DNA of 63,331 bases, counting the filler, from Folioceros fuciformis (Eukaryota), in assembly GCA_049999805.1 (NCBI GenBank). It is 11 parts of 11 records of this genome, joined end to end, with 100 filler letters (N's around TTAATTAATTAA, not from the genome) between each part and the next. Parts side by side here need not be neighbours in the genome. Positions count along the whole stretch, not along the records: positions 47,350 to 50,475 come from JBNGIO010003708.1; 10 more parts are not named here. The stretch is one strand, 5' to 3'. The notes under the pieces were generated by a model that did not search any database, had not been told where the DNA came from, and was given only the letters and a program-made list of their open reading frames with translations. Both the position numbers and the translations under genes were made by a program. Shown piece after piece: positions 1 through 63,331 of the stretch (position 1 is its first letter; every line of letters begins with the position of its first letter).

Positions 1-418
1 TCACCTCTGTTGTATACACGAGTATGGATCTGCTACCTCGTGACAAGTTGTTGAACTGCTGCTTCAACTAGATTTTCCTAGCTTGTGTGACATTCCCATA
101 GTTCCTCATGAGTATGTCCCATGCATCCTTCGGAGACTCACATCCCGTGATCTGTATGACCATAGCATCTGAAATACTTAAGGAGAGCCAGTGTAACACT
201 GTACATGCTCTCTTAGTCCAATGCTTGTGAGCAGTCTTTTGCTCTTGTGATGGAGTACGATCCATCTCTGGTTCACTCTCATTACCTGTGGAGAGGTCCC
301 AATAGCCTCTACCTACCAAGAAGTTTTTCATCCTGAACTTCCACAAAGCAAAATTTTTGTTATCTAACTTCTCTCCCACAACCTCAGAGATATTGTCTGA
401 TCCCTGCACGTTAGCCAT
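1..418 (-). mobile_element. Ty1/Copia LTR retrotransposon A, N-terminal Gag fragment (premature stop at 68)
   Basis: ORF 68-418 reads KLDNKNFALWKFRMKNFLVGRGYW...SPKDAWDIL, typical of a Copia Gag N-terminus; lies downstream of an iMet PBS. Confidence 0.85.
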
Positions 419-930
419 GATTCAGGCTCCTTNNNNNNNNNNNNNNNNNNNNNNNNNNNNNNNNNNNNNNNNNNNNNNNNNNNNNNNNNNNNNNNNNNNN
501 NNNNNNNNNNNNNNNNNNNNNNNNNNNNNNNNACTGCTGTAGAGCTCTAGCACTCCACAAGCCTCAATCAGATCTCAACAATTCCTGAATGTGCAGCTGA
601 CTCTTTGCTAAGCAAAAATAGCCTTTGCTCAAGCTTTCAAAAAACAGAACACTATTTGCCAAGTTCAGGCCTTCCTCCTCGCAAATCCTGGGCCTGCTGT
701 GCCTTCCATGGCCTGGTTGCCTCTAATAGTTGCTGCTCCTCCTGAGTCTCTCTCCCTCTCGCGCCTCTCGCGCGCTCTTGCGCCTGTGGCGCTTATTGCG
801 GCTTCCCACGCCGCCTACGCCGCTGCGCCTCTTGCGCCTCTCAATGGCTTGCGTTGCCAGCCACCTTCACGCTCACAGCCATAGCCTCAAACCCCCGCCA
901 TAGCCACCATGGCCGCCGGCGCTCTCTCTG

Positions 931-942
931 GCTCTGATACCA
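931..942 (-). promoter_or_regulatory. Primer-binding site (tRNA-iMet) of Copia A
   Basis: Minus strand reads ...TTTCAACA-TGGTATCAGAGC, the canonical plant iMet PBS directly after an LTR CA end. Confidence 0.9.
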
Positions 943-1167
943 TGTTGAAATAGAACCACTAGCGTAGATGGACTCCACAATACATTCCTTATGGTGCACA
1001 AGATGCTACATATATATCCTTCAGGCGGGGCAACCCTCGATAAGGTAAGCCTTAGTCTCGAGGGTGCAATATCCTCGTATATCCTGATAACACTTAGGTG
1101 GTAGATAACTACGAGTTCAATATGGGATAATCTACACTATCCTAAGTGTTGTATGCTCTTAATAACA
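943..1167 (-). repeat. 5' LTR of Copia A (about 225 bp)
   Basis: Bounded by TGTTG(943)...TAACA(1167) inverted termini; PBS on one side, Gypsy pol-like sequence resumes on the other. Confidence 0.7.
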
Positions 1168-4137
1168 ATTCAGTTAGAGCTTGATTTCTAACACTCCCCA
1201 GTGTACATGTCCTTGCTCCATGACAAGCAGATTCTTCCTTCCTTGGTCTTTGGGTCCCAATCCAGCGGCTTAAAACGTACCTCCTTTCGCCCCCACCTAA
1301 AGGTACATCTAGCACCATACATTTAAGTTCTTCCAATCAATACTTCATATCCTGGGGCATTCTGTTTAATCACCACATAATCCATAAGATATGGAATGGT
1401 GCCGATGTGAGTCAAAACTCCAAGAATCTCCCCAACAGGTGCCATTTTTGACATGTTCGCCAGCCGCAAAACTTTGGTGGTGTGCTCGATCTCCAACCCC
1501 AGCTTCCGGGCCATGTCTTCAGTCATGATGTTCACTCCAGACCCTGTGTCCAGAGGCACCTTTTTAATCACACACCCGGCGATCTCAATTTGTAACTCGG
1601 CTGGTCCTTGATCCGCCATCGTCACCAGGTTTACCGAATAAGTCTTCGGCCTCACCCTTGGCAAACTCTGCTTCCTCTTGGGCTGTGCCATCTTTAGCGG
1701 TCTTCGCAGTTGCTGCCTGTATCGCGGTGTGTCCCGGAGTAGCTGACCAAAAGTCACTATGAATTTTTGATCCATAATGGCTTCTGCCAAGTCAAGCACT
1801 TGCGCCCTCCCCTTCTCAGCTTCTGTTGCAGGTCGTTCATCCACCTTCCCAGGCCCTTCCTGGTCCCCTGCAGTTGCGGAGTTGGGTCGCTCTGCACCGA
1901 GCGTCGCCGCGCGTTTAGGAGTTGGGTCCAACTCCTCTCGAATCATCTCTGCTACCTTTCGCCATACATCTGGAGGGAAACCCAGCGCTCTCAATCTATC
2001 CAGTTGCGAGGTTTCCTTTGGTGCCCCCGCCCTTTGGACTAGTTCATCCATGGATTGTCGTTCTTCCTCAATACGCGTCGCCGAATTAGCGGGCATGCCT
2101 TCTCCTGTTTCCACCTCCACTGGATCTTTTGGCGCTTCCTCCGGTGATGACAGTTCCTTTTCGCCACTACTCGCAAAGGTCGACACGTCTTCCGATGTGT
2201 CCGAGGTGGCGGGATGCCTTCTTCCTCCTCGTTTCCCCTCCGTCGATTCATCAGCCCCCTTGGTGGCTCTAGCTCTACCTCGGGTTCGGACAGCCATGGT
2301 GGGTGCCTCCTCATAGTACCTTTCATCCAGGTTGCCCAAGCCCTCCAGTTCTCTCAGCATGTGAGCTTCCGCGTCCTCCCATACAGCCATCAGCACGTCT
2401 ATCACTTGCGCAGTCGGTGGGGCACTGGGTCCAGCGGGCTGAATCACAGTTGCTGGGATGGAAGCGATCCGCACATGTTTTTTCGATGCTATGCATAGGA
2501 CGCTTCCAGCCACATGGCCCATCTGCTTACAGTGAGTGCACAGCCTCTCGTAGTCGCCATTCCCTTGTCGTGTCGCCGAAGGACAACTATTCGCGAAGTG
2601 CCCTATGCCCCGACAGTTGTAACATTGAATCGTTGTCAACTGCCCTGGATTCCTGGCAACTTGACCCCTTATGCCCATAGGTGCATTGCTGCGCAGGTGT
2701 GGAGGATAGGACGTCTTCAGGTATCCCAGCATAGCTATTGCCTCCTGAATCTGATAGGCGTCCTCCCTATAGGCTTCCTCCCCCTCCTCCTCGTACTCCA
2801 CAATCTGCACCTTCACCTGCGGACAACTTGCCCTTGAGTGACCCTGCTGTCCACAATTCAAACAAAAGAGGTTGGCTCTTCCACCCATCGCAACTCGCCA
2901 CCTCTCCTGATCCTTCACCGCGTTGATCTGCAACTTCTCTAGTTTGGCCAGAATCTCCCCCATCTTGGTTCCTTGTTGCTCGACCTTTTTGATTGCCAGC
3001 TCCACCTCCCTTCTCACTTGCTCAGCTCCTCGTCTGGCGCTTGCAGACTCTGGCTTGCCCTTCCCTGACTCCCTGCTCTTGGACTGATGTTTCCGGCTCG
3101 GTCCTGCCTTCACCACTTTCTTATTTTTCCTCTGTCTTCTCTTATCCTACGACGAATCCTCTTCCGAGCTCGACGAGTCCTTGGTTGTCGGACTGTCTGA
3201 TGAAGCACATGAGGATTGTTCTCCCTCCGACGAGTCATCTTCTGAAGTGGAGGAGTACTTTTTCTTCCCCCTCGAATTCTTTTTCTTTCCTTCACGACTC
3301 CGTTTCTCCTCCTTGTGCGACTTCTTCTTCACCTCAGTGTTGGACTCTTCGTAATTCAACGTTGCCCGTACTGCCCTCTCTAGATCCTCCTCTGCTTGCA
3401 GACGCACATGCCTTCCCATTGCCGACCCCAATCCTCTTGCAAACCATCGAATAGCCATCAGCTCTAAATGTGGTCCAGCTCGGTCTCGCAGACTATGGAA
3501 TCTTTCCACATACGCTTGCAGCGTCTCCCTTTGCCTTCATTGCAGCCTCTCCAGGTTGGACAGAACATATCCTTCCACGTCCACCTCTCGGAATCTTTCA
3601 CAAAATGCCCTTTTGAGCGCGTCAAAGGTGGTTGGCTGTGTCGTTGTCTTGAGGTATTCTCTTTTGTACCATGTGGACTCCATAGAACAACTGTACACGC
3701 TGCGCGTTGTTCGCCTCCTGATTTGAGATGGTCAACTGTTCAAAACGCTCCATGAAATCATCAGGATCCTCATACCCCTTCTTCTCACCATACAGCGGGT
3801 ATGACTATTTAGTGGTCACGGCAACTAGGGTAGTGCTCATGGCTACCATTGCGGCCTGGCCTACCGTGGTATTCGGTACGGCTACCGAACCGGCACCAGC
3901 TTCTATACCCACAAAATTTGTCTGAGCTAAGATAGAACTAGGTTGGCTGGGTTGGCCCGCAATCACCACTACAGGCCGTAGGTGAGAGCACCCCACCCCA
4001 AATACCTCTTCCTCCTCCTTGACCGGTCTAGGAGGCGGTTGCCTTTCCACCACAGTCGGACTCCTTGGCTCCCTCCGCCGCACAACAAACACACGCTCCC
4101 GTTGCATCCTTCGCGCAACTCGCTGCAATCGCTCCAC
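1168..4137 (-). mobile_element. Ty3/Gypsy element (Athila-type PBS): disrupted Gag with zinc knuckles plus aspartic protease, cut off by the Copia A insertion
   Basis: ORF 1323-3116 has CLNCGQQGHSRASC, CYNCRGIGHFANSC, a degenerate third knuckle, and protease motifs LDTGSG and VLIGR; upstream Gag pieces 3147-3509 and 3805-4137 are frameshifted. Confidence 0.85.
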
Positions 4138-4311
4138 TGCCTGGCGTTGTCGCCTCTTCGATGGTTGTTCCCCTAGGTTAGACTCTAAGTCGCTGACCTT
4201 TCACGAGGCATCCATTAACCACAACTACCCGGACTTTCTCTCTCCAGTCCGCTCTACACTTCTCCACTTAGCTGTTAGTCACTCCTACCTATGTCTCTAA
4301 CATCTATTCAT

Positions 4312-4329
4312 TCCCCGGCAACGACGCCA
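4312..4329 (-). promoter_or_regulatory. Athila-type (tRNA-Asp) primer-binding site
   Basis: Minus strand TGGCGTCGTTGCCGGGGA a few nt after the LTR end CCCCCACA; one mismatch to the Athila consensus TGGCGCCGTTGCCGGGGA. Confidence 0.8.
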
Positions 4330-4332
4330 AAA

Positions 4333-4973
4333 TGTGGGGGAAAATATTGCACTCAGGGGTGCTGCGAGGTCCACACAAACCCTCTTTATCGTTATAGCAT
4401 TGGGATTCGATCCCAAGGGAATGATATGTCAAATAACACAGGTTTCTTCTAAAAGTCAGTTACTACCTAGGACGGGCTTTAACTACCCCAACTATTTGGC
4501 TACCTTAACCTTACCACGACTCGACTACTACCGTCGCCCCCTCAACTACCTTAACCCTAGGCTACCTGACGGCTTACTCGGCTGCCGGGATGCGTGCCAC
4601 TCCAACTACCATCCCCCAGCTACTTCGTCGCCTCCACGACTACCGCAACACTTATAAATTAGGATCGAGGTGGAAGCGAGAGCAAGCAAGAAGATGTAGA
4701 ATGATAATCTTTACTTTGGCCGTGTGGCCTTAAAAAAAAGACTGAACGGTTGTGTCCTGTGAGTGTGAAGGTACGGCGATTAGTTTTAGGTCGCCGACCC
4801 TTATGTATGTCGCTAGGAATCTACCGGTTCCCATCTAAATATGATTTACTATTTATTAATGCTAGATATATATAATTCTACCAATACTCCCACTTAGCCA
4901 GCATTACCCTAGTTAGGACTGCGAAACCACGGGTTAAGAAACCTCGCCGAAGTTAGGTCTCCAGTTCTCTTCA
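4333..4973 (-). repeat. 5' LTR of the Athila-type Gypsy (distal boundary approximate)
   Basis: TG start at 4333 next to the PBS; its first ~130 bp recur in reverse at about 39575-39707; candidate CA end at 4973. Confidence 0.6.
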
Positions 4974-5441
4974 TGCCCGCCGCCGCTGTTCACAGTCCAT
5001 GGATGAGCTCACAACTGTGATTCTGGTGCTGGCGCTGTTGCTGTGTGCTTGGATTCTTTGATGTTGCCGGCCTTGCGCAGACTACAGCAATCTAGAGAAG
5101 GCACACTCAAGATGGCGGCTGGCGCATGGTTTTTTTACTGCTTGCGCCCAATGCTCCATTCCGATGCCTTACAAACTGCTTCGACAGATTTCATGTATGC
5201 TGGCTGTGACGTCACAGATGATGGTCGGCAAATTCTCCGCTATGGTTTGCTTCTTCAGACTTGCTCTGTAAGTGACTCCTCCTACTAGAGCTTGTGTAGG
5301 ATGCTTTCTGACCTCATACCTTTGTGTTACGCAGAGCCTTGGTGGCGCTGCACCACAGAGATGCCATCCAGAAGGTTTCATCCTTCGTGAAGTGCCACAG
5401 GGTTAGAGTCGAGATGCTAGCTAGGTGGAAGGTTCTGGTAA

Positions 5442-8400
5442 CTAGGACTCTGGGTCCTCAGCTAAGCCCATTGCAGCTGCAAATTTTTCGTGTTTTTCTC
5501 TGGTAAGTGCCTTGGTGAGCAGGTCTGCAATGTTGCTATGAGTGGACACGAACTGTAAGTTTGCACGTCCCTCACTGACCACTTGCCTTATAAAGTGGTG
5601 CTTGATTTCTATGTGTTTTGTTCTGGCGTGTATGACAGGGTTCTGGGCCAAAGCTATGGCTGACTGGTTATCGCTCAGAAGGAGTGTTGGGTCAGTTTGC
5701 TCTTCCCCAAGAGAGGGTAGCAATTCCCTGCCATGGATAATGTCTTGTGCGGCTGTGGTGGCAGATATGTACTCTGCTTCAGTGGAGGACAGAGCCACCA
5801 CAGGTTGCTTCTTACTATGCCATGATATTATTGTTGCCTATGTCTCATCTTCTCCTAGCATGAGGCAATGTGCAGATATTGACCGACGGCTGTCTGAATC
5901 AACCGCCCAGTCGGCATCACAATAACAGGTTAGTTGCAGCTTGCTTGGTCTTTGCTTATAGAGTAACCCCATCTTTGGTGTACCACCAAGATAGCGGATA
6001 CATCTCTGAACTGCTTGCCAGTGTGCTAGTCCATAGTTGGAAAGGAACTGAGAGGTCACACCCACAGCGTGTGAGAGCTCAGGGCGTGTCCAGTTGCGGA
6101 AGTAGATGAGTATTCCCACTACAGGCCGATATGGTGTCTTTTCCATCTGAATGCGTTCTGATTCATTCTTTGGACATTGCTCTAATGTGAGCTTCTCACC
6201 CACTGCCATTGGTGTTGCAGCAGGTGTAGCATTCTGCATTCTGAATCGTGCAAGGGTCTGGACAACGAACTGTGCCTGATGAATAAATATTGTATGCCTT
6301 CCCAGGTTTTGACGTATTTGAATACCTAGGAACCAAGTCAGTTGACCTAAATCTGTCATAGAAAACTCTGAGGTGAGAATGCTCTTGACTTTGTTCATCT
6401 GCACTGGGTTGCTGGATATGATGACAACATCATCGACATACAGTGCTAGGTAAGCTACTCCATTTTTATCATGCAACTTATAGACATTTGAATCAGCTGT
6501 GCTTTGGACGAAACCACACTTCTTTAAGTAGGTATCTATTCTTTTGTACCACTCACGTGGTGATTTCTTTAACCCATACAGTGTTTTGATAAGACGACAT
6601 ACCTTATTTGGATGCTTTGGGTCAACGTACCCTTCAGGCTGACGCATGTATATTGTTTCCTCCAGGTCGCCATTCAAGAAGGCGGTTTTGACGTCCATGT
6701 GTTGAAGAAGGTAGTCATGCTGGGCTGCTATCGCCAGCAAGGTACGGATGGATGTAGCTCTGACTACTGGAGAGAATGTCTCCGAGTAGTCTAGTCCTTC
6801 AACTTGGCTGTAACCTCGAGCTACCAGCCGAGCTTTGTATCTTGCTATAGATCCATCAGCCGCTTTCTTCAACTTGAATACCCATTTGCATGTTACAGCT
6901 TTTCGTCCAGGTGGTAAGTCTTCAAGTATCCATGTTTTGTTATCCATTATAGACTTGTATTCTAATTCGATTGCTTCATGCCACTTAGCTTTCTCAGGTG
7001 AGTTCATTGCCTCCTGGTAGGACTGTGGCTCACCCATGTCGATTGGCATGTCTTCATGCACTAGAAAGCTTTGGTATGAAAGTGGAGGAGTGGTCCATTC
7101 ATACGGGGACGCAGTGTGATGTCTGGAACTACGGCGAGGAGCTTCCTCTGATGCTGGTTCAGGTTCAGATTCAGGTTCTGCGTCTTCCTCTTGTATTGTG
7201 GCTTCCGAAGGTGATACACTATTTGTCTCTTCATTTGGACTTTCAGTCTCCTCTTCAACTTCATCTTCTGGGAAGTTAGAGGGTTCTGCATCACTCTCAC
7301 TGTCTGTCTGGGAATCTATAGGAGCCACAGGGTGTACAGCCTGTGAGGAAGTGGTACTATGCGATGTGGTTGTGAATGCTCCATCTTCACTTGTATCCTC
7401 AGGTTCGTTAGGCTGGACATCTAACCTGGGCTGGTTTATTGAAGGAGTGAGTAGCATTTTTTCATTAAATACTACACTTCGGGCATGGATAGTTGTTCTA
7501 GTTTGTGGATCTAGCAGCTTATAGCCTTTTATTCCTTCAGTATACCCCACAAAGACGTACTTTCTTGCTTTATAATCTAACTTCACTCTTTGTTTCTTTG
7601 CAAGGTGAGCATATGCTGGGGAACCGAAGATTCGCAGGTGATTAATTCGCGGCTTGTGAGTAGTCCATCTCTCAAATGGTGTAGCTCCAGTAAAAGCTTT
7701 GGTAGGCAGTCGATTTCTGATATACGCTGCTGTTGCTACAGCCTCACCCCAATAACCCCGTGTGAGGCCCGACACTTTAAGCATAGCCTTGGCTGCTAAC
7801 TGAAGGTGTTTGTTGTTCAGCTTGGCCAAGGGATTCTGAGAAGAAGTATACGGTACAGTGAGCTGCCTATGTATTCCAAGTTCTTTGCAGTAATCCTGGA
7901 ATGTGCCTGAAATAAATTCTCCACCATTGTCACTGCGCAGGGTCTTCAGCTGCTCTCCAGTTTGCCTCTGGGCAAAAGACACATACTCCCTGAAGCAGCT
8001 AAGTGTTTGGCTCTTATGCCTGAGAAGCTACACTACTACATACCTACTCCAATCGTCAATCAAGGAAAGAATGTATAGTGCACCTCCCAAGGTTGCAGTT
8101 GACATGGGACCACATAGGTCAGTATGAACAACTTCAAGTAGCTTCGTAGCTCTTGTTGGGTTGTCATCTGTGTATGGACTGCGTTGGTGCTTCCCAAACA
8201 CGCATGCTTCACAGAACTGCTTCTCTGCAAACTGGAGCATGAACTTCTCTCGGTAAAGTGTATTGCTGGCTATCATTGTCTTCATTTTGTCGAAGTTGGC
8301 ATGGCCCAGCCGACAGTGCTATAGCATAGCTGCATCATTGTTCTTGGTCTCTTGACTGACGTGGACTTGTGCACGTGTAAGTGGGAGACCATGCTCAGAG

Positions 8401-9710
8401 TTAATGTTGAGTTGATATAAATCATGGAAAGGTTCTCCTATAGCTAACACGTTGTTCTTGTTTGTAGGGTCAATGACTTGACACTTGAGACCCGTGAAGG
8501 AGACATTCAGAGTGTGCTGTGTGGTCAGCTTACGAACTGACACAAGATTCTTGACCATAGAAGGTACGTGCAACACATCTTCCAACACCAAGGTGGTGTT
8601 GTTACTCAACATAACTGGTACTGACCCGGTGCCCTCTATGTGCAGGCCACTGTCATCTCCAAGAAGAACAAATTGACCGGGTGGAACAGCCTTATACTCA
8701 GTAAAGGACTGCTTGCAATGACAGATGTGAGCAGACGCACCTGAGTCTATAAACCAAACGTGTTTATTCGACGCAGTTGAGACCAAGCATACAGCTAAAA
8801 TGGTGTTTCCCTTACGCTGTACGACATTTGATGCTGGTGATGGTGCAGTTCATCTTGGCTCGCCTGCCTTCTTTTTACGACAATCAGCTTCCCAATGGCC
8901 AGGTATGAGACACCAATTGCAGGGTCCCTTCTTTTTGGCTGATTGTGCTTGTGGTGGACGATTTTTATAACCAGTGTTAAGATTTGGAGTCCAGGACTGC
9001 CTTGGTGGAAATCTTTTAGGACCCCTGTTCGCATGCAGTGCCCTGGTTGAAGATTCTCCTCGGGAGGTGCCACCTTGGTTCACAGTTCGGGTTGACTCTT
9101 CCTCGAGAAGAGCTCCAATTATATCCGCCAATGTAATATCAGGTTGCTGGCCTGGCTGAGCATTCTGGGCTGCATGGCGCAAAGCAGAACTCTGGTTGCT
9201 TACAAACGTGCGGTTGCTGGGAGGAAGAGAGAGAAGGAGGGCAACTGCTGCCTGCATCTCCGTGGTCCTCGTCCCACTTGAGGTAAGATTTGATCGTAAC
9301 TGTCGAAACTTCACCACATGTTGATCCACTGGTTCATTCTCACGCATTTTACAAGTATAGAACGCTCTTGTAGCTCCAACCAGCGATGAGCCGTTGCTTA
9401 CTTGATATGTATGTGTGAGTGAGTCCCAAGCTTCTTTTGTATTCTCCACATCTTGTGTATGAGACATCATTGATCCATCCAATGCGGACTGGATCACTCC
9501 AAGTGCTCTCAGGTCCAGTTTCTCCCAAGCTTCTACTTGTGCAGCGGTCACAGTGGGTCCAGTTGGTTTAGGTACGGTTCCCGTGACAACTCCCCACAGG
9601 CCATTCTCTTTTAGAATTGTCTGGACTCTAAGTGACCAAATATCAAACTGGGACCCTGAGAAGCGGTCCTTGAAATCTATCTTCAGGTTGGTAATAACTG
9701 GAGTGACCAT
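5442..9710 (-). mobile_element. Ty1/Copia retrotransposon B: near-complete gag-PR-INT-RT-RNaseH with a few stops/frameshifts
   Basis: Gag with CNWCLIPGHWEADC (8850-9710), protease WFIDSGAS (8319-8786), integrase CEAC/VHTDLCGP/LRSDNGGEF, RT KARLVARGY and LYVDD, RNaseH DADWA, EAEY, KHIEIKHHFIR; Copia domain order. Confidence 0.95.
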
Positions 9711-9848
9711 GTTTACTATGATCTGATTTGCAAGGGTCGCTGCTACTAACTCAGCTTGCTTCTTACGTGCATCTGCTAGTGCCTTCCTGTGACGTGCTCG
9801 CTGAATGCGATCAAGGGCTGGATCTACTTTAGAAGTGCTACTACCTTG

Positions 9849-10181
9849 TGTGAACCTCCAAAGTTTGGGGTAGTAGTTTGTTTTGGTTGAAAAAGGGTTA
9901 ATAGTGGTATGGTTTGGTTTTCTTTTTCAACTTATTTTCCCTAATTTTCCTTGATTTTCTGGTCATTTTTCCTATTTTTCTTTGTGCTAATTAGATTAAT
10001 TGACCAGGAAATAGTTGGTTTGGTTATAAGAGTGGGTATAGGTTTGGTCCCAGACCTGGGAAGGTTTAGGTTCGGTACCAGGCCATAGGGTTGGGTGATT
10101 AGTTTAATATTAATTTAAAATATATAATATTAAATGATTAAATAATAATATAATAATATTAAATAATAATAATATAATAAT
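9849..10181 (+). repeat. Dispersed LTR-like repeat family X, copy 1 (inserted upstream of Copia B gag, truncated at contig end)
   Basis: Starts TGTGAACCTCCAAAGTTTGGGGTAGTAG; near-identical to 38469-38873 and to the reverse complement of 35812-36188. Confidence 0.8.
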
Positions 10182-10281
10182 NNNNNNNNNNNNNNNNNNN
10201 NNNNNNNNNNNNNNNNNNNNNNNNNTTAATTAATTAANNNNNNNNNNNNNNNNNNNNNNNNNNNNNNNNNNNNNNNNNNNN
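10182..10281. other. Artificial contig linker N44-TTAATTAATTAA-N44 (also at 19623, 21912, 24161, 35371, 38874, 43823, 47250, 50476, 52761)
   Basis: Identical 100-nt spacer with a six-frame stop motif occurs 10 times. Confidence 0.97.
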
Positions 10282-13200
10282 CATCAACAACATACTTGAA
10301 GGTGCCAGGTCCTATGTTGTCTCCAATAGTTTGCATAACTTGATTGTCAAACTTCTTGAGACTTAACAAGAAAACTAGAGATACTACTACAATTGTGAAC
10401 CTCATGTTATATTTCATATTACATTTTTGTGTTATGGTGATGAGAGATGTAATTAGTATTACATTGGAAATAGCCTCGAGGTTGTTGTGTTGCATGTAAA
10501 TTACAAAACTGCAACTAGCCAGGAACAACTTGGAATGCTTGTGCATGTTTTGAAAGTGCTACATCCATGCAACATCAATGGGTGACGTGCTGCATGTATG
10601 TTGGAAGAGTGATACAAGAATGCAACATGAAGCCGTGCAAGAGATGGTATTGTCATCATGGAAGGAGGTTTGGAGTCCCCGAGTTGCATCTACTTTGTGC
10701 CACTAGCATACAACTAGGTTGTGTGACCATAACTTATTCTCACATATAAAATGCATCATTAAACCAAGAGATAGCTCTCACATTAAAGTAAATGAGAACA
10801 AGGTCAACCTCTCATGGCATAATGGCAGAATGAAAAAAAAAGAGGAGGTTAATACATATTATAATATCAGTTAAATATATATCGATTATAAAACTAATTA
10901 CACATGTCGTTTGTCGGTGTGAGCGCATGTTGTTGTATCCTCCCGTCCATGGGAGGAGGTCCCTAAACATGATATAACAATATCATCGGATTAATAGAAC
11001 ACATGTCACACGGCTAGGAGATGAGGAAACATGGCTCGTACTCAAGGGGGGTAGGAATTTGGGNNNNNNNNNNNNNNNNNNNNNNNNNNNNNNNNNNNNN
11101 NNNNNNNNNNNNNNNNNNNNNNNNNNNNNNNNNNNNNNNNNNNNNNNNNNNNNNNNNNNNNNNTTGTTAGGGAGAGATTTTTACAATTCATTTAATATGG
11201 AATCATAATATGCTTATGTCACTATGCTTGTGACATGTGCGGAAAGCATGGAGACGGAATTTATTGAAGAAAGTGTACTCACAAACTAATTGAATTTTCA
11301 TATTAGGGGATATTATGTATGTTACTAGGGCAAGCACATTTTTCACTATGTGTTTCTGTAGGAATAAGTATCCTAAATTAATTTTATGATAAGTTGGAAA
11401 CAAGCAAAGGAGATTTAATGAGATACATGAAGATAAAATAAGGAGAGATTCATACAACTTTGGTTGTTAAGGATTCCATATATTGATAAAAGAACGTGCA
11501 ATATTCAACAAGTAAAGTTTGTTTGGTCGTAGATTGGTTATTACACTAAGGCTGCCTAACATTATTAGTACCAGCACTTCACAAAAGCAACGGGCTCTAA
11601 GTATAACAAGAAGCTAGAGGTCTTGGAGAAAATAATTATGAAGGGTGAAGAAACTATTCCTATTAGCTAAGCTATTTTACCAAGTCAAAATTGATGCTAC
11701 ACATTGTTTGTCTTTGTTAACACTTCATTTGTGGTATGTCATGCAACATGTTGACCCTCCTTGGACTACATGCTCATGCGCAATAAGAACAAAGTTGGTT
11801 TGATTTGCAAGTATGTGATAAATGTTCAACAACTCTTAAGCATACACAAGGATGGTGTATTAGTAGCAAGGTAAAATAGAGGATCAAATGAAACAAATGT
11901 TGCTAAAAGTAACGATACTAACAACATAACTATGGCTTTTTGGGTGAAGGATCAAGAAGATCCACACATTGTGTTGGCTATTAATCCTTTGGTGGCACCA
12001 ATATCTATATTATGATTTGAGATGGTGCAGAAAAAATGCTTGGATTTTGAAGAACCATCATGTATTGAAGTATATGATATAGTTAATTTGAGCATTCAGA
12101 TTTAGCTTTTGAGACAGGCTACATTATGGAACAAACTTAATAGAATTTAAGATAATTAAAGGTATAGGTAAATGACTAACTTCAACAAAGACAAATGTTT
12201 AAATTTTTTGTTGAGAATGAGAAAAGAAAGAGTCTAAATGCTATAAAGGAAATTGTGTGTAAGAAGAAAGAGACGGTGACGTGAAACATAAGCAATTGAT
12301 AAAAGACTAAAACAAATAATAAGATGAAATAAGCTTTTGGTTTAAGAAGCTGACATCCACATTTTAAGAGTGATGAGAGGAGACAACATATTTAGTGCTC
12401 AATTTCAATCGAGTCAATTAGGCCTTCCGTTTTAGAGGGTCACAATCCACTCATTTGGTTTTAGAAGGTGAGAATCCATTGTGTTCATGTGCTCAGATGA
12501 GATGCCTTAATATGATATGAGACAGGTTTTAGTTTTAGAAGGAGAAAATTCATTTTTTTGTGTTGAAACGAGATAAACATTAAACTTAGTTCTATAACCA
12601 GAGGCCATGCATAGGTTTCAATTTCGATACATCATACAGATTTGGAGCAACAACAATGAAGTTTCAACATCATCTATGCCATGATTGAACTTCTTTGTAC
12701 CTTCACAACAACATAACTATGCTCTTTAAATTTCTAAAGTGATATTAGTCCTAACAATTAGGTCCCTCACAAGGTGACTAATGCACACATCTTGTAAACT
12801 ATTTCATGTAAGGCAAAGATTTATACAATTCTATGAAAAACTTAAGCAAACAAACAATAATTTCAAACCTTCAACATTTCCGAGAATTAAACTTCTCCTT
12901 GCATATGTGTCGCTTTGTGAGGTTTCACCATGTCACTGATGTAAGAAAGCTCACAATGTACTTGACTTCTACATGCACATAATAAAAGCAACATCCAACA
13001 CACTGATCTTATTAACCAATGAGACAATTTGGTTAAGCTACAAACTATCTCATCTATAAAGAACCCACAAACTTCATACCTTCAAACGTTTTCAAGAATT
13101 TAGCAGTTTTTTGCATGTGTTCAACCTGTGAAGGTGTGTGTTATGATAGTCTCTTTATGCAGAGACCTCATGTGGTTGATGCCCTATAGATGACTCCTTG

Positions 13201-13754
13201 ATTCTTGCACAAATATAGTAGCTCATTTGGCCTCTCATGCGAAGGAGAAGTTAGCGAAGGTGTGGTGGTAATTCTTTACTCTTCGTTTGATTGGTGTGAT
13301 GAGAACTTCATTCTAGATGCTTACTGCTTGAAATTAGGTCCACACTCCTATTATCGAGTGCAGCAGGTTAGATGTGTTGTCTTCAAATTTGCACCACTTT
13401 CTTTCCGAATTGCTTCATCTATGACGAGAAGTGCACAGCCTCAAAAACATGATTTACAACTTCGATTTGAAACTGATAGGTTAAGAAACCTTTAATCGCG
13501 GGTATTGGAAGCTAGGTACAAAAATGCAAGTATAGAGAACATGTGCAAAAACCTAACCTGTATATGCAACAAGAACTGTGTTGCTATGTCGTGTATGTCC
13601 ATACCAAGCCAGAGTACACTAAGCTGCACATTTGTGGGAATCAAGCCGTATTTGCCTTACTGGCCATCAAGTATTAATGGGAAAGCTCTTTCGACAACCC
13701 GTATACATTGTTGTGTAAAGGGCATTGACCAATACAGCTCTTAGAGCATTGACA

Positions 13755-13890
13755 AGTGTTAGCCAATGCAGGTTTTAGAACAACAAGTATTAGCCAATGC
13801 GGTTTTAGAACAACCACAAGTATTAGCTAGTTTTTAGAACAACAAGAAGTATTAGCCCATGCGATTTAGAACAACCACAAGTATTAGCCA
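13755..13890 (+). repeat. Degenerate tandem repeat, about 30-33 bp unit, 4-5 copies
   Basis: AAGTATTAGCCAATGCGGTTTTAGAACAACCAC-like unit repeated head to tail. Confidence 0.8.
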
Positions 13891-14529
13891 CTACGATCTT
13901 TCAAATCTTTTGAGTAGCACTAGTTGCTCATTCAGCCTTGCCTTTTAGCATGCTTTGGCAGGTCCTCCTCATTATTTGAGCAGGTAAGATTTTTTATCTC
14001 TTTTTCAGTAACATATACCAGATTTTTATAATAAAATCTTTACATACATATTCTGTATTCTAGAAAACATTTATTTAGAATTTAGCCGCAAGTAATAAAC
14101 AAGGAGTTGCTTAATTGCAAATCCCGAAGACAGGGGACATAGTCCTTACCGCACAAAGTTGACACCTCATCCTTTCTTCGTCGCGGCGAGGGCAAAGGTC
14201 CGTATTTTGCGACATACGTTCAGACGTAACTGCCGAAGAAATGGGAAGACCAGAATATGCACTTCGCCCTTCACAACATTGTCGGCCGGACACATCTACA
14301 GATGCCTCCAACGCCATCAGATTGCAGTTCACTCAAATGATGAGCTCGCACTTCGGAGCGCAGACACGACTCTGCACCCTTCAGTCACGGGCTAACATGA
14401 TCACTTTCGTAAGGGTCTAATATAAATTCTTTTCCATTCCCAGACGAGTTAGCCTGGAAACTGCCAGCCCAAAATGGGAAAATTGTGAGTTCCCTGTGGA
14501 ACCAAAATGAATGAAGAGGACCCAAACGC

Positions 14530-17213
<2,684 letters not shown>

Positions 17214-17580
17214 TCCGCTCCACAGCCTTCCCGAGCTGACCGGATTCTGCTTCTTCTTCGAAGCAGCCTTTTACACTAGACATCTATCCCCGTTTAACCA
17301 ACACGTACGTATTACAACCTGCGAGCGTTTAGGTCTCGTCAGTTGGATAAATTCGCGGTAGGGACGGCTGCGATTCTTTTTGATGATTTTGCATCTGAAA
17401 GCTCCGTCGTGGTGGGAATCGGGCTGCTGGCACCAAGCTTGCCATCAAGCCATTTGCGAAGCGGAAGAGGGGAGAGCAAGTCTGCTTGTAACGGCATGCG
17501 GCCAGGACTGAGGGAGGGATGGGTGTGGAGCTTCTTCCTTAGCATCTCCCTCCTGTAGTGGGTTCGAGAAGGGCGGAGCA
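17214..17580. promoter_or_regulatory. Shared divergent promoter/5' UTR region of ProRS and CFIm25
   Basis: Only 367 bp separate the two head-to-head ATGs. Confidence 0.7.
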
Positions 17581-18966
<1,386 letters not shown>

Positions 18967-19814
18967 CGTGCCTTCGCACGCAGACTGGGTAGCTTTTATC
19001 CGTTTATCTACTGAACGTATATAGCCATGGCGCCCTAGGACAATCCTGCATTCGAGTTCAAGTGTTTTTGTCATTCCTCTGTTCTTGAGGCGAGACGGAT
19101 GTGTCGCATTCTGATGTGCCCGAGCATGCTCGAGAGTGTCGGACTTCATATGCTTGGAAACAGGGTCCCGGCGTTGAAGTTTTGAAATAGTTCACCGATC
19201 TATGAGCCCATCGATACAGTTACCCGAACAGACCAGGTGATGATCCGGACGGGAATGTCTGTGAATGATAAGTGATAAGCCTTAGGGTTTCCGTCGCCGG
19301 CACCCGAGATTCAAGGTGTGCACGTGCCTGAAGAAAAAGGTGTTGGTCTCCATTGCCCACATGGAAACTAGGCGGCGTTTCCCAGTCCACTGACCTCGTT
19401 TGTTCTTGATTTCACAAATGATTAAAGAGGTTTATTATATATATGTATATGTTAGCATTGTTTTTGATGTATATGTGAATATAAAGTAGATGAAGTTGAT
19501 CTTGGGAGTACATCGTGTACATACGTATTTACGTATGTAGTGCACCTCGTCTCCATAGCGTAGGTCTGTACAGGAGTATGGTGGCTGGCCAGTCGGGGCC
19601 GTGTACTGGGAGCTCTCTGCGTNNNNNNNNNNNNNNNNNNNNNNNNNNNNNNNNNNNNNNNNNNNNTTAATTAATTAANNNNNNNNNNNNNNNNNNNNNN
19701 NNNNNNNNNNNNNNNNNNNNNNACTCTAGAATACACTCAAGTGTGTGCATCAAATGGCTACACTGCCAGTGTGCAAAACCCAACCAGGGCAAGGAGAAGC
19801 TAGCTGCAAAGTAC

Positions 19815-21628
19815 CTGTGCTGCGATATCCACTCCAATCTCATCAAGCACCTGCCAAGCACGATTACATGTGACTTCAGTACGCCAATTTTTGTTCCCAG
19901 AATACTCTCACAAATGATCACTTTTGACACTCATAGATTGCTCACCTGATTGGTGAGCTCATCAGTCTCCTCTTCACAGTTGTCNNNNNNNNNNNNNNNN
20001 NNNNNNNNNNNNNNNNNNNNNNNNNNNNNNNNNNNNNNNNNNNNNNNNNNNNNNNNNNNNNNNNNNNNNNNNNNNNNNNNNNNNATATGACATTTCAATC
20101 ACGCTGAGCATAAAGAGCGAACATCATTTTATGTGACCGACTCACAATGTGCAAGGATGGCGTAAAATGGAAGTGAACCGGCAAAACGAATACAAAACAC
20201 ACAGTACCGTCATGTCCATTTGGGCAGACTGCCGTTGAAACTCTTGCATAACTTTAGCCTGTTTGGCTGGTTCCATTTGCTGCAGAACAAGACGGAGTTC
20301 AGGCGTCCATAGGTCTGAGGGAAAACAAGTTTCACATCAACGGTAGCATTAAGGTCACCACACTATGCGATAATGACCTTATTCATAGCCTTTAGGGCTT
20401 TGCCTGCCCCTTCCATGGCACCGGCCACAGCTGTGTTGGTGTACATCGCCTACATCCCCAGAAGAGTCACACATACAGCAAAACAATGTTAGGTTCCAAC
20501 CTAGTAACCCCCTCACACTCAAAACGCTCAAGCACTCTTCTCGCTTGCCAAAGCTATGCAGTTGTGGGTCTATAATTGTCTGAAGACAACTAAGGACCTC
20601 ATGGAATGTCCTAGATCAATCATGTCAGCACCTGCGTGTGGGTTGCAATTCCCCTCATCTGAGCTCTGCTACCCTGCAGCTTGGCAATTTGCTGCCTTAG
20701 CCGGATCAGCTGCCTTGCAAGAATTTTAGCTGCAGCCTGCACGCAGCAACCATTCAGTGAACTCCTCAACCCTTGCTGCAGATTGTGACAACAGCCTGAT
20801 ATCCAGCATTAACTTGAAGCCTCCGCAACTCCAGTTCCCTCACAGTACATTGCATAATCAACTCGCGGTCAAACAGCCATTGTCCCTGTCCTACAAAGAG
20901 GTTCACTCATATGATTCATTGCCCACTCGACCTCGTTCCCAGTCTTGGCTGTTTTCTTAATTTCAGCCACAAGCTTCTTCTCCTGCAAAATCGAGAAAAA
21001 AAGAGTCGTAAGCGTTGCTCAAAAGGTGAAAAGTAAGAGTTTCCATCAAAAGGCACCCATGCACTGACAGCAAGTGTTCAAGGCAGGTGCTAACCTCAAG
21101 CTGCAGCGCTCCTATCTCCCTCTCTATTCCTACGACACGGCATGAGAACCAGTGCCATTGTCAGCAGATAGGGGCACACTTACGAGCTCAATCCACTGCC
21201 AGCTCAGGCAGATTGGCGAACCCTTAGTGTGAGCAAATTTGCACAGTAAACCAACACCAGCCAATGCTTTGATGGAGAAAGCATCATCGCTGAATAACTG
21301 CCAAGCAACCTAGGGCACACACACACAATCAACAAACTGCAGCAGCAACAGTCAGGGCTCAGTCTTATCACCCTAGCTCACCTCTCGTTGCAACAGCCAT
21401 CTCCCTTTTGCTTGTCCGTAAAGCATCTGCCAAATCACCAACACGGCCATCACCACCAAAGTCTCAAAAGGCATCTCAGAAGCCAGGTGAACCCTTGGCT
21501 CTTGCCTCCTGAAGTCAATTGCCCGAGAGCTATCTACAGCTCGGCAACCTTCTCTACAGGACTTCCCGATACGAGGAAGGAAGGTGACAGCACGCACCTT
21601 TAGCGGAGGGCTTTTTGAAGATGTTCAT
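19815..21628 (-). CDS. VPS2: ESCRT-III VPS2/CHMP2-family protein (VPS2.2/2.3-like), multi-exon, 3' end missing at contig edge, part lost in an N gap
   Basis: Hand-spliced exons: MNIFKKPSAK / DALRTSKREMAVATR / GIEREIGALQLE / EKKLVAEIKKTAKTGNE / AAAKILARQLIRLRQQIAKLQGSRAQMRGIATHTQ / AMYTNTAVAGAMEGAGKALKAMNK / EEETDELTNQ / VLDEIGVDIAAQ. Confidence 0.92.
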
Positions 21629-24010
21629 CCTGCTGACACCGGCTACGCCCGCAAAGTGTAGAGCGCAATCCGATCAATCCAAGGCGATTAATCAGCACGC
21701 AATCAGACCCGGTTCACGTCCAGACCGAGCAGCAACGAGCGGCAGGGGAAGTAGCAGAGGCCGCGGCGCATTCGTCCCGAGCACAGGAACTGGAAGGAGG
21801 TCGCTGCCATACCCATACGCTGTCGTCAAGGACAGTGCTAAATGCAACAGGGCCAGCACCGTTGCAGCGATGCTCCATGCTTCTAACGGCTACTCCGCTT
21901 TCTACCTGGGTNNNNNNNNNNNNNNNNNNNNNNNNNNNNNNNNNNNNNNNNNNNNTTAATTAATTAANNNNNNNNNNNNNNNNNNNNNNNNNNNNNNNNN
22001 NNNNNNNNNNNGGTAGGATCGCGGGCAGCGTGTTGCCGGTTGTATAGTGTCTGGTAGGATCACAAGGTGTAATGACCAGGGTGAAGGGGCTTGCCCCTAG
22101 CTCTTGATTGTAAAGGGTGTGTCTTCCTCTCGACCTGTCCACTCTTGTTCCTTGCTTGGTCAAGTGTTGTAGGCCGGCCATGTCTCATGGCGTCTGGTAA
22201 GGTTGTGGGGAGGAGATACCCAAGAGGGGAGTGTGTTCCCTTCTTCCTTTTGTTTGGGGTTAGTCTAGTGACTCTTGCCGGGTAGGAGGAGTCCGTAGGG
22301 AAGTGTAGAAGNNNNNNNNNNNNNNNNNNNNNNNNNNNNNNNNNNNNNNNNNNNNNNNNNNNNNNNNNNNNNNNNNNNNNNNNNNNNNNNNNNNNNNNNN
22401 NNNNNNNNNNNGAGTGAGTTTGTGGGCACCGAGAGAGGTGCAGCTGACCGCCGGACAGCGAGGCCTGTCCTACGCCTGATCGGAGCTGGAGGGGAGCCCT
22501 CGAATCCATCATCGAGTCGATCAAGTCCGACCCTCCATCCACAGCAGCAAGGAACCCCATCGCTCCTTCGTGGGAACGAAACCCAATGTCTCAACGACAG
22601 TGGGATAAGTGTGGCCACTAAAGGTGGAATCCGTCGGCAATTAGTGCCCGGGGTTTTGCCTCCACAAGGTAGATGAATAATAGGCATCTAAGGAGGAAAT
22701 TTCACCTCTAGAATGTACATGAAGTGTTCTTGAATGAGGTGGTCATCTTCTATTACAACTTTAATTTGACCTCCCGTAAGCATGTGTACATATACACAAT
22801 ACACAAAAAGGTAAACGCAAAAGTTAAATGAGTCATGGGGCTATATTGAGCCCCAAAATGAAGTTGGTCTTAGTAAAATTGAGGTTCAGAGTGAAATGAT
22901 GATAAACCAAAATGGCAGATTGCATAAACTAGCAACTTCACTATACTCTTGCATATGCAACCCAGAGAAAAGGGTGTAGTTGAACAATGGACAATAATGA
23001 AACTTGTAAGAGATGTAAGGTGGAAGAAGAGCTATAACATGAACGTGTAGATGCATCCCATACCCTAAAAGGTTGTAGACAATATACTTCCACAAATGAT
23101 AGGATGAAGAAAGATCATGAGAGGTTATGTGCTACTAACTATTTGTAGGGTCCATCAATATTGGGTTACCCACATACAACATCTTGACACTAGACACCAT
23201 GAAGTATGTGAATCCACATGTAGAGTAATACCCTAGTACAAGAAGAGTAGTTAAGGCCACATACCATTGCCTTTTGAAGACCCATCAGGAAGATTCATGC
23301 AACTTATACCATGGAAGTTGTATCATGCAAAAAAGATAGTAGGTGCTGTTGTTTGAGCTCACTTTGTCCTAATGGAGTGAACTGCTGGATGACAAGTGTT
23401 CATAAGAGTGATGGATAGTTAGAAAAAGATAGAATGAAAAAGATTGAACCTTTAAGTCTCACATCGACGATTTCAACCAAACTAGACGATTTCAACCCAA
23501 CTATAGACGTGTCGTGGAGACTGGCCAATGCCTTGGGCTACTCCACCCCTCCTTGTTCACACTCACAATTGAATGCAAGCGGGGAGAGCACTACTCAACC
23601 CTACACATAGTTACTATAGTCAACTTGTTTGTGGCCTTTTAGTCCAAGTGTTAGTATGGACTTGCTAACATTTTGATCGTCCTACACGTGCTTTTAATGG
23701 GAAATTAATACACTAGCCAAAAGGGTGAGTAATATAAGCTCTATTTCACTAAAACTTTAAAGGATGTGTCAGTACAAACTTGCTCTTTAATTTGGTTGGG
23801 TATTACCTCTAACAATAAATGCTTGAATCTTTAATTTGGTTGGGTATTACCTCTAACAATAAATACTTGAAAGCATTCCTATGTACCATGATTATCAAAG
23901 ATTTTTTTTTTGTTTCGACAACCATTCAACCCTTCATAAACAATCTTTGAGGTTTATTATATACATGATTCTCATTATGTTTATTAACCTCTTTGCAAGT
24001 TTCTATTAAT

Positions 24011-24160
24011 CCCCTTCCAAGTTTCTCATGTTGTAATTATGGATTGTCTTTCGGTAATTCCTTGGTTATAACTATTGGCCCTTCACCCCTTCCAAGTTTC
24101 TCATGTTGTAATTATGGATTGTCTTTCGGTAATTCCTTGGTTATAACTATTGGCCCTTCA
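24011..24160 (+). repeat. Exact 75-bp tandem duplication at contig end
   Basis: CCCCTTCCAAGTTTCTCATG...GGCCCTTCA occurs twice (24011 and 24086). Confidence 0.85.
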
Positions 24161-24260
24161 NNNNNNNNNNNNNNNNNNNNNNNNNNNNNNNNNNNNNNNN
24201 NNNNTTAATTAATTAANNNNNNNNNNNNNNNNNNNNNNNNNNNNNNNNNNNNNNNNNNNN

Positions 24261-24927
24261 TCCCTTGCCTTCATCCTCCTTCTCCCTTGCCTTCATCCTC
24301 CTTCTCCTTGTCTCTCTTGCTCCTTGGTCCTTCTTGCTCCTTGCTCTCTCTTGCTCCTTGCTCCCTCTTGCTCCCTTGCTCCCTCTTGCTCCCTTGCTCC
24401 CTCTTGCTCCTTGCTCCCTCTTGCTCTCTCTTTCCACCTTTGCTTAGGCCTCCTTGCTCCCTCCTCCTTCTCTTCCTTTAGGCCCATCCAAGTCCTACAT
24501 TGTGATTGGCCTTCTCTTGCTTTGGGCCCATCCACGTCNNNNNNNNNNCCACGTCCTACATTGTGATTGGCCTTCTCTTGCTTTGGGCCCATCCAAGTCC
24601 TGCATTGTGATATTGGCCTTCTCTTGCTTTGGGCCCATCGAAGCCCTGCATTGTGATTGGCTTTCTTTTGCTTTGGGCCCATCCAAGTCCTACATTGTGA
24701 TTGGCGTTCTTTTGCTTTGTGATTGGATAAATTAGATATTAATATTATCCATACTATTTTAAGCATATTATATTATATATATAAATAAAAATAATATTTA
24801 TAAAATTGGATTATAATGATTGAAAGTATTTATTTTCTTAAAACAAGTAATATATAATATTTATAAAAATAATATTTAACCTTACTCCCCAACTAGGGAG
24901 TACCAAACCATTTAGAGGGAGGTCACA
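24261..24927 (-). repeat. LTR-like fragment: pyrimidine-rich tract, about five 44-bp tandem units, AT-rich tract, terminus GGAGGTCACA
   Basis: Unit GGCCCATCCAAGTCCTACATTGTGATTGGCCTTCTCTTGCTTTG (24481-24725); layout and terminus resemble repeat X (GGAGGTTCACA at 36188). Confidence 0.55.
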
Positions 24928-27900
24928 TTTACAGAGGGCGGACTGTATCTGGAGGTCCTCCTACAGTGGGGGAATCGGAAGACTGGGTGGTACGAGTAAC
25001 AGGCTGTCCCCCAACGTATGTCTTCCCGAAGGCAAATGGTTCTTTTCAGATTATGTGCGACGAGGCAGTTGGAGCCCAGACCCTCTTGCAAACAACGGAG
25101 TCATTTCGAGGATCTATCCCAGTGCTGGTGGAGGCCTGGTCTCCAAGGAATACGATCATGCACGAATCTTATGGGTGGGTCTCCCGGCCTTGCCTGTTCA
25201 ACTCGTCCCAACGATCGGCCAGATGTTGGGGGTTATTGGTAGGGTGGTGGAAGTGCTTAAGGTGGATTCTCACTTCTTCAATAGCAGTAAGCCGCCACGC
25301 TTTGGTGTAAGAGTAGATAGCCTTCTCGCTTTGCCGGAAGGTGTTGTCGTACGGGATCCGGAAGACCCTACCAAATGTTTCACGCAGCTTTTCGATTATC
25401 CCGATTTGCCCATCAGGTGCGGAGTGTGTGGCGTGCATAACCATCTGAAGCAGAATTGTCCGATTCGGGCTGGTAAGGGAGGTGGGAGTGACAAAGCTGA
25501 GACAGTGCCCTTAGGCCCACTACCGGGTTTTAATTGTGCTCCTAAGAAGTCTTTGAGGACTAACCCTGGATCGCAGCAATGGGCAAGCAAAGTGCAGCAA
25601 GACTTCTTCTCGGGGAACGATGGCGTTGGCAGCACGCAGATTAAATTGTGCGTGCTCTTGAAGAAGAAGGTGGACAAAACTTATTTCTACTGGATGCCTA
25701 AGGTGGGGGAGCTCAGAGCCGTGCCTACCCGCTCCTTCCAGATAGGGTCAATGTCTGGGGAGCAGTTTCCTGCGTCAACTCAGTAAAGTTGAAGGTAAAG
25801 GACATGCTCCAGGCGGGCCTGGGGTTTGAGGAGCAAGTTGCGAGAAGGTCTCTTACAGAAGCTCGGCACAATATGGTGTGTCACAGGCTGGAGGATAGCT
25901 CCTCGATCTTATATGTCAACACACTGATTGAGTTGAGTGAGGAGTATCGTCTTCAGGACGTTAACGTGTCGTAGTGGATGGGGGAGCCCCAAGTTCTGGC
26001 TTATATTAAGGATGCAAAGTTTGGCAAAGCTAGAGTTACGCTTGCATCCAGAGTGGTATTCAAGGCTCATCTTGGCTTTTTGGGGCTTCTCAAGGCTCCG
26101 ATCTCAATCAAACTCCCAGGCTCCCGGGAACTCATATGGGAAGAAGATTTGGTGGTGGGAGGTGCTGTACCTATGGAGGAGGACCCTAAGTAACGAGGAG
26201 CCCAAACAGAGGGTGGTGTTCTCCCCAGCAAAAGGGCTCAGCGTTCCGTCTAAGGAGATCAAGGATACAAGTGGTGAGCCTGCCCAAAGGAAGGACGGTA
26301 AGGTGGCAACCCAACAAATGTTGACCCAGTCTCGCACACCTGAGAAACAGAGACCGGAGCGGCACTTGAAGCTGGACACACACAGGGGAGTTCTGAGGGA
26401 GTATCAAAACCCCAAGAATGGGGAACACACAGTGCTTAGAGCTAGGCTGGAGTTTGATGAGCTGACGACACTCCAGGAGGGTGTTGAGGACGGTGGGAGT
26501 GTCCCACAGTGCATGCAGGTGCTTGGAGCAGAGATGAGTCCGGAACGTGTTCAAGGACCAGAGGCTAAAGTTGCTCATGTGGCTCAGCAAGGCGAAGAGA
26601 ATCGGTCAAGGGACAAGTTGCATGAAAGGGGTAGGGTGGCTCGATGGGAAGGCGGGAGATCCTTCAACTCTGGCGGCAACAGTAGGCCTCTCAGGAGGGT
26701 GCAGGGGGTAACGTGAGCGGTGGGGGCATGGCGGCGAGTTAATCAGATGGTGGAGCCAGTGCTGTTGAACAGCCTAGGCAGCTTCTACAAATGCTCATGA
26801 GGCAGTGGGCAGATGGCGAACACGTTCCTTTGGTTCTTAACGGCGCCGGGGCGGGTACGGATGGTGCCTCACAACAAGTTTATGAAGCAGAGGCGGAACC
26901 TGGATGGGAGTGCTGGAGGGCTGAGTCCGTCCCGGCTCTCGAGGCGGGGCGGGAACAAGGTGGTGTTCGTCGGAGGGACTGTGGACAACACAGTGGAAAA
27001 GACCATGGGGCTTATGGGCTTTACTCTCATGCCAGATCTGGAGCACAAAGAGTCGTTGGAAGCACTGCAGGGTGCGATTAGTCAGGCTGGGGGAAAACGG
27101 GAGACCAGCTGATCTCCACCGACAAAGATGTACAAGCTGGGTTTTTTCAGGAAGAGAGGGAGGTGTTGGCTGGCAGTCTCAATGGCTTGCTCCAGGTGGC
27201 ATCTGCTGACGTAATTCTTGGGGACTACACGAAGGGAGGAAAGGGGGAGGGCTCAGCCTGTGAGCAAAGGATGAGCTTTGAGGAGACGGATGCGTTGACA
27301 GCAGGTGAACGGGAGGCAGCAAGGCAAATTAAAAGGTCCCTGGCATTCAGAACCGAGAAGGTGGAGGGTTTTTTCACGGGCGTTGCTTCTGAAGTCGTAG
27401 CCAGCTGTGGAGCCTCGTCGGATCTACCATCTCAGGCCCCTCCCCTACGGGGCTTGGAGATTTTGTCTCCTTCGAACATGCGCTGGGGATCAGAGTTTGG
27501 AAATTCGCACACGGCGGTGGGCGAGGTGTTGGGGAAGAATTCTGAGGTGGGAGAACTGCCGATCGCCAGGTTCCGCAATTCCCAGGCGGGGACTTCTCAG
27601 GGAAGGGAGGTGGTTTCGACCGAAATCCCCTAGGCCAAGCTCAGAAATGAGATTTCTGGTACAGCTCTCGGTGTGGTTGGCGTGGGAGATCAAGTGGAGG
27701 ATCATCTGCGTGAAAGAAAAGGCAGTGGGCCTGAATCCTCTAGGGGACTGGGGACTAGCAGTGAGCGTCCGGTCCAGCAAGGGGAGAAGAATCTTGTGTC
27801 GAATGAAGCGCCAGCAAGGGGAAGGCCAGCCACAGTTGGTCACAGGTTGCTGGGGCACTTCTGGTCATAGCGCAACAGGTCGCTGAGGACCAGACAAAGC

Positions 27901-30900
27901 AGACCCTGCCAGCGCTCAAGTTTCAGCAGGATGAAGAACCACGCGACTCTTCTCTTCTGAACAACACGGTTGCAGGGGGTGGTCGATGTGGACGGGAGAT
28001 TCAGGGCGATCAGCTGGTATCCAGAGCCAGCGAGGATTAGGTCGAGTCCTTTCAGGGAGGGGCGGCGTCTTCGCCTGATAGCGTCACAGCTACCCACATG
28101 GCGACTGAGGGGAAGGGTGCTGAGGAGATGGAGCTGCTGGACACAGTTGGGCAGGTCGTGGAGGACCAGACAAAGCAAATTCTGGCAGTGTTCATGGCTC
28201 AGATGAATGAAGAATCACACGACTCTTCTATGCTGAACATCACGGGTTCGTGTTGGGAAGTTGGTACACAATCAAAGCTCGAAGTTGCTAAGGACCCCCT
28301 AGGGGTTGTCTTGCAGGGTGCTTCCTCCCCGTTCCTGGAGGCGGGGCTGGAGCGAGGTGGAGTGGAGTTTGTCAGGACACTTGTGGCAGGTTTTGCATGG
28401 GTGACGGACGGGATGCTGAAAAATCTTGCATCCAGGTTTGAGGAGGAGAATGGTGCGCTCTTAGGCGGTGCCTCGGTCGCTGGTACCGTCTTTGGAGCAC
28501 CCCCAAGGGTGAACATGCATGGCGCTTCTTTCCTGTCCAGGGCGGCTTCTGGGACAATTCTCGGAGCTGCCAATGTGGGTGATCATGTGGAGGAAGAGGT
28601 TTGTGGATAGGGATTAATATCTGAAGTACAGGATGAGCTGTGCATAGATGGACGGGAGATTGGAGAGGCAAAACGTCCCCCAGGCGCCAGAAACGAAGTG
28701 GGGAATTGGACTTACAAAGGCGTTGTGACAGAGGTGGTCACCGGCACAGGAGCACCGTCGGGTCCTTCCGCTCAGGAGCCCAGGCCTCAAGGCTGGGAGA
28801 TGCAGCTTCCTTCGGTCTCCAACATGGAGCCGGGGCCTGGAACACTGGTAAGGGTGGTGGGTGAAGCAGCTGAAAAACCTTCAGAGGTTGGACGCCAGCA
28901 AATCCTCAGGGGCTGGGAGATTCAGGCTAGCCTTGGGGTCGCTCACAGGAGTGGGTTAAAAGGGTCCCCTGTCTCCAGGAGTGTGGAGGAAGAAAGGGAG
29001 TCCACTAGGAAATTTGCATTTTCCGACACCGAGATTGGTGCAACAACGGTTGTGCCCTCTCAGGGAGTATGGGGGCACGACTCGGAGTCGTTGTCGCCGC
29101 CGGGCTTGAGCCGGGGGCCAGGGCCAGGGATTCTTGCAGAGGCAGTGGGTGAGGGTGTGGGGAAGGTTTCTGCCTTGAATTTCCATGGGCAAAGGCGTCT
29201 CGGCTCTTCGGTGTTGGACTCAACACTAGTCAGCGAGTTGGCGCTGGCCTCCCAATCACTGGAACAACAGTCGGGCCCTGGCCCCGCTGGAGATCTGGAT
29301 CCGGCCGTGAGATCGGTTCTAGCTTCCGCAACTGAGCTAACGGAGCTAGTGTCTAGTTGCATACCAGCCAAGCCAAAAAAACGCGGAGGCCTATGTGGGG
29401 AAGAGGACCAGGACCTCAGAGGATATGTTAGCAGGGTGTAAGCAGCAGGACCAGATTGCTGTGGCCAAAGCAAGGAAAGCGTTGAACAGGGTGGTTCAGC
29501 AGATGGCCATGGACATAACGTCATGGACATAACGTCCCCGGAAGGAAAACAGGTCAAAGTGGTGGAAGAGCAAAGGGGTGGATACCGGATGCAAGGATGC
29601 AAGGGAAGGGCTCAGTCAGTCTGACAAAGGCGTTGTCTGATGGCGGAAGCTCCATCATGCGTGAGAACGCAGTTTATGCTTCTGAGGACGACCTGTTCTC
29701 AACTCCACGTACAGACGTTGATGAAGAGGGTGAGCCTGTTTGGCATGAGGTTCAGGCTGTTTTTTCTGGGGATGAAGGATGTCTCTCTCCGATTCGTTCA
29801 TGGGAGAAGAGCCAGGATCAGGCTATGATGGTGAAACAAGGGTTCTACGCGTTTGAGCAGGAGAATACTAGAGTGAGGAGTGGACAGGGAAGTCGGACGC
29901 CAGAAAAAGTAACCAAGCGGAAAGGCAAACCTTTCTCAGTTCACCTAACGGTTACGAGGAAGATTCATTCACATACTTGTACTGGATAAGTTAGGATATA
30001 TCCAGTTAGGATACGAGGGGGAGCTGCTTCCTATCCTCATTCTATTGCAGCAGCTTCACTTAGGGCAGGAAAAGATCTTTGCAGCATTTTCATCTAGAGG
30101 TGTTCTTGCGAGCAAGGAAGGCAAGGAGGTGGAGTTCTTCAGTGGGGTTCTTCAGACGGGTGAGCATTATTTTGCTGATATCCATCTAAAATAGGCATGT
30201 GGGCCAACTATGCCGCCTATTCTTGACTGGAGGTGGTCCTTAGGGTCCCAAACCTGCTGCGGTCAGGAGATTCTCAAGCAAGATTGTTTAAATGGGTATT
30301 GATACCCTAAAAAACTATGAGAGGGGGTCTTGCGAATCATTTCATGGAATGTTAGAGGTTTGGGGGGTTGGTCAAAGACAGCCTTGAAGTGCAGATTGAA
30401 TGAAGTACTTGTTAGAAGAGGAAGTCACCATTGTTAGAAGAGGAAGTCACTTAGGATATTGTTTGTCTACAGGAGCATAAACTTTCTACTAAGCATAATC
30501 AGAGAGCGAAGAAGGTTTTCCTTGAAGAAGGTTTTCCTTCTAGGTAGAACAGAATGGGTTTTCCTTCCAGGTAGAACAGAATGGGTGGCAGCCAGAGCAG
30601 AAGATGTAAATAATGGGGAGCATTCAACTCAGCGAGTATCAGCAACCCGGGGAGGCGTGTCCATAACTATTCACCCAGAACACTCTCACAAGATCTTGGA
30701 GATGGGTCATGATGATGGTGGAAGGGTTGTGTGGCTGGTGATGCAAACACCTTAAGGCCCACTCGGCATATGTAACATCTATGCTCCCAAAGCTGCCACC
30801 GATAGGAGCAATCTCTAGTGCAGGTTGGGGGAACATCCGGATGAGCAAATCCCGTGGATGCTGGCTGGGGACTTCAACTTTGTTGAAAAATGGGAAGATA

Positions 30901-33741
30901 TCCGAGGGGATAGCCCTGTAGATATTCGGTCGGTGACTATGTTTTGGCAGGAACTAAGAGATACCGTCTTGGCTATTCAGGACCCGTGGTTAGCCCTCCC
31001 AACGCATCGTCAACCGCAATCCTTGAAGTTCAGCTAGACTAACCAACAACAACAGAATTTGGGGCTAAGGTTAAGTGGGTGAGGGAAGGGGACGGCCCAT
31101 CTAAGTTCTTCTTTGATAAGGTGGCTGCTAACCGGCACCGGTCAAGACTTCTTGTCATTTTGTGTGAAAATGTAGGAGCCAAGGTGGCCATCAATGGATC
31201 TTTTACGAAGCGTTTTGGCATTCATCGGTCAGTACGTCAGGGGTGCCCCTTAGCTCCATTTTTATTTATTATCGTTACTGACTTCTTCCTCTGGGCAGTT
31301 AAGCAAGACCAGGCAGTCGAGGGTGTTCACAATCCAGATGGATCGCAGTTAAGGGTTTAAGCATTTGCAGATGATACCCTTCTTTTTTCCCCGGCAGAGG
31401 AGTCCTCTTTGAATGCTTTGCTCCAGCAAGTCGAGGTTTTTGGGGAGCTGTCGAGTTGCAAGGTTAATTGGGGTAAGACCCGCATAATGTGTTTGCACAC
31501 GGAAGGGGAGCTGCCTCGATGCATCCGCCATATTCCAAGGGTGTTGCAAGGGTCCACTCACAAGTATATGGGACTTCCCTTCCATGAAGGGGATGAGAAC
31601 GGTAAGATAGGGAAGTATGTGTGCCTCTGATTTATTCGTAAAGCGACGAGCTTGCAGATGTTGGAACTTAACCTAGTAGGAAGGTTGGTGGTGATTAACC
31701 ATATCCTAACAGCCTCTCTTTGGTATTATTATTCTTGTGGGCCCCCTCCAAGGCAGAGGTGAAACGGTTGCAACAGGTGTTGATCTCATTCCTGTGGAAA
31801 CGTGCTGGGGACAACTCGGCGGGGTGCTCTAAGGCGGCTTGGCATCACATTATTCAGGCACGATGGTTGGGGGGCCTAGGGGTGGTTGACCCGGTTGTCA
31901 AGATAAAAGTCTTGCATGCTCAGTGGGTTGTCAAGGCGGCGGATCCTGCCTACTACCCTTGGAAGAGTATGCTAACATAGCATCTGGAGTGCACGCACAA
32001 GCTGTTCCTCGAGGAAGGAGATTTTTTGACAACATCCTTGCCGACAAGCCTTTACTTGATATTGCATAGTGCTCCCCACTCTTCAAGTCAATCCGGAACA
32101 GCTACTTAGTGGTCAAGCGGTACATTATCCAAGGTAACCCCATGCATGTTGATGACGTTCTTGGAATGCCTTTGCAAGGAGACTGTGGGCTCAAGAGTTA
32201 AGGGCCAGGGTGTATCGATCACAAATCGGTTTGGCATGTCAAAAAGGAGTTATCCAACTTGGTCACTTATGGAACAGTTCAGAGGCCCATTGGAAAGAGG
32301 TGGCGGAGGTCAAGGAAGAATTTGGCTGAGGGGCTAGACATGTTAGGCTTATTTTTTCATGGCTACAAGAGGGCCTAAAGGATAAGGTTCAACAGGTTCT
32401 TAGGCAACAACTTACCCTGGACGTTGAGGGGTGGTATACATACTCCATGGGTAGTAAGGATGCCGATTCTGAGGAGGAAGAATTAGAATTGGATAGGGCT
32501 GTTTGGCTTTCAGATATAGCTGACAAAGAAAACTTGTGGACATTCAAGGTCATGTCGCCTGAAGGGCTTTTGGAAAGTTAGGGCAGGAACGATGGTGATG
32601 TTCGAAGAAGGGAACTACGGGCCATCACAGTCCTCTCTAAGTCTGGTCATGCAGGGCGATGGTTCACTCAACTTCAAGGCCCTAGTGGACAACCAACCTT
32701 GAACAAACCAGTTGTCCAATGTTGGTTCCGACTTGCGGAGAATTGGGATTTGGCATTAAGACCAGATCTCTACAAATGGCCTAGGTGCCCAGGGTGCAAG
32801 GCGGAAAGTCTTCAATCGTTCTTCAACTTCCCCAACGGCTGACATATTCCTCTAGATGGTACGAGCGCAGAAAATCAGACAAAGACAACCAATGGCTTCC
32901 TGGCTACAGCTGTCTGTGCGGCGACAAAGGAAGTCGGATGGAATTCCCCCCAAGGTTAGGACGACGGTTTGGTGCTTTTTTCAAGCTTGTTTGCCTAATG
33001 CAGATAGATGGGATGGGTTGTTGGTTGCAAAGGGAGAAGACAAGTGTCGACTATGCTCCTCAAGCGCTCTAAACAAAAGTCAACACATGTTCTTCCACTA
33101 CAGCTTTGCCCAGGAGATATGGAGTGAGGTGGGTAGGGGGTTGCACAAAATTCTTCCCAACATTAACCTCAGGATCACGAAACAAACTGCCCTCTTTGGG
33201 TTGGACGCAACCTTGGGCAAGGCTCTACTTCCGTTGTAATGGTGGGGTCTACTGTGGTCTTCGTGTCTTTTCCACCTTTGGGTCAACTGGTCTTCTGTGG
33301 TCTATGAAGGTTCGGTGTCAGCCTCATCTAAGGCTCTGCTATGGCACATCTAGGAGCACTTATTGATTGCAGCAGAAGGTCTGAGGCAGTCCCATTGGAA
33401 GCGATTCAAGCGGAGGGAGTGGAGGTCGGCGGGTTTCCTAGTTCTTGGGAATGAAGAACATTGGAATCACGTCTACCCTTGGGGAAGGTGAGTTCCCATG
33501 GTCTTCAGGTAAAGTTGAGGTTTAAATCTAAATGGATTTAGTAGGTGAATGGTCTTAGCAGTCTGCTAGGGTCAGGGTGATGAGGAGTGTTTTCTGCGTC
33601 CTGTCATGTGGTCTGGGCACGAGGTCGATTTTTCCTCCTAATCATGGTACCCATGCTTTGTAAATATGTGAGCAGGGTCCCCTTTGTATTGTAAGAGGAT
33701 GATCATATTAATCAGAATTATTTTTCTTCGCGAAAAAAAAA
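24928..33741 (+). mobile_element. L1-like LINE, degenerate: long ORF1 with zinc knuckle, ORF2 with AP-endonuclease, partly deleted RT and zf-RVT-like region, poly(A) tail
   Basis: EAWSP/WVGLPALP...IGRVV and CGVCGVHNHLKQNC (about 25420); IISWNVRGLG (about 30340), NIYAP, GDFN; SVRQGCPLAPFLF and FADD (31230-31375); CRLC...QHMFF; A-tract at 33733-33741. Confidence 0.9.
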
Positions 33742-34376
33742 GATAGTAACCCCCATAACTGACCTCTTGAAGGCAGCAAAAGCTTGGAGATAAGATGTTG
33801 AGGAACAGGCAGCCTTTGAATACTTGAAGAAAAACTTGAGTACTACTCCGGTGTTGGGAATGTATGACCCCAAGAGAGATGTGGAAGTGTATTGTGATGC
33901 CTCAAATGTGGCTACAGGTGGAGTTTTGATGCAGGACCAAAAGCCGTTAGCTTTTGAGTCAAGAAAGTTGCATCCTTATGAAAGGAAGTATCCCACCTAT
34001 GAGAAAGAGATGACTGCTACCATCCACTGTCTGAAGGCTTGAAGACACTATCTCTTGGGTAGGTCTTTTGTGCTATATACTCATAATATCAGCACGATAT
34101 ATTTCTCAAACCAGTTAAAGTCGAATGTGAGACAAGCTAGATGGCAAGATTTGCTAGCTATGTAGGACATGACTCTTAGATATAAACCTGGAAAAGAGAA
34201 CAAGGTTGCCAATGCGCTGAGTCGTAAGCAGAGTCAAGAAGTGAAAGCAATGGCAACTGTGATTGAACCTTTGGATGCTCACAAAGAGATAAAAGAAGCT
34301 TATTTGCAAGATCTTGAAGTGTAGGACTGAATAAATGGGTGGCAAAGAAAGGAAGCAAGTTCAAACTCAAAGATGG
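33742..34376 (+). mobile_element. Ty3/Gypsy RT-connection/RNaseH fragment (target of two LINE insertions)
   Basis: PITDLLK...VYCDASNVATGGVLMQDQKPLAFESRKL...EKEMTATIHCLK...YKPGKENKVANALSR. Confidence 0.88.
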
Positions 34377-35370
34377 TTTTTATTTTTCGCGAAGAAAAAG
34401 TCTGATTATACATAGCTCAAGCTACAGCCAGATTACAATACTTGCTCGTGTAGCTACGTAAGGCGTTAATCTACATGCTAACTCCTAAACTGCAGAAGTA
34501 AACAAACCAGAACTAGCGTGCAGGCAAGAGATCCCTCATCAATGGGTGGCTCACCTACCCCACGGGCAGGAGTGGTTCCACTGGCCATTATGCCCGAGGA
34601 ATTCAGTTGACTTCCACTCTTTTCATCTGAACTTGTTGTGTGCGGAAGTACGAATGCTCTCCGCAGTCACCAGGATCTGTTCCCAGATACGCCAAAGCAG
34701 AGATACCGGGTCGTGGCCGCCATAGACCATTGCTGTCCAATTTTGCCATAGGGCGAAGAGAGCTAGAGACCATACCACTTCCCACCACTGCTTCTGGACT
34801 AAAGGCTCTCCTATCCGTTCATCAAGCCCGAAAAGGGCGGTTTCCTCTATAACCACAATGGTTCTCTCTAGGAGGAGGTTTTGAAGCCACCTGCCAACTT
34901 CAATCCAGACACCTTGCGCATAGTCGCATTGAAAGAAGATATGTTGGCTTCTGTGAGAGGCGCGAACACTACAAAGCTTGCACCATTCATCCCCCGTGAC
35001 CACCAGCAACCCGTTCCAGCGATCTGCATTAGGTAGACAAGCTTGGAAGAAACACCAGATGGTAACCCGCACCTTGGGGGGGACCCCAATGGTCGACCAC
35101 AAGAGTTTAATCGTTGCCCTCTGACAACATTGGGAGAGCCTCAATCTCGGAGCCAGTCAACTTCGCTAAAGAGATTTATGTGCGCGCACTAGTCGTAGGT
35201 AGATGGCTGCTAAAGGAAAGTTGAAAAGTGATCTCGTGTTCCCCTGCATCCTTCCAGAGCTCCCAGGCCACATATATAGGTCAGGTCTCATCACTAATTC
35301 CTAATTCTCCTTCAATCGAAACTAACATCTTACAGGACTTTGTTGCAGAGGTTGCTTCTTGCGGTCATGT
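34377..35370 (-). mobile_element. Second L1-like LINE, 3' end (zf-RVT-like region, 3' UTR, A-tract)
   Basis: ORF 34623-35144 (PPKVRVTIWCFFQACLPNADRW...CKLC...QHIFFQC) is homologous to 32940-33100; ends TTTTTCTTCGCGAAAAATAAAAA on the minus strand. Confidence 0.88.
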
Positions 35371-35470
35371 NNNNNNNNNNNNNNNNNNNNNNNNNNNNNN
35401 NNNNNNNNNNNNNNTTAATTAATTAANNNNNNNNNNNNNNNNNNNNNNNNNNNNNNNNNNNNNNNNNNNN

Positions 35471-36188
35471 GAATCAGGACAAGCAAGAGGGGAACGGGAA
35501 AAGAAAGCAGGGAGAAGAAGAAGGCAGGCCTGGCCCTGCATTGGCTAAATCCTCCAGCTCACCTCAACCTCCTCTTGTGCACACATTTAGTCCCATCACC
35601 ACGGTGATCCCTCTTCTTGCCTGCAATGTGGATCCAAAGAGGAAGCGGGACAAAGAGATGGAAGGGAAGGGGAAGAAGAGGAAGCAAGGACAAGAGGAGA
35701 ATGGAGGAGGAAGGGAGAAAGGGAGAAAGGGAGGGAGGAAGAGAGAGAAGGGAGCGGCCACAGCCCCTGCCCTAGCTAGGGCACGGCCTCCATGGCCGTT
35801 TAGGCAAGCCTGACGTCGGACCATGACATACCCCAGATTCCCGTTCCTATGTTCAAACCATTATTTTATATTATTTAATCATTATATATGTATATATCTT
35901 TAATTAATAATAAACCAATCACCAAACCTAGATTCAAACTTTCCCGACCCTATGGTCCGGTACCAGACCTAAAACTTTCCCAGGTCTGGGACAAACCTAT
36001 ACCCACTCTAATAACGAAACCAACTATTTCCTGGTCAATTAACCTAATTAGCGCAAAGAAAAATAGGAAAATGACCAGAAAACAAAGGACAATTAGGGAA
36101 AATAAGTAGAAAAAGAAAACCAAACCATACCGCTAGTAACCCTTTTTTAACAAAAACAAACCACTATCCCAAACTTTGGAGGTTCACA
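35471..36188 (-). repeat. Dispersed LTR-like repeat X, copy 2 (reverse orientation)
   Basis: Reverse complement of the 9849 and 38469 copies; ends AAACTTTGGAGGTTCACA at 36188; the 35471-35811 purine-rich part is assigned by continuity only. Confidence 0.78.
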
Positions 36189-38468
36189 CTTACTTTGTTG
36201 CCAACAAAAGAACCTTGTAAAGTACTATGGATTTTCTTCTAAGCCCATGGAGTTCTTCACTCTACACAAGAAGCAATTAAGTTATATTTAGAGCACCCTG
36301 AGGATGAAACTTAACCAGGGTGCTTCCAAGCAAAGTGTCCAGAATTTGTTATTATATTACATGAGTAGGGCTGCCTCATTTTCCATCACTGACCTCACTT
36401 ATATACTCACCCATTTTAGAGCATGATATTGAGAGTTGATGAGTTGAGTAGCAACATTCGTCACTTTACCAACACAATGCATCTACCAACATGATATGGA
36501 GCTCATGAGTTTTGACTTGAGTTGCACTTATTAGGTCGCTAAGCTCCTTGCACATGTTGATAATTTTTAGGAGGGTATACAACATGCTTTTGTCAACCAG
36601 CAAAAGATTTAATTCTCTTCTTTGATGGTTCAAGTTCAAGCTTGTCTTTCATTCCATGAGAGGACATTATCACTCCCCACTAAATTTTTCTCCCCCTCCA
36701 TCACCACTACCCTTGGATGGCTCTGGCTTGCCAATTTAATGCTCGAAGTGTGCATCACCTTAATCAAGATTGCTAGACTTCAAGTGTCCAAATAAGTAGC
36801 ATGCATGAAGGCATAATTGTGGTTGTTGTTTAGGAGTCCATTGTAAGGTGCATTGCCTTGACTGTTCGGTACCCTTAAATAAGCAATACAAATTCATGAG
36901 GAGAATCACATTTTTTAGAGTAGTGACTAGATTTTTTAGAATTAACCTAGTTGGGTTAAGATAGGATGTTATGGTTATTTATTTAACCTATGACCAAGTT
37001 AATTTTGCTTGAGGGTTAAGATACTTACTGTAAGTTTGTTATTTTCTATTGTTGAAAAAGAGATGGAAAATCCCGTATCTCCAAAGATGAGGAGGAATAA
37101 CCCGAATNNNNNNNNNNNNNNNNNNNNNNNNNNNNNNNNNNNNNNNNNNNNNNNNNNNNNNNNNNNNNNNNNNNNNNNNNNNNNNNNNNNNNNNNNNNNN
37201 NNNNNNNGGGCCAAAGGCTAAAAGGGGTACTCGCCTCTTCAAACATCATCATCAAAACTACCTACCGCTCCCAAAATGTCATGATGCATAATAACAAAAG
37301 GCCCATCTACCATAGGTGCCAAAGAAGCCATGAATAGGTTTTATTATTATAAGTTTTTGTCGTTGCACTTATTTAGCATGGATTCATAATTCTTGTGCAA
37401 CATATTACTCTTGTATTGCATTGAGTTGTACTTTTTAATTTATTCCTTTTACTTACGCAAAAAATATATATCTAATATAAATTTACCGTTGTAGGTTATG
37501 GAAACACGCGTAGTTGAGGCAGCTTTGGTTAAAATTGCGAGTTTGACAAAAGTAGCTCTAGGAAATGCTGGAATGGATATCCTTTCAGCTAATTTGAAAG
37601 GAACCGAGTTTAATCGTAACATATCAAGTCCCTCGACCTCAATATGGTGACAAGTATCACTTAGTTGTTGTATATATGTATATATGAAAGTATGTATATG
37701 TGTCTGTATATATACTACTACTTAAATAATGTATATATCTAGTTCATTCGTGTATACTGAGTATATTACTTTAAAATTTAAAAATATATATGTATAAAAA
37801 ACAAGATGTAAATAAAGAAGCTTTGTAAGTATGTTTCTTCGTATACTTCATATTAGTAGGAACCTAGTCCTTAAGAGCTAGCTTCTGATGGCCTAATCCT
37901 TTTGTGGTTTATCTCACCTCTTTCGAGGTATATGGGTTTCTCTATCTTGTTCTTCTCAAGTTAAGAAGAGGTATATAAAGCCTAGATTGTTGTGGTGGGA
38001 AAACCCATGATACCTAGGTGCTTCCCTCTAGCAACCACACTTGACCACTATTATGTTGTATAGAAGGTCCTTCTCCCACCAAGGACTGTGAACCCCTTCT
38101 CCAACTTTGTGCAGCAGTTTCTTTCTACCACGCCTCTACTACAACAACTCTATCTACCTTAGCCTCTACTCACCATACCCCTCCTAACCACCCTTCTTCA
38201 ACAAACAACTCACCTTGTTCAAGACAAGACCTTACCTTGGTAGGTCACCCTAGATCCTTCATCTTTTCACACTTCTATCTCACTCTCACCCTCTTGCTAC
38301 TCTCTCTCTATCTCTCTCTCTTAGTCTACTCTTTTGACTCATCTCCACCTTTCTTGGTTTCACGTCCTAACACCTTTAATGTTTCATTAGCCAAATACCT
38401 ATGTCTATGGGTTGTTCTTCCCTTAGATATAGCAAATGGAACTTCCCAACTTCATCCATAAGAGGGAT

Positions 38469-38873
38469 TGTGAACCTCCAAAGTTTGGGGTAGTAGTTTG
38501 TTTTGGTTGAAAAAGGGTTAATAGTGGTATGGTTTGATTTTCTTTTTCAACTTATTTTCCCTAATTTTCCTTTATTTTCTGGTCATTTTTCCTATTTTTC
38601 TTTGTGCTAATTAAGTTAATTGACCAAGAAATAGTTGGTTTGGTTATAAGAGTGGGTATAGGTTTGGTTCCACACCTGGGAAGGTTTAGGTTCGGTACCA
38701 GGCCATAGGGTTGGGAAAGTTTGAGTCTAGGTCTGGTGATTAGTTTAATATTAGTTAAAGATATATAATGATTAAATGATTAAATAATAATAAAAATAAT
38801 AAATAATAATAATAAAATAAGGGTTTGAACATAGGAACAGGTATCTGGGTATGTCAGGGTCTGACGATAGGCT
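38469..38873 (+). repeat. Dispersed LTR-like repeat X, copy 3
   Basis: Starts TGTGAACCTCCAAAG; near-identical to the 9849 copy. Confidence 0.82.
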
Positions 38874-38973
38874 NNNNNNNNNNNNNNNNNNNNNNNNNNN
38901 NNNNNNNNNNNNNNNNNTTAATTAATTAANNNNNNNNNNNNNNNNNNNNNNNNNNNNNNNNNNNNNNNNNNNN

Positions 38974-39325
38974 CCACGGTGGTGGAACGACGACGGACGT
39001 TGTGGAACCACCACGGTGGTGGAACGACGACGGACGTTGTGGAACCACCACGGTGGTGGAACGACGACGGACGTTGTGGAACCACCACGGTGGTGGAACG
39101 ACGACGGACGTTGTGGAACCACCACGGTGGTGGAACGACGACGGACGTTGTGGAACCCCCACGGTGGTGGAACGACGACGGACGTTGTGGAACCACCACG
39201 GTGGTGGAACGACGACGGACGTTGGGGAACCACCACGGTGGTGGAACGACGACGGACGTTGGGGAACCACCACGGGAGTGGAACGACGACGGACGTTGTG
39301 GAACCACCACGGTAGTGGAACAACG
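38974..39325 (+). repeat. 37-bp tandem array, about 9.5 copies, open at contig start
   Basis: Unit CCACGGTGGTGGAACGACGACGGACGTTGTGGAACCA starting at 38974, 39011, 39048 and so on; no spacers. Confidence 0.95.
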
Positions 39326-39471
39326 TCGGAGGTAGTGGAATCCACTACCGGTAGTTGAGACCCTACCTCAGNNNNNNNNNNNNNNNNNNNNNNNNNNNNN
39401 NNNNNNNNNNNNNNNNNNNNNNNNNNNNNNNNNNNNNNNNNNNNNNNNNNNNNNNNNNNNNNNNNNNNNNN

Positions 39472-39707
39472 AGTCCGAGGGGTAGTGCAAAGCCACGGTA
39501 GCTGAGTCACGACAGGATAGGGGTAGTTGAACCAGTAGGTAGTGGAGCTGGGGTAGTTGAAGACCGACCTAGGTAGACGCTGACTTTTAGAAGAAACCTA
39601 TGTTACTTGGCACAAATCATTCCCTTGGGATCGAATCCCAGTGCTATAATGACATAGAGGGCTTGTGTGGACCTCGTAGCACCCCCGAGTGCAATATTTT
39701 CCCCCAC
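39472..39707 (+). repeat. 3' end of an LTR of the same Athila-type family (solo or 3' LTR)
   Basis: Reverse-complement homolog of 4333-4490, ending TTTTCCCCCACA; no PBS follows. Confidence 0.8.
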
Positions 39708-40480
39708 ACCATGCAACAAGGTTGGGCCACTAGATGTGGGGTGGGCAGCCTTTTGTATAATGGAGATGCCCTTAACCCGTGATAGGGCAACAAGACTGAG
39801 CAGTAGGGATGGGGGTTGTCTTCTTGACAACTATAATGAGGCTATTGCTGTGATGTGATCATATAGGTATTGGTCCCGATCAGAGTTTTAGTCATGGAAA
39901 ATGAAGGCTCAAAAAGTAGGTTACATAGAAACTATCTATGCATTAGCCAAAAGTGAACGAAGACCATGCACCTTGTACGTGCATGTTTGAGGTGCATGCA
40001 ATACCTTTCAACTTCCACAACCTTTGCAACATTGGCCAAAGAATCTTTACCCAGTCGTCACAACGTCAACATGATTAGAGTTTGCGTTAGCTTTATTATT
40101 CTCATTACTGTTGGAGGCTGCTCTATACTAGCCAACTCAATAAAGCTACATAGCTCGCTCACGCTCTTTCTGATTACCATCTTGGTGTCCAGAACGTGAT
40201 ATTTGAAAAACTTAAATTAATGTTTACCACAAAGATAACACCAACAAGTCTTATGATCTTTTGCATGGACTATAATCAAAACTCTGCAATAAAGCATGCT
40301 ATAGATGGATCCATATTGAGATGGGAATGTAGAGTTTTCAATGCATTTTTTGTGCATAGTGCGAAAAAGGGGAGGTGAGGGGAGGCATTGAGGTGACGGG
40401 GTGTGAGAGCTCAAGCAATGAGGGCGCCAACTAGTTGGTGCTCACATTGCTTGGGCTTCTTTCAACTTAAGTCAAATGAT

Positions 40481-40683
40481 CTACAACGTACATAAGCAAC
40501 CATGTGGTAGCCTATCTATGAGTACTACAACGTACGTAAGCAAACATGTGATTGCCTATCTATGAGTGCTACAACATACATAAGCAACCACGTGGTTGCC
40601 AATCTATGAGTGCTACAATATACATAAGCAACCACGTGGTTGCCAATCTATGAGTGCTACAATATACATAAGCAAACCATTTG
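40481..40683 (+). repeat. 44-bp minisatellite, about 4.5 copies
   Basis: Unit CTACAACGTACATAAGCAACCATGTGGTAGCCTATCTATGAGTA at 40481, 40525, 40569, 40613, 40657. Confidence 0.88.
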
Positions 40684-43193
40684 GTAAATTGATGATTAGC
40701 ACTTACGTGCCTACTGCACTTAATATTGCCTAAAGATAGAAGCCTATTTGTTACTTTGTCAACAAAGAGGAGATGGAGATGGTGATGGGAAGAAGTGAAA
40801 GCAACGCCAAACCTAGCTCAACTTCATCCCAAGCAATAAGGAGAGACATAGCATGTTCAAGTGGAGCGACTTTAGGATGAGAAAGAAGGTAAACTCAAAG
40901 ATGATGGTCCTATGTATATGTTGCATAGCACTTGGACATATACTACTACATCTACTATGGCACAAGAAAAAATAAGAATGAGAATGTGTGGGAGAGGCCG
41001 AGTGAAATCCAAGTAATCATGCGCGCTAAAAAGATATCCTTGTCAAGGATGTCTCAACTCCTTCTCAATGAGAAGAAGTTGGAGAGGAGGAGGTTTGACA
41101 ACACATCTTCGCTTAGAAAGATGATCAACAAGAAGAATACAAGCAAAAGAATCTACAAGAGGGGGATTCAGCGATTGAGGCATGAAGAGGCCAATGGAGG
41201 CAGAATTGGTCAATTCCCTTTCCATTGCCCCCCCTATGCAGCAAAAACTTGTTGTCATGTTGTTGCAGGTTGCATCCCTTTGCAAGAAGTGAAGGCACTT
41301 GCCAAATTATGTAAGAAGGGGCTACATATTGTGAGGAGTGAAGACACGACAATAAACTTTGAGGATCTGCAGAATGTCGTGGAGGAGTTATTGCACAAGA
41401 GTGCAACATAATGCTCTCAAGAGTAAAGAAGATTAGATTTGAGGAGAAGGCGAGCCTTGAAAGGACTAGTGATATTGCATGCAACTCCATATAGGTGTAA
41501 AGGGGAGAATGTCTGGCCTCCCTTTAAAGCTTGGTTGACACGCTTGACAAAAATGAAACCGGTCTAAACCTTGGCGTTCTTGGTTGTTCCCTCTTTATGA
41601 TCTCCTGAAAGGTCGTACATGACGATGCCAATCATTCATTTTAGAGGTTATGTTTAGATAGATTGGGGCCAAGGCATTGGCCGGCTGGCGCCTTAAGCCA
41701 TCATCCATGTCCTATACCATGTGCCGAGGGGAGGGGCTATTAGTGGTATAAGTAGAATACATCAGCCACAGAAAACGTAACTCATTCACGCAAACTTAAA
41801 CCATGTTTTCGTACCATGTTTTATGAGATTCAACTTGCATGACCACTTCAATGCTTGGCCTCAACCCTCTTAGGACAACATAGTCCACCTTCCCCCCCCC
41901 TTTTTTGCACTTTCCCATCTTTGCAGCTATATTAAGCATTGCTTGAAGTAAATCTAGAATCTATTTCATCCATGTTTGAGGCAAAGATGGGGCACCAATC
42001 TTTGGAGGACTTGACTTAGATGTGGCAAGCGGTGGCCCTTGTGGAGATGGTGAGGTACCATTGCTAGTGTGAATTGCTCCGAATTCTACAATAGCATCTA
42101 GTAGGCACTCGATGTATATAAGGATGGATGTATAAGATCTTGTACCTTATCTAGCAAAGTAGTAGCAACAACAAAGTGATATTGCATTGTGAATCATTTG
42201 CATGGTCGACACCAATAGCGGCAGTAGCTTCATCCAAACCAATGTTAGAAATCCAAATTCATACAACACATTTATTGTAGAGCTTATTAAATATACTCAA
42301 AGTTATTTAGGGGTAGGGTGCTTGAGGCTTTATACATGGATGCATAGCCTACCCTATGGTAGTAATGAGACATGCACTAACATTTTGCTGCCGCCCCATT
42401 TGGAGTTTTCTTGGTGTGCAAGTGTGCATGCGCCAATGTATAGCAGACCAAGCCTGGTCTATTGAGTCCAAGCCCTTAGGGTAGTACCTTTGGGATTATG
42501 ATATTTACCATGAAATGACTTTTCACTAGATGCACTCCTCTCTAATTACAACGGTAACCTTTGTATAGTGATAAAGCTCACCACTTGATTCATGGTGAAC
42601 ATGTATTGCTGCTTCGTTTAAGAATCTAGAATCTTTAGGATCTTGTATGCAAAAATAGGGTTTGTGTGCAAAACTAGGTCTTACTACATGGATGTTTCCA
42701 ACCCATTCGAATGTCACTACACCAAGGGATTAATAAAGCCCCATTGTCCTCAAACTCACAAAATTAGCTAATGGTGTAATGTTTTGTTTCCCAGATGCCT
42801 CTTTTAATTAAGTAGGTGACATGAAATTAAATTAATATTTAAAAAACCTAAATCATATCTTTCAAAGATAAAACAATTGATATTAGGTACTCACTTCTCC
42901 TGTCTTTGCGTTATACACAAGGCAGCATAAGTATTTAGCTTCCAATGAAGCAAATCCCAAAACTTAAATGCTTGTTTATAATGCCCATTTTCTCATGTAT
43001 GTCTACCAATACATGTATCATTCTCAAATCTCCCAGCAATTTTCCTCAAATACTCCTACCATGACACCAAGTTACCCATTAACCAGATGATAGAGCATAT
43101 TAGTATATGTTTATACCAATCACCTAATCTTACATGTGGTCAACAATACACTTTTCGACCTCTACCATATGTTCTTATCTTCATTACAATTCT

Positions 43194-43652
43194 TTAGACT
43201 TTCTTTCTTGATTTTGATATTAAGTGTCTTGATTGAAACAAGAATCTGTTTCTCAATTTTCTTTGGTTGGACAAAGAAAGTTTGTAAGTGTTCAAGTAGC
43301 TTTGAGATTTCCTGGTACCACTAGGAGATTCTCTAGGCTTTCTTTTGTAGAAAAATGGCACACTATAGCTATTATAACTCTGAGATCTTTTTCGACCAAA
43401 TATACGTATATATTCTCTTTCAATAGACCTAGCAAGGATACTTCTGCATTCTTCAAGAACAACCAACATGAATCGTTTGAAAGGATACTTAGCTTTTAAA
43501 ACATCTCTAAGCATTCTTGTAGGAGGAGTGCGAATGTGTTCATAAAATCTTCTAGAAGGGTCTGAGGATCGGCCAATATACACTCTCCCATTTCGTTTGT
43601 TTACAACCATATAGATCTTTATCTTTTTCTTTCTTGCTCTTGGGAACGGCAT
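43194..43652 (-). CDS. GIY-YIG family endonuclease-like protein, intronless, 152 aa
   Basis: KIYMVVNKRNGRVYIGRSSDPSRRFYEH...IEREYIRIF...SYN matches GIY-x10-YIG with the conserved Arg, His, Glu and YN positions. Confidence 0.75.
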   Translation of the reverse strand: MPFPRARKKKIKIYMVVNKRNGRVYIGRSSDPSRRFYEHIRTPPTRMLRDVLKAKYPFKRFMLVVLEECRSILARSIEREYIRIFGRKRSQSYNSYSVPFFYKRKPRESPSGTRKSQSYLNTYKLSLSNQRKLRNRFLFQSRHLISKSRKKV

Positions 43653-43973
43653 GTAGGTTTTGAATTTTCAAGAAGGATGATGAAATTGCATACATATTTT
43701 GAAATTTCACATGTGCTGATGTTTCCATGCTTGTTGAAACTCGAAGATTTTTTCATTTGTTCCTTCTTCTCTTATTAATATCAATCACTGAATACATGGA
43801 AAGGTGTAATCTAGTTCAAGTANNNNNNNNNNNNNNNNNNNNNNNNNNNNNNNNNNNNNNNNNNNNTTAATTAATTAANNNNNNNNNNNNNNNNNNNNNN
43901 NNNNNNNNNNNNNNNNNNNNNNTCTCTAGCGCGCGTGCGCCTACTACAATCTACTTGCTGTTCATAAACAACA

Positions 43974-46947
43974 GTTGCCAAGTTAATCTCCAATTAGGTG
44001 AATAATTATGTCGAGGGATTGTTGCTGAAAATGCACCTCCTCTCCTGTCTGTTCCAACTTTTCTTCCCATAGCCTTTAGCAACGCTCTTGCCTGCTCATG
44101 TTTTTTCTGCAATTGGGAACACCTGATCCAATGTGTATGTTTTACCATACAGTGCCGTCAACTCTCTAAAAACATCCTCCTTGATATCCTCATCCAGATT
44201 GCAAATGTATTTAAAGCACACTTCCATCTCATTGTGCATCCTTGTATCTGTCACCAACTGGCTAGTTTGATTATAAAACATAAGCGTCGTTTCATCAGGT
44301 TTTCTCTTCAAGTTTGCTAACTCTTCTATCTTCATAGCATTAACTGATGGAAATCTCATTTCCAACCGAATGAAAAATTCTTTCACAGGCTTAGCATGCT
44401 TACTAGTTACCACCAAATCCATAAAACTTCTCAGATAAAATTTGTAAGCATCTCCACACAACAAGTTCCCTAACAAAGTAAATTCATATATAGGATCTAA
44501 TTCCATGTCCTCACCTCCACACTCCTGCAACTTAATCATATAAAACATGCGCATTAACTGATTAATAGACACTGGTGACTTGGGGTGCCCTGAGTACTTC
44601 TCACTTTTCACAGGTAATACCACTCCACCTCTGCCCTTCCTTTCCAACCCAAAAGTTTTCTCAATTGACAAGCTCAACATTTCTGGTCTTCTCATTAGCT
44701 TCCCTACGTCATTTAATTCTCCTAGCTGCCCTTGCACTTCCATAGGTTCCACAGTCCGATTTTGTACGTCCATCACAAGTTCTTTATCTTTGATCACAAA
44801 CCCTCTTTCCTTGCATAAATGCCTCCACTCCTTGTCAGACAGTTGTAGTCTCCCTTCTCTTGCCTCTACTCCTTCAGATGTTTTATGCCTCTTATTTGTA
44901 TCCCCATCAAGATCTGCATTCCCAACTTCTCCCTCTATCTTTCTACCCAAAATACTCGCGCTATGCGAAATTCCTCCCTCCTCATCCNNNNNNNNNNNNN
45001 NNNNNNNNNNNNNNNNNNNNNNNNNNNNNNNNNNNNNNNNNNNNNNNNNNNNNNNNNNNNNNNNNNNNNNNNNNNNNNNNNNNNNNNCCCTTGACGTTTT
45101 CTCCTTTACCATTCAGTTTTGGCCGCCCAACCTTTTTCTTAAATCTCTTGTCCGAACTTTTATCCTCCATCACTCTTTTCTCAACTCTTCCAACTTTTAC
45201 ATTGTCAGTCCCACTTCCCGACTTAGGCAACACACAAGCCCGCCTTACACTTGCTCGCGTCACTCTAATACCCTTGGACATAGGTCTCCTCATGTTAAAA
45301 GTTCAACACCAATTCAATGAGAATTAACACACTAGAGTCTGATAATTTTGACAGCTAATCAAGTCTTACAATGGTTTGTATCCAAACCAACACGGAAATA
45401 GTGTAGAACATACTAGCTCAAAAATTGGATGCCTTGTAACATTCCACACTAAGTTCTCCTCTCCCTCTTTTCTTTCTAAGCACGCCACTAAACTTTTTAC
45501 ATCTGAAAAATGTCTTCCAAGCACTATCAAGTCATCACAAAATATTTTAAGTTGGCTCTAACTACCCGGTCTGGAACACCCTATTATAAGATGTCGCAAA
45601 CTTTGTTGTCTTCTCTGTTTTTCTTCTTCTTCCTCCTTGTTAGGTTCCTGATCCTTCTTCGAAATTTGATCACTCAACTCCTTTTTCTCTCCTTCTGTTT
45701 CCACATCGTTCTTCTTCAGTCCATGCTTCTCAACCCGTCGAACCTCCCCTGCACAACTTCTACCACTCTTACAGTAATAGTATCTCACCAACTATTTCAA
45801 CCTAGCCACTGGCAAGTTCCACTTAATATTTCCAAGCACTTTTTACACACAAAAAAAACTTTAACCTCGCTTCACTCCTGAGCCGTCTCTATGCCGCAAA
45901 CCCTCCCTCATTGCTGCTTCTTATCGTTTTCACACTAGCATAATCAACTACAGCTTCAGATGCAAACTTTTCTAACTTAAGTCTTTTACACCTTCTCACA
46001 TGAAGATTCCCAGTTACTGCACCTTCACCAACCTTCTATTTGGCGAAGCCTCTTTGATACGTCCTTTCCCTTCCAGCTTGATAGCTTGAACTCCTCCTGG
46101 GCGGATCACGTTCATGATAATCTTCCACTCGCCTAAGTCCCTTTGTGGCTTTTCGCTTGCTTCCAACTCCACCTTTCACCTGCGGCGATTCACTCTTTTT
46201 AAGTGGCTGATACTGCATGGTTATCACTTCATAAGCGCCATCCAATTGTCTGCCCTTGAGTGTACTGAAAATAGAAGTCGCTCCCCCTTCAGACGGTAAC
46301 TTTGTAGAAACAATTTCCTCCATCTGACGCCTCTTCTCCACCTCCCTTGTTTGCAAATCCTTCAACAACATTGCAAGCTTGGCCCTTTCCGCCGTTCGCA
46401 CAGCAATCTCTGCTGTGAGTTCTTCCCCTTCATGCTCTGTCTCCTCTCACAACTGCCGCAACTATTTCCTGGAAAACTTGTGTCTGCAATAGATTCCACT
46501 GAATCCGCTCCAGTGTCTACCTCCCGCACTGTCTCTTCCTCCCACCTTGGACTATGCACCTTCGGTCCCTGCTCTATACTCGGCTTGTCCCCTCTTGGCA
46601 CAAACAATTTCGTAACCATTTTCCGCTCATCCTCTGCTAACTCCTTGCTGTCGCCGCTCCCCTCTTGAGATGAAGAACTGTATTTCAGCAACCGCCTCCT
46701 TCTCTACCTTGGCAGCGTTACTGGTAAAACCTCTTCCTACACCAACTCGACGTCTGGTGCTACAAGAACAACTGCCGGAGAAGAAGACTCCACTGGCAGC
46801 GCTCTCTCTTCCTCCACCACACGTGTTGCTGTGAAACCCTCTGTTGGCAACAGACTACCTTTCTCAACTACTTGTGCTGCCGAAGACACCTTCTCCAATA
46901 GTGTGTCTTTTGCTATTGTTGTTGCAACTGTTGAAGAGCCTCCTAGC
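43974..46947 (-). mobile_element. Ty3/Gypsy 5' region: Gag (44096-about 45300) preceded by a decayed extra upstream reading frame; same family as 47350-52760
   Basis: Gag-like LKRKPDETTLMFY...KYICNL; peptide KAMGRKVGTDRRGGAFS (about 44040-44080) recurs as KTMGRKVGTDRRGGVFS at about 52315-52368. Confidence 0.75.
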
Positions 46948-47249
46948 TGTAGGGTTATTAAAGCCCAATGTGCTTAGTCTAATTAGACTAATGTGATTAG
47001 TCTAATTAAACTAGTGTGATAAGTTTAATTAGACTAATGTAATTAGTCTAAGATAAGTGTTTAATTAAGTATCATTAGCTTAAGCTAATCTTCAGGAAGC
47101 TTCCTACATAGCTTCCTGTGAGCTTCTTGTGAGCTTCTTATGAAGCTTCCTTGGGAGCTTTTCTAGAGGGTATAAATACCCTCTTGAGCTCCCTTTGCAA
47201 TTGAGCTGTGAGAGACACTGTGAGACCTCTCTTTCTCCTCTCCTCTCCT
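46948..47249 (+). repeat. 5' part of an inserted LTR with a TATA box
   Basis: Abrupt switch from coding-like sequence to TGTAGGG..., short internal repeats, TATAAATA at 47171, CT-rich tract. Confidence 0.65.
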
Positions 47250-47349
47250 NNNNNNNNNNNNNNNNNNNNNNNNNNNNNNNNNNNNNNNNNNNNTTAATTA
47301 ATTAANNNNNNNNNNNNNNNNNNNNNNNNNNNNNNNNNNNNNNNNNNNN

Positions 47350-49318
47350 CACCCTATCATAGACCTCACAAGTATACGCCTTCTCAACTACATCCATCAT
47401 TCCCTTCCAATAATAACTATTCATGAGCAAACTCAATGTTCTTTTTGTACCAAAATGTCCTAACTCTACATGAATCTTTTTTGCCAAACCCATTCTTTCT
47501 TCAGGTTTTGGTACCACCCTCATGTTATCCTTAAACAACAACTTATTGTCAACCCATACATATCTCCTACTTCGCTTTGTCACCCTATCATTCTCCTTCA
47601 CCGTCGGCGCTTCCTGATTACCACCCATCATCACCCTCTCTAATGTATTCTTATCCTCCCACACATCTACTGGCACCGAAGAAACTCCCAACTCCACCAA
47701 ATTCACTAGATATGCACTCGGTGTCCATCTGGACACCACCAAATTACAGTCAACCCCAGCATTCTTGGCAAAATCCTGCCTGGCAACCTTTGAGTCCTCT
47801 GAACTTCGTAATGGATTCCATGACAACACATCTGCATTTACATGTTTTACTCCCGCCCTATGCTCAATAGAAAAATTATACTCTTGCAAAATAAGTGCCC
47901 ACCATGCTAACTTTCTTGTCAACTTTGCACTCTTCATCAACCACTTCAAAGGCTGATGATCCGTCACCAAATCAAATTTAGCCCCATACAAATAAGGCCT
48001 AAAATGCGATACTGCCCATACCACCATCAAACATTCCCCGTGATATGAGGAATAATTGCTCTCTGTAGAATTGTTACTCCTACTTGAATATGCTACCACA
48101 TGCTCTACCCCACTCTCATCATCTTGCGCCAGCACTGCTCCCAAACCAAGTTTGCTCCAATCTGTATGTAGCTTAAACTTTCTGTCAAAATTAGGTTTTG
48201 TCAATAAAGGATTGCTCATCAAAATGTCCTTTATCTCCTTAAACGCTCTCTGCTGATCTTCTCCTCAAACCCACACTGCATCTTTCTTTAACAACATTGT
48301 CATTGGTTTTACCACCACACTATGGTTTGCCACAAAATTGTGATAATAATTCACCAATCCTAACAAGGAACGCAAAATTCCCACATCTAAAGGTGGTATC
48401 ATTTTTGCTATCGCTTCAACTTTTACATCAGAGGGTGCCGTACCCCTTAGCACNNNNNNNNNNNNNNNNNNNNNNNNNNNNNNNNNNNNNNNNNNNNNNN
48501 NNNNNNNNNNNNNNNNNNNNNNNNNNNNNNNNNNNNNNNNNNNNNNNNNNNNNTGTTCTTCCACACTGCTACTAAAGATTATTACATCATCTATGTAACA
48601 TCTGGTGAATGACAAACCCCTTAGTGCTTGATCCATCGCTCTCTGAAAAGCACTAGGAGCATTCTTCAATTCAAATGGAATAACCACCCATTCCCACAAA
48701 CATCTATTACCCCAAAAGGCAGTCTTCTTCTTATCTTCCTCTTCAATTTCAATTTGATAAAAAACCACCCCTCAAATCCAATGTTGAAAATATCTTACAT
48801 TCACCAATTGCATCAAAAATTTCCTCTGGAGTTGGCATTGGATATCTATATATAGGGGTCACCTCATTAAGCGGCCTATAGTCACCACGCATCCTCTTTT
48901 TTGTCCAATTACCATGCACATCCTTCTTTGGTGAAAGCACCATAGCTACTGCATACTCTGACTCCGAAGACCTTATCAATCCAGCTTTAAGCAACTCTTG
49001 ACACTTCTTGTCCACAATCGCATTTTCCAATTTACTCAAACAATATGGCCTTCTAAAAACCGGTTCAGAAGTTTTAAGCCGAATCTTAAACTTAAACGTA
49101 TTGTGCCTGCCCAATTCCTTATTAGAAAAAGCAAATGCCTTCCTGCTAACTTCCAAAATCCTTACAAAATCCTCCCTATCCTCCAAATTTATCTCATCAG
49201 AAATATCCCACTGAAAATCCATACATTCCTGTTTCTCACATACATTAACCTCACAGCTTGAGCTAGCCACATTCCTAGCTTTTCTTTCTACATCTACAAC
49301 CTCTGCCCCATATCTCAT
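47350..49318 (-). mobile_element. Ty3/Gypsy pol: RT, RNaseH, start of integrase
   Basis: RM.GDYRPLN, FSTLDL, PF.LKNAPSAFQR, YIDDVIIFS; RNaseH LHTDWS...GAVLAQ, TDHQPL; integrase HVELGHFG; Gypsy order RT-RH-INT. Confidence 0.95.
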
Positions 49319-49499
49319 CTACTTACTTTGCTTACCCTCATCACCTAAGACCTCATCATGCGCCCCCATTCTTTTAGTCTCCCCCTAGCGTTTAGACCTT
49401 CATCTCTTCTTACTTTACCTAGACTATGTCCCTCCAACCTTGTGCTTAAAATAACTTTCCACTTTCTCTTGCACTCCTAATAAACTTTTATAGACATCA

Positions 49500-50420
49500 T
49501 AAGCCATCTGACTGTATTTAAATCCATAGCTTGTCCGAGTTTTTTATTCCTCTGCTCAAATGTTATGCCCTCACTTGAGTAGTATTTGTATCAAAACCCA
49601 TGGGAGTTGGCACATCCCACACCTTCCTCTTTGTATCAAATATCATCCCGGGTCCTTCTCCTTTAAACCCATTGGCGCCTTCAAAACTTACAAATGTCGG
49701 CAACGCCCTCCTGAGCTCCCCCTTTTTATTTACACAATAAAAGGGCTGTCTGTCACCTGCCTACTCACTCGCCCCTCATCTAATATCTGGTCAACTATTA
49801 AATCATCATCCCTACGCCACTGACTCACAAGCATCCTCAACAAATGCCTAGGCATCATGTTACTCCAAAAACAGCGATGCCTATGAGCCCTAGATCCAAA
49901 CTGCACTGCATCCAAATTTATAGGCTCACCCAAATAATACTTGATCTCCTCAAAATCTCGCCTCAACACCATTCTTCTATCTATTTGTGAATCCACATTC
50001 TCAATTAAAAAACCACATTCTTTCCTCGAATGCTTTTGCACCAAATTCAAAATCCTAATTAGCTCATAAAATAACACCGACCTATAATCCAACAAGCCTT
50101 TCCCTTGCCTGCCATTGAATGCCCTTGACATTCCCAGCCAGCTATTATCAGATCAATTTCTTCCTCCATTCGAAATTGTGCCAATCCAATAAGCCTAACA
50201 TCCTGAGGTCAAGCAGAAAACGCTTGCATCGCAGCTTCAACCTTTAATTGTTAAGGATAATTTTTGCATAATTTAAAGACCCTTGCCTTCGCAATTGCCT
50301 AACAAACTTCATCTGGATCACAATAAATGTAACGTCTGACCACATATCCAGCAACCAACACAGCCTCTAGAGCAGATGCAATCTCAGCAAACAACTCAAC
50401 CACAACCAATCCATACTCAA
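49500..50420 (-). pseudogene. DNMT3-like C5-cytosine DNA methyltransferase domain embedded in Gypsy pol (stops and frameshifts)
   Basis: Motifs in order: I VVELFAEIASALE, II YIYCD, III QDVR, IV IDLIIAGWECQGHSMAG, VI FLIENV, VIII DAVQFGSRAHRHRCFWSN, IX MGFDTNTT, X QRNKKLGQAMDLNTVRWL. Confidence 0.88.
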
Positions 50421-50575
50421 ACGAACTTAATGTCACAAGTTTATTACACACAAGTTCAAGTTTACAAACTGCTTCNNNNNNNNNNNNNNNNNNNNNNNNN
50501 NNNNNNNNNNNNNNNNNNNTTAATTAATTAANNNNNNNNNNNNNNNNNNNNNNNNNNNNNNNNNNNNNNNNNNNN

Positions 50576-52760
50576 AGCAAACAACTCAACCACAACCAAT
50601 CCATACTCAGACGAACTCAATGTCATAAGTTTATTACACATAGGTTCAAGTTTACAAACTGCTTCCTTTGTACAAAGCTTAATTTTATCATCTAGCTAAA
50701 ACTCAATCTGTCGCTTTTCAAGCTCTCTAAAAATTTCAGCTAATGTTGTACCAACATTTTCTTTCATTGCAATTTCTTCCACTCTGTTATGACTATATTC
50801 CTTTAAGCATAACTTATCCATATGACGCTCCACCACAATTTGTCGTCTTCATCTTCTGCCTCCTGTTCATCCCAAGAAGTCGTCATGTTTACCACACACG
50901 CATCTTGCATGTCTTCATGTAATTGCAACTTAAGTGGAATTGTTGCTACTCTCATTCCTTCACCTTGTTGCGACCCTGGACGATAGCAAAACTCCAATGT
51001 CCATAAGTCCACCCCTTCTCCATGCATGAATAAAGCCTTTGTTCCCAAAATAACATCAAAATTTCCAGACTTGATAATCAAACATTTCATATCAATTGCT
51101 GTCTCTTCTTTTGTCCCAGGCTGCAATTTCTCTTTAGTTTCCCCCATCACTGCCTCCAGACCTCCATTGGCCATCCTTATCTTCCATCTTGTCTCCTATA
51201 TATCTTCCTTTCTCAATCCCATAGCATATGCCGTGCTGAAATGGATCAATGTAGGTTGCGCTCCCGAATCTATCAATACCTTTTCAGGCGCAAAACCTTC
51301 TATAAAAAATTCACACCCACCTTTGTCCAGAAATGCAATTCCTGGTCTAACTTTTGTTTTGTCTCCATTATTTTGCATATTACCATTGAGACAGAGCGAA
51401 ACTGTCTTGCTTGGCTTTTCACTTGCATCAGGACACTCTACTGTCACGTCCTGCAAAAGTTCTCGAATTTTTGACTCACTCACTCCTACTTTGATGCCCA
51501 ATTCTAACACACTTCGGATACAACCAATCACATCACTATGAGACACCTGCGTTCTCTTACTCACTTGCTTTTCCAACACCTTCACTGCTCTGCCATCTTC
51601 TCACTAGAATCTTTCATATCCACATCTAATACTTCAAATGATTGCGGGTACTTCCAACCTGACACCGCCGATCTTCCATGGTCTTTATGCTGACCTTCCA
51701 ATCTTGTGTTGTATCTTTTCTGAGCAACCTCTACTTCCAATGCATCTCCCCTATGCACCTCATAAACAAATGCATCCAGCTGAAACTCCTTGTAGGCTTT
51801 CTCCTTCTCACCCAAATCCTTCCTTTTTTCCATTGTCCTAACCTCCTTGATTTTAACTCTGCCATTCTGGCCACCAGTTGCCTTCAACCTATCAATCTCA
51901 GCCTTCAAGTCTACTATATGCAACTCTAACGATTTGTAAGATTTGCTCATCCGACCCAAATTATCTCCACTAGCTCCTCCAAATCTATTTTCTTCAGCCC
52001 TTTGCACCTGTCTCACATTCGTAACACTCTGCTCCTTAAAACCAAACTTTGTGGGCTTGAGAGATGGATACTTCTGCCAACAAACTTTCTCCAAATGTCC
52101 TTTCTTTCCACAATGATTACACCCTACAACCCTCTTAATTGAACACTCCATCATCACATGAGAACCACTCCCACAACACAAGCACTTTATTCCTTTTTCT
52201 GTCTCTACATTCATGACGGGCTTCATGTACCCGTTGTCCACCCTTGACATGTTTGATTGCTGCTGCCAAGTTGGTCTACATTTAGGCAGAAAATTCTATC
52301 GAGGCACTGGCACTGAAAATACACCTCCCCTTCTATCTGTCCCAACCTTTCTTCCCATGGTCTTTAGCNNNNNNNNNNNNNNNNNNNNNNNNNNNNNNNN
52401 NNNNNNNNNNNNNNNNNNNNNNNNNNNNNNNNNNNNNNNNNNNNNNNNNNNNNNNNNNNNNNNNNNNNTCTGACCACCAGCTGCCTTCAACCTATCATTC
52501 TCAGCCTTCAAGTCTGCTATCTGCAACTTTAACGATTTGTAAGATCTACTCATCCGGCCCAAATTATTTGTACTGGCTCCTCCAAATCTATTTCCTTCAG
52601 CTCTCTGCACTTGTCTCACATTCTTAACATTATGCCCCTTAAAACCAAACTTTGTGGGCTTGAGAGATGAATACTTCTGCTAACAAACTTTCTCCAAATG
52701 TCCTTTCTTTCCTCAATGATTACAACCTACATCCCTCTTAATTGAACACTCCATCATCAC
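50576..52760 (-). mobile_element. Ty3/Gypsy Gag C-terminus (two zinc knuckles), aspartic protease and linker running into MTase motif I
   Basis: CLCCGSGSHVMMEC, CNHCGKKGHLEKVC, VLIDSGA, FDVILG; 50576-50665 reads ...YGLVVVELFA; 52469-52760 is a diverged duplicate of about 51867-52160. Confidence 0.88.
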
Positions 52761-53578
52761 NNNNNNNNNNNNNNNNNNNNNNNNNNNNNNNNNNNNNNNN
52801 NNNNTTAATTAATTAANNNNNNNNNNNNNNNNNNNNNNNNNNNNNNNNNNNNNNNNNNNNATGGGTTGCAAAGAAAATATAGTAGGCATAGATGATAGAA
52901 GTTGTAGACTAATTCAAGCTCGGAGCTTCTTTTCTCTTGAAAGCAAAGTAATAAGAAAGCACTAGCACGAAGAAAGAATGATGGGGGTCATAAAATAATG
53001 CAAGCTCGAAGATTCTTCTATATTCTTGAAAGCGGAGCAAGAAGAACAAGTGTTGCTGAGAAGAAAAGGATGAAAGAAATAATTAGACCTAGTAGTTAAT
53101 ACACAACATGATCTATCGATATACTTTTTTTTTTCTTTTTCTAAACCCTAAATTCTTAAAATAGAAGTATGTACTCCTAAACCATGAACTTAAAATATCT
53201 ACATACTGATAATTTTAGAATTGAACCCTAATTTACATGCTAATCAGAAGAACCTAATTACTAAAAAAGTACTAAAAAAGATAGTGTACTAAAAAAGGAA
53301 ATTGGGTTATATTCTAAAAGAAAGTTGTGATTATTGTTCTTGGCTTAAGCGAATATAATAGTTCTAAAATGTACTTTCTGAATGCATGNNNNNNNNNNNN
53401 NNNNNNNNNNNNNNNNNNNNNNNNNNNNNNNNNNNNNNNNNNNNNNNNNNNNNNNNNNNNNNNNNNNNNNNNNNNNNNNNNNNNNNNNGACTTATGAGTT
53501 GTTGAACATCTTAATAACATTCTAGGTGTACATAAAAAGAAAGAAGAAAACAGAAAAACACAAACAAAAATGATGACA

Positions 53579-54919
53579 TCAATTGCCATCAATCTCCACA
53601 TCTTCACGAATGCTAGCCAACCTTATATCTTGTTTCATAAATTGTGGTTTGCTTTCAATATCGTGTGCCATGTTGTCCATGCTTTGCACATATTGTTGCA
53701 TTTTCTTGTCACTGGTGAGATGAGAAAAATCCATAGGAGGTAACAAATCCTGGAAGAAATCTGGCAAAGTTGAAAGGTTTGCACCAAGACTTGACAATGG
53801 TGCCCGGTCTTGCTTCTTTTCACTCTTCTTCTTGAAATGCATATCTCTACGTGAGATGACTTTGGGTGCAATCATTTTTTTGTTATGTGTGCATTGAGAC
53901 AAAAATGCTAGACGCATTGCATCATCTAGGGATTGTGGACGTGAATATGAAAGATCTGCTTGGACTTCTCTTTTCAACCCTTTTATGTATCTCTTGACCT
54001 TCTCATCCTCTATGAGCAATGGTATCCTCATGGAAATCTCCCAAAACTTGCTGTTATATTTTTTGATGGACCTGGTATGTTTCAAGGTAGACAACTCGCT
54101 TCGTGCTTGCTCTGTGTAATTTGGAAGGCACTTCTCCAGCAAGTATATTTTGAAATCTCTCCACGACGTGACTTGTTCCCGTTCACTGTGATCAACTGTG
54201 CTTTCTCGATATCTCCATATTGTAAAAGCTCTTCCTTTCAATTGCATTGATGCACAGCGTATTCTCTGTGCACCATATATCCCAAGCGCATCCAAATATG
54301 TCTCCATTCGATCTATCCATGTATCGAATATCTCAGGATCTCTCTCCCCACCGTAACTTGGAAGTTCAATGTTATCCCATATGTTGGATTGATAATCCTT
54401 GGCTACCTTATTGAGAAAATTGAAATAAGCGTCCGACTCATCCAAGTCTTCACCATCAAGCTCCTCCCCGTCAGGCTCAAAAGTCTCTCCCCTCAAATCT
54501 GGAGTAATCAAATCCCTAGCATCTTCATCCGGGTGCCTATCATGAAAGATTTTATTCAAGCTACGGTAGTGTGACCTCCTCAATGCAACCAAAGCACTCT
54601 TAGCTTTGTTTACGTATTCAGAAGGCATGAAAAAATTCAAAACTGCTTCTGTAAATTGAGCCCAAGTACAAATGGGTTCTCTTTCTCTTCTGGCTGCACA
54701 TATCTTGACATAACGCCACCAAGTATGTGCGTAGTCTGTGAAGTGAAATGAAGCAAATGGAACTCTCTGCCAATCGGGAGTGAGCTTTACTGCAAAAAAT
54801 TGCTCCATTTTGCATAACCAATTTTGCACCACTCTAGGATTTCGCTCGCCATTGTATTTAGGAAGATCGATCTCAATAACGTAGTGTCCCCAGCCTTTGG
54901 TGTTGTATTTGCAAAACAT
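53579..54919 (-). CDS. Intact retrotransposon Gag-derived protein with a duplicated capsid N-terminal domain (446 aa)
   Basis: Two repeats, IDLPKYNGERNPRVVQNWLCKMEQFF...W..F and IELPSYGGERDPEIFDTWIDRMETYL...W..F; MHR-like LKHTRSIKKYNSKF and YIKGLK...PQSLDDAMRLA after the second. Confidence 0.8.
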   Translation of the reverse strand: MFCKYNTKGWGHYVIEIDLPKYNGERNPRVVQNWLCKMEQFFAVKLTPDWQRVPFASFHFTDYAHTWWRYVKICAARREREPICTWAQFTEAVLNFFMPSEYVNKAKSALVALRRSHYRSLNKIFHDRHPDEDARDLITPDLRGETFEPDGEELDGEDLDESDAYFNFLNKVAKDYQSNIWDNIELPSYGGERDPEIFDTWIDRMETYLDALGIYGAQRIRCASMQLKGRAFTIWRYRESTVDHSEREQVTSWRDFKIYLLEKCLPNYTEQARSELSTLKHTRSIKKYNSKFWEISMRIPLLIEDEKVKRYIKGLKREVQADLSYSRPQSLDDAMRLAFLSQCTHNKKMIAPKVISRRDMHFKKKSEKKQDRAPLSSLGANLSTLPDFFQDLLPPMDFSHLTSDKKMQQYVQSMDNMAHDIESKPQFMKQDIRLASIREDVEIDGN

Positions 54920-57767
54920 CTTACAATGCTACAAGAATTTCATCCATCTTAATAAATAACTCGGGCGCTGATAGGAGTGTAGCTTTTTGTATCCCAAGCA
55001 CCCGGACGCCCATGGTCCATAACCATGCGCCAGGGGGGGGGAACTTCGTTGGGTTTGTGAAAGCAGCGGGCATCAGGAGGGCGGCCCATGAGATGGGAGT
55101 GGGTGGAGTCTGACCTAGATAGTACACAAGAGTAATGGCTACACTTCGCTGTTCCAGATTTGCGACCACCTGAGGTTTAGGGGAGACGTTGGCGGCTTGT
55201 GGAGAGTTGTTAGTTTGACGTGGTACGCGGGACAAGCTTCCAGAAAAAGCGACTTCACGTGAGGCCAAGAGCCACGCGAACACCAGTGGCAGGAGCACGC
55301 TCCTGCTCCACAGATCATCATGGCGGGGCAACAAAGCACAGATTTCTCGTGCTACAGGACACGCCCGCTTCGCAGGCATGCACACAACAAGCGAGCCGCA
55401 TGCCGCACGCAGCACGCGGGGCGGCGTCATCTTCGCTGCTCATTCCAGATCCTGGTGTTTCGCACAATGGCAGCACCGCATCTCCGCTCCTTGTCGCCCT
55501 GCCCCTGCTCGGCATTACCTTACGGCCGCTCTTTCCATGTCAGCAGCCAACTGGTATTTTGGTGCTGCCTTTACCAGGATGTGGCAGATGGACTTCCTCC
55601 ACCTATCGCGTGGAAACCAGCCTTTCCTGCTGCTGTGGAGGGGTGCTGGAGCTGCTTGCAACCTGTGCCCTCACGCTTGACGCTTCGTGTTTGACAGATG
55701 CACGAAGATGTGAGCTGTTGTGCTCGCTCGCAGGTATGTACTTGCACAGGGGTACACCCAGCAAGGCAAGCCAGCAAGCGTAGCATGCAATAAGTGTTGG
55801 CGCTCCCGGAAAGTGCTGAAATGCTCCTGCTTTTAAGTTCGCCTCCACTCCTATGATATAAGCTATGCGCAAGCTTCACATGGTCCACCACTCATTACTG
55901 CTGTGCAGTCCGCTGTAAAGTGTCCTGGAAAACTGTCTCCCCGCTGGGACCCGGCAGTACCTGGAACATGAGAGCCTCCGCAGCAGCATGACATCCAAAG
56001 GTACCTCGCAAGGTATGTCTGCTAGTCCTTGCTTCCCCTGGCTGCGCACATATTATAAACCGTAAGCCGTAAAGTCGTCGGATGGTAATCTCTGCTTCAG
56101 CTAGCTCCCATGTGCTAAAGAAAACCCTCCATCTTCTTACTGCGATGGCACAAAAAAGCATGCCAATGCAATGAGGCATCCCTGACAAAATGCGCCAAAA
56201 GCAGCAAAAGTGGACTCCTCCACCGTCTTTCTCTGGTTGGAGCTGACGTAAGAGGATGAGCGAAGCTCAACTACGACTCTCCTGTGGATAAAGGGGAAGC
56301 GCACACTTTTCAGCTGGATTTCACTTGCCCGTTGGCATACTTCAAGTCTGGACACCGACATTGCCGTGATCGAGGAGGGTGGGTCTGACCTCTGGACTGT
56401 TTAGGAGGGTATCTTTGGTGGAAGCCCCTCGCTGCTGACCGCTGATGCTCGTCCCCGCTGTTTGCCTCTTGCCCTCACTACTGATCAGCTTGCTGCTTCG
56501 TCAGTCATGCACCTAGGGATTGATTAAAGGTGGCCTGCATTTGGACAACACTTCGTGTCCTTTCGTGTGTATTCAAGTGTCAGATTCGCCAATACTTTCA
56601 GTCTCGAGCATCTGGTCCTTCTTCAAAACCAATTGAACTGGTGATTCAGTGTTGTTACAACGAAGCTGCCCTCGAACACGTGGATTTTCTAGACTCAGGC
56701 AACTCAGCCGGGTCGCCTGCATCACCGTTGACAAAGAACGTACGAAGAGATATGGCCAAGTCCACTACACCTGGAACAAATGCCGGTTGAGCGATCCCTG
56801 AAGCTCGAGTGTATACCCCGTGGAGGAATCAGATTGGAAGCTTGCCTTCATGCCAGGACAGACTGATGAGCTCCGCCAAATCAAGTGTTACATCCCAGAG
56901 GCAACTTCTCCTCCCAATGAATCCAAAATTAGCCGCGAACTCCAATGCGTTGCCACAGCTAAAGCCTATCTGCACAAGATGACATCCTGAAACTGACATC
57001 GTCAGCTCAAAATCCAAACGACAACTAGATAACGCATCTTCCCATTGTTTACACTTTGGATTCTGAAGTGCAAGGGCATTACATGCAAGGGAACGACTGT
57101 TACAAGCTACAACAACTGACCTGTATCATTTTTCAGAGAATCGCTCTATCGTAGCCTCTGTTTGAGTTCAGTATTTCCCTTGAGTTAGAAGGATGTACAT
57201 AGAAGTAGACATAGTCATGAGCTACACAAGCTAACTTCACATCTTTCAGACCAATGTGCTCGAACATATGCAACACCACTTCAGTATTGGCTTCTAAAAT
57301 AACTTGTCACCCTAACCATCTGACGATACGCAAAAGTCTAACAGAAAGGGAAGACCTGCACATAGGTAGAGATCTAACGGCTTCAGAAAAAGTTTTCTAT
57401 CATAGCCTTCACCAAGCAATCCGTCCTGACATCCACTGTGGACCGTCCGTGTCTTCCAGCTGGGATCCGCAGTGCTTAAAGCATGATCTTTGCAGCAGGA
57501 TGACGATACGAGATAACTCGCCAAGAAGGAGGCAACACAAGACACATCTGCCCGATACCCGTTATCACGTACAGACTAATAACCTTGCTGTGAAGCCGGA
57601 GCCACATCATCCCTCATGAGCTAGTCTCTACGTATGAGGGCAAGCGCTCGAACTAGCCATCAGCTCACTGGGTGAACAGAAAAGTATGGATTCCACTACA
57701 GTGAAGCAGGGCTAGCAGTGCAACAAAAGCAGGAGAGCTAGACCGCTCCACCTTCCATCTCTGTGGG

Positions 57768-59088
57768 TCAGGAGCTGTTAGCCTGAGAAGGTGGCCAAGA
57801 CATGCGGCGATGCTTGCTGTCACCCAGCTGTGCTTCAGAGAGAGACGGCCAATCCTGCTCTGCTGTCGGGGACATCAGTAGTTGGTCTGTTCTTCTTCTG
57901 GTCCGCACTAAAGGGTCATCAGAATTCAGTTGTTCCGGTCGATAGCCTTCAGGAGTCCACGATATGGGAGTGGCAAACTCTACATCTGCTCTCTCCGAAA
58001 CCCAGGCAGGACTTCTTGTCGGAGTAACAGGATAAGTGAACTGCACCCTCAGCCTTTGGAGGCCTTTCACAGCCTCCCTCATTGCCGACAGAGCCTCATA
58101 ATAGCGAGTGCAGGAGGCAAGCGCTGCTGGTATCGGTCGGAGCAGTTCCTGAGCACGAGGTAGCCAACCGTCACAGCCTGCTACGAGCATTGCACGCCTA
58201 AAATAATGGGAAGGCGAGAGGACGTACCCCCCACACTCCTGCTGGTTCCTTGAAGTTCTGACTCCACTGTATATCCGAAACTGCAGCTGAGAGCGCAGCA
58301 TAATCACTGGCGGCTTTCATTAGGAGCTCCGAAAATTGACGCTACACATCAGCCCACGTATTATGGTCATGGTCTTTCCACCAGTGTCACCCACACCCCT
58401 CCCAAATCCCAACACTCGTGGCCTATTACCTGGTATTCCGTCTCAACAGGAATGCAATCCAGAGAATATGGCTGCTGAAGACGCGCAATAATTCGATCCT
58501 GAAAACTATCATCTGGTAAGTCAAGCATCCCTAAAGCCCCAAGCGTGACGCAGGAACGAGAAGACGGGTAGCAGACCTTATTCTGAATCACATCCTTCAG
58601 CGTGGCGGATGTCTTGGCCAACGCGCGAGACTTCCCCTGAAGCGCGCTCACGTGAGTAAGATGCGCCACGCTCTCGTCATCCTGTGCGCATTGGAGCAAG
58701 AAGCCCGTGAGACACTTCTGCCTCCAGCCGAGACGTGCAGGGATCGATATGGAGAACGCACCCGTCGACCTTGCAGCTCAACCTGCAAATGTGCCAGGTT
58801 GCGTTGCACAGTGGTGAGATCCCGCAGTGCGTGTACCAGCGCTTCGGCGTCGTCTCTGGAACCTGTTCTTGCCCCTGCGCTGTCCTCCTGCAGCCTCCAC
58901 CTCCAACAATATCACCACTGCACCTCTTCGATAAAAGCCGGGGCAAGCAGGAAGCAGCAACTCACGCCAGTGGAGAAACCGAGGTCCGAGGCGAGGGCCA
59001 AGACATCAGTCATGCCGCCAAGACGTCGCACTGCAGGCCTCCTCCCCAGCCACGCCGCGTCGGACCCTGCAGCCGCTGAAGACGCCAT
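57768..59088 (-). CDS. AUG2: AUGMIN subunit 2 (HAUS2), multi-exon
   Basis: [91 protein letters not shown]: all plant AUG2 hallmarks. Confidence 0.93.
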
Positions 59089-59640
59089 GGCGCGCAGACA
59101 GGGCTCCTCGCCCTAGTACCAGGCCGATCCTTGAGACAAGAATCGTTCCTAGCTTCAGTTTCCTTTCGTCTGATTGTGGTCGGTATCGACACGAAGAACA
59201 GAAAACCTCCCTGCCTATCACATGTTTGAAGTGAAAAATTCACAACCAGAACTCTTCAGAAACCTCCATGACTGATGGACAGAAGCTCAAATCAGAGGCC
59301 AACCGTAAACCCTCTCAGACTACACGGGGGGTTTATCTGAGGACATCTGCGAGTCCTGAGTTGGGGCAGGGACGGCAGCGTGAGCCGACGTCGTCAACGT
59401 TTGGTCTCGGCCTCTAAACCCTGTGTGGCAAAACCCCTTTCCACGAGTGCTGAAACATGCAGTCACTTAGATCCTAGCATCCGCCATGGAGGACACTCCT
59501 GAAACACTGAAGCCGAAGGCGTGATTGACTGTAACGGCGCACAAGTTGACAGGACTCCAAGCCTTTTGATTAGAATCACCGATCCTACAAAAATTCGAGT
59601 GCACGCGACACGCTGTCTTACAAAGGAGATTCCAAAAATT

Positions 59641-60126
59641 CTAGTCTTCCTCCTCCACAACCTTAGTTCCCAGGTTGGAAAACCCAGTCTGAGGAACCTC
59701 AGCAGCGGTGACATACGAGTACAGCTCTTCCTTGGCGTCCTCGTCGTCGTTGCGCTTCCTGGCGATGCGCACACGAATTCGAGTAGGCACGTTCCTCACG
59801 CCCCGGCTCCAAATGTGTTTGTTCAGCTTCACATCCAGTCTCACGTCAGTGGTTCCCATGGCCTTCTGCGCGAACTTGCGGATCTCCTTCACGGCCTTGG
59901 GGGCCATCTTCTTGAAGGTGCTGCAAGCAGACAGGCCGCATGTCAGCACCGAACAGGCATCCGGAGACTGCAGCATGAATTGCCACCTGCTGCAAATGGG
60001 ATTCCGCGAACACAACGAAATCATTTGAGCAATAGAAACATACCAGCCATGTAGCCGCTTATGCAGATTGATAGTGTACTCCCGCGTCACGACCTCGTTC
60101 GATCGCTTCTTCCCCTTCTCGATCAT
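59641..60126 (-). CDS. RPL31: 60S ribosomal protein L31 (eL31), one intron (about 59921-60043)
   Basis: [17 protein letters not shown] / [17 protein letters not shown]...[34 protein letters not shown]. Confidence 0.97.
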
Positions 60127-60386
60127 GGTGTCCGTTGGTAGCCGCAGATGCTCGCTGCTCCAAAACTCTCACGCTCCAAAGGACAATCCCTAATCAGGTC
60201 TGGCGATTTATCAGTTTCCAGTGCCCAGTGACAACCACCTTTGGTAGGAGGACCAAAATATTATCTATTATTAACGGATGGTCCTCTTTGTGGACATGCA
60301 CCGTACAGCTGTGACCTAAAACAGACGCCGCCTGAATCGTTCTCAACGGGACGGGATGATTGTCGCCATACAATTCTGCCAGCGGT

Positions 60387-62439
60387 TCACCAGTGGTGCC
60401 AGTCCTGTGCGTCGGCTCCTTCATCGAAACCACCGGAGGATCCGATGACATTGAAATCGAGCTGCTTTGAGTACTTGGATTTTCTTCTCTCGTCGAACTC
60501 AGGCCAGCCCTCCATCTGCGCCACCGTTGGTAGAGGAATTGCATGGTTAAGTGATGCACAAGTCAAGAACTTGAAGGGGAACTCAGGCTCAGGCCCCTCA
60601 TCCGGTGTCTACCTCGCGGAGGCTCTCAATAGTGACCTCATTGCCGTGCAAGGACAGCGTGTTAAGCTCCACACAACCAAGGAGTATCTCCGAGGCAAAG
60701 CTCGACAGAGCATTATTTGCCACTCGTAGGATCTGCAAGGATAGACATGGTGGGTGGAACGTCGAGTGGGAATCCTTATGGCAGACACAAAAAAGAAAAG
60801 AAAAGCTTTGTTTGATCGTTCATCACCTTGAGTTTCTCAAGCTTGGAGAAGGAAGCTGGAAGTTCTTTCAGATGATTGTCTGACAGGTCAATCTATGTGG
60901 GCATTTTCACACCGTCAGCCTTCAGGTAGGAGGGTATCCACGATAGGGCACGGCCTCACGAGCCACACAGACTAACCTCTTGCAGTTGCTTACAGTTCCC
61001 CAGTTCTGACGGTATCTCAGCCAAGCTGCACCAGGCCAAACAGACATCATATCTGACCTTCACAAATATATACAAACGTAGCCTATTCAACCCTTCTATG
61101 CATTGCTGAAGCATTTATTACTCACTTGTTCTTGTTAAGCGCAAGCCTTTCAAGATGTAAAAGGTGTCCAAGCTCTTTTGGTACGTCTGCCAGTGCATTG
61201 CTTGACACAGTCAACTCCTTCATGCTTGCAAGCTGTCCCAACTCGGGGGGAAGTTTCGTGAACCTGTTGAATTTCCAGAACACCACAAGTATACATCACA
61301 AAAAGGTTACAGAGCCACAGTTTTCCACCAAAACAGCCTCCAGGACGTGACCACAGTACGGTAACACTTGACAGAAGTAGAGGGATGAGCAAGGTCACAA
61401 CTTACAGGTTGCTGTCCAGTGCCAAGAAAGTCAAATGCTTCAAGGACGTTAGAGCCCTCCAGTCAACCTTGTCCTCCTTCAGACAATTGTTGCTCAACCT
61501 CAATTTCTGCTCCACCATTGGCCACAGAAGGTCAGCGCATTTGCCCTACAGGCGGTTTTCGGCATAACCAGCACTTGGACCGATAGCGGGGAAAGAGAAG
61601 CACCTGCAATCGCGGGAGAGAGCGAACGTTTTCAGGAAACTCCACCAGTAGATTCCCGCACATGTCCATAATTCTTGCCGACTCTCCCACTGTCCAGGCT
61701 TCACTGGGCACCGTCTATCAAACAGGCCATGCATGTTCACAAGTTACACCTAAATCCACCTCATGGAAGTGGCACCGTGGCCAAGACCCTGGTGAGGAAT
61801 CATAGCAGCAAGTAGTTCATACCAGCAGCTCACTATCCCGCCATGAAACAATGCCAGTAGCTTTCCAATTGTCCACCCTGCATGTCCCCGCCCCTTTGGA
61901 TACAGTAGCTACCCGTCCACTGTTCTTGAGACTAGCCTTCCGCTTAATCTCGTTCAGAGCTGCGGTATCCTGGTGCATGTCGGCAGCACATGCGTCCATA
62001 GTCAGAGTGCGATCACCTCCACTTCCCACACCTCTCCAACAAAACGAGAAACCCGTAGCCCCACCTTTTGCGCTTTCTGCTGAAACCCTTGCAACTGCAT
62101 TAGCATGACCTTCGAGCCATTCGTAACATTAGCATTCCTCAAAGCCATGTCTCCTGTCAGCACCTTGCCTGCCACAATGTGCATTCCCACGCTCCTTACA
62201 GTTACAGAAAAAAGTACACTACCGACCACCACCATGTTGAGAAGAGCCACGCGAGAGAGCAGACCTTTGCATATAAGCTTCTGGCCCCGTGGCACGATGT
62301 TGGTGAGCTCTTGCAGCCGCAGCATCAGCTGCATCACAGTTCCGGATGCCGGTAGCCTCACTTGCAGATTCTCATGGCCATGCTTCACCGATAACATGAT
62401 GTCATCCTGACCATTCCCCACGTTCCCCTCCAAATCCAT
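60387..62439 (-). CDS. Ubiquitin-like domain plus leucine-rich-repeat protein (At2g30105-like), multi-exon
   Basis: N-terminal Ubl (LSVKHG...PRGQKLICKG..GSKVMLM), WKATGIVSWRDS, several LRR exons (LTLDSNL, LHGNEVTIE) and C-terminal EGWPEFDERRKSKYSKQLDF...FDEGAD. Confidence 0.88.
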
Positions 62440-63331
62440 AGCTGTGTAGCGCTTTCTTCCTTACTTCGTGTACCGTATGGGTGTATATGTTAGCCGGAGC
62501 CCCGGACACGAAGATTCATGAATCATGCAAGATTCATGCGTACTGTTGAAGGTGTGGAATAGTAGTTTAGGAAGCATGAGGAACAATCCAGCGCAGGCCA
62601 GGCCAGCCCTAGGCGTTGTTGGATGTACGAAGACGTGGTGTTGGATAAAATGGAAGACGCGGGTTCCGCGGGTGCAGGAGCGTACTTTGTGTTAGGGCAA
62701 GGAAATGCGATAGGCGTGCGGGAGAAGGGAGAAGTAACGTGGATTAGGAATAGGAAGGTCCAAGTGGGCGCGGGTGACTAGGAAGGAGGAGCTCCGATGG
62801 TGACGACGCCATCGCTCAGTGGACCAGGGGGTGCCAGTAGTACGCAACGCTGCCAAGGCGCATCCACGAAAGCGTGATATCTATCTTCGGCGCCTGCTTC
62901 GCGGCGGAGCGCGTGGGATTCAGATGCGGCAGGGGCCGGAGTCGGGGCCGGGGTCGGATCGGATCACATTCACTCACATCCATACCGGGGATTGCCGCTC
63001 CTGCGTCGCACGGCGCCGCGGATTCCAGCCGCCCTGCGGCATTGCGTCCCCATGGTGCGGCCCGGCATGACCCGGTGCACGGTGCTGGCCATGGCGGTAC
63101 CGGACGCGTGCACGGCTTGCACCCTGCTGCAGCAATGTTCCGCGAGCTCCAGCTCCCCCGGCCTGGCCCAGGCTGTGGCCCAATTCCCGGGCCTGCTCTC
63201 CTCGTTCCCTTTGCAATTGCAGCGGCAGCGGAAGGGGCAGGGGAAGCGCGCCGAGCCCTGGGCCTGGGAGGTCCGCCGCCGGGGCCCGGCCTGGAGCCGG
63301 AATGCGGTCCCGGTCCCGCCCTCCTGCGACG

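Follow-up and report, generated by a model that had tools for sequence, protein, structure and literature searches.

The closest described system is KnitGypsy-Dnmt3 of the charophyte Klebsormidium nitens, which carries a DNMT3-related domain in a Gypsy Pol ORF (de Mendoza et al. 2018; PMC5890265); in our searches, the name KnitGypsy-Dnmt3 was found in that 2018 paper alone. According to the passages of the paper that deal with the element, its domains are under purifying selection and the proposed model is self-methylation of retrotranscribed DNA, whereas expression in yeast yielded no detectable methylation, a result that the authors themselves regard as inconclusive (PMC5890265). A further system treated in the same passages, SymbioDIRS-Dnmt3 of Symbiodinium, represents an independent capture in its authors' view, and the domains of two of its copies gave de novo CG methylation in yeast (PMC5890265). 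As for land plants, the relevant passages of a 2019 opinion paper/review describe them as being without such elements (PMC6338049), and K. nitens is still the sole streptophyte case cited in the corresponding parts of a 2025 paper (PMC12344493) and a 2026 preprint (10.64898/2026.05.21.726589). Our search, with most subscription journals lying outside it, found no print report of such an element in Closterium or in land plants.

Here, we analyze an element located in a 63,331-nt stretch of DNA (hereafter, the window). A first-pass annotation had described it as a Gypsy retrotransposon with its own DNMT3-like methyltransferase and had pointed to similar elements in dinoflagellates and charophyte algae, for the latter of which KnitGypsy-Dnmt3 provides the published precedent (PMC5890265). 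The combination that characterizes KnitGypsy-Dnmt3, namely, a DNMT3-type domain in a Gypsy Pol ORF of a streptophyte, was also found in the window. As far as the published description goes, which is the basis of this comparison rather than sequence, KnitGypsy-Dnmt3 resembles the window family in having an intronless, un-rearranged DNMT3-related domain, many copies and a streptophyte host (PMC5890265). The host of the window is a streptophyte distinct from both K. nitens and Closterium; proteins of K. nitens are absent among the best 120 ProRS matches listed. SymbioDIRS-Dnmt3, as described in the same source, shares with the window family a DNMT3-type domain in a retrotransposon Pol but differs in its DIRS backbone, its tyrosine recombinase and its dinoflagellate host (PMC5890265). 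Judged by its best protein matches, to which it is at most 45% identical, the window element is a distant lineage of this already published kind.

Results

Organization of the element in the window

The window is composed of pieces of ~0.3-11 kb, cut by ten linkers, ten 100-N gaps and one 10-N gap, the linker providing stops in all six frames. The element occupies the minus strand (Table 1). A single N-free run (48554-50475) comprises both the methyltransferase and the N-terminal part of RT, confirming the physical linkage to RT that had been claimed for this domain. Part of gag and the protease lie on the second contig (50576-52368), as does the beginning of the methyltransferase, which is in frame with the upstream protease ORF. 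This methyltransferase start overlaps 50386-50475 across 90 bases with 94% identity, indicating that the two contigs derive from different copies or alleles. The window also contains several host genes (ProRS, RPL31e, a CFIm25-type Nudix gene, HAUS2 and a ubiquitin-family ORF), to which the element scaffolds are joined via artificial linkers only. An Rfam search over the whole window gave no match at gathering score.

Table 1. Features of the element and its surroundings, in window positions
Feature	Position	Strand	Basis or composition
Putative gag capsid-like fragment, other copy	43923-44987	minus	43976-44080 vs 52264-52368, 78% over 105 bases
Second artificial linker	47250-47349		Same make-up as the 50476-50575 linker
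Rest of RT, RNase H, integrase zinc-binding domain	47350-48453	minus	Pfam; tblastn with P0126 residues 1469-1936 across 100-N gap
100-N gap	48454-48553
RT, N-terminal part to YIDD	48554-49318	minus	PF00078, E 4.6e-10; tblastn with P0126 residues 1314-1469
DNMT3-like C5 cytosine methyltransferase, motifs I-X	49480-50475	minus	Translation, Pfam, structures, family profile, tblastn
Motif X, R..LGQA	49528-49551	minus	Coordinates counted from translation
Motif IX, MGF	49593-49601	minus	Coordinates counted from translation
Motif VIII, AHRHRCFWSN	49859-49888	minus	Coordinates counted from translation
Motif VI, ENV	49994-50002	minus	Coordinates counted from translation
Motif IV, AGWECQG	50122-50142	minus	Coordinates counted from translation
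Motif I, VELFAEIA	50377-50400	minus	Coordinates counted from translation
Artificial linker between two scaffolds	50476-50575	none	44 N + TTAATTAATTAA + 44 N
Methyltransferase start, up to ...VVVELFA	50576-50695	minus	Translation; weak profile match
Aspartic protease region, LIDSGAQ	50803-51600	minus	tblastn with P0126 residues 798-923, E 1.3e-6
C-terminal gag, two CX2CX4HX4C zinc-knuckle strings	51582-52295	minus	Translation read by eye
100-N gap	52369-52468
Gag fragment, further copy	52469-52760	minus	91% identical to 51866-52157

By tblastn, the window was colinear with residues 798-1936 of P0126, a relative that forms a natural single ORF of 2188 aa. This colinearity upholds the order gag-PR-MTase-RT-RH-IN proposed in the first-pass annotation, although LTRs and the integrase core are absent from the window. 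More specifically, the order PR-RT-RH-IN of Ty3/Gypsy pol is present, integrase being represented within the window by its zinc domain only. The segment 47350-48453, which matched PF17917 (E 1.3e-35), PF17919 (E 1.9e-32) and PF17921 (E 3e-8), ends at a linker, and the integrase core is not in the window; likewise, the element ends beyond linkers, and no repeat pair flanks it within the window. The RT frame changes near 48760, where other copies differ in length. Upstream, the protease region matched Pfam gag-asp_proteas weakly (E 0.068), and zf-CCHC was not among the Pfam families listed at E <= 1 for the gag ORF (51582-52295). Judging from the overlap in Table 1 and from strand skew, 43923-44987 is likely to be gag belonging to a further copy of this family; the ORF at 44096-44986 had no Pfam match.

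A complete but broken methyltransferase domain

The minus-strand translation contained all six motif strings that had been claimed, arranged canonically (I, IV, VI, VIII, IX, X). For tblastn detection of the domain, residues 974-1183 of P0126 served as the query. The domain is complete yet broken, being distributed over six colinear pieces in three frames. The reading frame shifts three times, near 50098-50104, 49733-49760 and 49566-49571, and the first third of the domain contains three in-frame stops, at 50299-50301, 50251-50253 and 50209-50211; interrupted in this way, the methyltransferase does not constitute an open reading frame. Six residues present before motif IX in the family profile are missing from the window copy. 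This copy is dead and unable to make enzyme.

The window copy nevertheless keeps the catalytic Cys of motif IV, the ENV of motif VI and the R-x-R...W-x-N of motif VIII. Its motif IV reads ECQ instead of PCQ, a form that is also the majority among aligned relatives, in which the Cys and the Glu-Asn are invariant or nearly so. At motif I, the window has ELFAEIASALE vs ELFGGxxAGLE in relatives, and the glycine-rich AdoMet loop (F-x-G-x-G) is absent. The second fragment covering motif I (50576-50695) likewise reads ELFA, so the glycines are missing in both covering fragments (2/2), and the cofactor loop may have been lost in this host's lineage of the element. Both of these motif I fragments stem from decayed copies, and the lack of glycines applies to those alone.

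Statistical support and DNMT3 affinity of the domain

A profile built from 23 relatives (A3) matched six colinear pieces of the window across profile positions 104-441, with bit scores of 40.1, 4.0, 39.1, 143.6, 52.7 and 16.4, and no comparable A3 match was found elsewhere in the window. Pfam PF00145 matched two adjacent pieces, with 13.4 bits (positions 48-79) and 14.5 bits (positions 81-157), each of which alone is below the 22-bit cut-off. When the longest unbroken piece (124 aa) was compared by phmmer with 1.84 billion representatives, 340 proteins reached E <= 1e-3 and 64 of these E <= 1e-10; the top match had an E of 2.6e-20 and 45% identity. The matches listed (150 of the 340) were transposon-type proteins or fragments. 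A word-index search of the same piece against longer proteins returned no match at E <= 0.001, a blank attributable to low sensitivity, since the full HMMER scan gave 340. In the protein atlas, PF00145 was recorded for 30/30 feature matches, whose taxa were uninformative. Comparison of the N-terminal piece (with X at stops) with solved structures gave one unrelated match as its sole result (E 1.8). Taken as sequence evidence, these matches confirm that the methyltransferase domain is real, far beyond chance.

The resemblance to DNMT3 noted in the first-pass annotation was borne out by solved structures: all 29 phmmer matches of the 124-aa piece at E <= 10 were DNMT3A, DNMT3B or DNMT3C (29/29; best E 0.0013), making the catalytic domain of these mammalian enzymes its best and only solved-structure match. 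Consistently, the family profile ranked DNMT3A first (E 1.3e-23, 86.7 bits), followed by DNMT3C and DNMT3B, and placed plant DRM (E 1.4e-12) and M.HhaI (E 7.8e-9) lower; DNMT1 was not matched among solved structures at E <= 0.01. The profile aligned to DNMT3A (2qrv_A) in three colinear stretches (residues 9-55, 69-210 and 245-286), indicating that the domain is not permuted as it is in DRM. Match ranking, rather than phylogeny, thus supports assignment of the domain to the DNMT3 type. Unlike DNMT3A, the window family is without PWWP or ADD and the domain sits within a transposon polyprotein; furthermore, Glu-Cys in motif IV replaces the Pro-Cys of DNMT3A, and the interval separating motif VIII from motif IX exceeds that of DNMT3A in length.

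Relatives and their domain orders

Many of the relatives among the matches listed are polyproteins of 1000-3225 residues. We scanned 28 of the 150 listed relatives, picked for length, with Pfam, and detected PF00145 in 22/28 (E <= 0.001), RNase H (PF17917 or PF17919) in 22/28, RVT_1 in 20/28, rve (integrase core) in 19/28 and a PHD finger in 14/28. In P0126, Pfam located zf-CCHC at 530-547, the protease at 796-888, PF00145 at 978-1226 (46.1 bits), RVT_1 at 1421-1575, RNase H at 1638-1766, and integrase at 1895-1949 (zinc) and 1967-2061 (core).

Locating P0126 domains in the listed matches by phmmer revealed two fixed orders: PR-MT-RT(-RH-IN), which is that of the window, and RT-RH-MT-IN, often followed by PHD. 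We observed PR-MT or MT-RT in P0126, P0131, P0133, P0142, P0158, P0161, P0164, P0196, P0213, P0225, P0232, P0258, P0265 and P0271. Among the matches listed, the named relatives with PR-MT-RT come from Closterium only, and those with RT-RH-MT-IN come from Scenedesmus, Haematococcus and Monoraphidium; K. nitens was not represented among the named matches. The order PR-MTase-RT(-RH-IN) is thus shared with the window by P0126 and by the Closterium proteins GJP34393.1, CAI7886383.1, CAI7850249.1, CAI7859113.1 and CAI5990913.1. P0126 is 37-43% identical to the window in the methyltransferase HSPs and 38-42% identical in RT-RH-IN. The frames of P0126 and the Closterium proteins are open, in contrast to the disrupted frame of the window copy. 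Chlorophyte Gypsy polyproteins, for example the Scenedesmus 'pol' KAF8056149.1, contain a homologous methyltransferase inside Gypsy pol and have strings such as LPQDV, AGWECQ and AHRxRNFWTN in common with the window family. In these polyproteins (RT-RH-MTase-IN-PHD), however, the domain follows RNase H, whereas in the window it precedes RT.

A quick tree of 84 methyltransferase segments, for which no outgroup or canonical references were used and SH-aLRT was the only support, separated the two orders by one change. All 42 rows with RT-RH-MT-IN fell into one clade (support 96) that excluded the window, and the window piece belonged to a 23-row set (support 96) consisting of 11 PR-MT-RT rows, 11 rows too short for their order to be read and the window itself; P0126 and the Closterium proteins lie on the window's side of this tree.

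A scan of metagenome contigs yielded 80 further loci, many of which matched P0126 from the methyltransferase into RT. Their protein identity to the window did not exceed 40% across the long methyltransferase piece or 50% in RH-IN, and DNA similarity was confined to short RT and RNase H stretches (65-73%). A close relative among these 80 loci is ruled out by such low protein and DNA identity. LTRs were not detected in three of the loci (L002, L022 and L007), and long direct repeats were present in another (L027).

Family copies in the same sample

To assess the family in its own sample, contigs from three runs (X1-X3) were matched at >=80% likeness to 47350-50475, divided into 30 bins. Matching contigs numbered 652 (X1), 586 (X2) and 986 (X3), and all 30 bins were covered. 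By likeness, 93 of the X1 contigs were at >=99%, 159 at 95-99%, 208 at 90-95% and 192 lower. The summed word depth in X1, which compares coverage and is no copy number, was 213-452 in the ten methyltransferase bins and 114-425 in the RT/RH/IN bins outside the gap. A share of the other copies deviate in length, by 1, 10 and 1 letters, at the three methyltransferase frame changes or next to them; such length differences indicate that the breaks in the window are private to some copies. The methyltransferase domain belongs to the family, which is high-copy, and other copies in the sample carry it. A chance insertion of a host gene fragment, which would leave other family copies without the domain, does not fit the coverage by look-alike contigs, which is as full for the methyltransferase as for RT. 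A fourth run (X4), guessed to be RNA, gave two partial contigs of <90% likeness and is uninformative on expression.

Placement of the host

The first-pass annotation had suggested identifying the host from ProRS and RPL31. Among solved structures, RPL31 was best matched by seven eL31 chains (127-140 bits), with the next group at ~105 bits; we take these seven chains to be from plant ribosomes. The ProRS exon had its best named match in the lycophyte Diphasiastrum (72%), and one other protein reached 88% among the best 120 listed; these 120 matches included no named protein of K. nitens, Closterium, Marchantia or Physcomitrium. One ProRS match, P0073, falls into the same 90% cluster as the enzyme of Physcomitrium. 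A 498-residue ProRS model assembled from exons was 72-77% identical to land plants and 70% identical to Chlorokybus.

In a quick ProRS tree, the window fell into a clade (SH-aLRT 98) with a liverwort, the moss-cluster protein, lycophytes, ferns and seed plants, and adjoined the liverwort Calypogeia (support 90). This comparison included no named sequence from Zygnematophyceae, Coleochaete or Chara. Holding the 27 land-plant ProRS rows together without the window, a group defined after viewing the tree, cost 5.77 log-likelihood units (AU test, p-AU 0.059). ProRS groups with the land plants, a position immediately beyond them not being rejected (AU p 0.059); ProRS and RPL31 together place the host among land plants or next to them. 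On these protein comparisons, the host is probably a land plant; a late-branching streptophyte alga appears rather unlikely.

Discussion

Our analysis indicates that the window very probably contains a decayed copy of a high-copy Ty3/Gypsy family in which gag-pol carries a DNMT3-like methyltransferase between protease and RT. Methyltransferase-bearing retrotransposons reverse the usual picture of a host methylating its transposons, and a distant, abundant lineage of them is now seen in another streptophyte besides the published K. nitens case. Furthermore, homologous elements span green algae in two fixed domain orders.

Several other explanations of these data deserve consideration. One is that a single copy captured a fragment of a host DNMT3 gene, or that the assembly is chimeric, in keeping with the single readable copy of the domain in the window and with the strong fragmentation of the assembly. 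This explanation is untenable given that look-alike contigs cover the methyltransferase as fully as RT, and we consider it extremely improbable: the same order also recurs in independent natural ORFs of other organisms, and the closest matches are transposon-borne (E 2.6e-20, vs 0.0013 for DNMT3A, obtained in a library of far smaller size). A different possibility is that the domain has been kept in this host's lineage as a non-catalytic module, for example for DNA or chromatin binding, after loss of the cofactor loop. The absence of the motif I glycines from both covering fragments would agree with such a role, but these fragments come from decayed copies, the window copy keeps the catalytic Cys, ENV and R-x-R...W-x-N, and aligned relatives keep the motif I glycines, all of which makes a non-catalytic role unlikely.

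It is also conceivable that the element comes from a green alga, associated or contaminating, and is joined to the genome containing ProRS and RPL31 by scaffold concatenation only. The window is cut by linkers and gaps, and none of its pieces connects the element with a host gene; the named relatives are without exception algal (Closterium; Scenedesmus, Haematococcus, Monoraphidium); and the base make-up of the element differs from that of the host-gene parts. Against an algal origin, two element scaffolds overlap at their ends and follow each other in the correct order and orientation, from which we infer that they may have been ordered on a longer reference containing a full copy at this position. 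In addition, hundreds of look-alike contigs per run (X1-X3) are much for a minor contaminant, depths were 6-22 for the X1-X3 records among the 26 listed of 2267 matching pieces, and no sequenced alga exceeded 45% identity. On balance, we regard an algal carrier as quite improbable.

In working members of this family, the polyprotein would yield a predicted methyltransferase beside RT, in or near the particle in which the DNA copy arises. The enzyme could then methylate the new DNA of the element or its insertion site, and such methylation might shape how the element is treated by methylation-based silencing of the host, in line with the model put forward for the published retrotransposon DNMTs (PMC5890265). 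By analogy with the published systems, self-methylation is a possible function of the domain in working members, which we propose tentatively. Should the host be an embryophyte, the known range of these elements would be widened, their loss at the move to land could no longer be assumed, and the methylome of the host would offer a test of the enzyme's effect.

The base composition of the element is skewed. Its sense strand has A 0.315, C 0.115, G 0.293 and T 0.277, with a CpG observed/expected ratio of 0.43, and C at third positions (C3) amounts to 0.06, with values of 0.04-0.09 in five element ORFs vs 0.17-0.20 in the other transposon ORFs of the window. Among 44 related metagenome loci with >=400 aligned codons, which are kin from few samples and hence not independent, C3 was lower than G3 in 42, with medians of 0.14 (C3), 0.32 (G3) and 0.34 (T3). 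This C deficit would be compatible with a loss of C to T that affects one strand in the course of the replication cycle; to link the deficit to the element's own enzyme is speculation. We give somewhat less than even credence to a combined proposal, namely, that the host is a land plant, that the element represents the first high-copy family of methyltransferase-bearing retrotransposons in embryophytes, and that the lack of C3 is perhaps a one-strand trace of the enzyme.

As a separate observation on the sequencing data, one of the sample's runs (X3) has the look of chemical conversion, and methylation data may thus exist.

Run X3 and a hint of methylation

The contigs of three sequencing runs from one sample (X1, X2 and X3) were compared with window 47350-50475, and 40 of the 761 differences were listed. 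Among these 40, 19 places carry A at full depth in X3 where the window has G; at the same 19 places in X1 and X2, A makes up <5% of the depth and is absent at most of them. All 19 of these G-to-A places are minus-strand CHH cytosines, against a background, over all minus-strand C in 47350-50475, of 227 CHH, 69 CHG and 44 CG; by our own arithmetic, the chance of drawing only CHH is (227/340)^19, or ~5e-4. X3 resembles a library that went through chemical (bisulfite-type) conversion. On that reading, the restriction of the changes to CHH, as seen in the 40 of 761 differences listed, hints that CG and CHG sites in the Gypsy family that bears the methyltransferase stayed unconverted, i.e., were methylated.

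Third-position C deficit in the family

In this family (window 43923-52368 and the related metagenome loci L001-L069), C at the third codon position (C3) of the sense strand is strongly depleted, with a value of 0.06 for the window copy and a median of 0.14 over 44 related loci (those with at least 400 aligned codons, which are kin and come from few samples); C3 was below G3 in 42 of the 44. For the window's remaining transposon ORFs, C3 is 0.17-0.20. Across 44001-52000, plus-strand GC skew is about -0.43 in three of four bins and -0.33 in the fourth.

Related elements outside the window

Gypsy polyproteins with the order RT-RH-methyltransferase-integrase-PHD finger make up a large chlorophyte and metagenome family (n = 188 at E ≤ 1e-5; protein matches P0134, P0152, P0171, P0191, and P0287-P0392), whose named members come from Scenedesmus, Haematococcus, and Monoraphidium; no description of this order was found in the literature searched. 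On L027, a 45.7-kb metagenome contig, long direct repeats of 85-90% identity flank a related element and also lie inside it, and these may be the LTRs of nested copies.

Make-up and other content of the window

In the window as a whole, ten six-frame-stop linkers (44 N + TTAATTAATTAA + 44 N) string small scaffolds together, and there are also ten gaps of 100 N; adjoining pieces need not be genomic neighbours. Its further transposons comprise a Ty1/Copia element (gag, Pol_BBD, integrase, and RVT_2), a separate gag-protease ORF with a zinc knuckle, a Ty3 capsid-type gag ORF, an RNase H fragment from another Gypsy element, and two ORFs with zf-RVT. The GIY-YIG ORF, to which the Pfam match was tied by reading the ORF sequence, lies just beyond a linker that separates it from the methyltransferase-bearing element. 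Over the stretch of overlapping ORFs listed below, several reading frames stay open on either strand, which suggests a stop-free simple repeat. The prolyl-tRNA synthetase and RPL31e genes listed below are host genes, and HAUS2 and CFIm25-type Nudix exons are present as well.

Coordinates of features in the window and on contig L027
Feature	Position	Strand	Remarks
Further transposons	1323-9926	-	
Further transposons	33743-34240	+	
Further transposons	53579-54928	-	
ORF with GIY-YIG nuclease domain	43194-43667	-	157 aa; Pfam E 3.5e-8 among scanned ORFs
Overlapping ORFs, several frames	38918-39597	both	129-223 aa; adjoins linker and gap
L027 direct repeat pair 1	5246-5793 and 19683-20119		
L027 direct repeat pair 2	6973-7272 and 15726-16025		
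Cytoplasmic prolyl-tRNA synthetase gene	14533-17018	-	nearly complete; reference matched in ~9 tblastn segments
CFIm25-type Nudix exon	near 18200	+	
RPL31e	59644-60075	-	one intron, after ...INLHKRLHG
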